A DNA stretch of 64,000 nucleotides from NCBI GenBank assembly GCA_021372585.1, contig JAJFUD010000019.1, positions 45,197 to 109,196 on the forward strand. The letters are read 5' to 3'. Made by a program: the position numbers and the translations under genes. Below the pieces are notes generated by a model, which made no database searches, was not told where the DNA came from, and saw only the letters and a list, made by a program, of their open reading frames with translations. This DNA is from a bacterium (GTDB lineage Bacteria; Caldisericota; Caldisericia; UBA6126). Positions 1 through 64,000 of the stretch are shown one piece after another (positions within the stretch are counted from its first letter, which is position 1; every line of letters begins with the position of its first letter).

Positions 1-915
1 GGAACCATCCAAACGGGTGGCAATTCTACCGGATGTATATTCCTGATCCACAAAATCCATGGTAACAATTTTTCTGGCGATATCGTTTTTCAGCTCAATC
101 TTGTCCGGCGGGAGTTCGACATAGGCAATATCCGGAATACGAGCCAGCGTTGGAATTTTGTTGTTGGGCAGGAGAAGGGTAGCGACGGAAAAGTCTTCCA
201 GCTCCAACAGGCTCAACATCACGCCTTCGGCGTATGTCTTGATATCTTTCCTCAAGGCAGGAATATCCACCTTTGTCCAAAGAGTGGCGTATACAATCTG
301 ATAGCCTTCTTCTACGTGATAGGACGGGTACACTTTGAAAAAAGGCATAAATTCCATCACGGCGGAGATATACGGTAATCGGCGGATATCTTCGGCTGCC
401 ACTTTTGTGGCGCGTAAAGCATATGAGTTGATATGGTAATGCTCCACCAACTCGCCGCCTTTTAATGTAATCTCGTCTATCCACTCTTTTTTGGCAGGTG
501 ATTTAAATTTGATTAAAAAATAAGTCACTGGTTTTTCGATGATATCCTCTGTCCTGAAACCAATCGGCATATCATGGACAATAAAGGATTTGGTGTCATC
601 TTTGGTGGGGTATATCACAAATCCGTTGATATACACTTTGTCAGAATCTGCCATTTTTGTAACAGGGAGTCTTTTTTCAACCAGATCTTTAAACTGCAGT
701 TCTGTCGCCTTTCCAAGGATGTACGCGGGATATCTTTCTTCAATCAGGATGCCGCTGGATTCTATTTCCTGTGTCTGATCCGGATTAATGATATCAATTT
801 TAACACTCATTAACCTTTCGGTTGCTTCCGTTCGCAGAACGGAGGGTTGGAAACCAAACGGTATCAGTAGCAAAAAAGCGATAAAAGCAATCAACCACTT
901 CTTCATATACTTCAT
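1..915 (-). CDS. Secreted hypothetical protein. Only the N-terminal 305 aa are in the window; the 3' end lies beyond the window start. Signal peptide MKYMKKWLIAFIAFLLLIPFGF.
   Basis: Hand translation of the minus strand from ATG at 913-915 finds no in-frame stop down to position 1. The start is a hydrophobic signal-peptide-like segment. This ORF is absent from the supplied track because it runs off the edge. The plus and minus ORFs at 95-813 in the track are antisense or alternative-frame artefacts of this gene. Confidence 0.5.
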   Translation of the reverse strand, partial: MKYMKKWLIAFIAFLLLIPFGFQPSVLRTEATERLMSVKIDIINPDQTQEIESSGILIEERYPAYILGKATELQFKDLVEKRLPVTKMADSDKVYINGFVIYPTKDDTKSFIVHDMPIGFRTEDIIEKPVTYFLIKFKSPAKKEWIDEITLKGGELVEHYHINSYALRATKVAAEDIRRLPYISAVMEFMPFFKVYPSYHVEEGYQIVYATLWTKVDIPALRKDIKTYAEGVMLSLLELEDFSVATLLLPNNKIPTLARIPDIAYVELPPDKIELKNDIARKIVTMDFVDQEYTSGRIATRLDGS

Positions 916-1004
916 AATTCCTCCCTCAAAAAACCAATATCACAAGCAATAATACTTGATCAAAGCATATAATATTTTAACTTGATGTCAAGAAAAAGAA
1001 AAAA

Positions 1005-3371
1005 CTATTCTCCAAAATCAAATTCCACTTTTCCTTGCTCATTTACTTTTAAAGAGGCAGAAAAAGGTTTCCCTTTTTTGGACCAAAAGCCGGAGAGTTT
1101 TTTGGTTTTCTTTTTTTCCAGCAAAGTCTCTATCTCCTCTTTTTTCATCGATCGGCCCAGGATGCTTTTGTTGACCTTAAATTGGCAATTTTCTGCTTTA
1201 CATTCAAAATACCCGGTCGTTTCAATAATATCTCCATGGCAAATCGGGCACGAGCCGATGGTTTCATCCGATACTACTTTGTGCAGATCGATAAATTCGA
1301 ATTGAATATTGCCATCTGCTTGTAATAGCAGGTACGCCTGGAATTTCTTGCCTTGCGATGATTTGAACCAGAGAGGTTTCGGGGATCTTTTGTCCGTCAA
1401 GAGGGATTTAACGATTTCTTTTGTGATGGAGGCAGACAGAATACGCTTTCCAATTTTGAGGGTACACTCTTTGTTCCGACAGAGGAATAGCTTCCCTTTT
1501 TCAATGACCTTATCCTGGCATATAGGGCAGATGCCGATGGTGACCCCTTCCAATTTATCAAAATCAGCTGATTTGATTTTCGCGATCATCTCACTGGTGA
1601 AAGTTTCCATCTCTTTCATAAATTTTTGGGCGGTCAATTTTTCTTTTTCGATAGCGATCAATTTCTTTTCCCATTGTCCGGTTAATTCAGGAGAGGAAAG
1701 TTCCGGCAGAGGGATAGCGTTTAACAGCTGAATCAGGTACTGCCCTTTTTCTGTGGGTATCAATTCTTTACCGGATCGCTGGATATACTCCACCTCAATC
1801 AGACGCTCGATAATCTGGGCTCTGGTGGCAGGCGTGCCAATCCCTTTGTCTTTGATCGCTTCCTTTAGGTCTTCCTCTTCAATAAATTTCCCGGCGCCTT
1901 GCATAGCGGAAAGCAGGGTCGCTTCCGTGTAGCGGGGTTTTGGTTTGGTCTCTTTTTCTTCCCTGTCAGAGGAGAGAACATGGCTGGTTGTTTGCTTGCT
2001 GAGAGCCGCCAAATGGTTCTGTTGGGGGGTATCCTGAAACACAATCCGGTATCCTTCTTTTAAAAGCGTTTTTTCTTTGCTCTCAAATTTTTCTGACGCG
2101 CACTCTGTGATCAGAAAAACTTCATCATAGATAGCCGGATCGAAAAACACACCGATAAAGCGTCGGACGATGAGATCAAAAATCTTTTTTTCATCCGGTT
2201 TCAGGTTGGCCAGGCTGGGCGTTTTTTTGGTGGGAATGATGGCAAAGTGGTCAGTAATCTTAGCGTTATTAATCACTCTGCTGGTGATATTTTTGTTTCC
2301 TTTTTGGAGTGCCAGGTGAGCGAGATCGGATAATTCAGTTTCATGGGAGAGGGATTGCAGGATTTCCGGTAATTCCGCTTTCATATCAGAAGGCAAATAG
2401 CGAGAGTCCGTTCTGGGGTAGGTGATCATTTTCTTTTCTTCATACAGGGTCTGGGCAATCGAGAGGGTTCTGGAAGCGGAGAAGCTGAATCGTTTGTTCG
2501 CTTCCCGCTGCAATTCTGTGAGATCAAACAACAAGGGAGGTAGTTCTCGGGTCTCTTTACGTTTCATCTCAATGACACAGGCAGGTTGCCCCTCGATTTT
2601 CCGGCATAACGCTTCTGCTGTTTTTTTATCCGGAATCTCATGCTGGTTTTCAGAGGGCGGGGGAGGTTGTATCCACTTACCTGTATAGATGATTTTCGGA
2701 GAATCTGTTTGGAAGGTGGCAGTGACTTCAAAATAGGTTCGATTCACAAACGCTTGAATCTCTTTTTCCCGTTCTACCATAATGGAAAGAGTAGGCGTCT
2801 GAACACGTCCGACAGAAAACAAGTCTCCACACCTTCTGGTGATAGCTCTTGTTGCATTGATCCCCACCAGCCAGTCGGATTCAGACCTGCATTTTGCCGC
2901 ATCGGCCAATGAATCGTAATGAGAGCCATCCTGAAGGTTTTGAAACGCTTTTTCAATGGCTTCCTGTGTCATGGAGGAGAGCCAAAGTCTTTGATGGGAT
3001 TTTTTTGTCTTGGAATAGGAAAGCAGGTTCCTGAAAATCAATTCTCCTTCACGGCCGGCATCACAAGCATTAATAATCTTTTCCGTCTGTTTGCTTTTAA
3101 TTAAACTCATCAGCTCTTTTAGCTGTTTTTCAGAAGAAGGTATCGGTTGCAGTAAAAATGTAGCAGGCAGGATGGGGAGTTTTTGCAGAGTCCAAAATTT
3201 GTAGGCAGGATCGTACTGTTCAGGGGAGACTAGTTCAAGAAGATGACCATAAGCCCAGGAAATAATATAGCGATCTGATTCCAGATAATTATTCTTGTTG
3301 GTAAACGAACCGAGCACTTTTGCCATATCTCTGGCGACCGAAGGTTTTTCTGTGATGATTAGAGTCTTCAT
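1005..3371 (-). CDS. topB: DNA topoisomerase III-like type IA topoisomerase with two C-terminal C4 zinc-ribbon motifs
   Basis: The start MKTLIITEKPSVARDMAKVLG carries the Toprim EKPS motif characteristic of Topo III. It also has ACDAGREGE, ITYPRTDSRYL (active-site Tyr region) and C-terminal CPIC...C..C zinc ribbons. The likely start is the ATG at 3371 rather than the ORF-track start at 3527. Confidence 0.8.
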   Translation of the reverse strand: MKTLIITEKPSVARDMAKVLGSFTNKNNYLESDRYIISWAYGHLLELVSPEQYDPAYKFWTLQKLPILPATFLLQPIPSSEKQLKELMSLIKSKQTEKIINACDAGREGELIFRNLLSYSKTKKSHQRLWLSSMTQEAIEKAFQNLQDGSHYDSLADAAKCRSESDWLVGINATRAITRRCGDLFSVGRVQTPTLSIMVEREKEIQAFVNRTYFEVTATFQTDSPKIIYTGKWIQPPPPSENQHEIPDKKTAEALCRKIEGQPACVIEMKRKETRELPPLLFDLTELQREANKRFSFSASRTLSIAQTLYEEKKMITYPRTDSRYLPSDMKAELPEILQSLSHETELSDLAHLALQKGNKNITSRVINNAKITDHFAIIPTKKTPSLANLKPDEKKIFDLIVRRFIGVFFDPAIYDEVFLITECASEKFESKEKTLLKEGYRIVFQDTPQQNHLAALSKQTTSHVLSSDREEKETKPKPRYTEATLLSAMQGAGKFIEEEDLKEAIKDKGIGTPATRAQIIERLIEVEYIQRSGKELIPTEKGQYLIQLLNAIPLPELSSPELTGQWEKKLIAIEKEKLTAQKFMKEMETFTSEMIAKIKSADFDKLEGVTIGICPICQDKVIEKGKLFLCRNKECTLKIGKRILSASITKEIVKSLLTDKRSPKPLWFKSSQGKKFQAYLLLQADGNIQFEFIDLHKVVSDETIGSCPICHGDIIETTGYFECKAENCQFKVNKSILGRSMKKEEIETLLEKKKTKKLSGFWSKKGKPFSASLKVNEQGKVEFDFGE

Positions 3372-3404
3372 GATGATGCCACTTTCTATTAAATCAATTA
3401 ACTT

Positions 3405-3480
3405 TGGTGGACCTGACGAGGATCGAACTCGTGACCTCCTGCATGCCATGCAGGCGCGCTCCCAGCTGCGCCACAGGCCC
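3405..3480 (-). tRNA. tRNA-Ala (anticodon GGC), CCA encoded
   Basis: The reverse complement folds as a cloverleaf: acceptor GGGCCUG/CAGGUCC with the G3:U70 Ala identity pair, D-stem GCGC, anticodon stem CCUGC/GCAGG with loop AUGGCAU, T-loop UUCGAUC and 3' ACCA. Confidence 0.8.
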
Positions 3481-3551
3481 ACTCTTTCTCTAAAAGAAGA
3501 TTGTAAGAAAAAACAAAAAAAACTCAATACCGGTTTCTTACTCTTTTCTTT

Positions 3552-3578
3552 TTAACAAACTTGTTTTCTATGTATAAT
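3552..3578 (+). promoter_or_regulatory. Putative sigma-A-type promoter for glyQS (ttaaca -15 nt- tataat)
   Basis: A -10 TATAAT lies at 3573-3578 with TG just upstream, and a -35-like ttaaca at 3552-3557. The spacer is only 15 nt, so this is a weak call. Confidence 0.3.
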
Positions 3579-3683
3579 CTTAGTTTAGGTTTTTTTTCGA
3601 TTTTAGACAGGGGATACTGAAAAACCGGTTTGCTGCAGTTCAATACAAACTCAGGCAAGACCGAAAATAAAAAGAAGGTGTGT

Positions 3684-4541
3684 TTAGTGACATTGGATTG
3701 TATTATCAATACATTAACCGGGTTTTGGAGAGACCAAGGATGTACGGTGCTTCCCGCTTATGACATGGAAGTGGGAGCCGGTACGATGTCTCCTTACACA
3801 TTTTTCCAGGTTTTATCCGAGAAACCGGTCTCTCTTTGTTATGTGCAACCTTCCCGCCGTCCTACCGACGGTCGGTATGGCGAGAATCCAAACCGTGTTT
3901 TTAAACACCATCAGTTGCAAGTCATCATCAAGCCTTCCCCGAAAGAGATACAGAGCTTGTATCTTCAAAGTCTGCAAACGATTGGGATCCAAATTCAGGA
4001 CCATGATATCCGTTTCATAGAAGACAACTGGGAGTCTCCTACTTTGGGCGCCTGGGGTGTCGGGTGGGAAGTCTGGCTGGACGGCATGGAGATCACGCAA
4101 TTCACCTATTTTCAGCAGTGCGGAGGGGTAGATTTACCGGTGCCGTCGGTGGAAATCACGTATGGCCTGGAGAGAATCGCTCTCTACATCCAGGACAAAT
4201 TATCTGTCTACGACCTCCAATTCGGCGCCGGGACGCTTTATGGGGATCTGCGTTTGCAAGAAGAGGTGGAGCAGTCAAAGTACTGTCACGAACTCGCGAA
4301 TTCACAACGATTACTCCAGCTGTTTCAGCTTTATTTCGAAGAGAGCGAGTATTGTCTCCAAAACCGGTTGGTTCTTCCCGCTTACGATTATGCGTTAAAG
4401 TGTTCTCATGTATTTAATATACTTGATTCGCTGGGCGCCCTTTCCGTCACCGAGAGAACGCGGTACCTGGGTAAAGTCAGAAAACTTGCCAACCAGGCCG
4501 CAAAACAAACTATTCAATCTCCTCAAGAGGATACGAAATGA
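3684..4541 (+). CDS. glyQ: Glycine--tRNA ligase alpha subunit
   Basis: [17 protein letters not shown]...[20 protein letters not shown]...[29 protein letters not shown] is the classic GlyQ sequence. A GTG start at 3684, preceded by aaggtg, is preferred. The track ORF begins at 3630. Confidence 0.9.
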
Positions 4542-6709
4542 AAATGGATACACCCATTACCGCGACCAATTATCCTGCCTGGTTGATTGAAATCGGAACA
4601 GAAGAACTCCCTTCTTCCTATATGCCCTTATTAGAACGAAAGCTACAGGAAAGATTTCAAGAGTGGTTGCGGGAAGAAAGCTGGATCAAGGCATCCGAAA
4701 CCTGTCATGTCCGGCTTACTCCAAGACGAATCGTTTTTACGATAGAAACCATAGAGGAAGCCCAACAAAAAAAGGAAGAGTGGCTGAAAGGTCCTCCCGT
4801 CAAAGCGGCCTTTACTCAGGATAACCAGGAAACCCCTGCGTTAAAGGGTTTTTTAAATCGCTGCCGATCCGGTACCTATGAAATCCGGACTGTAGAGAAT
4901 GGGCAGTATGTGTTCGGATTATCCAGACCCGGGAATCAAACCGTGATCGATTTTTTCCATCAACAATTTCCAGGCTTTTTGTTAAGTTTTCCTTATGAAA
5001 AGCTCATGAGATGGGGGCAATACCAATTTATCAGGCCGATCAAGTGGGTACTGGCTTTATACGGCTCTACCCTGATTCCAATGACCATTCTGGATACCGA
5101 CTCAAAGCTGGCAACCCGGTTACTACAGGGCCAGGGAGAAAGAGTGGTGAATTCTTCGGAAGAATATTACCATCTGATGCACCAAAACGGAATAGTATTG
5201 TCTATATCGGAAAGAGAAGCACTGATTGAAGCTCAGATCCGTGAGAAAATTAAAAACCGAAATTTATTTTCCGCCAGATTTTATATTGTTACGGAAAACG
5301 CTTGCAGAACTGAGGTGCCTGTGGTGGTGGAAGCTTTATTCCCGCTATCCTTCACGGCTCTGCCGAAAGAAATTATCGAAACGGTACTGACCGCTCAAAT
5401 GAAATGTTTTCCTCTTTATGAGGCAGAAACCAAACAGCTCACCAACCGTTTTTTGTTTGTGATGAATGGAGAACGCAATACTGAATTGGTCAAAAAGGGA
5501 TTTGAGAAAGTGGTGACAGCCAGGTTATCCGACGCTGCTTATTTTTATCAGCAGGACAAAAAAATACCATTTTCTACCCGAAAAGACTGGCTATCAAAAG
5601 TCATGTTCATGGAAAAATTAGGCACGATGGACCAAAAAGTACAGCGCGTTGCTTATATGGCTGAGAAATTAGGTTCTTATGAGGAAATTCAACGATATTC
5701 AGAAAACGGTCTTTTACCTCAGGTCATTCAGCTGTATAAACTCGATTTGACCACCTTGCTCGTACAGGAATTAACTGAATTACAAGGAACAGTGGGTAAA
5801 ATCTACATACAAGAATCAGATGAATTTGATTTGATAAACGATGTGAAGGATAGAGATGAGATTGCTCGAGCGGTGGAAGAAAGCTATCGACCAAAATCAG
5901 ATGAAGATACGATTGAAGATTTAAGTCGATTAGGCGTTATGATCAATCTATTAGATCGGTGGGATACCTGGATAGGTGTACACTGTATCGGTCTTAACTT
6001 ATCCTCCTCAGGTGATCCGCTCGGAATCCGAAGAACCGTCAACGGTTTGTTAAGTATTTTAGGAAAAAGACCCGGAACCATCCCTTTATCTGAGTATCTT
6101 CGTGTCGGATTAGAAGCCTATCAACAGATTAATGAGATCAGCTTCGATATCGATAAAGTGAAAAGCGACTGGAATGCTTATTATCTTCAGCGTATGCGTT
6201 CCTTATTATCCGGCTCTGTCCACTTTGGCAAGCATCGATATGATATCGTACAAGCTGTGCTGAACAACACAGGTTCACTGCAAATTCAATCGCCTTATGA
6301 GATGAGCGTTAAAGTAGATTTATTAGAAAAAGAAATCCTGAACCCGGAGCTAAAAGAACAACTAAAGGAGTTATACCAATCCTTTATCAGAATGCAAAAG
6401 ATTACCAACGTGACTTTTTCACCAGGCTTACCTAAAGATTCATTGTTTGAATCCAATGCAGAGGAAGCGCTTTGGATGGCTGGCAAAACGGTAGAAAATG
6501 AATGGAATCATTGTGGTATCAATTCAGTTTTAGCACTTCTTTACAAGCTTAACAAACCAATACAGCGATTTTTTGACGAAGTCATGGTGATGGTCGATTC
6601 ACCCTCTATAAGAGAGAACCGACTCAGGTTATTGTCCTGGTTGCTATCGATGATGTCCGACTTTGCTGATTTTTCAAAAATTGTATTCGAGGGAGGAAAT
6701 GAACAATGA
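4538..6709 (+). CDS. glyS: Glycine--tRNA ligase beta subunit
   Basis: It overlaps the glyQ stop (ATGA), is 723 aa long, and has an N-terminal region typical of GlyS ([17 protein letters not shown]). Confidence 0.85.
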
Positions 6710-9330
6710 AAAAAATGGTGTACCAATTCCACGAAGGAACCAAAGAGATGAAAGCAATCTTGGGAGGCAAAGGAGCCGGACTATCCGAGATGGCCAGAAT
6801 GGGAATACCGGTTCCGCCCGGTTTTACGATCTCTGCCGAAGTATGTGAGTATTATTACCAGCATGAACAGCAATACCCCGAAGAGTTATGGGATGAAATC
6901 AAATCTCATCTTGCCCAGATGGAGAAAGATACCGGCAAAGCTTTCGGGAATCCTCAGAATCCGTTGTTAGTCTCCGTCAGATCCGGTGCGGCTGTCAGTA
7001 TGCCCGGCATGATGGACACGATTCTGAACCTTGGCCTGAATGACGATATTGTGGCAAAATGGTTATCCGGCACCGGCCATACTCGTTTTGTATATGATTC
7101 ATACCGACGTCTCCTGCAGATGTTCGGCAATGTGGTATATGAGATTGAGCACGCCCAGTTTGAAAAAGTATTGCACCAAGTGAAGACGGCGAAGGGGTAT
7201 ACCCTGGACAACGAACTGCAGATTGAAGACCTGAAACAAGTCATCGAAGGATACGAACAACTGTATGTCACCATCAAAGGGAAAGCTTTCCCGCAAGATC
7301 CGTGGGAACAGCTAACCGATGCCATCGGTGCGGTCATCAAGTCCTGGAATAACAACAGGGCGATTGTATACCGCCGTCTGAATAAAATTGATGGATTACT
7401 GGGCACGGCTGTGAATATCCAGAGCATGGTCTTTGGCAACCGGAACCACCAGTCGGGCACGGGGGTGTGTTTTACCCGAAACCCATCCACCGGCGAGAAA
7501 GTATTATACGGTGAATTTCTGATCAATGCACAGGGAGAAGATGTCGTCGCCGGCATCCGTACTCCCCAGAAAATATCCGAATTAAAATCCGTCATGCCGA
7601 CATGCTATGACCAATTACTCGCTACCTGTGAGAAACTGGAAAACCATTACCGCGACATGCAGGACATAGAATTTACGATTGAAGACAACCGGCTGTTTTT
7701 GTTGCAGACCAGATCCGGTAAGCGCACCGGGGCTGCTGCCGTGAAAGTAGCGGTTGATTTGTTTGAAGAAGACAGAATATCCAAAGAAGAGGCTTTAATC
7801 AGAGTCCAGCCAGATCAGCTGAACCAGTTATTACATCCCCGGTTTGATCCCGTAGAAAAGGAAAAGGTCCCTGTTTTGGCAAAAGGACTGCCGGCTTCTC
7901 CCGGCGCTGCCGTCGGTAAAGTAGTGTTTACCGCGCAGAGAGCGGAAGAAGAAGCCGCCAATCATGTTCCGGTGATCCTTGTCCGGGAAGAGACCTCTCC
8001 CGAAGACATTCGCGGAATGAACGTTGCAAACGGCATTCTCACTGCCAGGGGCGGAATGACTTCCCATGCGGCTGTAGTCGCAAGAGGGATGGGCAAATGC
8101 TGCGTATCGGGTGTGGATAGCATCGTGGTGGATGAAGAAAAAAGAGAATTTCGCACAAAATCCGGAACGGTAGTCAAAGAATTTGACACGATCAGTTTGG
8201 ACGGTACATCAGGAGAAGTATTTGCTCAGGCCATACCGACCATCACTCCGCACATGGGTGAGGATATGACAAAATTACTCGATTGGGCTGACAGCTATCG
8301 AAAATTGAAGATCAGGACCAATGCCGATACACCAAAGGATGCTGAACAAGCCAGAAAATTCGGAGCTGAGGGAATCGGTCTGTGCAGAACAGAGCATATG
8401 TTTTTTGAAGGAGACAGGATACAGGCAGTCAGAGAGATGATTCTTTCGGATACACTGGCCGGAAGGGAAAAAGCGTTAGCGAAGATACTCCCCATGCAAA
8501 GAGAAGATTTTATCGGTATTTTCAAAGCGATGAAAGGTTTCCCGGTCACGATTCGGTTGCTGGATCCGCCTTTGCACGAGTTTTTGCCGACAGATGAAGG
8601 AGATATCCAGGAATTGGCAACAGAACTTCATATTTCGGTAGATAAGGTGAAGGATAAAATACAATCCCTGAAAGAATTCAATCCAATGCTGGGTCATCGC
8701 GGGTGTCGCTTAGGCATCACCTTTCCCGAAATTACCATAATGCAAACACGTGCTATCATGGAAGCTGTCTGCTTGGTTTCAAAACAGGACCATGTGTCCA
8801 TCGTGCCGGAAATTATGGTACCGTTGGTTGGCTCTGAAAAAGAGCTTCAATCGCAAAAAACGGTCATTGATCTTACCGCTGCCAAGGTTTTTACCGAGCA
8901 GGGATTGACACTTCCCTATCTGGTCGGCACGATGATCGAAGTACCCCGTGCAGCCCTGACAGCTTATGAAATTGCTGACCAAGCCCAATTTTTCTCTTTT
9001 GGCACCAATGACCTGACCCAAATGACTTTTGGATTTTCCCGGGACGATGCCAATAAATTCCTGCCGTATTATGTAGAACACAAGATTTTACCCGAAGATC
9101 CTTTTATTTCCATCGATACCAAAGGAGTGGGAAGACTGATTAAAATAGCCTCTGAAGAAGGCAGACAGAGAAGGCCGGATTTAAAGATCGGCATCTGTGG
9201 AGAGCATGGAGGAGATCCCGATTCCATAGAGTTTTGTCATCAAGTCGGTTTAAGCTATGTCAGCTGTTCTCCGTTTCGAGTGCCTATCGCCAGGTTGGCT
9301 GCGGCAAGAGCGGCGATTCAGTATCCTTAA
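6706..9330 (+). CDS. ppdK: Pyruvate, phosphate dikinase
   Basis: [47 protein letters not shown], together with the central phospho-His domain (GGMTSHAAVVARGMGKCCVSG) and C-terminal PEP-utilising TIM barrel motifs. The product is 874 aa. Confidence 0.9.
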   Translation: MKKMVYQFHEGTKEMKAILGGKGAGLSEMARMGIPVPPGFTISAEVCEYYYQHEQQYPEELWDEIKSHLAQMEKDTGKAFGNPQNPLLVSVRSGAAVSMPGMMDTILNLGLNDDIVAKWLSGTGHTRFVYDSYRRLLQMFGNVVYEIEHAQFEKVLHQVKTAKGYTLDNELQIEDLKQVIEGYEQLYVTIKGKAFPQDPWEQLTDAIGAVIKSWNNNRAIVYRRLNKIDGLLGTAVNIQSMVFGNRNHQSGTGVCFTRNPSTGEKVLYGEFLINAQGEDVVAGIRTPQKISELKSVMPTCYDQLLATCEKLENHYRDMQDIEFTIEDNRLFLLQTRSGKRTGAAAVKVAVDLFEEDRISKEEALIRVQPDQLNQLLHPRFDPVEKEKVPVLAKGLPASPGAAVGKVVFTAQRAEEEAANHVPVILVREETSPEDIRGMNVANGILTARGGMTSHAAVVARGMGKCCVSGVDSIVVDEEKREFRTKSGTVVKEFDTISLDGTSGEVFAQAIPTITPHMGEDMTKLLDWADSYRKLKIRTNADTPKDAEQARKFGAEGIGLCRTEHMFFEGDRIQAVREMILSDTLAGREKALAKILPMQREDFIGIFKAMKGFPVTIRLLDPPLHEFLPTDEGDIQELATELHISVDKVKDKIQSLKEFNPMLGHRGCRLGITFPEITIMQTRAIMEAVCLVSKQDHVSIVPEIMVPLVGSEKELQSQKTVIDLTAAKVFTEQGLTLPYLVGTMIEVPRAALTAYEIADQAQFFSFGTNDLTQMTFGFSRDDANKFLPYYVEHKILPEDPFISIDTKGVGRLIKIASEEGRQRRPDLKIGICGEHGGDPDSIEFCHQVGLSYVSCSPFRVPIARLAAARAAIQYP

Positions 9331-9396
9331 AACTTGCGAAACCGGGTGGGTGGTTTTCAAACTACCCACCCTGATTATAATGGATCGGGGAATCAT

Positions 9397-11142
9397 ATGG
9401 ATTTGACTTCTTATGTCAACCAATTAAAGGACCAGATTTCTATTGTAGAGGTGATTGGAAAAGTCATCTCTCTGAAAAAAGCCGGTCGGAATTTTGTCGG
9501 ATTATGCCCGTTTCATGGTGAGAAAACACCTTCCTTTACTGTCAATGACGACAAAGGGATCTTTTTTTGTTTCGGGTGTAAAGCCGGTGGGGATGTTATA
9601 CATTTTTATATGAAATACCATCAGGTATCCTTTAAAGAAGCTGTGGAGGCTCTCTCATCCATAGCGGGATTACCTGAGTACAGCTGGAGTACGGATGAAT
9701 CGTCTGATTCGAAAGACCAATACACTTTGATTATGGAAGAAGCCAAACGTTTTTTCATCGAAAATCTACAAGAAACCACCGATGGGATGAAATATCTTCA
9801 CCAAAGAGAGATCTCAGAGGAGATCATCCATCAGTACCAGTTAGGTTTTGCTCCGGCAGACTCCAGGTCTTTGCTGTCTCTTTTTAATTCAAAAAAGCTT
9901 GATAAAGAAAAAGGCTGTTACCTTGGATTACTGCATGCTGACAGCCAGGGACAGCATTATGCTTATTACCGGGATAGGGTGATTTTTCCGATCATGAATA
10001 CGTCCGGTAAGACGATTGGCTTTGGGGGACGTTCGATCCATGCCGATCAACAACCAAAATATGTCAATAGCCCCGACCAGATTTTATTTCATAAAGGGCA
10101 GCAGCTATACGGATTATTTCAAGCCAAAACGGCTATCCAGCAGGAAGGTAAAGTACTGATTGCCGAAGGGTATATGGATGTGCTGACCTTGGTTCAGTAC
10201 CATTTTCCTTATGCAGTGGCTACGCTGGGTACCGCACTCACCAAAGACCATACAAAATTGCTATCCAGACTTCATGCTGAAATATATGTATGTTTTGACC
10301 ACGACGAAGCGGGGGAGAAAGCCACTGAAAAAGCGATCCAGGTGTTGCTAAGCCAGGGATTGCATGCCAAAGTGATCGTTTTGGGAGAAGGATACAAGGA
10401 CCCTGATGAGGTTTTAAAAAAAGGCGGCGAGACGATTTTCAGAGAGTATTTGGACAAAGCCGAACCTATGCTGGATTATTACTGGAATCGAATAAACAGG
10501 GAAAAATCTGCTAACAGCGAAGAATTGAAAGACAGAACCAACCGGATGTTTGAAATGCTGGCGTATTCCTCTGAAGCCATCCTGCACGATCAGGTGATCA
10601 AGAAAATGGCTTATGATCTGCATATTCTTCCTAATATTCTTTGGGATCAATTCCGGTATAAACATCAGCTTGAAAAAACAGGGTACTTGAAACGCCCCTC
10701 GGTGAAACAAGCGAGGGACTTTGAAGGGTATATCCCCTCTCTTGAAGGAGAAAGGGTGTTATTAAAAGCGTTATTGGATGAGGAGACTGATTGGGGCAAG
10801 GCTATCTACTCCTATATACAGGAGGAGGATTTTTCTTCTCTTTTTCATAGAAGACTGTTCCATACCCTTAAGGAGTTGTATCCGGAACACCCCTGTAGTA
10901 AAATTAATGAATTATGCCCAGTGGAGATTGAACAGGATATCATGAGCGGGATAATGGAACTTAGTATCCTGGATTCCAGTTTTATCAACAGGATTTCTAT
11001 AGAACAAGTGTTGCGAAAAACGAGTGAGAATAAAAAGAGAAAAGTTTCCAGGCATATATTGCAGAAAATCAAGGAAGCGGAAGCAAACGGCGATGATGAA
11101 AGTTGCCGTCGTTTAAGAGAGGAGCTGAAGAAAATTGTCTGA
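9397..11142 (+). CDS. dnaG: DNA primase
   Basis: CHC2 zinc finger [14 protein letters not shown]...[15 protein letters not shown] and the Toprim domain EGYMDVLTL. The start MDLTSY at 9397 is preferred over the track start at 9334. Confidence 0.9.
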
Positions 11143-12958
11143 TAAGAAAAAGAAAACAGAAGTAAAAAAACCTGCACCCATCAAGAACCCCTCTGTTAAA
11201 AAAGCGGTACCTACTCAAAAAAAAGAAGTCAATCAATCGGCTAAACTGACAAAACCAGTGACAGGCAAGCCTACCGTAAAAACGGTTTCATCCAAGAAAA
11301 AACCAGCTGTTTTGGCAGTGAAACCAAATTCCAAATCCCCTGTTAAGCAAGCCAAACCCATAGCCGCTAACTCTGGTGTAAAAATAACGGCACCGAAAAA
11401 GAAATCGACTGCTCCGGCCAATGTGGCGCCGGTTGTCAAAAAGGCCGATAAAAAGGCAGTCTCCTCACCAAAAAAAGCGAAAACAACCGAAAAAAGCGCT
11501 TCTAAAAAGCCGATCGATCCGGTAACCACCACCAACCCAAAAAAGAAACCAGCTTCCACTCAGAAAACAGACCCAGCGAAAAAAGGGAAAAACACTATCT
11601 CACCGGCCACTAAAACCTCTAAAGGCGTCCTTAAGGGGAAACCGGCAGTTCACACTACCCAGAAAATTCACTCTAAGAAGAAGACGACGGTCAAAACAGG
11701 GAAAGGCGTAAAAGAATCCCTTATTGAATTCGAAATCGAGTCAATAGAAGAAAAAATCGAGATAGAAAAAGATCTTGAGAATATAAATGCAGAGGAGATC
11801 ATTCTTGACCTGGAGCACGTCGATCTATTTGAAGAAAATACAGCGGAATTAGAGGAGAAGCTTCCCAAAAAAGTCGATCATAAAAAAATGGTAGACCGTT
11901 TAAAAGCACTTCCGGAGTTTAACTATTTAATCAAAACGCATGAAGACGGGGATGCCATCTCATATGATGAAATCATGGATCTGATGGAAGACGTCAATTT
12001 GACCCCGGAAGAGATGGACCTGATGTATTCGATGTTGGAAGACCATGGTATAGACTATGGAGACAGAGATACCGTTGATAAGAGCGAAACAAAAGAAGCA
12101 GAAGACTCAGATGAATTTATTTTGGAAGAGGAGGAAGTTGACTTAAAGGATCCGATTAAAATGTACCTGAAGGAAATCGGGAAGATACCCCTTCTCTCAT
12201 TTGAGGAGGAAATCGCCCTGGCAAAACGGATCGAAGTCAATGAGATCGAAGCGAAGCAAAAACTCATCGAGTCCAATTTACGCCTTGTCGTCAGTATTGC
12301 TAAAAAATATACGGGGCATTCCCTCTCTTTTCTGGATTTAGTCCAGGAAGGCAATGTCGGTTTGATTCGGGCAGTTGAAAAATATGATTATCGAAGGGGA
12401 TTCCGATTTTCAACCTACGCTTCCTGGTGGATCCGGCAGGCCGTCACCAGAGCACTGGCAGACCAATCCAGAGTAATACGTGTTCCGGTACACATGGTCG
12501 AATCGATCAATAAGATTCAACGTGCAGAAAGACAGCTTTACCAGATTCTTGGCAGGGAACCTTCCCACGATGAAATATCCAAACGTTTGGAAATGCCGGT
12601 AAAAAAAGTTCGGGAATACTTGAAGGTTTCCCAGGAACCGATCTCTCTGGAAACCCCATTGGGTTCTGATAAAGATAACCGTCTGGGTGATTTTGTGGAA
12701 GATAAACGGGTGTCCTCACCGGAGGAAAAAGTGATCGATGACCATTTTAATTTACAGCTGTATGAGGTCTTAAATCAACTCACTTCCCGTGAGAGAGAGA
12801 TCCTGATACTGCGTTTTGGTTTGTTTAATATTCGACCGCACACCCTTGAAGATGTCGGAAAAATCTATAACGTAACCCGAGAGAGAATCCGACAGATTGA
12901 GGCGAAAGCAATCAAAAAATTGCAACTGGATATGAAAGCGAAATTGGAAGAGAGCTAG
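11135..12958 (+). CDS. sigA: RNA polymerase primary sigma factor (sigma-70/SigA) with an approximately 250-aa K/P/A/T-rich N-terminal extension. The start codon is uncertain: TTG at 11135 begins the open frame, and the first ATG lies near 11888.
   Basis: Regions 1.2-4 are canonical: [63 protein letters not shown] and [27 protein letters not shown]. The gene directly follows dnaG, as in the conserved dnaG-sigA operon. Confidence 0.85.
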
Positions 12959-12973
12959 AAGACTAAAATCAGA

Positions 12974-13813
12974 CTAAAATCTTCCGGCGCTTCCTTCCCT
13001 GAGCAGTAATAATACTTTTGCCGCTGTTGCCTTGATATCTTCTGAATCGTTACGTTCCCAGTTTTGCATAATGATACAAGCTCTGTCCAGAAGGTTTGGA
13101 TCTTGCCGTTTTGCCAGGTCTTTAAAGGTGGTGAGCACGGTCAGAACAGCATTGTGCGATGTGTCCTTCGCTAGCCATTCTCTCATTTTTGCTTCCACCA
13201 CGTAAGGTTCTTTAATGAACCGTTCTTTGAGTTTGTTGGAAACCTGGTTGCGAACAAACGGATCGGAATCGGTGATCAACTGACCTATAAAATCAATCAT
13301 CAAGTTATTCTCATCTTCAAATTCTGTATCTAACGCCATGATCGCTACTTTTTTAGAAGACAGATTCCCGTGAAGATCCCATAGCTGGGTCATGTGAGCG
13401 AGGAGAGACTCCTCTTTTCCGGACCAAGCTCCTTTGAGAGCCTGGGCTGTGATCTCGATCAAGTCTTTTTGGGCGGTGATAATTTTTTCCAGTTTCGTGA
13501 AAGCATACGAAGGATGAAGCAGGGAAATCTGGATTAATATTGTCACCGCGATGTATTTCTGATTTTTGATGAAGGACCGGATAAAGATGTCAATGAGTTT
13601 GTCCTCTTCATCAGGATACGTTTCGTATAACATCGCAAAGGCTTCGATGGCGAGAATTTGATCCTGCAATTGCGGTTCGTTCAGGCATTTGGCGATATTG
13701 GGAAAAGCTCTTTTCTTGGCAAATACGGCTAAATCCAAGGACATGAGTTTTTGAAACTCAAGTAATTTCTTCTGGTTCAATTCATTGTTTTTGTTTATTT
13801 TATCGTTTGTCAT
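12974..13813 (-). CDS. HEAT-like repeat protein, possibly DNA alkylation repair (AlkC/AlkD-like) family
   Basis: Alpha-helical repeat composition. The segments LWDLHGNLSSKKVAIMALD and PFVRNQVSNKLKERF...EWLAKD resemble the DNA_alkylation HEAT repeat family. The similarity is judged by eye only. Confidence 0.35.
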   Translation of the reverse strand: MTNDKINKNNELNQKKLLEFQKLMSLDLAVFAKKRAFPNIAKCLNEPQLQDQILAIEAFAMLYETYPDEEDKLIDIFIRSFIKNQKYIAVTILIQISLLHPSYAFTKLEKIITAQKDLIEITAQALKGAWSGKEESLLAHMTQLWDLHGNLSSKKVAIMALDTEFEDENNLMIDFIGQLITDSDPFVRNQVSNKLKERFIKEPYVVEAKMREWLAKDTSHNAVLTVLTTFKDLAKRQDPNLLDRACIIMQNWERNDSEDIKATAAKVLLLLREGSAGRF

Positions 13814-13880
13814 AACATACTATACTATAAGTTTTTTCCTGAATTTATCAACTGCCCGCCTTGATGGATCAGGAACAGTT

Positions 13881-14660
13881 TCAGCTTTTTTCTTCTTGTA
13901 TCCGATCAGGCTGAGTGTAGATATTGAACCTCTCCCCCCTGGCAAAACCAATCAGGGTCAAGTCAATCCGATTCGCTATCTGGATAGCTGCATCAGTAGC
14001 GGCGGATTTTGAGATTAACAGGGGAATAGGCAGGGGGACAATCTTTTGTACCATATCGGAAGAGATTCTGCCGCTTGTCATGATAAAAGATTTTTCAAAC
14101 GGAATCCCATGCTGTAAACCAAATCCAATGGCTTTATCCAGTGCATTATGACGACCGATGTCTTCTTCTAATATCCACTCACGGTTCGGGGAGACCAAAG
14201 CGACACTATGCACCCCGCCGGTTGATTGAAACAGGGTAGAAGCTTTTTGAAACTGCTTCATACTATCGATCACCACAGAGGGGGTAATATAAAAATCCCC
14301 TTTCATTCTCGGAGAAGGGATTAAAGGCGTGGATGACTGCATTTTATGTCCGCAACCGGAACTTAAAAAAGAGTCGCGGTTCTTATTCTGGAACCTGCTT
14401 TTGGGTATATACACCAGCGCCTGTGCATCGGGTTCTCTGACTTCCAGGCTTAACAAATCGCCCATGGAGGTGATCCAGCCTTCACAGAACAAATAGCCGA
14501 TGACCAGGTATTCGATATGCATCCACGAGCAAATAAAGGAGCCAACGATGGTATCATTGATCAACAGGGTGAGCAGGGTCTCACTGATAATGTCATCCAG
14601 CACAATAGAGACCGTTCCCCGGTTGTATTGCACTATTTCGATCTGGTTGGTTTGCGGCAA
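13881..14660 (-). CDS. fdhD: Formate dehydrogenase accessory sulfurtransferase FdhD
   Basis: The conserved GCGxC-type loop (SSGCGHK), EDIGRHNALDKAIGFG and TSGRISSDMVQKI are hallmarks of the FdhD family. Confidence 0.8.
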   Translation of the reverse strand: MPQTNQIEIVQYNRGTVSIVLDDIISETLLTLLINDTIVGSFICSWMHIEYLVIGYLFCEGWITSMGDLLSLEVREPDAQALVYIPKSRFQNKNRDSFLSSGCGHKMQSSTPLIPSPRMKGDFYITPSVVIDSMKQFQKASTLFQSTGGVHSVALVSPNREWILEEDIGRHNALDKAIGFGLQHGIPFEKSFIMTSGRISSDMVQKIVPLPIPLLISKSAATDAAIQIANRIDLTLIGFARGERFNIYTQPDRIQEEKS

Positions 14661-14688
14661 GCCTATTCCTTATTATCGGTAGAATGAA

Positions 14689-14763
14689 TGGTGGGCGATA
14701 GTGGAATCGAACCACTGACCTCTTCGGTGTCAACGAAGCGTTCTACCTCTGAACTAACCGCCC
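14689..14763 (-). tRNA. tRNA-Val (anticodon GAC), CCA encoded
   Basis: The reverse complement reads GGGCGGUUAGUUCAGAGGUAGAACGCUUCGUUGACACCGAAGAGGUCAGUGGUUCGAUUCCACUAUCGCCCACCA. The anticodon loop is UUGACAC and the T-loop is UUCGAUU. Confidence 0.8.
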
Positions 14764-14917
14764 ACGATAGATCAAATAAGTATAGTATCAAAAAAAGAGA
14801 AACTTTCAATCATTTCTTGAAATCACACCCTGACAAGGTAATTCCTATAGAAAAATGTACAAAATAATGCTATGATTATACTGCTTTTTGTATTGAATTA
14901 GATGGGGAGGTTTTACG

Positions 14918-15451
14918 ATGAAGAATAAAGTTTTGATATGGATGGGGATTTTTTTTCTTGTCAGCCTGTTCATGGCTTGCCCTATTTTGGCTGAGCCTGC
15001 GAACACAGAAAATACGCCAAACATCCCTATACAAGTCACTGCTCCTTCCGCAACCGGAACCAATGCTCCTTCCACTCTTCCTCAGGACATGAAACAGATC
15101 ACTCCTCCTACTTCCGCCAACACTTCTGTCAACCCGAATACTATACCTCAGCCTGTTGTCCCGGCTCCTCAGGTAACGATACCCGGCAGTACGGTTACGA
15201 CTCCTTCCGGAACAGCTCCCGCTACACCGCCAAACACGGGCTTTCCCGCGACTAATGCTTCACCTGCAGAGCCTGTTTTGAATAATTACACCAAGTTATG
15301 GTATTTATCTCCCTGGTTTATCTCTTTAATCGTGATAATACTGATCATCGTTCTTTTAGTGGTTTACTCTCTGTTTGAAGGTAAGATCCCAAAAGAAGAA
15401 AAAGAACCGGAAACCGTTGCAAACGGAAAAAAGAAAAAAGCAAAAAAATGA
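14918..15451 (+). CDS. Secreted Pro/Thr-rich low-complexity protein with a C-terminal transmembrane anchor and a basic tail
   Basis: It has a signal peptide and about 100 aa of P/T/A/N-rich low complexity. This is followed by a hydrophobic segment WFISLIVIILIIVLLVV and a KKKKAKK tail. No LPXTG motif is present. Confidence 0.5.
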   Translation: MKNKVLIWMGIFFLVSLFMACPILAEPANTENTPNIPIQVTAPSATGTNAPSTLPQDMKQITPPTSANTSVNPNTIPQPVVPAPQVTIPGSTVTTPSGTAPATPPNTGFPATNASPAEPVLNNYTKLWYLSPWFISLIVIILIIVLLVVYSLFEGKIPKEEKEPETVANGKKKKAKK

Positions 15452-16212
15452 AGAAGAATTTAAGCTGGTTCCTGGTTATTCTTTTTCTATTCACTCTGAA
15501 CAGCTGTAAACCAGCCACTCCTGTGCAGGACTGGGTCCCTTTGCAGACAGAGCTCCTACACAACGGCTCTGTTGCGATGTATTCGATTAAAAACAAACTG
15601 GGCGACGTGGAAGTCTATTACACAAACCACATTTTACGCGAAGCTGACAATTGTGTCATCGTACAGGAATATACCGGAAAGACGGAAGAATATACAAAAC
15701 GACTGCGTTTGGATGGCGCTTCCTTGAACTTGATTTCGTATGACGTCATCCAAAATAATAAAGAAGCAGACCTGACCAGCACGACGGTTAACTCGTTGCA
15801 ATTCACCATGTTATCCGGCAAGAAAACCCACCAGACGTACCTGATTTCTGATTTTCTGGATGAGAAACCGAAACATACCCGGCTGTTCATCGGGGAATTT
15901 TTTATCGAAAATGATTTTTTCTTGACGCTCTTAACTGCCTTTCCGTTTGAAACAACCAAGCAGGCGACCTATAAGGTAGTCCGAACCATGAGCGTGATGG
16001 ATCCAGAGGAGAAAACCAACTGGGAAACCAAAGCATTTTATATCGCCGGTGAGGAGGAAATACTCTACAAAAGAAAACCTGTTCCTACTTATAGGGTCAG
16101 TTTTCCGGCCGAGAAAGCCACCGCCTGGTTTAGTCAGGAAGCTCCACACATGCTGATCAGAGCAGAGTTTCCTACGAATACAATCGAGCTAATCGATTGG
16201 AATGAATTATAA
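15448..16212 (+). CDS. Hypothetical lipoprotein
   Basis: The signal peptide has a lipobox-like LNSC. The gene is translationally coupled, with its start overlapping the upstream stop. No recognised catalytic motifs. Confidence 0.45.
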   Translation: MKKNLSWFLVILFLFTLNSCKPATPVQDWVPLQTELLHNGSVAMYSIKNKLGDVEVYYTNHILREADNCVIVQEYTGKTEEYTKRLRLDGASLNLISYDVIQNNKEADLTSTTVNSLQFTMLSGKKTHQTYLISDFLDEKPKHTRLFIGEFFIENDFFLTLLTAFPFETTKQATYKVVRTMSVMDPEEKTNWETKAFYIAGEEEILYKRKPVPTYRVSFPAEKATAWFSQEAPHMLIRAEFPTNTIELIDWNEL

Positions 16213-16230
16213 GCAAAACTTATTTAGCAC

Positions 16231-16848
16231 TTATTTAGCTTTAGCAGGAGCTGTCGGTGTAGCCGATACTTCTTTCGCCGCTTCCGATACTGTTTCGACC
16301 TTTTCCGGAGCTATTTCAATATGAGGCTCCTGAATGCTGACAATCGGTAATTCCATATTCACAGAACTGGTCACGTCTGAAGAGAAAGAAAGATCCCTCA
16401 GGCTCAAATGCTGACCGATTTCGAGCGATTGGATATCTAAGTTGATAAAAGCGGGTAAGTTCTCCGGTTTACCGGTGAGGGTGAGTTCATGAATATGATG
16501 AACCAGGATACCGCTGTTTTTGACACCAACCGACTGACCTTGCAGATGAATCGGGATGGTGATCGTAATGGGTTTCTGTAGATCTATTGCAAAAAAGTCA
16601 ACATGGGTAGGCTCCAAGGACAGAATATTTTTCTGTACCTCCTGGATGAGAGTGGGGTAGCTCTGACCATTTTCCAATTGACAATTTACGATGATATTTC
16701 TTGTATTGGTTTTGACCAATTTTACAAAATCTCGTTTATTAATAGCGCAAGAAATGCTCTCTTTTATTTGGTGTCCGTAGATAACAGCAGGAATTAAATA
16801 AGGATCCTGCGGATTTCTGTTTTTAATAGCAAATTCAAATATCTTCAT
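16231..16848 (-). CDS. ctc: 50S ribosomal protein L25 / general stress protein Ctc
   Basis: The L25 N-terminal barrel (RNPQDPYLIPAVIYGHQIKESI...) plus the long Ctc-type C-terminal extension. It lies immediately downstream of prs, as in Bacillus. Confidence 0.8.
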   Translation of the reverse strand: MKIFEFAIKNRNPQDPYLIPAVIYGHQIKESISCAINKRDFVKLVKTNTRNIIVNCQLENGQSYPTLIQEVQKNILSLEPTHVDFFAIDLQKPITITIPIHLQGQSVGVKNSGILVHHIHELTLTGKPENLPAFINLDIQSLEIGQHLSLRDLSFSSDVTSSVNMELPIVSIQEPHIEIAPEKVETVSEAAKEVSATPTAPAKAK

Positions 16849-16891
16849 TTACACGACTCCTTTTTACTCTATCATCAAGGTTAAGATTTTA

Positions 16892-17899
16892 TTAGTTGTT
16901 GACCTCATTGTCAAATACAAACAAAGAAACGCCGTTTACATCTGCTTCTTCAAATACTTCGGAAACGGAGGCGTTGTTATGGATTCTGTTGATCACTTCT
17001 CCTATCAAGGGTGCGACGGTCACTATTTTTATTTTGGGGCAGGCTGCCAGTTTCAGGGGATCGATCTGGATACTATCCGTTACCAGCACTTTGTCAATAG
17101 CCGAATGATTCAATTTGTCAATCGCGGAACCAACCAGCATCCCGTGGGTGGCACAAGCGTAAATTTCTTTGGATCCCTGATTTTTAATTTCGTGGGAGGC
17201 TAATTGAAGGGTACTGGCGGTAGAAATGATGTCATCAATGATGATGGCTATTTTATCTTTTACCTCTCCGATTAATTTGATATCGTCTACTTTATCCTTG
17301 CTCATTCTGCTTTTTGAACAAATCGCCAGGTGAGAACCGGGTAAAAGGTTGCTTAGATTCTTCGCGCGGTTGACACCTCCAACGTCCGGCGAGACGATGA
17401 CGAGATCCTCGGCAGGAATCTGTTTAAAGGCTTGTGCAAATAAAAGAACAGCGGTCAGGTTATCGGAAGGTATATCAAAAAATCCCTGAATTTGACCGGC
17501 ATGCAAATCTATGCTAATCACTCTGTTAGCCCCGGCTGTTTCAATCAGGTTGGCGATTAATCTGGCCGTGATAGGCTCTCTTCCCTGTGTTTTCCGATCC
17601 TGCCTGGCATAACCAAAATAGGGGATGATCACAGTAATTTTTTCTGCAGAAGCCCGTTTTAAGGCGTCAATCATAATCAGCAGCTCAAAAAGATTATCGG
17701 AGGGAGGGTTGGTCGATTGCATGATATAAATTTCCTGGCCCCTGACGCTCACCTCAGATTTCAGATGGATTTCACCATCCTGAAAGCGTTCAAAAGTCAT
17801 ACCGGCGATCGGCACTCCCAAGTATTTACTGACTTTGAGTGCCAGGTTCATGTTCGAATTGCCGGAAAAAAATAACAGAGCCGGAGGTGAATTTCTCAT
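16892..17899 (-). CDS. prs: Ribose-phosphate pyrophosphokinase
   Basis: LLFFSGNSNMNLALKVSKYLG, VIIPYFGYARQDRK and DLHAGQIQGFFDIP. The start ATG at 17899 overlaps the glmU stop. Confidence 0.9.
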   Translation of the reverse strand: MRNSPPALLFFSGNSNMNLALKVSKYLGVPIAGMTFERFQDGEIHLKSEVSVRGQEIYIMQSTNPPSDNLFELLIMIDALKRASAEKITVIIPYFGYARQDRKTQGREPITARLIANLIETAGANRVISIDLHAGQIQGFFDIPSDNLTAVLLFAQAFKQIPAEDLVIVSPDVGGVNRAKNLSNLLPGSHLAICSKSRMSKDKVDDIKLIGEVKDKIAIIIDDIISTASTLQLASHEIKNQGSKEIYACATHGMLVGSAIDKLNHSAIDKVLVTDSIQIDPLKLAACPKIKIVTVAPLIGEVINRIHNNASVSEVFEEADVNGVSLFVFDNEVNN

Positions 17900-19272
17900 T
17901 TTTGGGAGGTATCCTTCTCTCTGAGTGGAGACTTTTGAAGGCTCCATTCTGGTTTGTTGATCTGCCTGGCTCTCCCCAGAGCAAGAGCGTAAGCGGGAAC
18001 ATCTTCTGTTAACGTGGATCCGGCGGCCACATAGGCGTGATCATGGATCGTCAGAGGAGCCACCATGATCGTGTCGGATCCGATGAATACATCGTCTTCA
18101 ATGCGGGTGAGGTGCTTTTTCTTACCGTCATAATTGCAGGTAATCGTACCCGCTCCAATATTCACCCGGTTCCCGATCAGGGCATCTCCCAGGTAAGAGA
18201 GATGCATCGCTTTACTTTTGGATTTGATTTTCGTCATTTTCAGTTCCACAAAAGTACCGATATGAACGTCTTCTTCTAATTCTGTGCCCCCTCGAAGGGA
18301 GGAAAAAGGACCCACCATCGCTGAATCCTGAATCTGGATTGGCTTATTTCCTCTCATGCAGACGAAGGGACCGATCTGGCATCTCTCTCCGATTGAAATC
18401 TGTCCTTCCAGATACGTGAACGGTTTAATGATAGTATCTTTACCGATATGGACGGTAGATTCGATATACGTATTGGCCGGATCAAGAATCACCACACCTT
18501 GTTCACTCATCAGCTGTTCCAGGTACCGGCGGTTCGCCATCTGTAAAGCTCTGGCAAAATCGATTTTGGTATTGATTCCTAAGATTTCTTCTTCCCCGTT
18601 AATCCGATAGGTATGAACCAGATGCCCTTTTTGCCGGAGATAAGACAGGGTATCGGTGAAATAGTACTCTTTCGCCTGGTTATCGGTGGACAAGTTTTGT
18701 AACGCTTCCCGGAGCAGCCCGGTGTGAAAAAAATAAACACCGCTGTTGATTTCATGAATATCTCGTTGAGCATCTGTGGCATCTTTGTACTCTACGATCG
18801 AGTGAAATTGTTGATCCGGTCCCCTGATGATTCTCCCGTAATGTCCGGGATGATCAATGTTCGTGGTTAAGACTCCGGCTGAAGCTCTGCTGGAAAGGCA
18901 GGTTTGGATGAAATCGTGAAGCGTTTGGCTGGTCAGCAACGGTGTGTCTCCGCATAGAATCAAACAATCGGTTTGTAAATCGGTGATGGCGGTTAAGCCT
19001 GCTTTCACCGCATCCCCGGTACCTAATGGTGCTTGTTGGACCACTACTTTGGCTCTATCCTGATAAAGGGCTTCCAGTGCAGCGAAATCCCCCGGAGAGA
19101 CTACCAGTACCGGCTGTTCTATCCCCGCTCTCGAGACAGCTTCTAAAATATGTTCGATCATGGGTTTACCGAAAAACGGCATCCGGATTTTCGTTTGGTA
19201 GGATTTCATGCGTTTGCTCAATCCGGCAGCCAAAATAATACATCTAATCACGCTATTCTGTATTTTTTCCAT
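17896..19272 (-). CDS. glmU: Bifunctional UDP-N-acetylglucosamine pyrophosphorylase / glucosamine-1-phosphate N-acetyltransferase
   Basis: The N-terminal nucleotidyltransferase LAAGLSKRMKS and C-terminal left-handed beta-helix hexapeptide repeats. The product is 458 aa. Confidence 0.9.
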   Translation of the reverse strand: MEKIQNSVIRCIILAAGLSKRMKSYQTKIRMPFFGKPMIEHILEAVSRAGIEQPVLVVSPGDFAALEALYQDRAKVVVQQAPLGTGDAVKAGLTAITDLQTDCLILCGDTPLLTSQTLHDFIQTCLSSRASAGVLTTNIDHPGHYGRIIRGPDQQFHSIVEYKDATDAQRDIHEINSGVYFFHTGLLREALQNLSTDNQAKEYYFTDTLSYLRQKGHLVHTYRINGEEEILGINTKIDFARALQMANRRYLEQLMSEQGVVILDPANTYIESTVHIGKDTIIKPFTYLEGQISIGERCQIGPFVCMRGNKPIQIQDSAMVGPFSSLRGGTELEEDVHIGTFVELKMTKIKSKSKAMHLSYLGDALIGNRVNIGAGTITCNYDGKKKHLTRIEDDVFIGSDTIMVAPLTIHDHAYVAAGSTLTEDVPAYALALGRARQINKPEWSLQKSPLREKDTSQK

Positions 19273-19295
19273 GTATCCTCATCTAAGATATTTTT

Positions 19296-19367
19296 CTGGG
19301 GCGGAAGGATTCGAACCTTCAAATGACGGCTCCAAAGGCCGTTGCCTTGCCATTTGGCTACGCCCCA
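19296..19367 (-). tRNA. tRNA-Gln (anticodon UUG), CCA not encoded
   Basis: The reverse complement reads UGGGGCGUAGCCAAAUGGCAAGGCAACGGCCUUUGGAGCCGUCAUUUGAAGGUUCGAAUCCUUCCGCCCCAG. U1:A72 and the G73 discriminator are typical of tRNA-Gln, and the anticodon loop is CUUUGGA. Confidence 0.75.
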
Positions 19368-19407
19368 ATGACGATACTGATTATATTCAATAAGTTGCTG
19401 GATTCAA

Positions 19408-21207
19408 TCAGTTTTTAAGAATCGACATGAATGCTTCTTGTGGAATCTCCACATTCCCGATGGCTTTCATTCTTTTCTTCCCCTCTTTCTGCTTTTCGAG
19501 AAGTTTTCTTTTTCGGGTAATATCCCCGCCATAACATTTTGCCAATACATCTTTCCGAAGCTGTACAATGTTCTCGCGGGCGATAATTTTTCCTCCGATG
19601 GAAGCTTGAAGGGCAATATTGAACATCTGCCGGGGAATCAGCTTTCGCAGTTTCTCCAGGATCATTCTTCCCTTATAGCCGGCATTTTCCTCAATAGACA
19701 TAAAGGAGAGAGCGTCTACCGGAGTGCCATTCACCAGAATATTGACAAGAACAATTTTTTCCGGCTTGTATCCTGAAAATTCATAATCCAGGGAAGCATA
19801 CCCTTTCGTGACCGATTTCAGTTGGTCATAGAAATCGATAATAATCTCTGATAGGGGAAAATCATAATGAAGCGTTGCCCTGACCTCGGAAAGGTATTCC
19901 ATATTCTTGTATTGACCGCGTTTCAGCTTGGATAATTCCATGACCGGTCCGATAAATTCCGTGGGGGTGATGATGGAGGCAGTGACGATAGGCTCTTCAA
20001 TCATCTTAATTTTGCTTCTGTCTGGAAATTTAGAGGGGTTCTCAATAAACAACACCTCGTTGTTATATTGCGTCACTCGGTAAATGACGCTGGGAGAGGT
20101 GGTGATCAGCTCCTGTTCATATTCTCTGCGCAACCGTTCCCCGACAATTTCCAAGTGCAGTAACCCAAGAAAACCACATCGAAATCCGTAACCTAAAGCC
20201 GCTGACGTCTCCGGTTCAAAGATAAACGAAGCATCGTTTAATTTCAGTTTTTCCAGAGAGTCTTTGAGTTTATCATAATCATTCGGATTGATCGGATATA
20301 ACCCGCTGAAAACCATGGGCATGATTTTTCGATAACCCGGTAATGCCATTGGGGTTGGATTCTTTGACTCGGTGACGGTGTCCCCCACCGTGACAATGTG
20401 GGGTTCGCGGATCAGGGCGGAAAAATATCCGACCTCCCCTACGCCCAATTCCTCCACAGGCTGCATATTCATCTTAAAAATGCCAACCTCTTCCACCTCA
20501 AAGGTTTCGTGGTTGGACATCAACATGATCTTCATCCCCTTGCGAATAGATCCGTCAAATACCCTGATATGAGCAACGACGCCGATATACATATCAAAAT
20601 GGGAATCAAATATCAACGCTTTTAATGGTTTTGTCTCCTCTCCGGAAGGGGGAGGGATCAAATCCTTTACCGCCTGGATAATTTCCGGAACACCTCTTCC
20701 GTCCTTGGCGGATGCCTGAATGATCTCCTCCCTGGACACTCCAAGGAGTTCCGTGATCTCCTGGTAAGCTTCCTCAATATTGACATTTTTCAGGTCAATC
20801 TTATTCAGTACCGGGATGATGACCAGATTATTCTCCATTGCCAGGTAGGTATTCGCGACTGTCTGCGCTTCCACACCCTGGCTGACATCAATTAAAAGAA
20901 TCGCGCCTTCACAGGCTGCCAAACTTCTGGAAACCTCGTAACTGAAATCCACATGGCCGGGTGTGTCCATAATCTGAAAAATGTATGTCTCTCCCTGTAT
21001 TTCGTATTGTAAGCGGATGGGATGGGATTTAATCGTAATACCCCTCTCCTTTTCAAGATCCATGGAATCCAATAATTGGGTTTCTTTCGAGGTTTCGTTG
21101 ATTTTAAAGAATAAGTCGCTCGCTTGAATAAATCTGTCAGATAGGGTGGTTTTTCCGTGATCAATATGCGCAATAATGCAAAAATTCCGAATATTCTCTT
21201 TTTTCAT
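19408..21207 (-). CDS. lepA: Elongation factor 4 (LepA)
   Basis: IRNFCIIAHIDHGKTTLSDRF is the G1 motif and DTPGHVDFSYEVSRSLAACEGAILLID the G3 region. The C-terminal LepA domain is present. The start MKKENIRNF at 21207 is preferred. Confidence 0.9.
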   Translation of the reverse strand: MKKENIRNFCIIAHIDHGKTTLSDRFIQASDLFFKINETSKETQLLDSMDLEKERGITIKSHPIRLQYEIQGETYIFQIMDTPGHVDFSYEVSRSLAACEGAILLIDVSQGVEAQTVANTYLAMENNLVIIPVLNKIDLKNVNIEEAYQEITELLGVSREEIIQASAKDGRGVPEIIQAVKDLIPPPSGEETKPLKALIFDSHFDMYIGVVAHIRVFDGSIRKGMKIMLMSNHETFEVEEVGIFKMNMQPVEELGVGEVGYFSALIREPHIVTVGDTVTESKNPTPMALPGYRKIMPMVFSGLYPINPNDYDKLKDSLEKLKLNDASFIFEPETSAALGYGFRCGFLGLLHLEIVGERLRREYEQELITTSPSVIYRVTQYNNEVLFIENPSKFPDRSKIKMIEEPIVTASIITPTEFIGPVMELSKLKRGQYKNMEYLSEVRATLHYDFPLSEIIIDFYDQLKSVTKGYASLDYEFSGYKPEKIVLVNILVNGTPVDALSFMSIEENAGYKGRMILEKLRKLIPRQMFNIALQASIGGKIIARENIVQLRKDVLAKCYGGDITRKRKLLEKQKEGKKRMKAIGNVEIPQEAFMSILKN

Positions 21208-21341
21208 AAGAGTAGTATAACAAAAAAACCCGCCGATAATATCTGATAGGTTACCGTTATCCACGCTATTGTAGTATACTGTACCTATTACAGGAAAAGG
21301 CAGAGGAATATGCCAAATAGTATGGTAGTGAAAAGCAGGGT

Positions 21342-21851
21342 GTGATGCAAAAAATACAAGTAAGCCTTGTTATGGGTAGCGATTCTGATTTTGAAATCGC
21401 CACAAAAGCGATTCAAATCCTCGATCAGTATGGTATCGAGTATGAGGTGAGGATTATTTCTGCTCACCGGGACACCGAAACTTGTCTGGAGTTCGCCAGG
21501 GAGGCTCACCAGAGAGGCATACAGGTGATCATCGCCATCGCCGGACTGTCCGCTCATTTAGCGGGGGTCATCGCTTCCAATACCCCTTTGCCGGTGATTG
21601 GCGTCCCCTTGAACCGCTCCTCTTTAGCCGGATTGGACGCAGTCTATTCGATTATGCAGATGCCGTCAGGTATTCCTGTTGCCATGGTGGGGATTGACAA
21701 TACTGCCAATGCCGCCCTGATGGCAGTACGTATTTTAGCTCTTCATGACAAGACATTATTATCAAAATGGTTTGAAGCCCATGAAGAGATGAAAAAGCAA
21801 CAAATCCAAAAAAATCAATTGATTCAAAAGAAGGTGAAAAATGGAATCTAA
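21342..21851 (+). CDS. purE: N5-carboxyaminoimidazole ribonucleotide mutase
   Basis: VSLVMGSDSDFEIATKA...ISAHRDTE...IIAIAGLSAHLAGVIASNTPLPVIGVP. Confidence 0.9.
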   Translation: MMQKIQVSLVMGSDSDFEIATKAIQILDQYGIEYEVRIISAHRDTETCLEFAREAHQRGIQVIIAIAGLSAHLAGVIASNTPLPVIGVPLNRSSLAGLDAVYSIMQMPSGIPVAMVGIDNTANAALMAVRILALHDKTLLSKWFEAHEEMKKQQIQKNQLIQKKVKNGI

Positions 21852-22737
21852 GCCCTTATTATCTACGGATATGCCCCTGCTGAAATTATTTCGGAGAGGA
21901 AAAGTGCGAGATATCTTCGATCTTGGCGAACACCTGTTAATGGTTTCCACTGACAGGCTCTCCGCTTTTGATGTGGTGTTTGAAGAGGGAATACCTCATA
22001 AAGGCATCGTTCTGAACCAACTTGCCAGTTTTTGGTTTGAGGAAACCAAGCATATTATCTCCAATCATTTCGTCACTACCGATGTGTGCGCTTTTTATCC
22101 GGAGTTGTCGCAATATCAGCCTATGTTGGAAGGGCGGTCTATGATCGTTCGAAAAGCCAAACCGATGGATTTTGAGTTTATCGTCAGAGGCTATATGATG
22201 GGTTCCGCTTTTGAGCAATACAGCAGGGATGGCTCGATCGCAGGGAAAGAGTATCCGAAAGGATTGATCCAGGGGTCCAAATTTCAAACCCCCATTTTTA
22301 CTCCCTCGACAAAATCCCATCGGGGACATGATGTCAACATCTCTCTTCATGAATTACAAGACAGCATTGGAGAGGACAAAGCTAAATACATAGAAGAAAA
22401 ATCCATTGAATTATTTGCATTTGCTTCGAGCAAGGCGTTTCAGAAAGGTATTCTCATTGCCGATACGAAATTTGAGTTCGGATTCATTGATGATGAGATG
22501 ATCCTGATCGATGAATTGTTCACTCCGGATTCTTCCCGCTTTATTCTAAAAAAGGATTATGAAATCGGCTATGTGGACAGGTCCATGGATAAGCAGTTTG
22601 TCAGGAATTTCCTGATACAGACAGGTTGGAACAAAGAACCACCCCCACCGGCATTGCCCTTGGATATCATTCAGAAAACTTCCGAACGATACCTGGAGGC
22701 TTATCATAGTTTAACAGGAAAAGCGTTGGTTTTATAA
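21841..22737 (+). CDS. purC: Phosphoribosylaminoimidazole-succinocarboxamide synthase
   Basis: RRGKVRDIFDLGEHLLMVSTDRLSAFDVV; the SAICAR synthetase family. It overlaps the purE stop. Confidence 0.9.
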   Translation: MESKPLLSTDMPLLKLFRRGKVRDIFDLGEHLLMVSTDRLSAFDVVFEEGIPHKGIVLNQLASFWFEETKHIISNHFVTTDVCAFYPELSQYQPMLEGRSMIVRKAKPMDFEFIVRGYMMGSAFEQYSRDGSIAGKEYPKGLIQGSKFQTPIFTPSTKSHRGHDVNISLHELQDSIGEDKAKYIEEKSIELFAFASSKAFQKGILIADTKFEFGFIDDEMILIDELFTPDSSRFILKKDYEIGYVDRSMDKQFVRNFLIQTGWNKEPPPPALPLDIIQKTSERYLEAYHSLTGKALVL

Positions 22738-22760
22738 ATTATCTGAAGGAGGGTGAATTC

Positions 22761-23195
22761 ATGAATCCACTCTATTGGGTGGTGATTGGTTTTATTTTTT
22801 GTATTGGCGAGATGGCCACGCCGGGTATGTTTTTCCAGCTGATTTTTGGCATCGCAGCTTTTTTGACGGCCATTTTGTCGTATTATCATGTAGAACCTTT
22901 ATGGCAGTGGTTAGCCTTTTTAGGCATATCGGGAATACTCTTTTTATTCCTTAGGAAACACATCCATTTTTCACCGGATAAATCTTCCATTCAATCCAAT
23001 GCTGACTCTCTGATTGGGAAAGAAGTGAAAGTCAAACAGACGATTGAGCCAAATTCCATCAAAGGGCGTATCGAGATATTCGGGGAGGAGTGGATCGCTA
23101 TTACCAGAGATAAAACGCCGATTAATACAGGAGAAACTGTGATTGTGAAAGAAATCTCCGGGACAAAATTGATTGTGGAAAGAGGTGAATCGTGA
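22761..23195 (+). CDS. NfeD-like membrane protein (short form, OB-fold C-terminus)
   Basis: Two to three N-terminal TM segments followed by a C-terminal OB-fold beta domain (KGRIEIFGEEWIAITRD...GETVIVKEISGTKLIV). It is translationally coupled to the downstream SPFH gene. Confidence 0.7.
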   Translation: MNPLYWVVIGFIFCIGEMATPGMFFQLIFGIAAFLTAILSYYHVEPLWQWLAFLGISGILFLFLRKHIHFSPDKSSIQSNADSLIGKEVKVKQTIEPNSIKGRIEIFGEEWIAITRDKTPINTGETVIVKEISGTKLIVERGES

Positions 23196-24166
23196 ACCCA
23201 AGTGTAGTGGTTATTTTAATTTTTGTCATTCTGTTCATTATTATTATCGCCAGGTATCTTGTGATTATCAGACCTTTTGAGAGAGGAGTGGTGGAAAGAC
23301 TCGGTCGATATGTACGCACCATCAATCCCGGTTTGAACCTATTGATCCCGTTTGCTGAAAATGTGAAGAAAGTAGATATGCGCGAAAGCCTGATTGATGT
23401 TCCCCCCCAGGAAGTCATCACGAAAGACAATGCGCTGGTCACAGTCGATGCGGTTTTTTATTTCGAGGTCACCGATCCGTTCCGGGTATTATACAATGTC
23501 TCTCAATTTGAAATCGCTGCCGTCAAATTAGCGCAGACCAATTTACGAAATATTATCGGAGAATTGGAGCTGGACCAGACTTTAACCTCCAGGGAGATGA
23601 TTAATACCCGTCTTCGGGAAGTGTTGGATATCGCTACCGATAAGTGGGGCGTGAAAGTGACCAGGGTTGAGATCAAGAAAATTGATCCTCCTCTGGATAT
23701 CTCTGAAGCTATGAGCCGGCAGATGAAAGCAGAACGAACCAAACGGGCTTTGATCATCGAAGCAGAGGGAATTCGCCAATCCGACATTCTAAAAGGAGAA
23801 GGATACAAGCAAGCTGCCATTCTGGAATCAGAGGGAAAACGGCAGGCTTCCATTCTGGAATCGGAAGGAAAGGCGAAAGCCATTGAAGCTATCGCTCTGG
23901 CTGAAAAAACCAGGTTGATTTTAGAATCGGAAGGGCAAGCGGAAGCTACCAGACAGGTTTTTCAGGCAATTCATACAGGTAAACCAACGAAAGATCTGAT
24001 TGCTATACGGTATGTGGAAGCCTTAAAAGCGATTGCAGATGGAAAAGCCAGTAAAGTATTCATACCGTACGAATCATCTGCTATGATCGGATCTATTGCT
24101 CAAATCGCCGAAGTATTTCATCCTTCAACAGAGGAGAAAGAAACGCTCAGCGAACCGGAAAAATAG
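23192..24166 (+). CDS. SPFH/band-7 (stomatin-like) protein
   Basis: An N-terminal TM, then the SPFH domain (RPFERGVVERLGRYVRTINPGLNLLIPF...DVPPQEVITKDNALVTVDAVFYF) and a coiled-coil C-terminus. It forms the classic NfeD-stomatin operon. Confidence 0.8.
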   Translation: MNPSVVVILIFVILFIIIIARYLVIIRPFERGVVERLGRYVRTINPGLNLLIPFAENVKKVDMRESLIDVPPQEVITKDNALVTVDAVFYFEVTDPFRVLYNVSQFEIAAVKLAQTNLRNIIGELELDQTLTSREMINTRLREVLDIATDKWGVKVTRVEIKKIDPPLDISEAMSRQMKAERTKRALIIEAEGIRQSDILKGEGYKQAAILESEGKRQASILESEGKAKAIEAIALAEKTRLILESEGQAEATRQVFQAIHTGKPTKDLIAIRYVEALKAIADGKASKVFIPYESSAMIGSIAQIAEVFHPSTEEKETLSEPEK

Positions 24167-24193
24167 CGATTTACCTGTTTAACCTGGAGGTCA

Positions 24194-25342
24194 GTGATGA
24201 ATAAACGAATTTTTTGGTGGGTTGGTGTGGTTTTTGTAGTTTGCTCACTTAGTGTACCGGTTTTACAGCTGAAGGCGGCTGATTTCCGGTCTTCCGACCA
24301 AACAGGGTCTATTACGGTGGATTCCGGAGTAGAGACGAAAAATCTTTTCATTGCCGGGAATGAATTGGTTATCCAGGCAAAAGAGATCAAAAAAGACCTA
24401 TTTGCTTTTGGGATGAATATCGACTTGAACACCTATGTCGAGCAAGGGAGTTTTCTGGCTGGCAAAACAGTGAATATTAGTGGTTTTTATGGGGGCAACC
24501 TGTTTGTGGTTGGCTCAGAAATCACGATCAACGCGGAAGTGATGGGGGATGTGTTTCTGTTTTGCAATAAATGGTCGTTGAAACCGGAAGCCAAAATCCA
24601 TGGCGATGTTCATGTAGGTTCGGGTACCGGGTATCATGACGGTTTCATAACCGGCTCCCTGTTGGGAAGCGGGAATGAATTTTATTTGAACGGAACAGTG
24701 GAACAAACAACGAAGCTGAGGGTGGCCAAATCTTTAACGATCGGAGAAAAAGCCAACCTCAATCTGCTGGACTACGAAGCTCCTCAGAAAGCGACAGTGT
24801 TAGAGGGGGCGGTCATTCAGAAAACCGATTATCAAACCCCTGATGCCAATGTGCCAATCACCCAGAAATCATTTCATTTTCCGTTAGTCAGTTATGTCGC
24901 TTCTCTGATTTTTGCTTTGTTGTTCGTGTTTTGGCTCCGAAAACCGATGAGGCATATACTGAACACCATACAACAGCAATTTTTTGTCTCTCTGGGGATA
25001 GGTTTTGCTGTGCTTATCGGTATTCCTATTGTGGCTCTCTTGATCTTTCTTTCCGTTATTGGGTATAAGATCGCTTTAGCATTGCTGTTTTGCTATGCTT
25101 TAGGTATTCTCTGCATGAGTCCTGTTGCCGGTATATGGTTAGGGGAGTGGATTCTACGCTTGTTTAAGAGACCGGTGGCGTCACCAAGCTGGTTAGGGGC
25201 GGTGATTGGTATCACTGTCATGCCGTTCATCGCTTGGATACCTTTGTTTGGTTGGTTTTTACTATTCTTTCTGAACATTTTTTCCTTCGGAGGATTGGTT
25301 ATCACCATTTTCAGCCATCTTAAAGGGATGAACGAGACCTAA
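24194..25342 (+). CDS. Membrane protein with an N-terminal bactofilin-like / beta-helical repeat domain and a C-terminal multi-TM region
   Basis: Signal or TM segment, then a repetitive G-x-[VI]-x-G-[DN]-[VL] beta-strand pattern (GNELVIQA, GKTVNISG, GNLFVVGSEITINAEVMGDVFLF, IHGDVHVGSG). The C-terminal half has 4-5 hydrophobic helices. Confidence 0.4.
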   Translation: MMNKRIFWWVGVVFVVCSLSVPVLQLKAADFRSSDQTGSITVDSGVETKNLFIAGNELVIQAKEIKKDLFAFGMNIDLNTYVEQGSFLAGKTVNISGFYGGNLFVVGSEITINAEVMGDVFLFCNKWSLKPEAKIHGDVHVGSGTGYHDGFITGSLLGSGNEFYLNGTVEQTTKLRVAKSLTIGEKANLNLLDYEAPQKATVLEGAVIQKTDYQTPDANVPITQKSFHFPLVSYVASLIFALLFVFWLRKPMRHILNTIQQQFFVSLGIGFAVLIGIPIVALLIFLSVIGYKIALALLFCYALGILCMSPVAGIWLGEWILRLFKRPVASPSWLGAVIGITVMPFIAWIPLFGWFLLFFLNIFSFGGLVITIFSHLKGMNET

Positions 25343-25407
25343 CATTTGGGATAGGCGACCCTGGAATCATAACTCAGCGTGCTGGCCTAATCATCCGGAT
25401 CGGGATG

Positions 25408-27105
25408 CTAATCCGATGGCGTTGTCTTCCATAATGAATCCAGGGATATCGGTTGCAAAATGGTCTGAGTGATCTGAAAGTGTTCGTTGATCAGGTGTTT
25501 CGAGAATAATATCTGTTTCGGTCTTCTTTCCGGATAAAGAAAAGCGAGAAGATACCCTTTTTTATTTTGCTGGTATAGATGCATAGTTTTTGGAAAAAGA
25601 AAGTTGGTCCAATGCTTCCAAAAATCCTGAAACACTGGAAGGGTAGTCCAGTGAAGTTCAAACAGAAGGACGACTCGCTGAAGATAAGGCATCCTGGATT
25701 GGATCCTGTTCCTGATATTTGCTAAAGCCTCCTCGAGGGGGGCGTTTTCCTGGTAAGGTATATAGATAAAGCATTCTTTTTGAGAAGAGACCGGTAAGTC
25801 CGGTAAGGGTGGGAACCATGACTTGATCCATTCCAAATCAGGCGAGAGAAAGGGAGCAATCGAATAATCCAATTTCCAGCGGAGATTGGTTTTGCTCAGT
25901 ATCGTGGTGAACAAATTGGACCAGATCGGATCAAGGTACCAGATAGGCAGCCAGGGGGGAATCCTTTTTCTGTTTAAGGTCAACAGTTTACTCTGTATGA
26001 GCTCGTCTACGATGGAAGAAAACATCGTGTGCTCTCTCTTCTGTAGTTTTCTTTCCGGCTCCATGCTTTTGGCAGATTTTTCTTGGGTTAAGGTTTCGAG
26101 GGAAGAGAATACTTGAAGATAACTAGGGGGGGGGATGACCGAAAATTCAAACGGGGAAGAGGGATAGTAAAGCTGCTGTACAATTGAGTATAAGGCTTCC
26201 TTTCCAATTTGGAGAGAAGGTAACAACGGAAGATCTGATTGCCAGAAGTGGTTTTTTTTCTTCCAGAGGGACTGAAGTGATTTCCAGGGATCCTCCCTTA
26301 ATGAAACCTGGTATAAAGTAGCGTATTTTTCCTGGTTTGTATCTTCTAAAAATCGCCAGTAGAGTAAAGTGAAGATGAAATGAGAGGTAAGCCCCGAGAG
26401 GGTATGTTTGGAAAAATCCGGGTTCAAGGCAGAAAGCTCTTTAAACAAGGTAAAATGCCAAGTATCGGTCATTTTGTCCAGCTCATGATTCACGTTTGTC
26501 TTATAACTTGGGGAGGGCATCTCCTCTATAAAACGATGAAATTGATTGCCTGATAACGCGGTCGATGAAAACACAGAAAATAGAAAATCAATATTTCTGA
26601 CTCCGGGGACTAACTCGCACGGTGAGAAGAGGCTATCAATGTCGCAATAAAAGAGTCTTGATAACGCTAAGTTATCGTTTAATTCAGGTTTGATCCTGCA
26701 GTCAAACAAAGCAAATTCTTCAAAGTCTGTGCTGACGGCGATGGGTAAATTAGCTGAGAAAGAAAACCGACGTAGTTGGAAAGCTCTTTCTTTCTGTTCT
26801 TTAATCGGAAAGGCTGGTTTCTTGATATCGATAAAAAACAACGGTTTGTGTTTATTGATTAATAGATAATCGGGAGGATTCGGTTTTCCGGGTGTCGCTT
26901 GCGGATCTATTCTTGTCAGGTGCAAAGCGTTTTTCTTGTTTTCACTCCAGCCTAGCAAATGGAAAAAAGGTTTGATGTATTGTTGTATCAGGATCTGTTT
27001 CTCGAGAGTCACGCTTTTTAACTGTGATTCTGCGTTTTTGTAATCTTGAATGAGCCGATTCCATTCCTGGAAAGCGTCATTTTCGATGAACGATAGATTC
27101 TTCAT
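25408..27105 (-). CDS. Hypothetical 565-aa protein with an N-terminal PD-(D/E)xK-like nuclease plus helical module. The module is of the MmeI-type type IIG / type I HsdR N-terminal / PglX N-terminal kind. No methyltransferase motifs are present.
   Basis: The N-terminus KPFFHLLGW...PDYLLINKHKPLFFIDIKKP gives a candidate D...[DE]xK signature. It is followed by NLPIAVSTDFEEFALFD and FIFTLLYWRFLEDTN, which resemble the conserved N-terminal region of MmeI-family enzymes. The C-terminal 300 aa are Trp-rich and lack SAM-binding GxG and NPPY/F motifs. Confidence 0.4.
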   Translation of the reverse strand: MKNLSFIENDAFQEWNRLIQDYKNAESQLKSVTLEKQILIQQYIKPFFHLLGWSENKKNALHLTRIDPQATPGKPNPPDYLLINKHKPLFFIDIKKPAFPIKEQKERAFQLRRFSFSANLPIAVSTDFEEFALFDCRIKPELNDNLALSRLFYCDIDSLFSPCELVPGVRNIDFLFSVFSSTALSGNQFHRFIEEMPSPSYKTNVNHELDKMTDTWHFTLFKELSALNPDFSKHTLSGLTSHFIFTLLYWRFLEDTNQEKYATLYQVSLREDPWKSLQSLWKKKNHFWQSDLPLLPSLQIGKEALYSIVQQLYYPSSPFEFSVIPPPSYLQVFSSLETLTQEKSAKSMEPERKLQKREHTMFSSIVDELIQSKLLTLNRKRIPPWLPIWYLDPIWSNLFTTILSKTNLRWKLDYSIAPFLSPDLEWIKSWFPPLPDLPVSSQKECFIYIPYQENAPLEEALANIRNRIQSRMPYLQRVVLLFELHWTTLPVFQDFWKHWTNFLFPKTMHLYQQNKKGYLLAFLYPERRPKQILFSKHLINEHFQITQTILQPISLDSLWKTTPSD

Positions 27106-27120
27106 ATTATTTTATCATCA

Positions 27121-27206
27121 TGCCGAAGGAGGGAATCGAACCCACACGGAGTGTGAACTCCTGCAGATTTTGAGTCTGCCGCGTCTGCCAGTTTCGCCAC
27201 TTCGGC
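27121..27206 (-). tRNA. tRNA-Leu (anticodon CAA), long variable arm, CCA not encoded
   Basis: The reverse complement reads GCCGAAGUGGCGAAACUGGCAGACGCGGCAGACUCAAAAUCUGCAGGAGUUCACACUCCGUGUGGGUUCGAUUCCCUCCUUCGGCA. The anticodon loop is CUCAAAA and there is a 15-nt variable stem-loop. The T-stem has one U-U mismatch. Confidence 0.7.
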
Positions 27207-27225
27207 CTGAACAATCTTAATCATA

Positions 27226-27786
27226 CTATATTTTAGTACTTTTCTCAATAGATGATTTTCTTTTCGAACCGGTACGGTTAAACCCGATCAAGAGAAATCC
27301 TACCAGGATCAGGCTGATTGCCAGGTAGGAAATCCATTGCATGTCCTGTGTCCATTGTACTTGCAGCAGCCATTGTACCAGGCTGATCCCGATACATAGG
27401 TAAGCGATCCATGCAAAACCTTTCTCTCCGGTTTCCAAGATAAACAGAAAATACGAAACTCCGATGGCAACGAACATGAAGCTTAACCATAACGCATTCT
27501 CCCAGAATGGAATGGTGGGATAGAGGTACAAGTGTACCCAGATAAAGAGAGAGATCATACTCAACAGAACGCCCATGAAAAGAGATCGGTAAGTGGCATG
27601 CAGCAGATAATCCGTTAAAGCAACCAATCCGCTGATTAAGAGAATACCTGCAAGGATATACGGCCAGAAAGCGTCTGCACCGGTCCATTGGGTAAATAGC
27701 ATCGCGCCTCCTGTCAGCAAAAAGAACCATGCGAACCAGGCTTTCCATCCGGTAACAGGTTTTGCAGCATGTTGTTTCATGGTCAA
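27226..27786 (-). CDS. Hypothetical polytopic membrane protein (HdeD/DUF308-like)
   Basis: Five to six hydrophobic helices and no soluble domain. The start lies 4 nt downstream of the pyk stop. Confidence 0.4.
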   Translation of the reverse strand: MTMKQHAAKPVTGWKAWFAWFFLLTGGAMLFTQWTGADAFWPYILAGILLISGLVALTDYLLHATYRSLFMGVLLSMISLFIWVHLYLYPTIPFWENALWLSFMFVAIGVSYFLFILETGEKGFAWIAYLCIGISLVQWLLQVQWTQDMQWISYLAISLILVGFLLIGFNRTGSKRKSSIEKSTKI

Positions 27787-27790
27787 CCTC

Positions 27791-29245
27791 CTAAGCGGTT
27801 ACAATCTGGATTAGGTTGGTAGATCCGGCGATCCCCATCGGTGTCCCTAATGTGAACACGATTTTATCCATTGGTTGAATCAATGATAATTGCATCAATT
27901 GGGTTTTCACGTGTTGGATACTCTGTTGGACATCCTCAGTCAGGTAAGTGCGAAAGGCTCTGCAGCCCCAGAAAAGTTCACAAATTCTGCACACATGGTC
28001 AGAATTGGTAAAAACATAAATAGGTACGTTCGGGCGAAATTTAGCGATTCTTCTTGCTGTACTGCCGGAAGAAGTCAAGCATACAATACAGGAAGCATGT
28101 ATCAAGCTGGCTATTCTGGCGGCTCCGTTGGCGATCGCTTCAGAAGGCTCGCTCTGCAATGTTTCGGCTAGTCCTCCCCAGCTCACTTTATTACAGTGTT
28201 TGACCTCTGTTTTGGTGATGATTTTTTTCATGACATGAATGACATTCACAGGATCGGAGGAAACCGCTGTTTCCGCAGATAACATCAAAGCATCTGACCC
28301 GTCCAGTATCGCGTTGGAGATGTCCGCCGCTTCAGCCCTGGTTGGAGTGACGCTCGTGATCATGGATTCGAGCATCTGGGTGGCAGTGATCACGGATTTT
28401 CCCATCAAGTTACATTGCGAGATGATATCTTTTTGCAATAGCGGAATGTCCTCGATTGGCATCTCTATTCCTAAGTCTCCCCTGGCAACCATGACAGCAT
28501 CAGCGGCATGAATAATGGCTGGTAAATTTCTGAGAGCTTCGTGTTTCTCGATTTTGGCTATAATCCCCACCATGGGCGAATAAGCGCTAGCCAAATCCTT
28601 GATTCTCTCTACATCTCCCACGGTTCTCACAAACGAGAGAGCCAGGTAATCACAAAAATGGTGGGAGCATAAGAAATGAATCCACTCAATGTCTTCATCG
28701 GTGGGGTAACAAATGTGCAAGTTGGAATAGGGGAAATTGACTCCTTTGTTTGGTTTGATCGTGCCGTCGTTTAAGGCTTCACATATAAGAAAATTTGTAT
28801 CCTCAGAAATCACCCTGACTTGTATCTGACCGTCATCAATATAGATCGCTTCGTTTATGTTCACATCCTCGAGCGCATCCGGATAATTGAGTTTGACAAC
28901 CAACTGGTTTTCAGTTGGATACGGGGCTGTTTCTGATTTGGAAAAATACAGTGTCTCCCCTTTTCGAATTTGCAGCGGGAAAGACAAATCGTGAATCCTG
29001 ATTTTTGGTCCGGGTAAATCGGCAATGATGGAGAGGGGCAGGTTGACTTCGGTGGAAACTTCCCGAATCAGCTGTACATAATGAGCGATCTCCTCCTGGT
29101 TGGTGTGGGAAAGGTTAATTCTTAGCAGGGTTGCGCCTTCGAGAACCATGGCGCTTATCGCTTCTTTTGTATGCGAGGAAGGTCCCAAGGTAGCGATTAT
29201 TTTCGCACGGGGATAGAACCAATCTCGCTTATCCATCATTGTCAT
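27791..29245 (-). CDS. pyk: Pyruvate kinase
   Basis: RAKIIATLGPSS...LLRINLSHTNQEE (barrel domain), MVARGDLGIEMPIEDIP. The product is 484 aa. Confidence 0.9.
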   Translation of the reverse strand: MTMMDKRDWFYPRAKIIATLGPSSHTKEAISAMVLEGATLLRINLSHTNQEEIAHYVQLIREVSTEVNLPLSIIADLPGPKIRIHDLSFPLQIRKGETLYFSKSETAPYPTENQLVVKLNYPDALEDVNINEAIYIDDGQIQVRVISEDTNFLICEALNDGTIKPNKGVNFPYSNLHICYPTDEDIEWIHFLCSHHFCDYLALSFVRTVGDVERIKDLASAYSPMVGIIAKIEKHEALRNLPAIIHAADAVMVARGDLGIEMPIEDIPLLQKDIISQCNLMGKSVITATQMLESMITSVTPTRAEAADISNAILDGSDALMLSAETAVSSDPVNVIHVMKKIITKTEVKHCNKVSWGGLAETLQSEPSEAIANGAARIASLIHASCIVCLTSSGSTARRIAKFRPNVPIYVFTNSDHVCRICELFWGCRAFRTYLTEDVQQSIQHVKTQLMQLSLIQPMDKIVFTLGTPMGIAGSTNLIQIVTA

Positions 29246-29364
29246 ATTTACATCCTTTTCTTTCCATTATACCCAATGTAATAGAGTTATATCATCATAG
29301 TAGTATCCTCAATGCTGCGAAAATATCAAATAGAGGATTAAAAACCCCTTCAGGCAGAGAGGAC

Positions 29365-30435
29365 CTATGATTCAAGGTGATCAGGACCCTCCTGGGCTGG
29401 CACCAGATCTTCCGGTCGAAAGAAAATCCTCTCAATCAGAATGATAATGGTGGTTACCATCGGGATACCGATGAGGATACCCAGAAAACCAAGCAGTTTG
29501 CCAAACACAATAATCGCTAAAATCGAGATAGCAGGGGGAAGATTTACTTGTTTTCTCATGATAAACGGGAGGAAAAAGTAGCCTTCGATAAACTGGATAA
29601 ACAGGTAGATAATTAAGACCCAGATCACCTTTTCAGGGGATTGTATCAAGGCGTACAGCAATGGCGCCAACGCTCCCAACATGGGGCCGATATACGGGAT
29701 GATCTCCAGAAAACCGGCAGCGATGCCAAAAATAATAAAATAATCCAGGTCAATCACCCAGTAGAATAATGACATAAATCCACCGACAAAAAGAATGGCT
29801 AAAAACGTACCTACCAGCCAGTGTTTTAAAGAAATCTCAATTTCCTGTACGGTACTTAGACAGATCTTCTGTTGTTTGGAAGGGATAAACTGCAGGATAA
29901 ATTCACGGTATTCTCCCGGATTACCGGCAAAAAAAGCTGCCAACGCGATCATCAGGAAGAAATTACCGATGGATCCGGCTGCTGAAGCAATATAGCCAAA
30001 AGAACCGGTGAGAATTTTCTCGGCATTGGCTGTGAGTTTTCCGATCAGATCCTCCAAGGGTATCAGAGAAGTTAAAGAGGGAAATCGGACCAGTAGTTTG
30101 TTGAATAAACCTTGTGCTCCTTCCATAAGGGAGGGAAGATCCTGCAGTAATTTCTGGGATTGGTTGACAAAGGGGACAGAGATCGCCATCAACGGCATAA
30201 ACAGAAATATCAATAAACCGAGGATGCCAAAAACCAGTGCCAATCCTCTGGGCATTCTAAACCGAATCTCAAAGGTATCCGTGATGGAACGAATAAACAG
30301 CGATAGAATAAATGCGAGGAATAGGATCATCAAGATATCTCGAATTAAATACAGGATCACTACCGTGATAAAAAACACCAGAATGATCAGAATGATCTGG
30401 ATAACTTGGGTGGTGATAGTTTTTTGTGCTCCCAT
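29365..30435 (-). CDS. AI-2E family (PerM/UPF0118) transporter-like membrane protein
   Basis: 356 aa with about 8 TM segments. The overall layout and a conserved C-terminal region are typical of the AI-2E family. Motif-level assignment only. Confidence 0.55.
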   Translation of the reverse strand: MGAQKTITTQVIQIILIILVFFITVVILYLIRDILMILFLAFILSLFIRSITDTFEIRFRMPRGLALVFGILGLLIFLFMPLMAISVPFVNQSQKLLQDLPSLMEGAQGLFNKLLVRFPSLTSLIPLEDLIGKLTANAEKILTGSFGYIASAAGSIGNFFLMIALAAFFAGNPGEYREFILQFIPSKQQKICLSTVQEIEISLKHWLVGTFLAILFVGGFMSLFYWVIDLDYFIIFGIAAGFLEIIPYIGPMLGALAPLLYALIQSPEKVIWVLIIYLFIQFIEGYFFLPFIMRKQVNLPPAISILAIIVFGKLLGFLGILIGIPMVTTIIILIERIFFRPEDLVPAQEGPDHLES

Positions 30436-30479
30436 ACTTTCTTACCTCTCTGGTTCTAACCGGTACCGGTCAACCACAG

Positions 30480-32156
30480 TTATTTTTGTTTATACGTAAT
30501 GACGATTTTTTTCTCTGAGGCGATCCAGTCTACCTGACACCCCAAATTTTCAGCGACAAACCGTAATGGTATCAAGGTTCTCCCGGGAGGAACCACCATC
30601 GGTTTGATTGCCGGATTGGAACTGTCAATCGGCACCGATTTTCCATTCACTTTCGCGGTGGGGACATTTAACTGCATGATAATGGTGATGGCTTGAAAAT
30701 GAATCGTGATGATTTTTGTATTTGTCTCAAAGGCGATCGTTCCGCCAAGTGCTTCAACAACAGGCCGGATCGGGAGCAGTGTCCTGCCTTGAAAAATAGT
30801 CGGAGTGACGTCTATAAGTCTTTCTTTTTCATTCACCACCATAGTTCGGGAACCTATCTGGAGTTGGATGACAATGTCCTTTTTTTCATCCGGTGGTGGG
30901 TCAGCCGTTCCTTTTGTAATGACTTCCAGTGTGTTGGAAGAAGCCGAACTGCCAGAGTCGTTGTAAGCAAATACACGGTAAAAATAAGTCGTGCCAGGCT
31001 GGAGATTTTCATCTCGGAAATTGGTTAAATTGGCGGGTAAGTCCTGTATTACGGAAAATTTACTCTCATCCACCTTGCGTCTCTCTAATTTATAACCTGT
31101 CTCATTATCGGCATTATCTTTCCACTCCAGCACGACATCGCTTTCATATGTTTCTTTCGCTTTCAGATCTGTGGGAGCAGTCGGAGGCAATATCTCTTCC
31201 TGTGAGCGAATACGAATCATTTGTTCGTTGGAGGGAACGGATTCTCCTTCCTGGTTGAAGGCGACAACCTTAAAATAAAAAGTGGTATCGGGAATATAGA
31301 GAGAACCATCCTCAAACTGAACCGAATCTTTCGGCAGTTGACGGTGCATCGCATAATTTTCAAAATCATTGATGGAGAGATAGATCCGGAAACCTTCTTC
31401 GTCTTCAGAATTGTCTACCCAGGTAAAATATAAAACGCGGTTCTTCATCTCTACTGTAAGGTTGCTGGGTGCTGCCGGTGGTTCATAAGTAGGATCACCG
31501 GGATTCTGGGCAGGTTTTTTTGTTTCCACCAATACTTCATTGGAATACTCTGAGAGACCTTTGGAATTAAAAGCCTGGACTCGGTAGACATACTTGCTAT
31601 CTGGATCGACTTTGTCATCTTTAAAGAGACGGATATCGGTTAACACCTCACCAACCGAAACGAATTCGTGCCCAGGCATTCTTCTTTCAATCCGGAAACC
31701 TTGTTCATTGGGAGAATTGTCATTCCAGCGCAGTTCTACATATACCCCATCGATTACCCTCGCTACCAGATCACTGGGAGCAGCAGGGGTATCTGCCTGG
31801 TTGGGAGGCGTATCGGTTGTAGCGAACGCTTCATTGGAATAATCCGATTCTGAGACCGCATGGTAAGCTTTTACTCTATAATAGTAGGTTCTTCGGGGGG
31901 CCAGTTTCGTGTCCAGGAAAAAAGTAGTGTCTCTGCCTAGTGTCACAATAGCGGAATAGGGATCGATACCTGATTTTCTCTCGACGATGAAACCTTCTTC
32001 ATCGGGGGCATTATCTGTCCAGAGTAAGTTAATCTGATCATAAAAGGCAAGGGCTACCAAATCGGTTGGTTTTATCGGATTCGGTGCTGCTAAAACTAGA
32101 TTTGCAATACTGACAAATCCTATAACCAGGTAAATAAAAACTGACTTGATCTTCAC
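30480..32156 (-). CDS. Secreted surface protein with 4 fibronectin type III-like domains and 2 C-terminal copper amine oxidase N-terminal-like (stalk/cell-wall-binding) domains
   Basis: Signal peptide. Repeated approximately 95-aa units end in YYYRVKAY / YVYRVQAFN / FYFKVVAFN / YFYRVFAYNDSG, the FN3 signature. The C-terminus carries TLLPIRPVVEALGGTIAFE and TLIPLRFVAENLGCQVDW. Confidence 0.6.
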   Translation of the reverse strand: MKIKSVFIYLVIGFVSIANLVLAAPNPIKPTDLVALAFYDQINLLWTDNAPDEEGFIVERKSGIDPYSAIVTLGRDTTFFLDTKLAPRRTYYYRVKAYHAVSESDYSNEAFATTDTPPNQADTPAAPSDLVARVIDGVYVELRWNDNSPNEQGFRIERRMPGHEFVSVGEVLTDIRLFKDDKVDPDSKYVYRVQAFNSKGLSEYSNEVLVETKKPAQNPGDPTYEPPAAPSNLTVEMKNRVLYFTWVDNSEDEEGFRIYLSINDFENYAMHRQLPKDSVQFEDGSLYIPDTTFYFKVVAFNQEGESVPSNEQMIRIRSQEEILPPTAPTDLKAKETYESDVVLEWKDNADNETGYKLERRKVDESKFSVIQDLPANLTNFRDENLQPGTTYFYRVFAYNDSGSSASSNTLEVITKGTADPPPDEKKDIVIQLQIGSRTMVVNEKERLIDVTPTIFQGRTLLPIRPVVEALGGTIAFETNTKIITIHFQAITIIMQLNVPTAKVNGKSVPIDSSNPAIKPMVVPPGRTLIPLRFVAENLGCQVDWIASEKKIVITYKQK

Positions 32157-32166
32157 GTTTTCACCC

Positions 32167-33726
32167 CTATTGCTTTGCTATTTCTTCCGATTCCATGATC
32201 CAATCTTCGAGAGTAGTGATCAGTTTTCCATAAAGAGAGGGATTCTTGATAGCGTTGGTTAAAAAAGTCCTGTATTTTTCAGCTTGCTGGTTGTAAAAGG
32301 AAGGAAAGATTTGATTGCTTAATACCCACCGATCGGCTTTAACCTGGTAAACATCTATCCAAGTCAGGTTCTCCAGCATAGAATCCTCTTCCCCTTCCCA
32401 ATCAACATATAGGTTCAATACTTCTTGGCTGCCATCTTGGTTCAGATCTTCCCATTTCCATGAATTCCTCAGCTTCTTTTCAGAACGGAATATTTCTTTC
32501 AGGATTCCCTGCCGGGTAATTGAAAATTGGGATAATCTTTCAGCTCCAAGCGCTTTTTCGTGGCTTTGCCAACTGCATAGAAGGTCAGGTTTATTGTCCT
32601 GGTTGATATCTTCGAGAAAACAATCCACCAATTGATATCCTAACACAGTGGTATGGGATTTTGTCCTGTCCTTATATAGGCTGAGTAACTGCTTATCTGC
32701 CCGGTAGGTGGCGAGGGATTGGCCGTTTGCGAATAACCAGTACTCATCGAAAGGAGCCGGGAGTCTCTGTATAACAGCCGCATTTATCAAATTAAAATCA
32801 GCCCATCTAGGCGCTTTGTTGGCGTATCGTTGGGTAGGCTTGATGGTTGGAAAAGTGCCGGAAGCGATAATGCCAGGCTGAATCGATTGGATAGAGTCAA
32901 CGTAAAATATCTGCTGATTCTTGCTATACGCAAACGTATACCCGTTTAAGGAGAAAGAATACCCGTGAAAGGGGGTATCGGACTGATCGATCAGATCAGT
33001 TTTTGAGAAGTCGGTGCGAACCATATAGAGTTGGTTGACCAGGGGTATTTTGCTTGTCAAGCCTTGTATATAGCTGGTATTCTTCTTTCTATGCACCGAT
33101 AATAAACAGAAGCGGTCATTTCGGGAAACGATCCCCAATTCAGACCACACTTTCGACAAGGTGACCGATTTTCTTTTCAGGAAAGAATCCGCACCGGTCT
33201 TTTTTCTGTCAATCATCTGCAAGCCAAGCTCCATGGAGGAGAGAATGATCTTGTTCCCGTTTGGAGAGAAGCGAATCCAGGTGTTATCCGGATCCGGAAG
33301 ATCGTAGGCAGTGTAAATCTCCTGGGTGGAGAGTAGTTTCTCTATCTGGTCGGAAAGAGAATAATAATACACGGTGAAAGTATCTGCATCAATTTTCCGG
33401 AGAAAATAGAAGCCTTCTCCTTCTGTATCCCAGCTTGGAGCATAGTCAGCTCCCTCGGTTAAACGCAGGTCTTGTTTAGTCCCGGTATGGAATAAATGAA
33501 TGCTTCCGTCTGTGCCGCGGAACAAGATCTCCTCATCGGAAGGGGGAGAAATATATTTTGTTTCATCTTCTTGTAAAACAGACGGAGTCTGAATCAGGAG
33601 CAGGACCCACCTGACAGAGAAAAATAAAATAGACCCAACCGCTGCGACCAAACACAGCAGGACAAACCAACCCAGTATTTTTCGGAGAATTTTACGTTTT
33701 TTTCGTTCCAAAGTCACTCCTCCCAA
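32167..33726 (-). CDS. Membrane-anchored hypothetical protein with beta-propeller-like (TolB/WD40-like) and FG-GAP/VCBS-like segments
   Basis: An N-terminal TM anchor. The segment GTDGSIHLFHTGTKQDLRLTEGADYAPSWDTEGEGFYF resembles TolB-type propeller blades. DINQDNKPDLL and WEDLNQDGSQEVL resemble Ca-binding FG-GAP loops. Confidence 0.35.
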   Translation of the reverse strand: MGGVTLERKKRKILRKILGWFVLLCLVAAVGSILFFSVRWVLLLIQTPSVLQEDETKYISPPSDEEILFRGTDGSIHLFHTGTKQDLRLTEGADYAPSWDTEGEGFYFLRKIDADTFTVYYYSLSDQIEKLLSTQEIYTAYDLPDPDNTWIRFSPNGNKIILSSMELGLQMIDRKKTGADSFLKRKSVTLSKVWSELGIVSRNDRFCLLSVHRKKNTSYIQGLTSKIPLVNQLYMVRTDFSKTDLIDQSDTPFHGYSFSLNGYTFAYSKNQQIFYVDSIQSIQPGIIASGTFPTIKPTQRYANKAPRWADFNLINAAVIQRLPAPFDEYWLFANGQSLATYRADKQLLSLYKDRTKSHTTVLGYQLVDCFLEDINQDNKPDLLCSWQSHEKALGAERLSQFSITRQGILKEIFRSEKKLRNSWKWEDLNQDGSQEVLNLYVDWEGEEDSMLENLTWIDVYQVKADRWVLSNQIFPSFYNQQAEKYRTFLTNAIKNPSLYGKLITTLEDWIMESEEIAKQ

Positions 33727-33797
33727 TGATTTATTCTCATTCTAATAGCCAACACCTGATTGTCAATGATTGATGACAGAAAACACGCTAATTTCAC

Positions 33798-33827
33798 TTG
33801 ACCTTGTTTGCATTTTTCATAGATAAT
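33798..33827 (+). promoter_or_regulatory. Putative sigma-A promoter for the MFS transporter gene (ttgacc -16/18- tagataat)
   Basis: TTGACC at 33798-33803 and TAGATAAT at 33820-33827, with an RBS gaaggag at 33851-57 upstream of GTG 33864. Confidence 0.4.
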
Positions 33828-33863
33828 AGAGAGGTTAGTTTATTTTGTTTGAAGGAGAATGAG

Positions 33864-35123
33864 GTGAATTTTAATCAACGTCGCTGGCTTGTGATGACGG
33901 TCGCACTACTGGCTTACCTGCTGGTATTTTTTCAGCGTACCGCATTAACCGTTCTTCAACCTGATTTAGAAAGAGTATTTCAACTTTCTGCGACTCAATT
34001 CTCTTCTTTATCGGGTGTGTATCTGTACTTGTACGCTTTACTGCAAATCCCGGTAGGAGTTTTGGTGGATTACGTAGGCGCCAGGAAGACGACGTATTTC
34101 GGTCTTTTCTTGGCTGCGATTGGTGCTATGATCATGGCTTGGGCTCCCAGTTATGCCTGGTTGTTTTTTGGACGGGTACTTTCCAGTATCGGTATCGCTC
34201 CTATTTTTTTAAATTGCCTGAAATTAAGCGCAGAATGGTTTATGCCTTCTGAATTTGCCACCTTGTCCGGTATCACCCTTTTTGTCGGTAATTTTGGCGC
34301 ATTGTTATCCAGTTATCCACTTTCGTGGTTGGTGCAAATCACAAGCTGGAGAATTTCTTTCATGATCGTCTCTGTCTTTACCTTTCTGGTGGCTATTTTT
34401 GCTTGGTTTTTTATCAAGGATAAACCTTCCGACTGCGGATTTCCGAATCATTTTCAATCAAAACCTCTCACCTTTCAAGATACTTTGCATGGACTTTCCA
34501 TAACGATTTCAAAACCGGCCATTATTCTTCCCACGGCTATCTATTCTTTCTCTCTCGCCTCCGTTCTTACCCTGCAAGCAGCCTGGGGTGCCAGGATGGT
34601 TCAGACATTCCTGAATATTTCCAAATCGAATGCGGGATTGGTTGTTATGTTTATCTCGGTTGGTATTATGAGCGGTGCATTAATCAGTGGAAAACTGGGA
34701 GATCGCTTTAAAAAAGAACAGGTACTGATCTCTTTTTTAATTCCAGCCTCATTATTGTGGGTATCGTTTCTGTTCATCCATTCACTCGCCTCTACATGGG
34801 TGTTTGCCGTCTGGATGCTGCTGGTAGGATTTGCCAGTGCGGGTTTTTCCCTGACATTTTCTCTGGGAAAAGAGATTTCTGGTCACCGGTATAGTGGTAT
34901 CGGCATGTCGATTGTCAACGGTAGTGGATTTATTTTTACCGCTCTCATTCAAAACATATACGGTAGAATTCTTGATTTCTCAAAAACGGGAGACCTTTAT
35001 ACCAAAACAGGTTTTTTACAAGGCAATTATATTTTGATCGCCTCTTCATGCCTGGCGGCTTTGTTTGCTTTCATTGTGTACTATCATAAAACAAAGGAGA
35101 AAAAATACGATCTCATTCATTGA
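33864..35123 (+). CDS. MFS transporter
   Basis: 12 predicted TM helices. MFS motif A-like LVDYVGARKT after TM2. The GTG start at 33864 has a strong RBS. The track ORF starts at TTG 33798. Confidence 0.8.
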   Translation: MNFNQRRWLVMTVALLAYLLVFFQRTALTVLQPDLERVFQLSATQFSSLSGVYLYLYALLQIPVGVLVDYVGARKTTYFGLFLAAIGAMIMAWAPSYAWLFFGRVLSSIGIAPIFLNCLKLSAEWFMPSEFATLSGITLFVGNFGALLSSYPLSWLVQITSWRISFMIVSVFTFLVAIFAWFFIKDKPSDCGFPNHFQSKPLTFQDTLHGLSITISKPAIILPTAIYSFSLASVLTLQAAWGARMVQTFLNISKSNAGLVVMFISVGIMSGALISGKLGDRFKKEQVLISFLIPASLLWVSFLFIHSLASTWVFAVWMLLVGFASAGFSLTFSLGKEISGHRYSGIGMSIVNGSGFIFTALIQNIYGRILDFSKTGDLYTKTGFLQGNYILIASSCLAALFAFIVYYHKTKEKKYDLIH

Positions 35124-35180
35124 AAAAGTTAAGAAAACCTCTATAGTGGCAAGCAGGAACTTATCTTTGGAGGGCAACCC

Positions 35181-36086
35181 ATGAAAAGATGGATTTGGTT
35201 TTTATTGTGTGGTTTTATCATTTTTCAGCTTTCATGCAGTAAGAGTATCCAGACTCCCAGTCAAAACGCTTCGAAAGATATGGATGAGGGGCAGTATTCA
35301 TCCGGATTAAGTATGGTTGCTGAAGAAGCATCGAAACCAGCTGGAATCCCCTCTCCTGTTATACAAGAGGTCGATGTCAGAAAGATCATTCAAAACGGTA
35401 CTGTAGACATGGAGGTGGAAGATCCGGAAAAAACCAGCTCTTCTATCGAACAATACATAGTATCGAAAAAAGGGTACATCGCGAATGCCAGAAAAGAAGA
35501 TGTGCACGAGGTAGTGACTGTATATCTTCAGATCAAGATACCTGTTCAGGAATGGTCCGGATTCATGGCTTTTGTAAAACAGCAGGGAAAAATCAAAAAA
35601 GAGTCAGTTTTCACCAATGAAATTACCAAAGAGTATTACGATACCGCTGCCCGTCTGAAGAACAAACAAGATCAGCTGGTTCAATATAAGCTGTTGCTGA
35701 GCAAGGCGATGAAAATCGAGGATATTTTGGCAGTTCAGCAACAAATTGACGAAGTACAGGAGATGATTGAGGTGTACAAAGGACAACTCAATCTCTGGGA
35801 TCAGCAGGTCGCTTTGTCCACGATCGATATTAATATCCGGCAGTACCCGGCTGCTCAAGCGACCTCCAAAAATCCTTCCTGGGATTTTCTGACAGGATCA
35901 GAGCTGTGGAAATTATTGAAAAACAACATCATTGTGGTCTTATCCGGCATTATCAAGTTCATCCAGTATTTTTTGGTGATCCTCATCGTGTATTGTTTAC
36001 CGATCGGTTTATTGATCTGGTTTTTTTACTGGTTGGTTCAAAAGCTTATTCAGGCATGGCAAAAACAGCAACAAAAGAAAAAATAG
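35181..36086 (+). CDS. DUF4349-like lipoprotein (coiled-coil, C-terminal TM)
   Basis: Lipobox FQLSC. A central coiled-coil (YYDTAARLKNKQDQLVQYKLLLSKA...QQIDEVQEMIEVYKGQLNLWDQQV) and a C-terminal hydrophobic helix plus a basic tail. This architecture is typical of DUF4349. Confidence 0.4.
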   Translation: MKRWIWFLLCGFIIFQLSCSKSIQTPSQNASKDMDEGQYSSGLSMVAEEASKPAGIPSPVIQEVDVRKIIQNGTVDMEVEDPEKTSSSIEQYIVSKKGYIANARKEDVHEVVTVYLQIKIPVQEWSGFMAFVKQQGKIKKESVFTNEITKEYYDTAARLKNKQDQLVQYKLLLSKAMKIEDILAVQQQIDEVQEMIEVYKGQLNLWDQQVALSTIDINIRQYPAAQATSKNPSWDFLTGSELWKLLKNNIIVVLSGIIKFIQYFLVILIVYCLPIGLLIWFFYWLVQKLIQAWQKQQQKKK

Positions 36087-36099
36087 GAGGCATTTTTGT

Positions 36100-38226
36100 A
36101 TGAAAAAAGTGATGGTGTGGTTATGTATTCTTTGCATTTTCTCCACAATAGGGGGATCGTTTGAGAGTAAAGCAGAGGAAAAACCCGACACGATTCAAAC
36201 CGTTTTGGAAGAGTACGGATATGACCTCAACGAGATCAAATACGACCCTGAAATTCTGTCTTCACTCATCGCGACGAATGCTAAAATGACATTTCCGTGG
36301 TTTCATCGTTGGTGGAGTCACCCTTTCGAGATTCCCAAGAATGTCAAAGGGACGGTCAACGGGATTGCCGATAGCTATCATGTGAAATCCGCTGAGTTTT
36401 CCAATACAGGACTCTTCCAGCAGTTTTTAGGGGGCATGTCTCGAACCGGGTATACAGCGACCGCTATGCCTGAACTAAAACTGATGCCGTATCCGATCGA
36501 TAAAGAAGAGCCGATTTTAGACGGCGTGAAATTTGTCTACGCTGCGATGGGGTACGACTTTTATGAACCTCAGGCGGAAGCAGTCAGGACAGCAGTCGGA
36601 TCGATGCCGGCAGAGCTCCAGATGCCATTCGCGGATTATCTTTATTCTGCGGTGATTTTGTGGCGGTATCGAAACCGCGCGATGCGTAACATCCCCAAAG
36701 AGAAATGGGCGGATGTATATGATAAGGCGATTCAGATGTCTATCTCTGTCGAAGAGACGAAAGACCTGGATGCTTTTATGTGGGATACCGGTCCGACTTT
36801 TGATTATTTAGACCTGTATAACGGAACGGTACCTTTGATTTATTCCATTTTCAAGATCGAAAAAAAGATCCGAGACGAGAAATTTGACACAAAAGGGTAC
36901 CAGTTTGACATCTATACCCCGTTGGGAAGAATCGCTTTCCAAGGAGGATCAGAGAAAAATGAGTACATTGGAGACGATTACTGCTTGATCGTCGATTGCC
37001 TGGGCGATGACAATTTCATTGGTGCCACAGCGGCTAATTCTTCTCTTAACAAGCCTGTATCGGTTGTCATCGATTTCGACGGCAATGATCATTATAGCGC
37101 TGATAAAAGGGATAAATGTGCTCAGGGAACAGGTGTATTAGGCGTGGGCATCCTGATTGATGAACAGGGAAACGATGTGTACGAAGCGTGGGATAACGCA
37201 CAAGGTGCTGCCACTTTTGGTGTCGGTTTACTTTGGGACAATGCTGGCGATGATACCTTTAAAGCGCGTGTGTTTTCTCAAGGCGCAGGTCAGTTTGGGG
37301 TGGCCAATCTCGTCAACGTTGGAGGCAATGATACCTATTACGCTTTTTACGCTTCACAGGCTTATGGCTATACAGGCGGGTACGGCTTACTGCTCGATAC
37401 CGAGGGTGACGACCAATACACCGCTGAGCCAACGGAGTTATTGACCCCCGGGGTGTTGGGTCACAATGACAATATCAATTATTCTCTTTGCCAGGGCGTA
37501 GGCTTTGGCCGCAGAGCTGACTTGTATGATGGCCACTCGATGGGAGGTGGAATGGGTGTGTTGGTGGATCTCAAGGGAGATGACAAATATGTCGCCGGCA
37601 TTTATGCCCAAGCCTCCGGATACTGGTTTGCCACCGGTATTCTTTACGACAAAGAGGGCAATGATGTATACGATGCTTATTTCTTTGTACAGAGCGGTAC
37701 GGCGCATATGGGCATCACTGAATTGCTCGATGAAGCCGGAGACGATATCTATTATGCCAGACAAGCGATCTCTGCCGGAGGCGCTCATGATGTTTCCATC
37801 TCCTGGCATGTTGATAAAGGCGGGAACGACAAATTTCTATGCAATTATGAAGTGACAGACAAGGATGGTAAAAAAACCAAGACATCCGGTGGTATCTTGT
37901 TAGGCTCCTCCACTGCGAATGGAATGGGAATATTAGTGAACATTGGCGGAGACGATGTGTATGATGTGTTGGATGAGCCGGGAAGAGGGAAGCAGAGCGT
38001 CGGATATGCCAACCACGTTGTCCCTCCCACGATGAATACCTGGCGAAATACGTTCCCGGATGTCGGTTTGTTTATCGATATCGGCGGGGAAGATACGTAT
38101 ACCAGACCGGATCTGATTAAAAATAATACCAGCTGGAAACAGGAATCCACGCAATACGCGAGAAGAATGTCCGTTGGGATTGGTTTGGATATTGAAGAAG
38201 GGTATATTCCCTGGGTAGAATGGTAG
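36100..38226 (+). CDS. Secreted tandem-repeat protein (about 10 degenerate 22-24-aa G-x-G-[IL]-L-x-D-x-x-G-[ND]-D-x-[YF] repeats, putative beta-solenoid)
   Basis: Signal peptide MKKVMVWLCILCIFSTIGG. The repeats include GVGILIDEQGNDVYEA, GVGLLWDNAGDDTFKA, GVANLVNVGGNDTYYA, GYGLLLDTEGDDQYTA, GMGVLVDLKGDDKYVA, ATGILYDKEGNDVYDA, GITELLDEAGDDIYYA, GMGILVNIGGDDVYDV and GLFIDIGGEDTYT. Confidence 0.5.
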   Translation: MKKVMVWLCILCIFSTIGGSFESKAEEKPDTIQTVLEEYGYDLNEIKYDPEILSSLIATNAKMTFPWFHRWWSHPFEIPKNVKGTVNGIADSYHVKSAEFSNTGLFQQFLGGMSRTGYTATAMPELKLMPYPIDKEEPILDGVKFVYAAMGYDFYEPQAEAVRTAVGSMPAELQMPFADYLYSAVILWRYRNRAMRNIPKEKWADVYDKAIQMSISVEETKDLDAFMWDTGPTFDYLDLYNGTVPLIYSIFKIEKKIRDEKFDTKGYQFDIYTPLGRIAFQGGSEKNEYIGDDYCLIVDCLGDDNFIGATAANSSLNKPVSVVIDFDGNDHYSADKRDKCAQGTGVLGVGILIDEQGNDVYEAWDNAQGAATFGVGLLWDNAGDDTFKARVFSQGAGQFGVANLVNVGGNDTYYAFYASQAYGYTGGYGLLLDTEGDDQYTAEPTELLTPGVLGHNDNINYSLCQGVGFGRRADLYDGHSMGGGMGVLVDLKGDDKYVAGIYAQASGYWFATGILYDKEGNDVYDAYFFVQSGTAHMGITELLDEAGDDIYYARQAISAGGAHDVSISWHVDKGGNDKFLCNYEVTDKDGKKTKTSGGILLGSSTANGMGILVNIGGDDVYDVLDEPGRGKQSVGYANHVVPPTMNTWRNTFPDVGLFIDIGGEDTYTRPDLIKNNTSWKQESTQYARRMSVGIGLDIEEGYIPWVEW

Positions 38227-38238
38227 ATCAACCCCTTA

Positions 38239-38296
38239 CCCCCCCCCCCCCAGAAAAAATAAATTGGGACTGTCCCAATTTATTTTTTCTGGGGGG
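38239..38296. terminator. Bidirectional rho-independent terminator: C13 tract, a perfect 18-bp inverted repeat (agaaaaaataaattggga / tcccaatttattttttct, 3-nt loop), and a G6 tract
   Basis: Seen directly in the sequence between the convergent genes 36100-38226 (+) and 38367-39560 (-). The C-run and G-run extend the stem. A- and T-rich arms provide the U-tracts for both orientations. Confidence 0.65.
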
Positions 38297-38366
38297 TACA
38301 GCGAATGCGATAAACAACTCAAACTCTTTGAACAGAAACTAAAGAAAACGGAGAAGGATAAAAAAA

Positions 38367-39560
38367 CTAAAGGCTTACTGTGTTTTGGGAGTGATAAGTG
38401 GCAATCGTCTCGGCTAAAGCATCCAAGTTCTGAAAAGTTGAATGGGTTGGAGCGCCTTTTTCCAGCACAGGTTCGAGGATCTCGACTGATTTCATATTCC
38501 CCAGCAGACTTGTGATCTGGTCTGTCATTTTACCACCCCATCCGAAAGAACCAATGATACCAAACCATTTGATCTTCGGTCGGAGCGCATTCACAAGATA
38601 CGCTGCATAAGCTGCTACCGGATGAGCTCCCGCCAGCATAAAAGGTGCCCCCAGAATAACGGTAGCGGCATCTACGACGGAAGAAGCTAATTCTCCGACA
38701 TCTGTTTTTGGTAAATCAAACACATCTACCGCCACGTTTTTCTGCACTAATCGGTTCACAAGGTGATCCACCATGAGTTTTGTGCTTTCATGCATCGAAA
38801 CATATGGCAAGACCACTTTGTTGTGCACTTTATCAGAAATCCACTCCAGATAAGCATTCCAAAGAACTGACTTATCCGACTGCACGGGTCCGTGTGAGGG
38901 GGCGATAATATCAAAAGGCAAGGAGGAAAGTTGATTCAGGTTGCTAGCGATGACGGAACGAAACGGCATCATAATCTCTGCATAATACCTTCTGCCTGCG
39001 GACAATAGCTTACAAGGATCATTAGAGAATAATTCACTGCTTGCAATGTGAGATCCGAACAGATCACAGGTGAATAAGATGTGGTCTTCCTGCAAGTAAG
39101 TGCACATCGTATCCGGCCAATGTACCCAGGGAGTGAAAAAAAACTGCAGGGTTTTGTTTCCCAGCGAGAGTGTCTCATTCGTCTGGATCGTGATAAATAC
39201 TGACTCAGGCAGGTGATGAAAAGCCATCAGCAGGTCTTTGCACTTTGGATTGGTAACGACTTTTGCCATAGGAAATGCCTGAAGCAGAAAAGGTATCGAC
39301 CCGGAATGGTCTTGCTCTGCATGTTGAGAGATAATGTAATCAATCCTCTCTATTGACAAGGCTTGAAGATTGGTCTTCAGCTGATGGTAACAGGCGGGAT
39401 CGACCGAATCTATGAGTACAGTTTTCTCGCTTCCTTGAATCAAGTAGGCGTTGTAACTAGTTCCATCCGGCAGGGGTATCAATTCATCAAATAGTCTTCG
39501 GCTCCAGTCCAATGCCCCTACCGCATAGACAGAAGAACCAATACAACGGCTGAAACTCAT
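38367..39560 (-). CDS. fprA: Flavodiiron protein (FprA, A-type flavoprotein; metallo-beta-lactamase-like plus flavodoxin-like domains)
   Basis: IDYIISQHAEQDHSGS is the di-iron HxExDH site. The C-terminal flavodoxin-like domain is present and the product is 397 aa. Confidence 0.85.
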   Translation of the reverse strand: MSFSRCIGSSVYAVGALDWSRRLFDELIPLPDGTSYNAYLIQGSEKTVLIDSVDPACYHQLKTNLQALSIERIDYIISQHAEQDHSGSIPFLLQAFPMAKVVTNPKCKDLLMAFHHLPESVFITIQTNETLSLGNKTLQFFFTPWVHWPDTMCTYLQEDHILFTCDLFGSHIASSELFSNDPCKLLSAGRRYYAEIMMPFRSVIASNLNQLSSLPFDIIAPSHGPVQSDKSVLWNAYLEWISDKVHNKVVLPYVSMHESTKLMVDHLVNRLVQKNVAVDVFDLPKTDVGELASSVVDAATVILGAPFMLAGAHPVAAYAAYLVNALRPKIKWFGIIGSFGWGGKMTDQITSLLGNMKSVEILEPVLEKGAPTHSTFQNLDALAETIATYHSQNTVSL

Positions 39561-39586
39561 GACATACTCCTTGGAAAATGGATTAT

Positions 39587-40293
39587 TTACGCTATTTTCT
39601 CAAACTGGTCTTTTGAAGCTCCGCAAATGGGGCATACCCAGGAATCAGGAATATCTTCGAAAGCAGTGCCTGGTTGGATGCCGCCATCGATATCACCGAC
39701 AGCCGGATCATATTCATAACCACAAACAAGACAACGGTATTTACTCATTTTATCTCCTCCTGTTGTTTTTTCCTGTGTATTTTCAGGTGTTTTCTGATAT
39801 GTTGCTGCGTTCTTTGGGGTGAGTCCTTTTTTTACCATATGATAATAAGCATAAGTCATCGGTTCTTTCTTGGATAGCACTATTGCATTGGTAATCTTAC
39901 CGACAAAAAGGGTGTGTGTATGGATAGGCAGATGGGTAATCATATCTAGTTCAAATGTGGCGACAGCATGGTCTGTTACAACCGGCATCCCATTCTCTCC
40001 CAAGGTATATTGAATGCCTTCAAATTTATTGATCTCTCTTCCTGATTTAAAACCAAATTGACCAATCAAAGTCATGGGGGTTTCCTGTTCCAAGACAGAA
40101 ATGGTAAATTTCCGGCTCTGTGAGATCATCATGTGCGTAAGGTTCTGCTGATTGATGCTGATGCCAATGGTAGCCGGATCAGCGGTAATCTGGAAAATAG
40201 TATTGGCAATCTGACCATTCATCTGGTTTTGGTAACTTGAAGACACGATATAGAGACCATAGCTGATCGAATATAACGCTGCTAAATCCATTA
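39587..40293 (-). CDS. hrb: Flavin reductase-like domain fused to a C-terminal rubredoxin (high-molecular-weight rubredoxin, Hrb-like NADH:FprA oxidoreductase)
   Basis: The C-terminus [12 protein letters not shown]...[14 protein letters not shown] carries the two CxxCG rubredoxin knuckles. The N-terminal approximately 160 aa form an FMN-binding split-barrel flavin reductase-like domain. It lies directly downstream of fprA. The start at 40293 has an aggagga RBS. Confidence 0.75.
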
Positions 40294-40384
40294 TGTCCTC
40301 CTGATTTTGGATAAGGAAATTATAACATAAAACACTAACACTGAATTCATTTTGTGAATTCAAAAAAGTCGTTACAATTCCAGT

Positions 40385-41542
40385 ATGCAAAGAAATTTGT
40401 TAAGTATGTTCAACACGGTCGATCAGTCTCATTACCCGATTTATGATTTCGCTTTGATGAATGATTCGGGAACTCCTTATGTGATAGGTGTTCTGACCAG
40501 AATTAAAGGGGAAAAACGGTGGATCAGTACAGAAAATATTGACTGGACACAGCTTCCGGTTCATTTTCCATGCGCAACCCCTTGGGAATCCTTGCCTACC
40601 GGAGCTTTTTCTATCAAAAAGCAGCTACTCTGGAGAATCGGTTTAAACCTGAAACATCAAAGACCTGTCAGGGTCGTGAATTATGAGCTAAAACAAGAAC
40701 AGAACCAGCTTCGTTTGCATAAGCTTTTTTTTGGCTGGAAAGGATTGATGTCATATTTTACCGGTCACAGAATAGGGAAACGACCTATCGATTTTTTAAC
40801 ATGGGATCAATACCAACCATTTTTTGAGAGCGCTTGTCTCTCGAATTATGATAAAATGGATTGGTTTTATCCTGCAGACATCGCGGATATGCTGAGAATG
40901 TTACCTTTCCATAACCAAGTGCAGCTAATCAATGGATTGCATCCAATGCTGGCAGCCAATACGATGAAAGAACTGGAAGCTCATTTTCAGCACCCGATTC
41001 TCGACAAGCTTTCCTCCGGGAAGATTTCAGAGTTATTAAGTTTACTGCCGAGCAATCATGCTTCCGCGATTTTAAGAGAGTATAAAGATCCTGAAAAGCT
41101 GGTTCAGCTGATCCCGAATCCTCTTCAAAATAAAATCAGGACACAGCTTGGTTATGATCCCGGTTCAGCTGGGGCATGGATGGATACAGAGTTTTTTTCC
41201 TTTTCTTCAAAGAGTACTTGTTCTGAGTGCTTAAGTTACCTGCGTACCCATCCTCTTTCACCTGAAAGTGTATTCTATATCTATATTGAAAACGGCCGGC
41301 AGGAGTTTATTGGTGTAGTGTCCATACGATCTGTCATCATGTCAGATCCGGACACTCCCCTGGAAACATTGATGAAGAAAAATCTGGTTGCTTTAACCGT
41401 ACAAACCCCAAAGGTGGATGTGGCCAATCTGATGAGCCGATATCACCTATTGGCACTCCCGGTAGTAGACAACGAGAAGAAAATCACAGGGGTCATAAAA
41501 ATCTATGACGTCTTGGACTCCACTCTGGAATATCCCATTTAA
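40385..41542 (+). CDS. Soluble MgtE-N-like plus CBS-pair domain protein (no transporter domain)
   Basis: The middle region ([24 protein letters not shown]...[20 protein letters not shown]) resembles the MgtE intracellular N domain. The C-terminus has a CBS pair (...[44 protein letters not shown]). No TM segments. Confidence 0.45.
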
Positions 41543-41557
41543 AAACGCTATGTTATG

Positions 41558-42784
41558 TTATTTTGGGAGTGTCGGTACCATAATCTTATTACCCGTGCCG
41601 ATTTTCTTGAAATTGATATCGACATCAGCCCATATTTGAAAATCCGGTGCTTCCGGCATAGTTCTTCCACGAACACGTGTGATAGCGTGGTTGATGTCTA
41701 GCCGTTCGTGTTTATCAATCATCCAGATCTCCAAGTTGCATTTTTTCTGGGCAGGGGCACTTGGTTTGGAAACCATGGTATATTTCTTGGCCTGGTACCC
41801 ATTCATCGTCTCTGTTCCCTTGTAAGTGATCGTCAGATCATCGTCTTGAAAATTAAATCCGCTCAGGATAGTTACTATGTCAAATTTGATGACATCGTCT
41901 GCTTCAGAGGGGATATCCAATTCATTTATCTCTTTCCAGCCATTGCCTAAATTAACAAAAACCCCTGCATTGTTCTGTATCATCTCGCCATGGTTTTGGC
42001 CTTCATCGAATTTTACATGCTTATTATATCTATCCTGGGAGATAATGTGATAGGTACGGGTACCTTTATTTGGCTGAACCGTTCTAACGCTGTCACAGAT
42101 ATAATCGTCAAGGAAAGTAGGGTCTACGGCAAATTCCTGATTACGTTTTTTTTCAGGTTCCCTTACAGGAGTATCGCCTGTCATTTTTTTTAGGGAAAAT
42201 TTAGCGACATTGATCCCGCGAGTGAGCGTGATTGTCTTATTCAGGGCATCGTATCCCGGAACGGTCACCCAAATTCCATACTCTCCCTCCAGGAGTGATT
42301 CTAATTTGTAATATCCTTTTGCATCCGTCCGGATAATGTTCATGCCGACCTGGATCGTAACATTTCCGATCGGTTTTCCGGTTGCTTCATCTACGACAGT
42401 ACCCTCTAACGTGCAAGGTTTTTCCTTGAGTTTTGAGATATAAAAATCTTCCTGTTGAGAACCTTTGCTGATAATGATGGATTTTTCATAGGAGGTATAA
42501 CCGTTTTTCTTGGCTTTCAGAGTGTAATATCCCGGTTCGAAAGTAATTTTATACCGCCCCTGGTTATCGGTAGTCGATTTATAGATTCGGTTGGTGGCAC
42601 TATTCTCTATTTGGATGGAGACCTTTCCTACCGGTACCTGCAAATCTACGTCTGTTACAATTCCGACCAGAATCGCGCTTCCCGTGTTATTTATCCGGGA
42701 ACAGCCGGTTTTACAGCCCGTCGGAACAATCAGTAGAGTGAGAAGGCAAGTCCAGAGAAGGGAAAGTTTGATTAGTTTAGGCAT
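41558..42784 (-). CDS. Lipoprotein with tandem carboxypeptidase-regulatory-like (CarbopepD_reg/Cna B-type) beta-sandwich domains and an unknown C-terminal domain
   Basis: Lipobox IVPTGC. The repeats are VGKVSIQIENSATNRIYKSTTDNQGRYKITFEPGYYTLKAKKNGY and GNVTIQVGMNIIRTDAKGYYKLESLLEGEYGIWVTVPGY. The start overlaps the upstream ATPase gene by 8 nt. Confidence 0.45.
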   Translation of the reverse strand: MPKLIKLSLLWTCLLTLLIVPTGCKTGCSRINNTGSAILVGIVTDVDLQVPVGKVSIQIENSATNRIYKSTTDNQGRYKITFEPGYYTLKAKKNGYTSYEKSIIISKGSQQEDFYISKLKEKPCTLEGTVVDEATGKPIGNVTIQVGMNIIRTDAKGYYKLESLLEGEYGIWVTVPGYDALNKTITLTRGINVAKFSLKKMTGDTPVREPEKKRNQEFAVDPTFLDDYICDSVRTVQPNKGTRTYHIISQDRYNKHVKFDEGQNHGEMIQNNAGVFVNLGNGWKEINELDIPSEADDVIKFDIVTILSGFNFQDDDLTITYKGTETMNGYQAKKYTMVSKPSAPAQKKCNLEIWMIDKHERLDINHAITRVRGRTMPEAPDFQIWADVDINFKKIGTGNKIMVPTLPK

Positions 42785-44354
42785 TTTTTTCCTCCATAAA
42801 ATTCGGTGGATATACTACAACAAAGCGTCTCGGTTCTTCGCCGAAACTCTCGGATTTTAATCCATAACGTAAGGCTAACTGATGCTCCAGCTTTCGTATC
42901 TTGATATCGGCAGGAGGTAAGTTGACAGGTAATTTCGTAAAGAATACCTGTTCTATAAACTTCTCCAGGTCTTGAATTTGATGGTCATGGTTTTTCGCCG
43001 GTTGCTTATCCAGCTGGCTGATAAACTTCCTTACCTCTGCCAGAGTGTTTTCGGGGATCGAGTAGATTGGTATATTCATACTTTCAGCCACATGGAGTGC
43101 AGAAGAATTTCGTTTTCGGTAACTCTCTGTCGTCAGTACAATGGTCGCATCCTGCAGGTTCTTCACAATCTCGATCGTGTTTTTGCTCTCATGAAGGGAT
43201 CTGCTTAAATAAGTGCTGCTGACACCAAACGGGTATAATTTGATTAATATCTTGCTCTGAATGGAAGACCAAGAGTTAGCCTCCCCTTCCTCGTTCTGCA
43301 ATGGTTTCGGAATCATGGTTCCCTCCTGGGAGGTAGCCATTTCTTTGGAATCCAGGATGGAAGGTTTTCCATTCTCCCCTTTCCGACGTATTTCAGGATA
43401 TACGGGATGACTGCGCAGATACCGGTCCACTGTTTTGGCAACGTCTTTGTACACGGCGTATTCATCACGGGTGTGAATTTCGATCAGGATATCAAAGGTG
43501 GGAGCAGCAGTTCTCTCCAGAACGGTTTTCTGGGTACCACGGCGAATGGACTCTTCATCGCTTAGGATGACTGAGGTAATCCCGCCTAACAAATCAGAGA
43601 TGGTTGGATTAAACAACACATTCTCGAGTGTGTTGCCATGTGCGGTACCAATCAGCTGGACGCCTCTCTCGGCAATCGTTCTGCTGGCTGCAGCTTCTTC
43701 CTGGGTGCCGATCTCGTCAATAATGATGACTTCGGGCATGTGGTTCTCGACTGCTTCGATCATAACCTGGTATTGGGCTTTTTCAAATGGGACCTGCATT
43801 CTTCTGGATAATCCCACCGCCGGATGAGGCAGGTTTCCCTCTCCGGCGATTTCATTGGAAGTGTCCACGATGACGACTCTTTTTTTGAATTCTGTGCTCA
43901 GAACCCTGGCAGATTCCCGCAGGAGAGTCGTTTTACCAATTCCCGGTTTCCCCAGTAGCAGAATATTTTTTCCGCTTTCAAACAAATCCTTCACCAGATC
44001 GATCATTCCCATGACTGCTCTGCCAACGCGGCAGGTAAGTCCGATAATCTCTCCTCTGCGACTACGAATCGCTGAGATACGGTGTAAGGTTCCCTCAATA
44101 CCAGCACGGTTATCCCGGTCAAACAGCGGAAGTTGTTGGGTGATCGCCAGGATATGCTCCGATTGGACGACCATATCGGAGATCTCGATCGTCTCATGGG
44201 TGTACCTGGCTTCTACTTTTCTGCCCAAGTCCAGCACAACTTCGAGCAGATCGTCTTCATGACCATATTCAATCAACTTCTCCCGGATAAAGTCCGGAAA
44301 CAGGTCGATAAATAACTTGATATCTCTTTCAAATAACAATGCTTTTTTTTCCAT
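42777..44354 (-). CDS. ycf45/SpoIIIAA-like AAA+ ATPase with a C-terminal R3H-like domain
   Basis: Walker A LLLGKPGIGKTTLL and Walker B VIIIDEIG. The conserved ycf45 block is RISAIRSRRGEIIGLTCRVGRAVMG. The product is 525 aa. Confidence 0.7.
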   Translation of the reverse strand: MEKKALLFERDIKLFIDLFPDFIREKLIEYGHEDDLLEVVLDLGRKVEARYTHETIEISDMVVQSEHILAITQQLPLFDRDNRAGIEGTLHRISAIRSRRGEIIGLTCRVGRAVMGMIDLVKDLFESGKNILLLGKPGIGKTTLLRESARVLSTEFKKRVVIVDTSNEIAGEGNLPHPAVGLSRRMQVPFEKAQYQVMIEAVENHMPEVIIIDEIGTQEEAAASRTIAERGVQLIGTAHGNTLENVLFNPTISDLLGGITSVILSDEESIRRGTQKTVLERTAAPTFDILIEIHTRDEYAVYKDVAKTVDRYLRSHPVYPEIRRKGENGKPSILDSKEMATSQEGTMIPKPLQNEEGEANSWSSIQSKILIKLYPFGVSSTYLSRSLHESKNTIEIVKNLQDATIVLTTESYRKRNSSALHVAESMNIPIYSIPENTLAEVRKFISQLDKQPAKNHDHQIQDLEKFIEQVFFTKLPVNLPPADIKIRKLEHQLALRYGLKSESFGEEPRRFVVVYPPNFMEEKNA

Positions 44355-44389
44355 TAATGAAATAGTATACCTGATTTATTTATTTTGGT

Positions 44390-44968
44390 TCATTCCTTCG
44401 GGTAAGCGAACTGGAGCAAGGCTGTCTCCACGGCATGGTATACTGTCTGTTTTGGTCCTGCCGGAATCAGGTCACCATACTGAACGTACACCGTTGGTCT
44501 AAATTGTTTGGAGGTGATGGATTTCGAACCGGAGATGAATACGGGAACTACCGCAGCGGGTGCCATTTCAGCAAGGTAAGCAAATCCCATTTTCAAGGGT
44601 AGCAAAGGCTCAGAGGATCGATTACGGGTTCCTTCCCCAAAAATCAAAAGCGCTTGGTTTGTGCGGAGAATCGATAGTATTTTTTTCAGGAATTCTTTAG
44701 AGACCTCCTCTCTTTTTACCGGATATGCCCCCATCCTCCGTAAGAACCAATTGAAAAGAAAAAAGCGGAACAATTCAGCTTTCGCCATGAAGCGAAGGCG
44801 TCTTTTTGAGACAGACAGACCAACGACAATCGGGTCAAATCCGGAGATATGGTTGGCGACCAAAATAACGGGACCGGTTTGAGGAATTTTATCTTGACCG
44901 GTAACCACTAACCTGGCGCGGAGAAAAAAGAAGAACCGGGCTAAACCCCAGATAAACCAATAAAACAT
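44390..44968 (-). CDS. plsC: 1-acyl-sn-glycerol-3-phosphate acyltransferase
   Basis: The HX4D acyltransferase motif VANHISGFDP. FGEGTRNRS is block III. Confidence 0.75.
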   Translation of the reverse strand: MFYWFIWGLARFFFFLRARLVVTGQDKIPQTGPVILVANHISGFDPIVVGLSVSKRRLRFMAKAELFRFFLFNWFLRRMGAYPVKREEVSKEFLKKILSILRTNQALLIFGEGTRNRSSEPLLPLKMGFAYLAEMAPAAVVPVFISGSKSITSKQFRPTVYVQYGDLIPAGPKQTVYHAVETALLQFAYPKE

Positions 44969-44969
44969 G

Positions 44970-45605
44970 TTAAAGAAGCAGGTTAAACCAGCTGAACAGC
45001 TGGTTAATAACTGGTACTATGATCATGGCAGGCCAATTAAACAGCAGAAGGGAACCGATCAGGATCAGAAATCCATACCGTTCCAAAAATGCATTGATAT
45101 AACTATATTTCGGAGGAATCAACACCGTGATTAACCTTGATCCGTCCAGGGGAGGAATCGGTAGCAAATTAAAGAGCGCCAAGGCCAGGTTAATAAAAAT
45201 CATGGTGCTGAAAAAGGTGTCTAAGCCATCATTCATCCATTTTAGTCGGAATAATACGACATAAATCACGACGGATATCAACATCAGCAGGATATTCGAT
45301 AAGGGACCAGCCAGTGATGTCCACACGATCCCACTTTTGGTGTGTCTGAAATTCATCGGATTGATCGGGACCGGTTTTGCCCATCCAAACCGGAATAATA
45401 ATAACATGAGAGTGCCCAGCGGATCCAGGTGATCCAGTGGATTCAGCGAGAGTCTTCCATACCGTTCCGGGGTAGGGTCCCCCTGTTTGACCGCAACCAA
45501 CGCATGCGCATATTCATGAACCGTAAGGGAGATAAGCAAAGCAGGAATTGTCCATATCAGACTGATCCAGTAATCTGGGTTGGTGAGATTCTGAAAAATA
45601 GACAT
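44970..45605 (-). CDS. Site-2 protease family (M50) zinc metalloprotease
   Basis: HEYAHALVA (HExxH) within a TM helix. A polytopic membrane protein with a downstream LDG-type motif (PPLDGSRL). Confidence 0.7.
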   Translation of the reverse strand: MSIFQNLTNPDYWISLIWTIPALLISLTVHEYAHALVAVKQGDPTPERYGRLSLNPLDHLDPLGTLMLLLFRFGWAKPVPINPMNFRHTKSGIVWTSLAGPLSNILLMLISVVIYVVLFRLKWMNDGLDTFFSTMIFINLALALFNLLPIPPLDGSRLITVLIPPKYSYINAFLERYGFLILIGSLLLFNWPAMIIVPVINQLFSWFNLLL

Positions 45606-45607
45606 GC

Positions 45608-46153
45608 TTATAACCCCAGCGTTTCATGAATTGACTGCATCGCAGCGAGGCACACCTGGCAGAAGTCTTCCAGCGACAATCCCAGCTGGGAGCACATCTT
45701 GATCTGTTCACGATTGGCTCCGGCTGCAAAGCGTTTTTCTTTAAACCGTTTTAAGACCGTCTCCGTTCGGACCGCAAGCAAGGACTTTTCAGGAGTCATC
45801 AAAGCGGAAGCGATAATCAGACCGGTCAGCGGATCCACGGCATACAATCCTTTGGCCATGTTTGTGGTTCGTTCTCGGTAACCGGCGTGGCAGGCAATGG
45901 CATCCAAGATTTCGGGGGCGAGAGCCAACGGTTTCAGCAAAGATTGAGCTTCTACCCCATGTTGAGAAGGATTTTCACTCGTCAATTCGTAATCCACATC
46001 ATGCAATAAACCTGCCAGGGACCACGCTGCTCCATCTTCACCCAGTTTTTCTGCGAGTGATTTCATACAGGCCTCTGTTGCATACATATGTTTCAACAAA
46101 TTCTCTTTCTGAATGTGCTGTTTTAACAATATAACGGCTTCTTCGCGTGTCAT
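45608..46153 (-). CDS. HD-domain phosphohydrolase
   Basis: The HD motif LAGLLHDVDYE and downstream His/Asp residues (ACHAGYRE, YAVDPL). 181 aa. Confidence 0.55.
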   Translation of the reverse strand: MTREEAVILLKQHIQKENLLKHMYATEACMKSLAEKLGEDGAAWSLAGLLHDVDYELTSENPSQHGVEAQSLLKPLALAPEILDAIACHAGYRERTTNMAKGLYAVDPLTGLIIASALMTPEKSLLAVRTETVLKRFKEKRFAAGANREQIKMCSQLGLSLEDFCQVCLAAMQSIHETLGL

Positions 46154-46166
46154 TTCATTTCTCCTC

Positions 46167-47351
46167 TCAGGCTGATTTCAGTTTATCGGCTAAATCGGTC
46201 TTTTCCCAGGGTAAATCCAGATCTTTTCTACCAAAATGACCGTATGCGGCAGTTTGTTTGAATATCGGTCGAAGAAGATCAAATTGTTGAATGATGGCAG
46301 CCGGGCGAAAATCAAAAACGGCCAATACTTTTTTGGCAATTTCTTCATCGGGAAGAATGCCTGTTCCAAAAGTATCAATGAAAACGGATACCGGACGCGC
46401 CACCCCAATTGCATAAGCAACCTGGATCTCACATCGTTCCGCTAACCCTGCGGCCACCACATTTTTAGCCACATACCGTGCCGCATAGGTAGCTGTTCTG
46501 TCCACTTTTGTAGGGTCTTTACCGGAGAATGAACCTCCGCCATGGCGTGAATAACCACCATATGTGTCGACTATGATCTTTCTGCCGGTGAGTCCCGAAT
46601 CGGCTTCCGGACCGCCAATGACAAAATGACCCGATGGATTGATGTAGTATTTCGTTTGTTGATCCAGCATCGTAGAGGGGATTACAGGCTGGATCACCCA
46701 TTTTTTGATATCTTCAGAGAGTTGGTTCATCTCTACGCCTTCATCATGCTGGGCAGAGATGACAATCGTATCGACTCGGACAGGGGTATTCCCATCGTAT
46801 TCTACGGTAACTTGAGTTTTTCCGTCAGGAAGCAAATACGGTAGCGTATTGTTTTTTCTGACTTCGGTAAGTTTTTTGGCTAATTGATGGGCAAGCGAGA
46901 TAGGCAGGGGCATCAATTCTTCTGTTTCCCGACAAGCAAATCCAAACATCATGCCCTGATCCCCAGCGCCTAACGTATCTAATAGATCGCATGTGATTTT
47001 CTGACGGCATTCCCATGAGTTCTCCACTCCACGGTCGATATCACAGGATTGTTCTTTAATGGTGTTGATCACTCCGCAGGTCAGCCCGTCGAATCCGGTT
47101 CGGCGGTTTTGGTATCCGATCTCCTGGATAGTAGAGCGGGCAATGTTAGCGACGTCTACATAGCAATTGGTCTTGATCTCCCCCATAATCGTCACTAAGC
47201 CTGTGGTAACCGTGGCTTCGCAGGCCACATGGGCTTGCGGGTCCTTTTCCAGTATGGCGTCCAATATAGCATCGGAAATTTGGTCACAAACCTTATCAGG
47301 ATGACCTTCTGTTACCGATTCCGAAGTAAACAACCTGTGGTATTTCTCCAT
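46167..47351 (-). CDS. metK: S-adenosylmethionine synthetase
   Basis: [37 protein letters not shown] and DTYGG are canonical MetK motifs. Confidence 0.95.
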
Positions 47352-47392
47352 CTGAGCACTCCTTAAAAAGTAAAAGCCTTATGAATTAATAT

Positions 47393-47878
47393 TTACCCAA
47401 TCTCTTCAAATCTTTGCATTTCATCCCATAAATATAATCCGGTTTCCTGATCTGGTTTTCGTTTCAAGTCCGTCGAAGTACCGGATAATCGGAACGTTCT
47501 TAAAACCAGTTCTCCTGTCGCGCTGATAATCGCTTTGTACAAATGTCCGCCTATCACTTCAAACTGACGATTGGATAAGGTCACATGAATATGAAAAAAA
47601 GGTTCTTTTTCTTTTAAAGATAAGTTACCGATCAGGGAGGTAATCTCTCTATTTTCCTGGTACACGTTGGTAACATACTTTTTGCACTCCGGGTCAAACC
47701 AGCCTATTTCTGCATAACTAACCGCTCCGATGCCTGTGATCGTGCCGGTTGCCCCTGTATAGTGGTTAAACTTCTTGCAGAAACCGGTTAAGGATTCGAG
47801 AATTTCTTCTCCTTTTTCCAGTCTGATGAACCAGGTTGAATCTCCGTTTAAACCATCTTTGGCAACTTTATAAAACAT
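47393..47878 (-). CDS. PPC/DUF296-domain protein
   Basis: 161 aa with a beta-rich pattern. GHLYKAIISATGELVL at the C-terminus is typical of PPC (PCC) domain proteins. Weak, pattern-based call. Confidence 0.4.
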   Translation of the reverse strand: MFYKVAKDGLNGDSTWFIRLEKGEEILESLTGFCKKFNHYTGATGTITGIGAVSYAEIGWFDPECKKYVTNVYQENREITSLIGNLSLKEKEPFFHIHVTLSNRQFEVIGGHLYKAIISATGELVLRTFRLSGTSTDLKRKPDQETGLYLWDEMQRFEEIG

Positions 47879-47886
47879 CTTTTTTC

Positions 47887-50800
47887 CTACCTCTTTAAAG
47901 TAATCTTAATTTCTTTTGTTTTCGCTTCCCAGTCCACCTTGGCGCCAAAGGCTTCCCCGATAAACCGCAGTGGTACCATCGTTCTTCCGTTCATGATGAC
48001 GGGAGGGGCCTCCAGCGGGAGGGGTTGTTTATTTTTATAGGCTGTCTTTTGCCCGATTCGTAAAGTGAGTTGAATTGTGTCCAACAGGAGGTTGATCTCT
48101 TTTTTTGAAGCTTCCCAGTCCACCTTGGCGCCAAAGGCTTCCCCGATAAACCGCAGTGGTACCATCGTTCTTCCGTTCATGATGACGGGAGGGGCCTCCA
48201 GCACCACTGATTGGTTGTTTACGATCGCTAATGCCCTGTCAATCGCCAGTTCGATATACAAGATCATTTTGTACCGGGTGACGACAAGGTCAAGATACGA
48301 TTGGTTGTTGGCTTTGTCTATGGCAACCAACCGGAAAGTCTGTTTCCCCATGGCTACATTGAGGAGATGTTTCCAGTCTGTCAGGTAATCTGCCGAGATG
48401 GTCTGCTGGTTAATCACCAAAATACAAGCTTCGTCGGTGTGAATCTGAATCGCAAACTGACTCAGGGTGGTTTCCATTGTCTGCAGATTGGGCTGTATTA
48501 GCGAGAGGATGGGGGGATGAGTGTCAACCGTAACGGTTCTCGTCTCTTTCAATTGGTTGCCGAAGTCGTCCTTAACCAGGAACAGGATCACATTCTGCCC
48601 TTCAGAAAGCAGAATTGTCTCCCTGAATCCTCCTCGGGTATCCAGCCGAACTGATCGTTCGTTGATAAACAGGAAAGTCCCATTGGTAGAGCCGGTCACT
48701 TCGATAGATTTTTTATTTATGACCAGGTTATCCTGGAGGTTGACAGAGAGAGAAAGCGGATTCCGGAATTTGGTGACGGAATTCGACCAATCCGATTCTA
48801 ACCTACCGTTAAAGGCAAATACACGGTACGTATAGACGGTTTGGTTTTTCACTGTTGTGTCAGAATAGGTCTGTTCTTTCAGCCAACCTGTCTCAAGAAA
48901 TGGATTTCCCGGTAGCTGTTTAATCCGGCTTATCTTGTATTGAGCATTTTCCGGTAAATTTTGAATGGATAATTCGATCCCGTTTTTCTGGTTTACAGCG
49001 GTCAGGGAGGGAATCAGCCATGGATCTCTCTCAATGGCTTCGACTTCAATCGGAAACTGAATCTGTGAGTTATCCTGCATCGTGATCAGAACAGTTTCTT
49101 TCCACGATCCTGCTTCTGTCGGTGCTGCCTGAAACTGAAGCAGGTTCTCGCTGATCTGATAGGAAACAGGCAATGAAGCCGGTATGACAACATTCAATGG
49201 CTTTCCGGCATGAGAAAAAAATAAGTTAAAGACAGCCTGAGTTCCTTTGTATAAGGTAGTAGACCACTGTTTTTCCACCGGTTCAGCGGGCGCCTCCGAA
49301 GAGGGTATAAAGCACAGCACAGCTTGGCCAACCAATCGTCCTTCCAGCCATATCCCGATTCGAATCAGGATCGTTCGGGTCGGTTTTGGTTGGCTCATCA
49401 AGAAAGAACCTTTTATAATCGTGCCGGGATGAGTGATTTGCGAAGAGAGTCTCATCTCGATATCCGGATCCTCATTCTCGATAGTCAGCTGTAAAGGTTT
49501 CCTGAAGGATCCCTGGGTGAATAAATCCATCTCAAAGGAAAGCGGTTGGTGGGGGGTGACGAATAAAAATTCCGGGTCCGTTTCCAGGGAGAGGAGCTCC
49601 TCATTGCCCTGTTTGACGGGAAGAATTGTTTTTTGACCTGAAGCAGTCGCGATTTCAATACGGCTTGTCTCAGAGATAGTTTGGTAATCCAGCATAGAAA
49701 AGACAAACTGGTATCGGTACTGTGGGAACAAAAGGATTGAGTCCATGGTAAAGAGGGGTGTTTCCTTTCCCTCCTCGTCTTTTTCAGATGAAAAAAGTGA
49801 TAGGGAGAATGGTTCGCTCAAGCCTTCCTGTTCCTGAAAATGGAAAAGTATTTCCGTAAAATCTTTCGACACCAAGATTTCTTGTTCCATCGGGAGACTC
49901 TCTTTACGCAGGTAAGATAATCGAATGTCGGGTGTCTTTTCCGGATTTGTTTGTAAAGTCAACGGTTCAAAGCCGTATTTTGTAATGGTCAGCTCTGATG
50001 GAAGGGCGGGTAAATAAAAATAGCCCCATTCATTGGTGTGCGTATCATTGACAAAGCAATCAGTCAGAGGATTGCCAAAGGGGTCCCTGACCGGCCAATA
50101 GACAGAACCTTCCGGGTCATTCCGTCGCGCTTCCAGGGTGATTGTCTCAGAGGTTTGGTTGGTTAAGCTCAATGCTTGAATGGACACTGATCCGGCAGGC
50201 AAATCCTCAGGTAATCTTACCTTCGCTACCTGGGTACGGTCTTTTTCCAGATGCAGCTGCGTGATCAGGGTCTTGGTTATGCCTTCGCTGGTCACCGACA
50301 AGGAGACATCCTGGCTAACCTGGCTCTTAAAATACAGGGGGGTCGGGGTATCCGCTGAGATGGTTTTGGACTCTTTGGAGTCCACCCAGAACAGAAATGA
50401 GGAGTCGGATTCCCAGGCACAATCCCAAACAAACTCATTGCCTGATTTTAAGGGGATCTGAACCTCATCGGTAACCAGTTTATGCTGATCCTGGGCGATC
50501 AGGAAACGATAGTTTCCTTTGGAAAGGTTGTTCAGAGTGAATTTGCCAAACTCATCGCTGACTGCTTTACCGGAGGTAGGACCCTCCCATACTTCAATGT
50601 TGGCTTCCGCTAATGGCAGGTCATATAAGGAATTCCATATACTACCGCTCAGGCTCTCTTTGCCAGGAGTGGATTCGCGGATCTGCAAAGCGGAGAGAGT
50701 AACTTGCTTAGTTCCTTTATCGCTCAAGAAAGTGGTTTCTAGCTGAGCATTCTTTTCACACCACGGCACCACAGGATTAAAGAACTCTGTCTGCATCGCC

Positions 50801-53409
50801 TCTATCCTGGATCGGAACAACAGGATCCGCAGATGAGGGGTCAGCAGGGTGAAGGAGACCGTACCCGGTACGGTGGAAAGAAAATGAACCGGAAGGGTAT
50901 CCCCGATGAAATAAGTACCGTTTTCGCCTTTGGAGAGTGTGAATGTAGTTTTAACCGTTTCATAAGGGTAAACCGTCATCTCGGCTGTGTTGGATTTTTG
51001 GCTGATAGTCCCGTCAGAGTAGACTGCTTTGACGATATACCAGTACGTTTTTCCGGCTTTAAAATCCAGATCAGGTAAGGTTCTTTCCTTGATCAGGGAA
51101 GAATTCATCGGGTAGGTGGATTCTATATTCGGGTAGTGCAAACTCTTATAGACGTTATATCCGATTACATCCAACGCATTCTTCGCGGGAGGTCCCCAAG
51201 TGAGTTGTATGGTGTTCTCTTCCTCGATTAATTTTGCCCGTAGATTGGTAGGAGAGGCTGGATCGGTCTTCAGAACGTAGATTCTGCCCGAGAGCTTCTG
51301 ATATCCTTCATTCCGGGAACCGTACGTGAAGCTGATGGCGTAGTCATACCCTCCCGTCCCAACTTCAGCATCCGGATTGAACACCAGGGAGGATGATTTT
51401 GCCTGATGATCCAGGGAGCCGATCTCCCGGTTGGAGATTTTCATCCAGCTGGGACCAAAATCTACATTAATCCGGACATTTTCGGTGACGCCTTTCGTGG
51501 AGGAGAAGACCAGGGGAAGCTCCCAATGGCTTGCTGGCTCGAGAATCGGCTGCCAGCCTGAGACAGGGTATATTAACAGCTCTCCTCCCGGAGGCAGCAC
51601 CTCAACCGGGAGGGAGATAATATTCACATGGTTGTCGGCTTTGGCTTGTACCCGGATGATATACATTCCCGGTTTTACGCTTAAGGAGGGATTCAAAGAG
51701 CAGATTACCGTCGACGGAGGCTGGGCAGCCATCGGTTCAAAGGTGCATTCCCAGTAGTCAGGCAAATTTAAGGGGGAAAAGGTAATGGGTTTGCTGAAAT
51801 TGGTGTATTTGCTCAGTTCCAGCTGAAAAACAGCTTTTTCTCCTACGGAAACTGATTGTTTATACGGTCTTGCCATGACCTGAAAAGTGCCGATTGACAA
51901 ACCTGAGACCACTAAGCTGACATCGATACTTTTCGAAAGATTGTCATTAAACACCCGGATGGAGAATTGGTACTCATTGGCTTCAGTAGCTTCGGAAACC
52001 AATAAGTTCAGGATCCTTTTTTCCTGGAGCAGGGAAGGAATAGAGTAGGTAGAAAGCGTGACAGTGGGAGGCGCTCCAATCAACTCCAGCGAGAGGTTTT
52101 TGCAGTATCCTTGGTCCAATTGAAGGGAGACGGGGTAACTGACCGCTTTTCTCTCATGGGTAGCGAGGAAGATCTTCTCCGGCATCACTTGTAGGAGGGG
52201 TGTCTCTTCCACCAGGGTAAGGTTGACTTCTTCTGTGATGAGACCGTTCCTTACCTCCACACCGTATTTATCCATCTGGATAAAACCTGTCTTTCGGACA
52301 CGGATCGTGTGGAGTCCCGTTTTGACATCCTGGATCTCGTAAAAGCCAAAGGCATTCGTAGTGACGGTTTCTTTAAACTGGAGAGGGAGAGAAACCTCCG
52401 CTCCCTGGATCGGTTTACCATCTACCATGATTTTACCTTGTATGGTGCCGGTTCGAATATGACTCCTGATCTCAAATAAGTACTGGGCTTTTCCGCATAA
52501 ATTGGCCTCCCTGGGTTTCAAATAGAGATAATATTTACCGAGAGGCAGTTCCGGTGGAATTTTCCAGTAGTATTGGATCAGTTGGTCCTCCGGGATGTGT
52601 AATTGGGAGACAATCAGCTTTTTCTGATGCTGGTCTGCGATATACAGATCGGTTACGCAAGAGAGGGAAGAGCGGATAAAAACAGTAGCGGTTTCCTCTT
52701 TCTCAAAAGAGCTTCCGGAAGGTTTATTCATCCATAAGTCGATATCCGGCAAACCGTAAACAGCCAGACAAGCTTCCTGAAATGGTGTTTCGCTATCGAC
52801 CCACACGATTTTTTCAATGGTATTCGAGGTGCAATCGTGTGAGATTTTTAACTTATACTGCCCTTTTTGCAACGCTTCGAGCGAAAAATATCCGTCGTCT
52901 TCCGATTCTGTTCTTGCATAAGAAGCGCCGGTTACCGTTTCGATCACAGCACCTTCGAGTCCTTTTTTATATAAATCCGAGCATTGCAGGATTCTTCCCC
53001 GAATCCGATAATTGTCCCGATTTTTGGCTTGTATTTGAAAGGAATATACTTCCGAGAATGTACTTTTCAAGTCTGGGGTAGCCGCCTCTACTCTCAGAGA
53101 AAAATCAGTCTGGATCGGATAGGTAATTGGAATCCCCACTTCATTATCCACATTCGGGGAGAGCTCGAACCCTTCTACTAAAGGGACCAGATGGTCTTTA
53201 TTCATCAGGGTCACACTGAGGATACAGTACTGGTTCGGGTTGCCGTGCCATGTCAGGGTGGAATCCGGGGTGACTACTTTGTTCGGGGAGAAGCTGACTT
53301 TGATATAGAGAGACTCCGCTACGGCTTTAACAGGAGAACAATAAATACCAGATTGTGTCAGGAAAAAGATAACGAAAAGCGTCATTATCTTTTTCATCAT
53401 CACCTCCAA
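47887..53409 (-). CDS. Giant (1840 aa) secreted cell-surface protein. It has carboxypeptidase-regulatory-like and FN3/Ig-like beta-sandwich repeats. It also has two identical C-terminal copper amine oxidase N-terminal-like wall-binding domains.
   Basis: Signal peptide. The repeats are GRILQCSDLYKKGLEGAVIETVTGASYARTESEDDGYFSLEALQKGQYKL, GKIMVDGKPIQGAEVSLP...NAFGFYEIQDVKTGLHTIRVRKTGF, and an FN3-like TYWYIVKAVYSDGT. The C-terminus carries 2x NGRTMVPLRFIGEAFGAKVDWEA. Confidence 0.6.
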   Translation of the reverse strand: MEVMMKKIMTLFVIFFLTQSGIYCSPVKAVAESLYIKVSFSPNKVVTPDSTLTWHGNPNQYCILSVTLMNKDHLVPLVEGFELSPNVDNEVGIPITYPIQTDFSLRVEAATPDLKSTFSEVYSFQIQAKNRDNYRIRGRILQCSDLYKKGLEGAVIETVTGASYARTESEDDGYFSLEALQKGQYKLKISHDCTSNTIEKIVWVDSETPFQEACLAVYGLPDIDLWMNKPSGSSFEKEETATVFIRSSLSCVTDLYIADQHQKKLIVSQLHIPEDQLIQYYWKIPPELPLGKYYLYLKPREANLCGKAQYLFEIRSHIRTGTIQGKIMVDGKPIQGAEVSLPLQFKETVTTNAFGFYEIQDVKTGLHTIRVRKTGFIQMDKYGVEVRNGLITEEVNLTLVEETPLLQVMPEKIFLATHERKAVSYPVSLQLDQGYCKNLSLELIGAPPTVTLSTYSIPSLLQEKRILNLLVSEATEANEYQFSIRVFNDNLSKSIDVSLVVSGLSIGTFQVMARPYKQSVSVGEKAVFQLELSKYTNFSKPITFSPLNLPDYWECTFEPMAAQPPSTVICSLNPSLSVKPGMYIIRVQAKADNHVNIISLPVEVLPPGGELLIYPVSGWQPILEPASHWELPLVFSSTKGVTENVRINVDFGPSWMKISNREIGSLDHQAKSSSLVFNPDAEVGTGGYDYAISFTYGSRNEGYQKLSGRIYVLKTDPASPTNLRAKLIEEENTIQLTWGPPAKNALDVIGYNVYKSLHYPNIESTYPMNSSLIKERTLPDLDFKAGKTYWYIVKAVYSDGTISQKSNTAEMTVYPYETVKTTFTLSKGENGTYFIGDTLPVHFLSTVPGTVSFTLLTPHLRILLFRSRIEAMQTEFFNPVVPWCEKNAQLETTFLSDKGTKQVTLSALQIRESTPGKESLSGSIWNSLYDLPLAEANIEVWEGPTSGKAVSDEFGKFTLNNLSKGNYRFLIAQDQHKLVTDEVQIPLKSGNEFVWDCAWESDSSFLFWVDSKESKTISADTPTPLYFKSQVSQDVSLSVTSEGITKTLITQLHLEKDRTQVAKVRLPEDLPAGSVSIQALSLTNQTSETITLEARRNDPEGSVYWPVRDPFGNPLTDCFVNDTHTNEWGYFYLPALPSELTITKYGFEPLTLQTNPEKTPDIRLSYLRKESLPMEQEILVSKDFTEILFHFQEQEGLSEPFSLSLFSSEKDEEGKETPLFTMDSILLFPQYRYQFVFSMLDYQTISETSRIEIATASGQKTILPVKQGNEELLSLETDPEFLFVTPHQPLSFEMDLFTQGSFRKPLQLTIENEDPDIEMRLSSQITHPGTIIKGSFLMSQPKPTRTILIRIGIWLEGRLVGQAVLCFIPSSEAPAEPVEKQWSTTLYKGTQAVFNLFFSHAGKPLNVVIPASLPVSYQISENLLQFQAAPTEAGSWKETVLITMQDNSQIQFPIEVEAIERDPWLIPSLTAVNQKNGIELSIQNLPENAQYKISRIKQLPGNPFLETGWLKEQTYSDTTVKNQTVYTYRVFAFNGRLESDWSNSVTKFRNPLSLSVNLQDNLVINKKSIEVTGSTNGTFLFINERSVRLDTRGGFRETILLSEGQNVILFLVKDDFGNQLKETRTVTVDTHPPILSLIQPNLQTMETTLSQFAIQIHTDEACILVINQQTISADYLTDWKHLLNVAMGKQTFRLVAIDKANNQSYLDLVVTRYKMILYIELAIDRALAIVNNQSVVLEAPPVIMNGRTMVPLRFIGEAFGAKVDWEASKKEINLLLDTIQLTLRIGQKTAYKNKQPLPLEAPPVIMNGRTMVPLRFIGEAFGAKVDWEAKTKEIKITLKR
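47924..48016. repeat. Copy 1 of an exact 93-nt direct repeat inside the giant surface-protein gene (encodes LEAPPVIMNGRTMVPLRFIGEAFGAKVDWEA)
   Basis: Identical to 48110-48202 by direct reading. The copies are 186 nt apart and in phase. Confidence 0.85.
48110..48202. repeat. Copy 2 of the exact 93-nt direct repeat
   Basis: Identical to 47924-48016. Confidence 0.85.
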
Positions 53410-53416
53410 TGGAAAG

Positions 53417-55069
53417 TTATGAATTCTTCCTGCGAGAAGATCCCAATGCCATCAAAATTTGGGTCAATCCATACGACAAACCGTAAGAAAAAGCCAATAA
53501 GGCCGGCATCAGAATCCACAGGCTGAAATGGTGGAATTGGTTCTGTTGGACACCAAGAGGAGGCATCATAAAGAGATGGATGAAACCAAATCGGTTTACC
53601 CAGGTGGCTGTAAAAAGCAGCAAACAGATAGTGAAGGAGATGAATATCCCATTCAGGTCCAAACAGATCTCTTCATACGAGATATCAAACCAATATCCGG
53701 CCATTAATGTGAAGACGAGCACCAATACGGTGAGAATCGGTAAAATAAAGAGCAGTTGGCTTAATAAGATTCCCGGCAGTGTCAGGGAGGAAAATGCCGG
53801 CAAGCTTAATCTGGCAGGAAAAACATATTGTTCGAGTAGGACGTATACGGCAAAGAAGAAAACGCCAAATGTGTAAGAACGGTATCGGGCTAACCAATTA
53901 TAGAGCCAGACCAGTAGACTGAATAAGGCCAGTAAAGTGAATATCAGGCTGGGGATGACATTCACTCTTTTCTGTTGGTATAGATGGAAGCTGTTAAAAT
54001 CATCGATAATCATCTGGTATCTTCTCTCAAGTTCAACCAGATTGGCAGAATCGGTCGCATGAATCGTATCGTTGGCCTCTAAAAGATAACCGGCAATAAT
54101 CGCATCATCGAGCCGATACTGGTTTAAGTAAAAAACAGAAGAAAAAATGGTCTGGTCTGCATGATACATAAAGCGGTCCATGGTTTCGGTTTCTTTGAGG
54201 GGGAACCAGTTAAAAACAGGCTTTCCCAAACAGCCGACCGGAGGTGGTACGCCCCATGAATAGGCTAAAGTGGCCGTGACATCTTCTATCGGTTGATCGG
54301 GTTCGGGCGAAAATTGGATTTCCTTTCCGGTTTCACGGGGAAGAGAATTCCAGTAGACAAACGGGGAAGAAGAGGTGGTATTTCGTATCCAGGAGATCCC
54401 TTGAGTATTTGTATCGGGGAAGAAGCATAATAGCACTTGAGAAGTGATTTTCCCTTCCAGGGTTTTTGCTTGATAGGCAAGGATCCATTCCTTGATTTGC
54501 TCTTGGCTAAGCTGGTCTCTGTCTACATTGATATGCACAAAAGAGACTTGGTTGATTCCGGAGGGGATGCCTGTTTTTTCAATCTCTTCCAAAACATTGA
54601 CAGGAGTGTCCAGTGGAAAACCAGGTAGAGAAGAATAAACAGAGATGCCCATTTTATAATACCGGGCAAGGTGAAGCAGGTGATCCGTATTGCGGTAACC
54701 ATTCACGGTATGGACACTATTCAGACTCTCTTTTTGACCGGAGAGAAGCTGAAAAAGGAGATAGGTTTCATCTTGCGTGTTGGCATGGGTAAAGACTCCA
54801 CTGACAACTTCAGGTTTTATTTCCGGGAGCCATTGTTTTGCATGAGACATATCACTTTGTTTTAAACCTGTTATGCTGATAACCAAAGTATTAGAGACAA
54901 TCGGTTTCTTCGGAGTGGGACGGTTCCATGTTTTTTCAATTTCTTCCTGAGTTTGCAGTGGGACCGGATCACTTTGCAGCATCTGCACCTGTTGTTGGAA
55001 TAAGGAAAAACTAAATAATGCGATAGCAATCAATAAACCCGGTACAATAAACCACTTTACTCTTTTCAC
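53417..55069 (-). CDS. Hypothetical membrane protein with an N-terminal extracytoplasmic domain (about 330 aa) and a C-terminal polytopic region
   Basis: A signal or TM anchor, a large soluble domain, then 6-8 hydrophobic helices. It lies 7 nt upstream of the giant surface-protein gene and is probably co-transcribed. Confidence 0.4.
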   Translation of the reverse strand: MKRVKWFIVPGLLIAIALFSFSLFQQQVQMLQSDPVPLQTQEEIEKTWNRPTPKKPIVSNTLVISITGLKQSDMSHAKQWLPEIKPEVVSGVFTHANTQDETYLLFQLLSGQKESLNSVHTVNGYRNTDHLLHLARYYKMGISVYSSLPGFPLDTPVNVLEEIEKTGIPSGINQVSFVHINVDRDQLSQEQIKEWILAYQAKTLEGKITSQVLLCFFPDTNTQGISWIRNTTSSSPFVYWNSLPRETGKEIQFSPEPDQPIEDVTATLAYSWGVPPPVGCLGKPVFNWFPLKETETMDRFMYHADQTIFSSVFYLNQYRLDDAIIAGYLLEANDTIHATDSANLVELERRYQMIIDDFNSFHLYQQKRVNVIPSLIFTLLALFSLLVWLYNWLARYRSYTFGVFFFAVYVLLEQYVFPARLSLPAFSSLTLPGILLSQLLFILPILTVLVLVFTLMAGYWFDISYEEICLDLNGIFISFTICLLLFTATWVNRFGFIHLFMMPPLGVQQNQFHHFSLWILMPALLAFSYGLSYGLTQILMALGSSRRKNS

Positions 55070-55200
55070 CCATATCTCCTTTGGTTGTATCTGAAACCTT
55101 ATTCACATAATTATACATGATTTATTTCTACAGAGGGATGATTTGGTTTATTCATGAAAACGGTATAATAAAATGAGTAGTGTAATGTGGGAGGTTTGGT

Positions 55201-55962
55201 TTGGCAGAAAAGAATTTATTGAAAGCAAAGCAGTTCGTCAAGCAATTGTTGCTAGATGAACTGAAAGATGCCCATATCCGGTCGAAAAACGTAAGTCCGG
55301 AGGTAGCTTTAATTCGGTCTGACAAAGCACTTTGTCTTGTGAAGCTGGTTGATGTGAACGATTCCTTAGATTCCCTGTTTCCGGAATTGGCCAAAAAAAT
55401 ACTTTGGAACAAATATGTCGTCCTGGAAAAAGATTATTTCCAAATTTACCTGGAGCAATTTGAACTACTTAAAAAGGAACAACCTATCAAGGGATCTGTG
55501 ATTTTTGTGACACGAACCGGGGAGACATATATGGTTTCTCCTTATGCACTGGTGGAATTCCAGGAGACGTACCATATGTTCTGTAAATCCGAAAACAGCT
55601 CTCTCCTTTATTTTCCTACTATTTTTCTTAATTCTGCGAACCTGCCGGAAAGACCGATAGACGAAATCCAAGCTCAGCAGAGGATTTCTATCATCTCTCA
55701 GATCAATGAGCTGGAAGAATCCGAAGAATGGATTGACCAGGAAGATTGGGAATTGGACGGGGAGGATGACAGTCTTTATTCAACCTTTTTTTCCAACCGC
55801 CCTTTTGCAGAGTATCCGAAAGAATTCTCCCCCCGTTTTTCCGGTTTAGAAGAGACTGATACGCGCGAATTAATGATGAATCTTTTGTTTGAGATGACAA
55901 AAAACCTGAAAGAGATCAATCAAGAAATGAAAAAAATAAACAAGTGGTTCAAGAAGAAATAA
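55201..55962 (+). CDS. Hypothetical cytoplasmic protein with an acidic C-terminus
   Basis: 253 aa. The acidic stretch is EESEEWIDQEDWELDGEDD. Its end overlaps the pth start by 19 nt. No recognised motifs. Confidence 0.4.
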   Translation: MAEKNLLKAKQFVKQLLLDELKDAHIRSKNVSPEVALIRSDKALCLVKLVDVNDSLDSLFPELAKKILWNKYVVLEKDYFQIYLEQFELLKKEQPIKGSVIFVTRTGETYMVSPYALVEFQETYHMFCKSENSSLLYFPTIFLNSANLPERPIDEIQAQQRISIISQINELEESEEWIDQEDWELDGEDDSLYSTFFSNRPFAEYPKEFSPRFSGLEETDTRELMMNLLFEMTKNLKEINQEMKKINKWFKKK

Positions 55963-56546
55963 ATTATGCTGTATTCGGGTTAGGCAATCCTGGCAAGGAG
56001 TATCTGACCTCCCGGCATAATATCGGATTCTGGGTAGTTGATTATTTGGAAAAGCAATACAAAACCAGCCAGAAACGCATAGAATGTTTTGCGGTTACTT
56101 GGCTGGCTGCCTTACCACCGGCACAACATGTCCTGTTCGTAAAGCCAGCCACTTTTATGAACTTATCCGGCAAAGCTGTCGGGCAGATCGTACAAAAATA
56201 TGCTCTCCCCCTTAACCGGATTTTAATCCTGCATGATGACTTGGACCTGCCGTTTCTTCAGATACGCATCAAAAACAGAGGGCAGAGTGGGGGGCACCGC
56301 GGGGTTGAATCGATCATTCAATCTTTGCATACCGATTTGTTTGCCCGGTTGAAGATCGGGATCGGCCGCCCCGGGATGTACGAAGATCCGGTAGAGTATG
56401 TTTTATCCTCTTTTTCAAAAAAGGAGCAACAAGAGATTATAAACCGGATGCCTGACCTGCGAGATGCGGTTGAAAGCTGGTTAGAGAGTGGTTTTCATCA
56501 CACAGCTAATCGGTTTAACCGAAAAAATACCGTTGACGATGAATAA
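55944..56546 (+). CDS. pth: Peptidyl-tRNA hydrolase
   Basis: FGLGNPGKEYLTSRHNIGF, catalytic His in SRHN, and ILHDDLDLP. Confidence 0.85.
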   Translation: MVQEEINYAVFGLGNPGKEYLTSRHNIGFWVVDYLEKQYKTSQKRIECFAVTWLAALPPAQHVLFVKPATFMNLSGKAVGQIVQKYALPLNRILILHDDLDLPFLQIRIKNRGQSGGHRGVESIIQSLHTDLFARLKIGIGRPGMYEDPVEYVLSSFSKKEQQEIINRMPDLRDAVESWLESGFHHTANRFNRKNTVDDE

Positions 56547-59500
56547 ACCTCTTCTCTCTTATTTTCAATCTTTATTTACTTCCACTCTTCCTTCTTCCTT
56601 TCCCCGGGAGCCGATTCATCTTTATAATGCCACCAATGCTGTCTCTTCTTTGTTTATCGCGCATGTTGCCACTCATCCATTCTCCTCTATGCTGATCATT
56701 GTACCGGGAGAGGGTGATTGTGAAAGGATTTATGCCAATCTGCACGACTTGCTTCCTCTGACATTACAATCCAAATTGTACATTTTCCCCGACGGTTCCC
56801 AGGTTCCGTATGAAAAAGTTTCTTTACCCCGGGAGGTTATCGGCGAGCAGATGCAAGTCCTGCATGCATTGCAGCAACCCGGACAGAAGATTGTCATTAC
56901 GACGATCCGTGCTGTGTTTCAACCGGTTCTTTCTCCGGAGGAACTGGAAAGAGCCACGATGAAAATAGCAGTCGGGGAAGAGATCTCTTTTACCGCCCTG
57001 ATGGAACAGCTGGAGAAATTCGGATACCGTAATGAAGTCGCCGTCGAAAGAGTGGGGGATATTCGTATCAAGGGCGGCCTTCTGGATATTTTTAGTCCCA
57101 CTTCGAATCAACCAGCCAGGATTGAATTCTTTGAGAACCAGATTCAGAGTATTCGTTTCTTTGATCCTGTTACCCAACTTAGCATTGAAAAAACCGAATC
57201 CTATTCGATCATTCCTTTTTCTCATTTTTTATACACCCGGGAGGCGATCCAACAGCTGGATAAAAAATTAACCGCCTATTTCCAAAAAAATCCGAATGAC
57301 CTCTCTGATATCATCCAAAAAGACCTCGTTGAAATCAAGCAGGGGATCTATTTCTCCGGTATTGAGCACTATCTGCCCTTTTCCCGTGAGGAAGAAAAAA
57401 TACTGACCGATTATTTTTCGGAAGATTCCTTCCTTTTTTTGGTGCAGCCGACTCTATTAGAAGAGGGAATCAAGCTTTTTCAAACAGAAGCTTATGAGAT
57501 CGTGGTGATGGAAAGAGAGAAGCATGAGGTCCTCTCGCTTCCCTGGGAGAAATATTTCCAGCGATCAAGAAAGAAGCTGGAAAGTTTTCCGAAAACCATT
57601 CGCTTAAGCTCCTCTCCCTTAAATAAGACCACTCCCCAGAAAATCGCTCTCCCGATCCACAGTATCGAGGGGCTTTCCACCGGGGATTATAAAAGCGTGA
57701 TCCAGCAGTATTCCGTCAAGAACCATCAGCTGATCATTTGCACGAAACAATATAAACGGGTGAAAGAGATTTTGACCCAGATAGGGCTCGAAGGGGAAAC
57801 CCACTCCATTGTTTTGGTAGATTCGTATCTGTCCGATGGTTTTCATTATCCTTCCCAAAAAGTGACTTTATTGACCGACAAAGAGCTGTTTGGGTGGAAA
57901 CGACCTCATAAGCCGGTCAGGAAATTCCGTGAAGGGATCCCGATCCAGTCGATCGAAGACCTGAAAATGGGGGATATACTGGTTCATTATAATTATGGTG
58001 TGGGCATCTACCGCGGATTAAAGGTCGTCAAAGACCTGGAAGGCAAAGAAAAGGAATTTGTATTATTGGAGTATGACCGCGGCGACATGTTGTATGTACC
58101 TCCTGAACGAATCAATGCCGTCAATAAGTACATCGGGGAAGCGGAGCATGTAAAATTAAATTCACTTGGATCCTCCGACTGGGAAAGAATTCGAGAAAAA
58201 GCGAAAAAAAGCGTACAAGAACTCGCAAAAGATCTGATCGCCCTCTATGCCCAACGCGAAATGGCGAAAGGGACTGCGTTTCATATGGATACACCTTGGC
58301 AGAAGGAGATGGAATCATCGTTTCCGTATGAAGAAACGCCTGATCAGCTGGTCGCGATCCAGGATGTGAAACAGGATATGGAATCCAGAAAAATCATGGA
58401 CAGAGTGGTCACTGGCGATGTTGGATACGGGAAAACAGAGGTAGCGATCCGTGCGTCGTTTAAAGCGATTATGGAAGGCTACCAGGTTGCTTTATTGGTG
58501 CCGACCACTATCCTGGCCAGTCAGCATTTTGAGACGTTTAAGGAACGGTTTGCCCCTTACCCGATCAACCTCCAGATCCTCTCCCGGTTAATCAGCGACA
58601 AGAAGAAAAAAGAGATCGTGAAAGGAGTGAAGGAGGGAAAAGTTGACCTGGTCATCGGTACGCACGCGATACTCTCCAAAGACCTGGTGTTTAAAAACCT
58701 GGGTTTATTGGTGATTGATGAGGAGCATAAATTCGGGGTTCGCCATAAAGAAAAAATACGGAAACTAAAAGAAAACGTCGATGTGCTAACCCTGACTGCA
58801 ACGCCCATCCCCAGAACATTATCCATGGCTATCTCCGGTATCAAGGAGATTTCCCGGATCGACACCTCTCCGGAAGGACGTAAACCGGTGAAAACTTATG
58901 TGATGCCTTTCGATGAGGAAGCACTCGTAAGCGCTATCCGTTTTGAAATCGCCCGGGATGGACAGGTATATTATGTCCATAACCGTATCAAGGATATTGA
59001 AAAAGTCAAAGAAAAATTAACGGCCCTTCTACCGGATATACGGATCGGAGTGGCTCATGGACAGATGAACGGAGAAGAGATTGATAATGTGATCACCTCC
59101 TTTTTGGAAGGGCAGATCCAGCTGCTTTTATGCACGACCATTATCGAGTCTGGAATCGATATACCCACTGTAAACACTATTTTAGTTGACGATGCGCATC
59201 GTTTGGGATTAGCACAGATGTATCAGTTGCGGGGGCGGGTTGGACGATCCAACCGAAAAGCCTATGCCTATTTCTTTTATCCGAAGGATCTGGCGATTAC
59301 AGAAACCGCAACTTCCAGGCTGGAAGTGATTAAGGAATTTGTCGAGTTAGGGTCAGGTCTGAAAATAGCCTTACGGGATCTTGAGATCAGAGGAGCCGGG
59401 AATTTCCTCGGATCCGAGCAATCCGGGCACCTCAGAGCGGTTGGATATCATCTGTATGTCCAACTTTTAAAAGAAGCAATGGACGAGATTAAATCGTCAC

Positions 59501-59952
59501 AGTCAACTGGACAAGAAGCGGAAGCAGTTCTCTTTCCGGAATTTCCGATTACCGGCTATATTCCCTCCGCCATGATTCGGGATGAAGGGGAACGGTTGGC
59601 TCTGTACCAGCAGTTAGTCTCTCTGCAATCCAAAAAAGAACTTCTGGCGATGGAAGACCAGATCCGTGATCGGTTTGGACCTCCTCCACCCGCTTTATCC
59701 GAGTTTTATAAAAACCTGGAACTTCGTATACTGGCTTTTGAAAAGGGATTGGACGCGGTGAAAACAGAAGAGAACCTGGTGGTATTTACGTTTAAGAAAG
59801 ATTCCCGCCGGTTCGACCTGAATGTTCATCACATTAGTAAGCTTGTGAATGAGTTCGGGAGCCGGATTCGATTTAAAGCGGAACAGATCCTTGTCCGAAA
59901 GGATGCTATCCCTTTGGATGATATTATCAGAGGAGTATTGCAATGCCTGTAG
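56539..59952 (+). CDS. mfd: Transcription-repair coupling factor
   Basis: UvrB-homology N-terminus, DRGDMLYVP, and the helicase motifs GDVGYGKTEVA and DEEH. The C-terminal TRCF domain is present. The start ATG at 56539 overlaps the pth stop (ATGAATAA). Confidence 0.9.
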   Translation: MNKPLLSYFQSLFTSTLPSSFPREPIHLYNATNAVSSLFIAHVATHPFSSMLIIVPGEGDCERIYANLHDLLPLTLQSKLYIFPDGSQVPYEKVSLPREVIGEQMQVLHALQQPGQKIVITTIRAVFQPVLSPEELERATMKIAVGEEISFTALMEQLEKFGYRNEVAVERVGDIRIKGGLLDIFSPTSNQPARIEFFENQIQSIRFFDPVTQLSIEKTESYSIIPFSHFLYTREAIQQLDKKLTAYFQKNPNDLSDIIQKDLVEIKQGIYFSGIEHYLPFSREEEKILTDYFSEDSFLFLVQPTLLEEGIKLFQTEAYEIVVMEREKHEVLSLPWEKYFQRSRKKLESFPKTIRLSSSPLNKTTPQKIALPIHSIEGLSTGDYKSVIQQYSVKNHQLIICTKQYKRVKEILTQIGLEGETHSIVLVDSYLSDGFHYPSQKVTLLTDKELFGWKRPHKPVRKFREGIPIQSIEDLKMGDILVHYNYGVGIYRGLKVVKDLEGKEKEFVLLEYDRGDMLYVPPERINAVNKYIGEAEHVKLNSLGSSDWERIREKAKKSVQELAKDLIALYAQREMAKGTAFHMDTPWQKEMESSFPYEETPDQLVAIQDVKQDMESRKIMDRVVTGDVGYGKTEVAIRASFKAIMEGYQVALLVPTTILASQHFETFKERFAPYPINLQILSRLISDKKKKEIVKGVKEGKVDLVIGTHAILSKDLVFKNLGLLVIDEEHKFGVRHKEKIRKLKENVDVLTLTATPIPRTLSMAISGIKEISRIDTSPEGRKPVKTYVMPFDEEALVSAIRFEIARDGQVYYVHNRIKDIEKVKEKLTALLPDIRIGVAHGQMNGEEIDNVITSFLEGQIQLLLCTTIIESGIDIPTVNTILVDDAHRLGLAQMYQLRGRVGRSNRKAYAYFFYPKDLAITETATSRLEVIKEFVELGSGLKIALRDLEIRGAGNFLGSEQSGHLRAVGYHLYVQLLKEAMDEIKSSQSTGQEAEAVLFPEFPITGYIPSAMIRDEGERLALYQQLVSLQSKKELLAMEDQIRDRFGPPPPALSEFYKNLELRILAFEKGLDAVKTEENLVVFTFKKDSRRFDLNVHHISKLVNEFGSRIRFKAEQILVRKDAIPLDDIIRGVLQCL

Positions 59953-61136
59953 ACTTTACATGGATAGAAAAACCTTATCTGGCGATTGGACGGTTTCCAT
60001 CACAAGAGGATTTGCATGAATTAGCGGTTCATTTTCGCATTTTAATGAATGTAACAGAAGATCCCTACCCGGTACCCCTTGAGGAGAATCTGTTTACAGA
60101 GTTTATCTCCCTTCCCGTCCGGGATATGTCCACCCCGACCTGGTCACAGCTTTTTCAGGTGCTTCGGTACTTTGCCAGCTATAAAAAGATGCAGCTGCCG
60201 GTATTTTTACATTGTCATGCCGGTTTAGGACGTGCCGGGTTTTTTGCTGCCCTGCATTGCATGATGGGAGGATGTACAGCCAAGGAAGCGATTGAGAAAG
60301 TGAGAACTTTACGCTGTGGTGCGATTGAAACGGATGAACAGCTGTACCGGCTCTATGAGATCGAACCGATCATGCCGGCTATTCTCCACTCACCTGAGCA
60401 GACCTGGTTTGAAGCGAATCATATGATTCATCTCTTACGAAAAAACTGCCCATGGGATCGTATACAGACTTATGAATCCCTTATTCATACGATTATAGAC
60501 GAGTCCTTTGAGGTGATCGAGGCCATCCGGAAGCAGGACATTGATTCGTTGGAGGAAGAGATCGGGGATATGATGATCCAGCCCCTGCTGGTTTCGGAAA
60601 TCGCCTTAGAGAGAGAGGAATTCTCTATTTATACTGCATTGGAAAAGATGATGGAAAAGTTGATCCGCCGTCATCCCCATGTGTTTGCACAAACCAAACA
60701 ACTGAGTCCTGATGCGGTAATCGATCAGTGGAACGGGATCAAACTTGGGGAACATAAGAAAGGGAACCAGGGAATCATTGACGATATCATGATGATCTCC
60801 CGGGAAGCTTCCGCTTACGGGTTTGATTGGGAAAAAGCGTCCGATATTGTGCTGAAAATCCGGGAAGAGGTTCAAGAGCTCTCCGAAACGATCCAGATTG
60901 AAAACAAACGGAGAATCGAAGAAGAAATGGGCGACCTGTTCTTTGCGGTGCTGAATCTTGCCAGGTTTTTAGAGATCGATCCGATCAAATCTCTGGAGCG
61001 AGGAAGACGCAAATTTGAATCCCGGTTCCGGATGGTGCAGAGGTTCATTCGGGAACAGGGAAAAGATCCGGCTGACCTTTCCCCTGCACAGCTGGATGAA
61101 TACTGGCGGGAAGCGAAAAAAATTCTGCAACGCTAA
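59943..61136 (+). CDS. mazG: Fusion protein: N-terminal dual-specificity/tyrosine phosphatase-like domain (HCHAGLGRAG CX5R loop) plus tandem MazG nucleoside-triphosphate pyrophosphohydrolase domains
   Basis: The N-terminal 150 aa carry VFLHCHAGLGRAGFFAA, the PTP P-loop. MazG motifs CPWDRIQTYESLIHTIIDESFEVIEAI, EEIGDMMIQ, RRHPHVF and EEMGDLFFAVLNLARFLEIDP are also present. The ATG overlaps the mfd stop. Confidence 0.7.
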   Translation: MPVDFTWIEKPYLAIGRFPSQEDLHELAVHFRILMNVTEDPYPVPLEENLFTEFISLPVRDMSTPTWSQLFQVLRYFASYKKMQLPVFLHCHAGLGRAGFFAALHCMMGGCTAKEAIEKVRTLRCGAIETDEQLYRLYEIEPIMPAILHSPEQTWFEANHMIHLLRKNCPWDRIQTYESLIHTIIDESFEVIEAIRKQDIDSLEEEIGDMMIQPLLVSEIALEREEFSIYTALEKMMEKLIRRHPHVFAQTKQLSPDAVIDQWNGIKLGEHKKGNQGIIDDIMMISREASAYGFDWEKASDIVLKIREEVQELSETIQIENKRRIEEEMGDLFFAVLNLARFLEIDPIKSLERGRRKFESRFRMVQRFIREQGKDPADLSPAQLDEYWREAKKILQR

Positions 61137-61238
61137 TCTCGCATTAAAAAGGCTTCAAAACCTTTTGTGATCACTTTGTGTACTATTCTCCTGTTCCAAT
61201 TTCCTAGGGTGAAAGAACGAAAAAAAAGATAAAAACTT

Positions 61239-61267
61239 TTGATTATAAGCTACTCTCTCGGTATAAT
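61239..61267 (+). promoter_or_regulatory. Sigma-A-type promoter (TTGATT -17- TATAAT) upstream of the Fe-ADH gene
   Basis: ttgatt at 61239-44 and tataat at 61262-67, with an exact 17-nt spacer. The ATG at 61298 is preceded by aggag. Confidence 0.55.
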
Positions 61268-61297
61268 CATGGTAACCTGATCGCATAGGAGCATAGG

Positions 61298-62464
61298 ATG
61301 GAAGATTTTATTTTTCAGAATACCACGAAGATCTATTTTGGAAAATACGTCCTACCGGAGCTCGGAAACGAAGTCGCCAAGAAAGCCCGGAAAGTCTTGT
61401 TAGTACTCGGTACCGGACAGGTAAAGCGTACCCGGGCTTATACAGATACGATGCAGTCTCTTCACGACCGACAAATACAAGTAGTGGAGTGGAATGGGAT
61501 TCCTCCGAATCCTCCTCTTTCCGCGATTAAACAAGCCATTGAACTGAGCAGGGCAGAGAGCGTTGAGGCAGTCGTTGCTTTAGGTGGCGGATCCGTTCTG
61601 GATGCAGCGAAAACGATCGCAGCCGGGCATCTTTTCCAGGGAGAAATCTGGGATTGCTTCGGACCGAAGCGAAAATGCAGGATTCTGCAAGCTCTTCCTG
61701 TCTTCTCTGTTCTGACGATATCCGCCACCGGCTCAGAGATGAATGGGACAGCGGTAGTCACCAATGACGAAACCCATGTGAAAGCCTCCTTGTATTCTGA
61801 AGCGATCTACCCTGCCGTCTCCTTTATCGATCCCTCCTACCAAGTCACTCTCTCAGAATCTATGACGAAATACGGGGCGGTAGATATTTTCTGCCACGTG
61901 ACAGAACAGTATTTTAACCAAAATACCCTCTCCGATGTCTCGGATGCGTTGAGTGAGGGGATCATGCGCACTGTACTTCAACGGACGAAACAAATATTGG
62001 CTGAGCCAACCGAGGTGGAGCCAAGAGCTCAATTGGCTTGGGCTGGGACGATGGCTTTGAATGGATTACCCGGTTTGGGTCGTGGAGGAGGGGATTTTTC
62101 CAGCCATCGAATCGGGCATGCGCTTTCCGCTCTCTACGATTTTCCTCATGGGCTCACCTTGGCAATCGTTTTGCCCGCCTGGATGCGTTATGTCTATAAA
62201 GAAGCGATTCCGCGTTTTGCCCAATTCGGACGGAATGTATTTCACTTGAAAGGATCAGACGCGGAAACAGCCTCCAAAAGCATCATTGCGTTACAACATT
62301 GGATCCACTCGCTCGGTATCTCTACCTCATTGGTAGACCAGGGGGTTCGTATCGATGCTCTTCAGGAGATTATCCGGAATGAGAGTATTCCGTATCCGTT
62401 AGGGAAGCTGAGAGTGCTAGAGCCAAATGATGTTGAAAATATCCTGCACTTGACAAATTACTAA
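61298..62464 (+). CDS. Iron-containing (group III) alcohol dehydrogenase
   Basis: GGGSVLDAAK is the Fe-ADH NAD(P) signature. The metal-binding His residues are in HRIGHALSALYDFPHG. 388 aa. Confidence 0.85.
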   Translation: MEDFIFQNTTKIYFGKYVLPELGNEVAKKARKVLLVLGTGQVKRTRAYTDTMQSLHDRQIQVVEWNGIPPNPPLSAIKQAIELSRAESVEAVVALGGGSVLDAAKTIAAGHLFQGEIWDCFGPKRKCRILQALPVFSVLTISATGSEMNGTAVVTNDETHVKASLYSEAIYPAVSFIDPSYQVTLSESMTKYGAVDIFCHVTEQYFNQNTLSDVSDALSEGIMRTVLQRTKQILAEPTEVEPRAQLAWAGTMALNGLPGLGRGGGDFSSHRIGHALSALYDFPHGLTLAIVLPAWMRYVYKEAIPRFAQFGRNVFHLKGSDAETASKSIIALQHWIHSLGISTSLVDQGVRIDALQEIIRNESIPYPLGKLRVLEPNDVENILHLTNY

Positions 62465-62491
62465 TCAGTCATAAAAAATAAGTATTTTTTC

Positions 62492-62519
62492 TTGATATTT
62501 TTTAAAAAACATGTACTAT
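62492..62519 (+). promoter_or_regulatory. Putative sigma-A promoter (TTGATA -16- TACTAT) for the SLH protein gene
   Basis: Read directly from the sequence. Weak -10. Confidence 0.35.
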
Positions 62520-62606
62520 CAGGGTTGAAATGAATAGGGCAGTGATGTTTATTATTTAAGGGTATTGGAGCGTTATTTTTGTGTAGGAGTTATCGGAGGC
62601 AATGAA

Positions 62607-63845
62607 ATGAGGAAATTGTCATTAAAAGTGGTGGTGTTTCTGGTGTTAATTTCCTTGGTCTGTGTTTCTGTCCCTAACCAGGCACAGGCGATCCGTTTTT
62701 CCGACGTTCCGAGCAATCATTGGGCGTATTATGCCATTCAGTATTTGGCAGAACGCGGTATCATGAGCGGTTATCCGGATGGCTCCTTTAAACCTGACAA
62801 TCCTTTGCGCAGAGAGGAAACTGCAGTTTTACTGACACGTTTATTTGGGATTCAGGGCATTACCCCGGAGGAACCTTCTTTTAAAGACGTGACCGCTCAG
62901 GATTGGGCCTATCCTTACGTGGAAGTGATCAAGAAAACGCGCGTCATGGCCGATCTCCTGATAGACGATACGTTTAAGCCGGACATCTATGTAACCCGTA
63001 TTGAATTTGTTGCGATACAAGTACGCTCTCTGGCGATGAAATATTTTGCAGACAACATTCATAAAGATGAGATCGAAGATGCCATCGGTGAATTTACCGA
63101 TTTTGCACAAATTCCGAATTGGGCGAAAGGGTACCTGACTGTCGCTCTGCGTTCCAAAACTATCAAAGGATATCCGGACAGCACCTTTCAACCAAACCGG
63201 TACCTCTCCCGGGCAGAAATTGCTTACTTGTTATACGAAATGCTGCGTGAACCTAATGCTTCGGATCCGAAAGAGCAATTAATCTATACCCAGTTTTACC
63301 GTCCGGACGGGACCATTCTGAAAGCTGTATTGTCCCGCAAGATGGAAGGCGCTTTGTTCACTTACGACGGAATTACCTATCCTAATGGCAATATCTCTCT
63401 CACAGTCTGCGACATCCCGTTTAACAAAGCGACCGCTAACAGCAAGGGTGAGTATGCGATTCGAGTACCGTTGGCCTTTTTCGGTTTGGGCGCGATCAGT
63501 ATAGAAGCGAATTATACCGAACAAGGAAGCGATAAGACCATCAAATATTTTAAAGGATACTCGGCGATTCCATTTGATATGTTCCCCAACTGGTACCGAA
63601 ATTATGGCTTCACGTACAATCCCCTGACCCGTGAAGTGATTTACCACACCAAGATAGGATGTGCCGTCAACATGGAATACTACAACAAAACCACTGGTGA
63701 GCATCTTTATCGCTTGATAGAAGAATCACAGGATTTCTCGGTCTCTTCCAAACTGGCAAATGGGGAGAATAATATTGACTTAATCCTCCAAGCCTTTGAC
63801 CAAGCCTGGCGAATTACCTACGGTCTGACTATGACGGTAAACTAA
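62607..63845 (+). CDS. Secreted protein with three N-terminal S-layer homology (SLH) domains and an unknown C-terminal domain
   Basis: Signal peptide MRKLSLKVVVFLVLISLVCVSVPNQAQA. The three SLH repeats are FSDVPSNHWAYYAIQYLAERGIMSGYPDGSFKPDNPLRREE, FKDVTAQDWAYPYVE..., and FTDFAQIPNWAKGYLTVALRSKTIKGYPDSTFQPNRYLSRAE. Confidence 0.8.
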   Translation: MRKLSLKVVVFLVLISLVCVSVPNQAQAIRFSDVPSNHWAYYAIQYLAERGIMSGYPDGSFKPDNPLRREETAVLLTRLFGIQGITPEEPSFKDVTAQDWAYPYVEVIKKTRVMADLLIDDTFKPDIYVTRIEFVAIQVRSLAMKYFADNIHKDEIEDAIGEFTDFAQIPNWAKGYLTVALRSKTIKGYPDSTFQPNRYLSRAEIAYLLYEMLREPNASDPKEQLIYTQFYRPDGTILKAVLSRKMEGALFTYDGITYPNGNISLTVCDIPFNKATANSKGEYAIRVPLAFFGLGAISIEANYTEQGSDKTIKYFKGYSAIPFDMFPNWYRNYGFTYNPLTREVIYHTKIGCAVNMEYYNKTTGEHLYRLIEESQDFSVSSKLANGENNIDLILQAFDQAWRITYGLTMTVN

Positions 63846-63876
63846 ATCATTATTTTTCTTCGCTAAAAAATCCTAT

Positions 63877-64000
63877 GGCAAAAAGAATACCCAAAGAACT
63901 TTATAAAACTGATACGGGCGATGGTGCTATCTTTCAGCCGTACGTTCTTCAGAAACCAAATTCGACCTTTACGGAATCATTTAAGATCCTGCGCACCAAC
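63877..64000 (+). CDS. 5' fragment of a BY-kinase (CapB/YwqD-like tyrosine-protein kinase), truncated by the window end
   Basis: MAKRIPKELYKTDTGDGAIFQPYVLQKPNSTFTESFKILRTN matches the N-terminal S-E-x-[YF]-R-x-[IL]-R-T-N signature of polysaccharide-biosynthesis tyrosine autokinases. Confidence 0.35.

Follow-up and report, generated by a model that had tools for sequence, protein, structure and literature searches.

The question raised by this locus is how a gene for the nuclease and helical part of a restriction–modification (R-M) enzyme comes to stand directly behind a tRNA gene without a methyltransferase. The gene lies on the minus strand at 25408..27105 of the window (the whole 64-kb stretch of DNA that was analysed) and encodes 565 amino acids plus a stop codon from an ATG start. 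Its product, which is deposited at NCBI as “hypothetical protein” MCE5222873.1 (exact match in the protein collection), is a type IIG R-M derivative that has neither a target-recognition domain (TRD) nor a working methyltransferase. The original prediction of a 565-aa reading frame starting 15 nt behind tRNA-Leu(CAA) is borne out by the positions of both genes, the tRNA being located at 27121..27206 on the same strand. The start codon is backed by the N-terminus MKNLSFIENDAF, which is kept in relatives and in which nucleotide changes fall on third codon positions. We consider it reasonably likely that the gene derives from a type IIG enzyme, is restricted to one lineage and maintained by selection, and now resides in a vertically inherited locus. 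A published account of this gene family was not found in literature searches.

The protein starts with a PD-(D/E)xK nuclease domain of the HSDR_N type (residues 1-150, 26656..27105, minus strand). It is followed by a helical connector domain (residues 151-335, 26101..26655, minus strand) that ends in the strongly conserved LYYPSSPFEFSV (residues 312-323, window 26137-26172). All four segments that had been quoted as resembling type IIG enzymes are found, namely KPFFHLLGW (residues 45-53), PDYLLINKHKPLFFIDIKKP (78-97), NLPIAVSTDFEEFALFD (119-135), and FIFTLLYWRFLEDTN (243-257). A profile search of the N-terminus, whose failure had been named beforehand as a refutation of this resemblance, gave a strong match to the PADLOC model REase_MTase_IIG (E=5.7e-37, residues 15-335), which is the sole PADLOC match of the protein. 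A profile built from 45 full-length type IIG enzymes matches with E=5.7e-57 from residue 11 to residue 326, where the match ends. The helical connector is thus present, including LYYPxSP(F/Y)EFSV, and is modeled by AF2 with a pLDDT of 83-93 over most of its length. Pfam HSDR_N (PF04313) is matched with E=2.4e-5, just under the gathering threshold (24.7 bits vs the 25.1-bit cut-off). Judged by these scores, the similarity of the N-terminus to type IIG/HsdR_N is far above chance. The proposed nuclease plus helical module of type IIG/HsdR_N kind is therefore upheld, but membership in the MmeI family is not (MmeI_N E=0.08, 13.7 bits vs 27).

The catalytic motif P-D79...D93-I-K95 is contained in PDYLLINKHKPLFFIDIKKP (26815..26874, minus strand) and aligns to APDY...FFVEAKKP of full-length type IIG enzymes. 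D79, D93, and K95 are invariant across clades A-C of the family, and the same holds for a Q110xxx(F/Y) motif. In clade D the catalytic lysine is substituted with an arginine (FFVEVRNP) in all four sequences, so that nuclease catalysis may not be the function shared by the whole family. The domain also departs from its parent elsewhere: true type IIG enzymes have 61 near-invariant positions in their nuclease domain, of which 26 are changed in the window protein (e.g. FRIGG to LINKH).

The remaining residues 336-565 (25411..26100, minus strand) form a Trp-rich region without SAM-binding or catalytic motifs that is probably an eroded and shortened methyltransferase domain. The original description of this region holds, with 4.3% Trp in the C-terminal 230 aa compared to 2.1% in the N-terminal part, and a regex scan of the entire protein found no FxGxG, GxG, or [DNS]PP[YFW]. 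In multiple alignments, LDPIWSNLF (residues 391-399, 25909..25935, minus strand) takes the place of methyltransferase motif I (ILDPACGSGSF), where D392 survives but the GxG does not. FLYPE (residues 522-526, 25528..25542, minus strand) is aligned by MAFFT with motif IV (GNPPY), a placement that is uncertain. Methyltransferase models of Pfam do not match the protein even at E-values up to 10, no Pfam match to TaqI_C occurs in it, and, aligned with full-length type IIG enzymes, the protein ends about 400 aa before they do. A normal methyltransferase with overlooked motifs, which had been named as a refutation, was accordingly found neither by regex nor by Pfam nor by profile, with no match past residue 326. 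Since methyltransferase motifs and TRD are absent, a self-contained R-M function is impossible.

Direct searches with residues 336-565 gave zero matches in Pfam, NCBIfam, PHROG, and PDB sequences, and a C-terminal profile run against 1.84 billion representative proteins in an exhaustive HMMER search found only its own cluster. The comparison with the 45 type IIG enzymes by hhalign is not significant (E 0.78), its sole reported alignment falling at the position predicted by collinearity; that with the longer orthologue P0004 is negative or non-significant. The profile and structure check suggested for this region thus yielded no significant methyltransferase match, and the AF2 model has low confidence (pLDDT 35-65, and 47 when the region is modeled alone). 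With these searches negative, the evidence for a methyltransferase fold is transitive and syntenic. Syntenic orthologues of 629-651 aa in sister lineages (P0004, L166, L167, L170) match Eco57I (3.2e-9) and N6_Mtase (1.8e-4). A TRD is missing from them, and their methyltransferase motifs are dead (DP[FY]CR[ST]GKF; GVPPS or FSPPA). Derived insertions and motifs are common to these orthologues and the window protein, and the alignment between the latter and L167 extends to residue 393. Because these orthologues retain the Eco57I/N6_Mtase fold with dead motifs, the C-terminus of the window protein is most likely an eroded methyltransferase. The region is probably not a new domain.

The tRNA-Leu(CAA), called by ARAGORN and Rfam, lies directly upstream in every gene-carrying genome (L001, L002, L003, L004, L005, L006, L086, L166, L167, L170). 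Its 3′ end is separated from the ATG by the A/T-rich 15-nt spacer TGATGATAAAATAAT (27106..27120, minus strand), in which no CCA is encoded after the tRNA. The spacer is 12-15 nt long in clades A-C and longer (23-26 nt) in clade D. It also carries no Shine-Dalgarno sequence, whereas GGAGG-like sites precede most other genes of the window. A promoter-like TTGAGA-17 nt-TATGAT (27220..27248, minus strand; a consensus match only) is located just upstream of the tRNA and overlaps the end of the preceding gene. It agrees with the consensus at 10 of 12 positions, and both hexamers are identical in the window, L006, L001, and L003. Given this conserved site before the tRNA, the tRNA and the gene are likely co-transcribed. 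The signals that speak for co-transcription are consensus matches and spacing. The spacer indeed leaves no room for a promoter of the gene's own, as originally noted, an absence for which transcription from the promoter-like site of the tRNA would account.

Upstream of the tRNA follow a small membrane protein gene (the TM gene, 27226-27786, minus strand; LiaF-TM-like in relatives) and the pyruvate kinase gene pyk (27791-29245, minus strand; Pfam PK and PK_C). Downstream, a convergent gene on the plus strand (24194..25342) encodes a membrane protein with DUF8173 in relatives. Within about 12 kb on each side, the genes comprise glmU-like, prs, L25, lepA, purE, purC, NfeD, SPFH, DUF8173, pyk, an AI-2E transporter, and an MFS transporter, which are housekeeping or membrane genes throughout. 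Methyltransferase, specificity, integrase, mobile, or defence genes were not found near the gene in the window, nor did a six-frame profile search of all 64 kb detect a second type IIG piece, a TaqI_C-type TRD, or a split partner. The expectation that specificity gene, ATPase, and defence partner are absent nearby is consistent with both results. In clades C and D, rsmG (GidB) stands between the gene and the DUF8173 gene; its overlap with the gene's 3′ end amounts to 10-23 nt in L003, L004, and L166. A fixed linkage to rsmG is true for these two clades and fails in the window and in L001, in both of which tblastn found no rsmG. A fixed partnership with RsmG is hence unsupported for the clade of the window. 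A recent tRNA-linked genomic island was considered and rejected, as there is no att-like copy of the tRNA 3′ end at ≤3 mismatches, no flanking repeat, no integrase, and no compositional anomaly (GC an unremarkable 0.41-0.44 at the gene region compared to 0.42-0.47 in the flanks). From the suggested remnant beside a tRNA integration hotspot, the adjacency to tRNA-Leu(CAA) remains, and the island signs (att, integrase, composition) were not found.

The position of the gene is old. The order pyk, TM gene, tRNA-Leu(CAA), gene is kept in 10/10 sufficiently complete loci down to 55% pyruvate kinase (PK) identity, so that the comparison of homologue neighbourhoods proposed at the outset returned the same tRNA-Leu locus in all ten. 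Outgroups at 51-54% PK identity carry the tRNA without the gene, which implies an ancient insertion at this site. These outgroups and the members of clade D were revealed by a walk along pyruvate kinase orthologues; scans of GTDB species genomes and JGI metagenomes returned only further copies of known clades. In the searches made, the family is confined to one uncultured bacterial lineage, and a universal housekeeping family, the other refutation that had been envisaged, does not apply.

The gene is also under selection. Against its 95%-identical relative L006, the overall dN/dS is 0.15 (p=5e-14 against neutrality). By part, it amounts to 0.06 in the nuclease, 0.07 in the helical domain (p=1e-13 for residues 1-335), and 0.32 in the C-terminus (p=1.4e-3). 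In other pairs, synonymous sites are saturated and pN is 0.13-0.23. The nuclease domain evolves more slowly than any other part and is still 93% identical where dS is saturated. Clade D has a dN/dS of 0.04, and even the dead methyltransferase-like part has a pN of 0.108 vs a pS of 0.75. Compared to L001, the gene product is 78% identical, PK 82%, and PurE 82%, i.e. the gene diverges about as slowly as pyruvate kinase. Frames are intact in all clade A-C sequences (560-566 aa) and in clade D (629-651 aa), and the copy in L088 is interrupted solely by undetermined bases. With purifying selection, intact frames, and a fixed locus, the gene is not a pseudogene. As a separate observation, the sister subfamilies decay in a complementary manner: one has an intact triad and an unrecognizable methyltransferase, the other a recognizable methyltransferase fold and the lysine-to-arginine substitution. 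Short type IIG proteins of 557-627 aa (P0078, P0093, P0105, P0046, P0062) were tested as a natural short form and rejected; they are cut by frameshifts or contig ends, have motif I intact, and do not belong to a related family.

These data can be arranged into a proposed history. The ancestor would have been a single-chain type IIG enzyme consisting of nuclease, helical connector, N6-adenine methyltransferase, and a TaqI_C-type target-recognition domain, whose gene may have inserted directly 3′ of tRNA-Leu(CAA) in a forebear of the one uncultured lineage. The recognition domain and the methyltransferase chemistry would then have been lost and R-M function with them, and the gene would have been retained by purifying selection and passed on vertically at the same position. 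In the clade of the window, constraint is strongest on the nuclease fold with its D79/D93/K95 triad and on the connector, and the former methyltransferase was probably remodeled into a shorter Trp-rich α/β region. Expression may start at the tRNA promoter with a tRNA-mRNA co-transcript, from which processing of the tRNA 3′ end would free an mRNA with a 15-nt leader lacking a Shine-Dalgarno sequence. The product is predicted to be a methylation-independent nuclease, or at least a nucleic-acid-binding protein. It would be targeted by the remodeled C-terminal region or a partner instead of a type IIG recognition domain and would serve a resident cellular role, not a mobile defence system. As selection has kept the gene across the lineage after the loss of R-M function, the product probably does some other job now. 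Of the three options offered originally, a domesticated remnant of an R-M gene beside a tRNA is thus favoured by the loss of motifs and TRD, by selection, and by synteny. A more specific version, in which the type IIG scaffold was recruited to a core process tied to the translation apparatus, is improbable. The protein might then be a factor that processes RNA or DNA, or a binding factor; it would be made from the tRNA-Leu(CAA) transcript, and its translation would ancestrally have been coupled to that of RsmG, the 16S rRNA methyltransferase. If this were true, an R-M enzyme would have turned into a housekeeping factor and not into a defence gene.

Other explanations differ in what they take the conserved nuclease fold to be doing. 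The protein might have lost all catalysis and be kept as a binding or structural protein, possibly with a partner such as RsmG. METTL14, a partner protein with a dead methyltransferase, and the inactive nuclease homologue RecC would be comparable. Clade D fits such a scaffold well, as 4/4 orthologues lack the catalytic lysine and still are under strong purifying selection, and so do the many replaced near-invariant residues in the nuclease domain of the window protein. Inactive members of the PD-(D/E)xK superfamily are known, RecC being named as one (PMC3424549), and the overlapping rsmG immediately downstream in clades C and D would supply the partner. What makes the scaffold unlikely for the window protein is that the triad and Q110xxx(F/Y) are invariant in clades A-C, that the nuclease domain evolves slowest, and that rsmG does not neighbour the gene in either the window or L001. 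The gene could also be a pseudogene in decay, or its product an ordinary type IIG enzyme with overlooked motifs. The truncated architecture and the frequent frameshifted and truncated type IIG genes of other genomes would suit this alternative; intact frames and a dN/dS of 0.04-0.15 argue against the former, the lack of SAM-binding and catalytic motifs and of the TRD against the latter, and after the selection and motif tests, which refute both, their probability is negligible.

In type I systems, HsdR docks onto M2S. By analogy, the protein could be the R subunit of a split R-M system that restricts DNA and docks via its helical and methyltransferase-like parts onto a methyltransferase-specificity complex encoded elsewhere. 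R-M systems whose genes are unlinked are on record (Ershova et al. 2012, PMC3488263), the window protein has a complete catalytic triad, and the inspection of the genome covered 64 kb. This is nonetheless quite doubtful, since no methyltransferase, specificity, or type IIG-like sequence occurs in those 64 kb, the parent family is single-chain and has no known separate specificity subunit, and the 557-627-aa matches are frameshifted or truncated ordinary enzymes; long vertical inheritance at a housekeeping locus would also be unlike the usual turnover of R-M genes. Comparably slim chances can be given to a type IV-like, methylation-independent defence nuclease that cuts modified or foreign DNA and uses the remodeled C-terminus as a sensor. 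In JGI, “predicted type IV restriction endonuclease” is the name of several full-length relatives. A cell can tolerate a nuclease that has no cognate methyltransferase as long as host DNA is ignored, and the C-terminus evolves fastest, as would be expected of a part exposed to invaders. Its dN/dS of 0.32, however, reflects purifying and not diversifying selection, no known modification-reading or NTPase domain was detected in the protein, and its PADLOC match covers the type IIG nuclease-helical part only. The gene moreover lies outside any defence island at one fixed locus, is missing from all other lineages, and shows no sign of horizontal transfer.

The preferred reading, a resident type IIG derivative, is of wider relevance. 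The usual view of R-M genes is that they are mobile, change hands rapidly, and soon disappear when broken. In this case, a type IIG enzyme minus methylation protection and target reading is still selected at one site while PK fell to 55% identity. If its activity were worked out, the protein would show what the nuclease-connector of type IIG and type I enzymes does without a methyltransferase or recognition domain, and it would provide a concrete case of a defence gene converted into a resident gene. The labels “HsdR N-terminal domain-containing protein” and “adenine-specific DNA-methyltransferase,” which are given to members of the cluster, are misleading for the family.

Among known systems, type IIG R-M enzymes (PADLOC REase_MTase_IIG; HSDR_N-helical-Eco57I/N6_Mtase-TaqI_C; solved for RM.BpuSI, PDB 3S1S) share the nuclease and the helical connector with the gene product. 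In contrast to them, it is about 400 aa shorter, lacks the TRD, SAM-binding motif I, NPPY motif IV, and motif X, and is encoded at a fixed chromosomal locus with vertical inheritance and purifying selection. The likeness to type I HsdR (PDB 3H1T; EcoR124I, 2W00) is limited to the N-terminal HSDR_N domain with its near-threshold score; the window protein has no helicase/translocase motor, and HsdM/HsdS were not found nearby. Type IIL enzymes such as MmeI (5HR4) and DrdV (7LO5) differ by the subthreshold MmeI_N score and by MmeI_hel, MmeI_Mtase, and MmeI_TRD, none of which were found in the protein. Nor is the protein a BREX PglX: the BREX cluster (brxA/B/C, pglZ) in which PglX functions is absent nearby. 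PglX is not known to have an N-terminal nuclease domain. The match to PglX (8C45) spans only 196 of its 1218 residues, and the window protein is devoid of methyltransferase motifs. As initially stated, the architecture is therefore unlike standard R-M or BREX layouts, with methyltransferase, TRD, MmeI domains, and BREX cluster all missing.

MutH, a relative of Sau3AI, is a restriction-type nuclease in a housekeeping role. MutH and RecC (PMC3424549 for RecC) set precedents for restriction-type PD-(D/E)xK folds in resident cellular or non-catalytic roles; a sequence relationship of the window protein to them was not found. Solitary restriction endonuclease genes (Ershova et al. 2012, PMC3488263) likewise encode a restriction-type nuclease without a linked methyltransferase. 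A separated system, a fragment, an inactive enzyme, or another function have been discussed as explanations and match the alternatives considered for the present gene, and most such genes are explained as fragments or parts of separated systems (PMC3488263). Compared to these, the gene in the window is full-length in its own family, syntenic down to 55% PK identity, and under selection.

The 565-aa ORF (25408-27105, minus strand; MCE5222873.1, 'hypothetical protein [bacterium]' at NCBI, on a 121.8-kb contig) follows a tRNA-Leu(CAA) gene on the same strand (27121-27206). The spacer between the two is TGATGATAAAATAAT, and the coordinates 27105 and 27121 agree with the 15-nt distance of the original prediction. 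The first 335 residues comprise a nuclease domain (1-150) and a helical connector (151-335). In type IIG enzymes, which are single-chain restriction-modification (R-M) proteins, these parts are followed by an Eco57I/N6_Mtase methyltransferase and a TaqI_C target-recognition domain. The PADLOC type IIG restriction-methyltransferase model matches residues 15-335 (E=5.7e-37), and a custom type IIG profile, made from 45 full-length relatives, covers residues 11-326 (E=5.7e-57), which bears out the proposed N-terminal likeness to the type IIG/HsdR_N nuclease module. The Pfam HSDR_N score (24.7 bits) falls just below the cut-off of 25.1 bits. All four peptide segments originally quoted are present (residues 45-53, 78-97, 119-135, and 243-257). 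MmeI_N gives only a trace match (E=0.08), and by sequence the protein does not belong to the MmeI family. The relatives found in databases at 25-31% identity are ~950 aa long and carry HSDR_N, N6_Mtase, Eco57I, TaqI_C, and MmeI_Mtase domains.

In the AlphaFold2 model, a predicted structure, confidence is high over residues 11-330: pLDDT is ~90 for the most part, falling to 72-76 near residues 281-300 and to 73 from residue 321 onwards. In alignment to type IIG enzymes, P-D79...D93-I-K95 takes the place of the family's catalytic motif PD...E-A-K, and Q110-L-R-R-F and T126-D-F-E-E are likewise kept. However, of 61 positions that hardly vary among true type IIG nuclease domains, 26 are changed.

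In a set of 5.8 billion proteins, no more than four clusters exceed ~31% identity (P0001, 95%; P0002, 78%; P0003, 65%; P0004, 36%), and scanning GTDB species genomes and JGI metagenomes returned only more copies of these. Annotations clash inside the window protein's 90%-identity cluster ('hypothetical protein' versus 'type I restriction enzyme HsdR N-terminal domain-containing protein'), where a 354-aa fragment also carries the label 'adenine-specific DNA-methyltransferase', which is wrong for this family. Presence and absence of the gene were surveyed by walking along the pyruvate-kinase (PK) orthologues of the lineage, with each locus PK compared to that of the window. The carriers fall into four clades: A (the window and locus L006, in the same PK cluster at ≥90%), B (L001 and L086; PK identity 82%, the figure for L001), C (L003; 77%), and D (L004/L005, L166, L167, and L170; 55-59%). 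In all carrier loci that extend far enough upstream, pyk is followed by the gene for a small membrane protein and then by tRNA-Leu(CAA), with the nuclease-module gene directly behind the tRNA. The gene is absent from L168, L171, and L172 (PK 51-54%), in which pyk, the membrane-protein gene, and tRNA-Leu(CAA) are followed by unrelated genes, and from L169 (50%), in which the tRNA is likewise absent at this position. LepA identities, which are 69-100% within the lineage (two relatives are NCBI MAGs labelled Caldisericia) and at most 59% to every other phylum, assign the organism to a deep, uncultured lineage. The window's lepA ORF as called mechanically (19408-21264, minus strand; 618 aa from a GTG start) exceeds the NCBI protein of the same contig (599 aa) by 19 aa, and its real start therefore probably lies further inside.

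A target-recognition domain is missing from the clade D proteins (629-651 aa, and a further partial copy). Their methyltransferase motifs are dead, with DP[FY]CR[ST]GKF at motif I and GVPPS or FSPPA at motif IV, and arginine replaces the catalytic lysine (FFVEVRNP). They share with the window protein derived characters missing in ordinary type IIG enzymes, namely a PGKPxPPD segment, FPI, an insertion around FxPC...N, and EDxNxEKYAxLYQxS. These shared sequence characters, combined with the identical locus, show that the clade D and window proteins are orthologues. Five 'short' type IIG proteins of 557-627 aa from other organisms (P0078, P0093, P0105, P0046, and P0062) have motif I intact; they were rejected as natural short forms, being ordinary enzymes cut by frameshifts or contig ends, and illustrate that broken type IIG genes are common.

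Residues 336-565, a Trp-rich region, have no match in Pfam, NCBIfam, PHROG, or PDB sequence searches, and a profile of this region, run exhaustively with HMMER against 1.84 billion representative proteins, recovered only the protein's own cluster. The absence of SAM-binding and NPPY motifs noted earlier extends to the whole protein, which contains zero FxGxG, GxG, or [DNS]PP[YFW]. The sole alignment from profile-profile comparison (hhalign) with type IIG enzymes, IVDELIQ...LDPIW against IVDYIVKN...LDPAC, is non-significant (E=0.78) and sits at the collinear position. In multiple alignments LDPIWSNLF falls on motif I (DPACGSGSF) and FLYPE on motif IV (GNPPY). In the orthologues, the match to the type IIG profile covers positions 4-503 and 539-662, and the L167 orthologue can be aligned with the window protein as far as residue 393. 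Decisively, the C-terminal parts of the orthologues are still recognised as Eco57I (3.2e-9) and N6_Mtase (1.8e-4); because of this, and by orthology and collinearity, residues 336-565 are most probably an eroded, shortened methyltransferase domain.

Compared with the 95% identical L006 protein, dN/dS is 0.15 for the whole protein (p against neutrality 5e-14), 0.06 for the nuclease and 0.07 for the helical connector (p 1e-13, residues 1-335 tested jointly), and 0.32 for the C-terminus (p 1.4e-3). Synonymous sites have reached saturation between more distant pairs (pS 0.83-0.89, versus pN 0.13-0.23). The nuclease domain retains 93% identity to L001 and the whole protein 78%, close to the 82% for PK, 82% for PurE, and 81% for the AI-2E transporter; both flanking membrane proteins lie lower, at 60%. 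In clade D, dN/dS is 0.04, and the methyltransferase-like part has pN 0.108 versus pS 0.75. Judged from this purifying constraint, the gene is functional in both subfamilies, and the ratios of 0.15 and 0.04 rule out a pseudogene.

A promoter-like TTGAGA-17-TATGAT (27248-27220, minus strand) lies just before the tRNA, both hexamers being identical in clades A-C. Packing on the minus strand is tight, with 4 nt from the pyk stop to the membrane-protein gene start (27786-27791) and 19 nt from that gene's stop to the tRNA (27206-27226), so the promoter-like site overlaps the end of the coding region. In clades A-C the tRNA-to-start spacer is 12-15 nt without a Shine-Dalgarno site, and TGA/TGG comes after the tRNA's discriminator A, with CCA unencoded (window 27106-27123). 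In clade D the spacer is 23-26 nt with an AAGGA(G) site, and CCA is encoded (L004:9972-9974; tRNA ends in L166 and L167). GGAGG-like sites precede most other window genes. The gene is probably co-transcribed with tRNA-Leu(CAA), its mRNA being freed by tRNA 3′ processing, an arrangement like that of the known bacterial tRNA-tufB operon.

Directly 3′ of the gene in clades C and D lies rsmG (GidB, 16S rRNA m7G methyltransferase; L003:10202-10639, L004:11934-12500, L166:10049-10615, and L167:10062-10565). Its overlap of 10-23 nt with the gene's 3′ end in L003, L004, and L166 suggests translational coupling; rsmG is missing from the 64-kb window and from L001. In the gene-less outgroups, the tRNA is followed by an unrelated ORF of 799 aa that begins 17 nt further on (L171:5277-5383), by an HTH_5 regulator after 38 nt (L172:7006-7132), or by NAD synthase on the opposite strand (L168:8483-8763), so genes seem to have been gained or replaced repeatedly at this flank within the lineage. 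At the gene itself, neither a repeat of the tRNA 3′ end nor a compositional anomaly was found. Other large ORFs of the window lie at 47887-53409 (minus, 1840 aa) and 56488-59952 (plus, 1154 aa); those at 36100-38226 (plus, 708 aa) and 32167-33726 (minus, 519 aa) have no Pfam match at E≤1e-5.

An R-M system is out of the question for this protein, which has neither a recognition domain nor methyltransferase chemistry. Its evolutionary identity as a type IIG derivative is very likely. A fuller reading is favoured with some reserve: the protein would be a type IIG derivative that has been retained, the PD-DxK site would still be in use in the window's clade, and either the remodelled C-terminal region or a partner would supply the targeting. 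Actual nuclease activity is a rather tentative proposal. The main rival is a non-catalytic scaffold, for which the Lys-to-Arg change throughout clade D speaks; the window protein has Lys at position 95. As originally stated, no defence partner lies nearby: all genes within ~12 kb on either side are housekeeping or membrane-related, and the 64 kb contain no other type IIG-like fragment. The R subunit of a split R-M system (cf. PMC3488263) and a type IV-like defence nuclease are both less likely.

For the favoured retained derivative, BpuSI offers a comparison, as its helical connector lets the nuclease be sequestered against the methyltransferase domain (PMC3185434); a similar autoinhibited arrangement is plausible here by analogy. 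Literature searches found no description of a selected, tRNA-linked derivative without recognition domain and methyltransferase activity. In comparative-genomic terms the gene is a clean instance of an R-M gene that became a resident one, confined to one uncultured lineage. Two defining features of type IIG enzymes, the methyltransferase motifs and the recognition domain, are lacking in the window protein, which at most works in the manner of the type IIG/type I nuclease-connector module.

Follow-up and report, generated by a model that had tools for sequence, protein, structure and literature searches.

What a Cys phosphatase does in front of MazG, directly behind the repair gene mfd, is the question raised by one gene in the 64,000-nucleotide stretch of DNA analyzed here (the window). 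A first-pass annotation had read its open reading frame as a dual-specificity-phosphatase-like domain followed by two MazG domains and translationally coupled to mfd. The frame is present as described, and its parts are the following.

59943..61136, + strand: whole PTP-MazG fusion gene, 397 aa plus stop, ATG start
59943..60386, + strand: N-terminal Cys-phosphatase domain, aa 1-148, of DUSP23 / Tk-PTP / SsoPTP type
60387..60440, + strand: helical connector, aa 149-166, linking phosphatase helix alpha5 to the first MazG domain
60441..60707, + strand: first MazG domain, aa 167-255 (best Pfam MazG stretch 175-248)
60813..61133, + strand: second MazG domain, aa 291-397 (second Pfam MazG stretch; PRA-PH match at aa 295-348)

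The possibility, raised with that annotation, that the frame is really two genes united by a frameshift or an assembly error was rejected. Splits of the fusion protein do occur, as evidenced by lineage P0150, in which the second MazG is a separate overlapping ORF. However, proteins 100% identical to that of the window were found on independent JGI, ENA and NCBI contigs, identical or similar full-length ORFs recurred across many independent contigs and assemblers, and the alignment of the fusion was gapless through the connector across 21 clusters from JGI, ENA, Logan and NCBI assemblies. The connector was also confidently modelled, with AF2 helices at 131-148 and 151-168 and a block pLDDT of 93-97. 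An artefact therefore has next to no probability, and the fusion is confirmed as a single real gene joining a PTP/DSP-type Cys phosphatase to tandem MazG.

The P-loop noted in the N-terminal domain belongs to a genuine PTP/DSP domain and is not a coincidental CX5R. In the Pfam search, PTP-SAK (56.9 bits versus a cut-off of 27, E 3e-15), DSPc (38.4 versus 33.5) and Y_phosphatase (38.7 versus 20.9) all matched above cut-off, as did the PTP-NADK model ('DSP-PTPase fused to NAD+ kinase'). The PTP-SAK, PTP-NADK and Tc-R-P families of Pfam reportedly come from work by Burroughs and Aravind in 2023. PDB sequence matches of the domain included ShufPTP (4.5e-18) and Tk-PTP (1e-16), both with 30-32% sequence identity. 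The AlphaFold model of the fusion protein (mean pLDDT 89.8) gave in Foldseek target-normalised TM values of 0.82-0.87 on ShufPTP, Tk-PTP and DUSP23 (rmsd 1.6-2.8 Å), of 0.86-0.87 to 9E9L, 4ERC and 2IMG, and of 0.78-0.87 (rmsd 1.6-3.5 Å) when Tk-PTP, SsoPTP, ShufPTP and DUSP23/VHZ were taken together, a fold similarity that does not separate protein from small-molecule substrates. The catalytic elements of the domain are encoded as follows.

60123..60125, + strand: codon of Asp61, general acid/base, aligning to Tk-PTP Asp63
60210..60233, + strand: P-loop HCHAGLGR, aa 90-97, with nucleophile Cys91 and Arg97, then Ala98
60318..60341, + strand: GAIETDEQ loop, aa 126-133, with Glu129 equivalent to Tk-PTP Glu132 and Gln133 to Tk-PTP Gln136

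In Tk-PTP, Asp63 serves as general acid/base and Glu132 as second general acid, and the five catalytic residues defined by mutagenesis in that enzyme (PMC5965843) map to D61, C91, R97, E129 and Q133 of the fusion, all invariant in the homologues. Within the P-loop, VFLHCHAGLGRAG (aa 87-99), residues H90, C91 (codon 60213-60215), G94, G96 and R97 were invariant in 21 sequences. Asp occupied position 61 in all 20 homologues covering it, and G126, I128, E129, T130 and Q133 were invariant in the family. Position 98 is Ser or Ala, being Ser in about half of the homologues; the window copy thus carries the HCX5R part of the HCX5R(S/T) motif, but with Ala98 in place of the Ser/Thr usual in PTPs. Judged from sequence, the N-terminal domain is apparently an active Cys phosphatase of the DUSP23/Tk-PTP type. 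By homology to the characterized enzymes, Cys91 would attack the phosphomonoester and Arg97 would hold the phosphate, with Asp61 and Glu129 protonating the leaving group.

The archaeal DUSPs and human DUSP23 share with the fusion the HCxxGxGR P-loop, the D-loop Asp and an ETxxQ loop with the second acid, the acid and Gln being E132/Q136 in Tk-PTP, E134/Q138 in DUSP23 and E129/Q133 in the fusion. Whereas those enzymes, and the engineered ShufPTP, are stand-alone proteins of about 150 aa, the window protein is bacterial and fused to MazG. Tk-PTP further differs in having Gly95 where the fusion, like the more active Tk-PTP mutant G95A, has Ala (Ala93), and Ser100 where the fusion has Ala98. PRL/PTP4A structures were also among the sequence and fold matches of the domain, at an E of about 1e-5, weaker than to the archaeal DUSPs. 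The PRL P-loop, which we take to be HCVAGLGRAP, is nearly identical to that of the fusion, the Ala after the Arg included. PRLs are eukaryotic, prenylated proteins, largely slow or pseudo-phosphatases that bind CNNM proteins; no CNNM-like partner is implied for the fusion.

The C-terminal two thirds of the protein are an ordinary tandem MazG whose two metal sites are intact, bearing out the two MazG domains proposed initially. The Pfam MazG model matched in two stretches (110 bits versus a cut-off of 22), and the NCBIfam MazG equivalog models were passed (PRK09562, 231.8 versus 208; TIGR00444, 203.7 versus 148.3). The metal tetrads, E187, E190, E206 and D209 in the first domain and E309, E312, E328 and D331 in the second, follow an E-x2-E-x15-E-x2-D pattern that was invariant in 21 sequences. 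E. coli MazG (3CRA) aligned to aa 167-393 (E 2e-38) and was the best Foldseek match (E 1.6e-9), the high rmsd being due to domain arrangement; from aa 131 to its end the modelled protein contains helices only. Tandem MazG and conserved metal-binding Glu/Asp are shared with both E. coli MazG and M. tuberculosis MazG (Rv1021), and the tetrad spacing matches the Mg2+ ligands E119/E122/E138/D141 of the latter (PMC10014863). MazG converts NTP to NMP and PPi (PMC10014863), which is the chemistry expected here too: by homology, the tandem MazG would cleave (d)NTPs, damaged ones included, to (d)NMP and PPi.

The link to mfd was examined at the junction of the two genes.

56488..59952, + strand: mfd (transcription-repair coupling factor), longest ORF, from 56488
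59930..59935, + strand: Shine-Dalgarno-like GAGGAG inside the mfd 3' end, 7 nt before the fusion ATG
59943..59952, + strand: 10-nt ORF overlap ATGCCTGTAG, the fusion starting within the last mfd codons

Gene callers place the mfd start on identical contigs at about 56539 (1137 aa), and on one of these (L081) the product shows the Pfam domains UvrB_inter, CarD_TRCF_RID, DEAD, Helicase_C and TRCF. The ATG had been said to overlap the mfd stop codon; the ORFs do overlap, by 10 nt, but the ATG (59943-59945) lies ahead of the TAG (59950-59952). Such an overlap is compatible with the translational coupling proposed. The same 10-nt start/stop geometry, with a purine-rich GGAG, GAGG or GGAAGG at the matching site, was found in L083-L088, lineages only 43-48% identical; in more distant relatives the overlap is 4, 11 or 1 nt. 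All full-length fusion lineages examined, of which six retain the P-loop Cys and Arg and two are degenerate, have the fusion directly behind mfd with the ORFs overlapping, and the genes flanking the pair vary between lineages. On the + strand, no promoter- or terminator-like site above shuffle background was found at the mfd/fusion junction. Mfd and the fusion protein come from one transcript region, in a predicted operon. A role in anti-phage defence was considered and rejected: the sole PADLOC match was a stray Cas6b (E 0.005, 14 bits), and the context, with pth and mfd, is that of housekeeping genes.

An equivalent place in the genome is held by yabN in Bacillus. The gene order invoked by the first-pass annotation was found in Neobacillus niacini as pth-fin-mfd-spoVT-yabM-yabN, where the yabN product is TP_methylase plus MazG, in agreement with the methylase-like N-terminal domain ascribed to YabN. 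YabN and the fusion share tandem MazG, a place downstream of pth-mfd and an N-terminal alpha/beta enzyme-like domain, and positions 192-486 of the NCBIfam YabN model align to aa 113-393 of the fusion. By contrast, the N-terminal domain is TP_methylase in YabN and a PTP-fold Cys phosphatase in the fusion, and spoVT and yabM follow mfd in Bacillus, whereas the fusion gene abuts and overlaps it. The YabN model NF052436 scored 222.7, against a cut-off of 525, with only positions 192-486 matched, and the Pfam search gave no PF00590 match in the fusion protein, which is a positional counterpart of YabN and not a member of its family. In M. tuberculosis, mfd and mazG form a co-transcribed operon (bioRxiv 10.1101/2020.02.10.941963). 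At its N-terminus the M. tuberculosis protein has only an extra alpha/beta region of 85 aa. An N-terminal domain is absent from E. coli MazG, whose gene is part of the mazEF operon; unlike the fusion, neither of the two carries a phosphatase P-loop. The fusion gene is the equivalent in Caldisericia of Bacillus yabN and M. tuberculosis mazG, with a phosphatase replacing the methylase-like domain of YabN.

The fusion is very rare, with 21 clusters among 5.8 billion proteins, and the word-index counts are lower bounds, since the profile word-index search missed P0146-P0150, which were found by exhaustive HMM search. All taxonomically named copies are Caldisericia, by the NCBI names of cluster members. 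A genome-contig scan with the family alignment returned, through generic MazG motifs, 80 plain MazG loci, mostly of Bacteroidota, and no fusion. When the N-terminal 159 aa were used alone in a word-index search, 8 candidates were scored and 2 stand-alone 180-aa phosphatases returned. No paper describing a phosphatase-MazG fusion was found in the literature searched, in line with the initial impression; both halves are familiar, and their combination is undescribed in that literature.

What the phosphatase acts on can be considered from these data. We regard it as an even call that the protein, as the counterpart of YabN and M. tuberculosis MazG, is a two-headed hydrolase in which tandem MazG is joined to a Cys phosphatase acting on a phosphomonoester. 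For the substrate step alone, a nucleotide-derived phosphomonoester is our favoured guess, held with somewhat less than even confidence. The simplest candidate would be the (d)NMP released by MazG, another a 2'/3'-phosphorylated nucleotide. As a phosphomonoester whose leaving group is poor, NMP fits the retained general acid, and the pair would degrade an unwanted NTP completely to the nucleoside, so that re-phosphorylation would not be possible. A weak, circumstantial hint of a small-molecule substrate is that the closest stand-alone relative is encoded at the end of an ABC-transporter operon.

Covalent links between MazG and another catalytic domain are also found in NUDIX-MazG, MazG-NUDIX and MazG-HATPase_c proteins. 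The NUDIX fusions pair two nucleotide hydrolases, as proposed for the window protein, although the partner fold and chemistry are different there and in the HATPase_c fusions. Weak, circumstantial pointers to a nucleotide substrate are that fusion partners usually share one pathway, that NUDIX, fused to MazG elsewhere, is another nucleotide hydrolase, and that PTP-SAK, the best Pfam model, and PTP-NADK belong to nucleotide-centred contexts.

Against a nucleotide substrate, Tk-PTP, SsoPTP and DUSP23 have been assayed as phosphotyrosine/phosphoserine phosphatases. The main rival, not considered in the first-pass annotation, is a phosphoprotein phosphatase, acting on pTyr and possibly Ser/Thr, with MazG an unrelated or co-regulated passenger. 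The nearest characterized homologues dephosphorylate pTyr/pSer substrates (PMC5965843, PMC13577060), and the retained general acid fits Tyr/Ser leaving groups too. The most concrete candidate protein substrate is encoded three genes downstream.

63876..64000, + strand: 5' part of a gene for a BY-type tyrosine autokinase, truncated by the end of the window; a functional link may or may not exist

The full kinase gene (L081:13933-14682; TIGR01007, 177 bits versus a cut-off of 108) encodes a C-terminal Tyr cluster, ESYYQYRYKSNYYSKK. The position of this kinase, with no other phosphatase nearby, speaks against a nucleotide substrate; within ±10 kb on L081, neither an LMW-PTP nor a PHP phosphatase was found. 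A neighbourhood of Fe-ADH, SLH and BY-kinase is also present in L086 and L088, but the three kinase-bearing lineages are not independent, because overall synteny is common to them, and no BY-kinase occurs in the flanks of L083, L084, L095 and L097. What is conserved is the link with mfd rather than one with the kinase, and a protein substrate gives no reason for a covalent MazG link kept across 30-47% sequence identity. We consider a protein substrate possible but doubtful.

A rather improbable alternative is that the domain is mainly a non-catalytic or slow-turnover module for regulation, oligomerisation or docking, for example by sensing a phosphorylated ligand, by holding a long-lived phosphocysteine, or by tethering MazG to Mfd or RNA polymerase, a role that the methylase-like domain of YabN may also play. 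In P0149, P0151 and P0165 the domain is retained behind mfd with the P-loops YCSSGQDK, FSDRSLAW and GNRKGVGR, respectively; P0149 lacks the catalytic Arg, and P0151 and P0165 lack the catalytic Cys. That some more distant lineages keep a domain so altered indicates that it also has non-catalytic value. [quoted passage not shown] Ala98 resembles the slow PRL phosphatases and speaks against a nucleotide substrate as well: turnover is slower with Ala after the P-loop Arg, a property that fits regulation better than bulk metabolism. By contrast, every catalytic residue is invariant over 42-100% identity in the clade of the window protein, which is hard to explain without selection for catalysis.

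The first-pass annotation had also named capped or polyphosphorylated nucleotides, 5'-triphosphate RNA and (p)ppGpp-like molecules as possible substrates. Cys-phosphatase RNA triphosphatases exist, the linked gene mfd encodes a repair factor associated with transcription, and the PDB lists the E. coli MazG structure under the title 'the Regulator of Nutritional Stress Response'. To our knowledge, however, Cys-phosphatase RNA 5'-triphosphatases of the capping-enzyme, BVP and PIR1 type lack the general-acid Asp. Asp61 and its backup Glu129 are invariant, which is the hallmark of enzymes that hydrolyse phosphomonoesters whose leaving group is poor and makes a 5'-triphosphate or cap substrate less likely. 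Capping-enzyme, BVP or DUSP11 structures appeared neither among the best 60 or all 43 (E <= 0.001) PDB sequence matches nor among the best 50 fold matches. A polyphosphatase acting on RNA or nucleotides is very unlikely, and processing of (p)ppGpp by the phosphatase domain, while possible, is only a guess.

Returning to the nucleotide phosphomonoesterase, its fullest form would have the DUSP23/Tk-PTP-type domain, together with MazG, convert non-canonical (d)NTPs irreversibly to nucleosides, co-produced with Mfd as a mutation-avoidance module. This form is tentative, and we would place it well short of an even chance.

A 2025 review counts only one characterized bacterial DUSP (TpbA) and describes as unknown what the archaeal DUSPs, to which the phosphatase domain is most closely related, act on. 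Should the domain prove to be an ordinary phosphatase of proteins, the finding would amount to no more than domain shuffling in one lineage. The covalent, deeply conserved link of the domain to MazG and mfd provides a testable lead on the substrate of this phosphatase branch, on the tie between nucleotide-pool sanitation and transcription-coupled repair, and on why MazG proteins linked to mfd so often bear an enzyme-like domain at the N-terminus, which resembles a methylase in Bacillus, is an alpha/beta stub in Mycobacterium and a phosphatase here. If the nucleotide phosphomonoesterase reading is true, it would give a new biochemical role to a branch whose archaeal members have no known physiological substrate, and would hint at the role of the enigmatic N-terminal domains in YabN-type MazG proteins.

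The ORF at 59943..61136 on the forward strand, found in the ORF list of the window as the first-pass annotation had given it, codes for 397 aa and lies directly behind mfd. The following sites were located at the junction of the two genes:

59930-59935, forward strand: Shine-Dalgarno-like GAGGAG, 7 nt upstream of the ATG of the fusion gene
59943-59945, forward strand: ATG start codon of the fusion gene, 7 nt ahead of the mfd stop codon
59950-59952, forward strand: TAG stop codon of mfd, read from the sequence

Since the ATG sits 7 nt ahead of the TAG, the reading frames have 10 nt in common (ATGCCTGTAG), and the translation start of the fusion is encoded inside the 3' end of mfd. The earlier statement that the ATG overlaps the mfd stop codon was slightly imprecise, the TAG being a separate triplet, but the genes do overlap and are potentially coupled. 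No promoter-like or terminator-like site stood out in a scan of this junction. The same 10-nt overlap, with a purine-rich stretch upstream, was found in lineages 43–48% identical to the window, and overlaps of 11 nt (cluster P0147), 4 nt (lineages with a degenerate P-loop) and 1 nt (P0146) were also observed. Contigs were read for eight full-length fusion lineages, of which two are degenerate and six retain the P-loop Cys and Arg; in each of them the fusion gene comes immediately after mfd and the two ORFs overlap. Usually pth lies upstream of the pair, and the flanking genes vary among lineages.

Directly upstream of pth, and overlapping it, lies a 253-aa ORF (55201-55962, forward strand) with no Pfam match on record for the identical gene and no NCBIfam match. 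An unannotated gene of like size (255–257 aa) occupies the same place on contigs L083 and L088 from other lineages; size and place suggest that the pth-mfd cluster includes a conserved protein of unknown kind. On the reverse strand (53417-55069) lies a multi-pass membrane-like ORF of 550 aa, whose identical gene has no Pfam match on record; it is adjoined upstream by a surface protein of 1836 aa in which the domains CarboxypepD_reg and Cu_amine_oxidN1 occur (L081:1-3455, a contig identical to the window here). In L086 and L088 a gene without Pfam match and then a giant gene hold the corresponding position ahead of pth. On the other side of the fusion, the sequence after 61136 showed no terminator-like hairpin, and one site was located in the 161-nt gap before an Fe-alcohol-dehydrogenase gene (61298-62464):

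61239-61267, forward strand: sigma-70-like promoter match TTGATT-17-TATAAT, 10/12, a good match

Its presence in the gap suggests that the dehydrogenase gene is transcribed apart from mfd and the fusion.

The N-terminal domain, first proposed as a tyrosine/dual-specificity phosphatase from its P-loop, was matched above cut-off by three pertinent Pfam models: PTP-SAK (aa 5-133; 56.9 bits versus 27, E 3e-15), DSPc (38.4 versus 33.5) and Y_phosphatase (38.7 versus 20.9). PTP-NADK and Tc-R-P also exceeded their cut-offs, just or well above. The best matches among solved structures were the engineered ShufPTP (4.5e-18), the archaeal Tk-PTP of Thermococcus kodakarensis (about 1e-16) and SsoPTP, and human DUSP23. 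An AlphaFold2 model of the fusion built from 21 homologues (mean pLDDT 89.8, pTM 0.64) placed a beta/alpha domain at aa 1-148, the last helix of which continues into an all-helical remainder. In Foldseek comparisons of this predicted model the domain superposed on dual-specificity phosphatases, with target-normalised TM scores of 0.86 for ShufPTP (rmsd 1.6 Å), 0.78–0.84 for Tk-PTP and 0.86–0.87 for DUSP23/VHZ, in line with the initial assignment. The working residues of Tk-PTP set by mutagenesis, Cys93, Arg99, Asp63, Glu132 and Gln136 (PMC5965843; reviewed in PMC13577060), correspond by pairwise alignment to Cys91, Arg97, Asp61, Glu129 and Gln133 of the fusion, all invariant when the window protein is aligned with 20 fusion homologues of 42–88% identity. 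P-loop residue Ala93 occupies the position of Tk-PTP Gly95, and the G95A mutation raises Tk-PTP activity (PMC13577060).

The two MazG domains placed behind the phosphatase by the first-pass annotation were likewise recovered, Pfam MazG matching in two stretches (110 bits) and aa 161-393 exceeding the cut-off of the NCBIfam MazG equivalog PRK09562 (231.8 versus 208). The NCBIfam YabN model was matched by its C-terminal half only (222.7 versus a cut-off of 525). Alignment to E. coli MazG covered aa 167-393 (E 2e-38), and the non-phosphatase remainder of the predicted model superposed on this protein. Tetrads E187/E190/E206/D209 and E309/E312/E328/D331 were invariant in the same 21 proteins, with the spacing of the Mg2+ ligands E119/E122/E138/D141 in the crystal structure of M. 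tuberculosis MazG (PMC10014863). Mean pairwise identity was 0.47 for the phosphatase domain and 0.58–0.60 for the MazG domains, the former changing somewhat faster as judged by sequence. Both halves look catalytically competent, and one polypeptide carries the two intact catalytic modules.

An assembly or frameshift artefact joining two genes was considered and ruled out, and its probability is negligible: identical or related full-length ORFs recur in independent JGI, ENA, Logan and NCBI assemblies, the family alignment runs unbroken through the connector between phosphatase and MazG, and AlphaFold2 predicted the connector as confident helices. The Bacillus arrangement cited for comparison was found in Neobacillus niacini, with the order prs-ctc-pth-fin-mfd-spoVT-yabM-yabN, where yabN encodes TP_methylase plus MazG; mazG of M. 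tuberculosis shares an operon with mfd (bioRxiv 10.1101/2020.02.10.941963). From this gene order, the fusion gene is a positional counterpart of YabN/MazG with a differing N-terminal domain. Where the fusion carries a phosphatase domain (aa 1-148), MazG of M. tuberculosis has an alpha/beta region of 85 aa at its N-terminus (PMC10014863). Elsewhere MazG is joined to TP_methylase, in full or half length, to NUDIX on either side, or to HATPase_c; P0224, P0186, P0231, P0163, P0176 and P0198 are MazG proteins with N- or C-terminal NUDIX, a histidine-kinase-type ATPase or a half-length TP_methylase. Half-length TP_methylase domains cannot be complete methylases, and at its N-terminus MazG has varied partners, many of them degenerate.

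When 5.8 billion protein clusters were searched by word index, 21 clusters with both domains were recovered, a lower bound; every other match was either YabN-type or plain MazG of about 255 aa. An HMM run exhaustively against 1.84 billion representatives at 50% identity matched 34,110 proteins at E ≤ 0.001. Among the best 150, only about nine bacterial clusters (P0014, P0145-P0151 and P0165) aligned over most of their length, and fusions with a very divergent MazG half could rank below these 150. Both domains were verified by Pfam in P0145-P0150. Members with a taxon name beyond 'bacterium' were all 'Caldisericia bacterium', except for one partial sequence of the P0150 cluster labelled Firmicutes/Bacillota; as taxonomy covers only named members, the fusion may also occur outside the phylum. 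Also among the top matches of the family profile was P0162, a 603-aa abalone protein (Haliotis asinina XP_067677077.1) with four tandem PTP-SAK-type phosphatase domains. In P0150 (23 members; the 13 full-length ones listed all 278 aa) one ORF holds the phosphatase and the first MazG domain, another of 128 aa, which overlaps it, holds the second MazG domain, and the gene does not adjoin mfd:

L093:6319-7155 and L094:142-1334: split variant of the fusion (P0150)

A programmed frameshift could conceivably account for the split.

The P-loop sequences of P0149 (YCSSGQDK), P0151 (FSDRSLAW) and P0165 (GNRKGVGR) imply loss of the catalytic Arg or Cys, the phosphatase domain itself being kept; P0151 matched the family profile end to end. 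Contigs L089, L090, L091 and L092 (genes 8001-9197 or 8001-9176) show the order prs-L25-pth-mfd-[PTP-like]-MazG with a 4-nt mfd overlap. The P-loops of this lineage (P0151, P0165) lack Cys, or Cys and Arg, and its protein has the same architecture, apparently with a pseudo-phosphatase; P0149 is of a similar kind. These degenerate lineages speak for a regulatory or slow-turnover role of the domain, as does Ala98 after the P-loop Arg, where most PTPs have Ser or Thr and the fusion family switches between Ser and Ala. PRL phosphatases carry the same Ala and are slow because of it. The strict invariance of the catalytic residues in the clade of the window speaks against such a role, which we regard as unlikely.

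By homology, the MazG half would convert (d)NTPs to (d)NMP and PPi, as MazG does (PMC10014863, PMC3855555), and in the phosphatase half Cys91 would form a thiophosphate intermediate, Arg97 bind phosphate and Asp61 and Glu129 serve as acids. Invariance of the general acid argues for a phosphomonoester substrate whose leaving group is poor, for instance tyrosine, serine or the hydroxyl of a sugar, and speaks against the RNA-triphosphatase type of Cys phosphatase, which has no general acid. The polyphosphatase substrates proposed initially (5'-triphosphate RNA, caps or (p)ppGpp) fit poorly with the retained acid, and pppRNA- or cap-type enzymes were absent from the top structure matches listed by sequence and by fold; we regard these substrates as very unlikely.

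A protein phosphatase would be in keeping with the closest characterised relatives, which work on phosphopeptides, and with a tyrosine kinase beginning three genes downstream:

63876-64000, forward strand: 5' end of a BY-type polysaccharide tyrosine autokinase, running off the window; full gene at L081:13933-14682

This kinase (TIGR01007, 177 bits; Walker A SSNAGEGKTT; C-terminal Tyr cluster ESYYQYRYKSNYYSKK) is followed in L081 by a Wzy_C protein. Neither a canonical cognate phosphatase nor a Wzz-like activator was found within 10 kb in this contig, the fusion being the only phosphatase in that range. Of the lineages examined, just three, all syntenic, have the kinase close by, and a protein substrate leaves the fusion to MazG unexplained; we consider it possible but rather unlikely. 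Our tentative preference, held at somewhat below even chances, is for a phosphomonoester of nucleotide type, in the simplest case the NMP released by the MazG half. A nucleotide substrate is favoured on circumstantial grounds: the covalent link to MazG is retained across deep divergence, MazG is elsewhere joined to another nucleotide hydrolase, the best-matching Pfam models stem from nucleotide-centred architectures, and the nearest stand-alone phosphatase relative lies in a transporter operon. This relative, P0143 (L098:5001-5543; 180 aa, 43% identity over 83 aa), has the motifs LPxRDMSTP, HCxAGLGR and GAIETxEQ in common with the fusion, and its gene closes an ABC-transporter operon coding for SBP, ATPase and permease; the JGI label of one cluster member is 'ADP-ribosyl-[dinitrogen reductase] hydrolase'.

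Public annotation names the fusion a nucleoside triphosphate pyrophosphohydrolase of the MazG family and, wrongly for some members, 'tetrapyrrole methylase family protein / MazG family protein'. In the literature searched, no description of a PTP-MazG fusion turned up, in agreement with the initial failure to recognise it as a described one. According to a 2025 review, TpbA is the only characterised bacterial dual-specificity phosphatase, and the archaeal enzymes are without known substrates (PMC13577060). With its clean, rare and conserved architecture PTP-MazG offers a testable lead, without being a system of a new kind.
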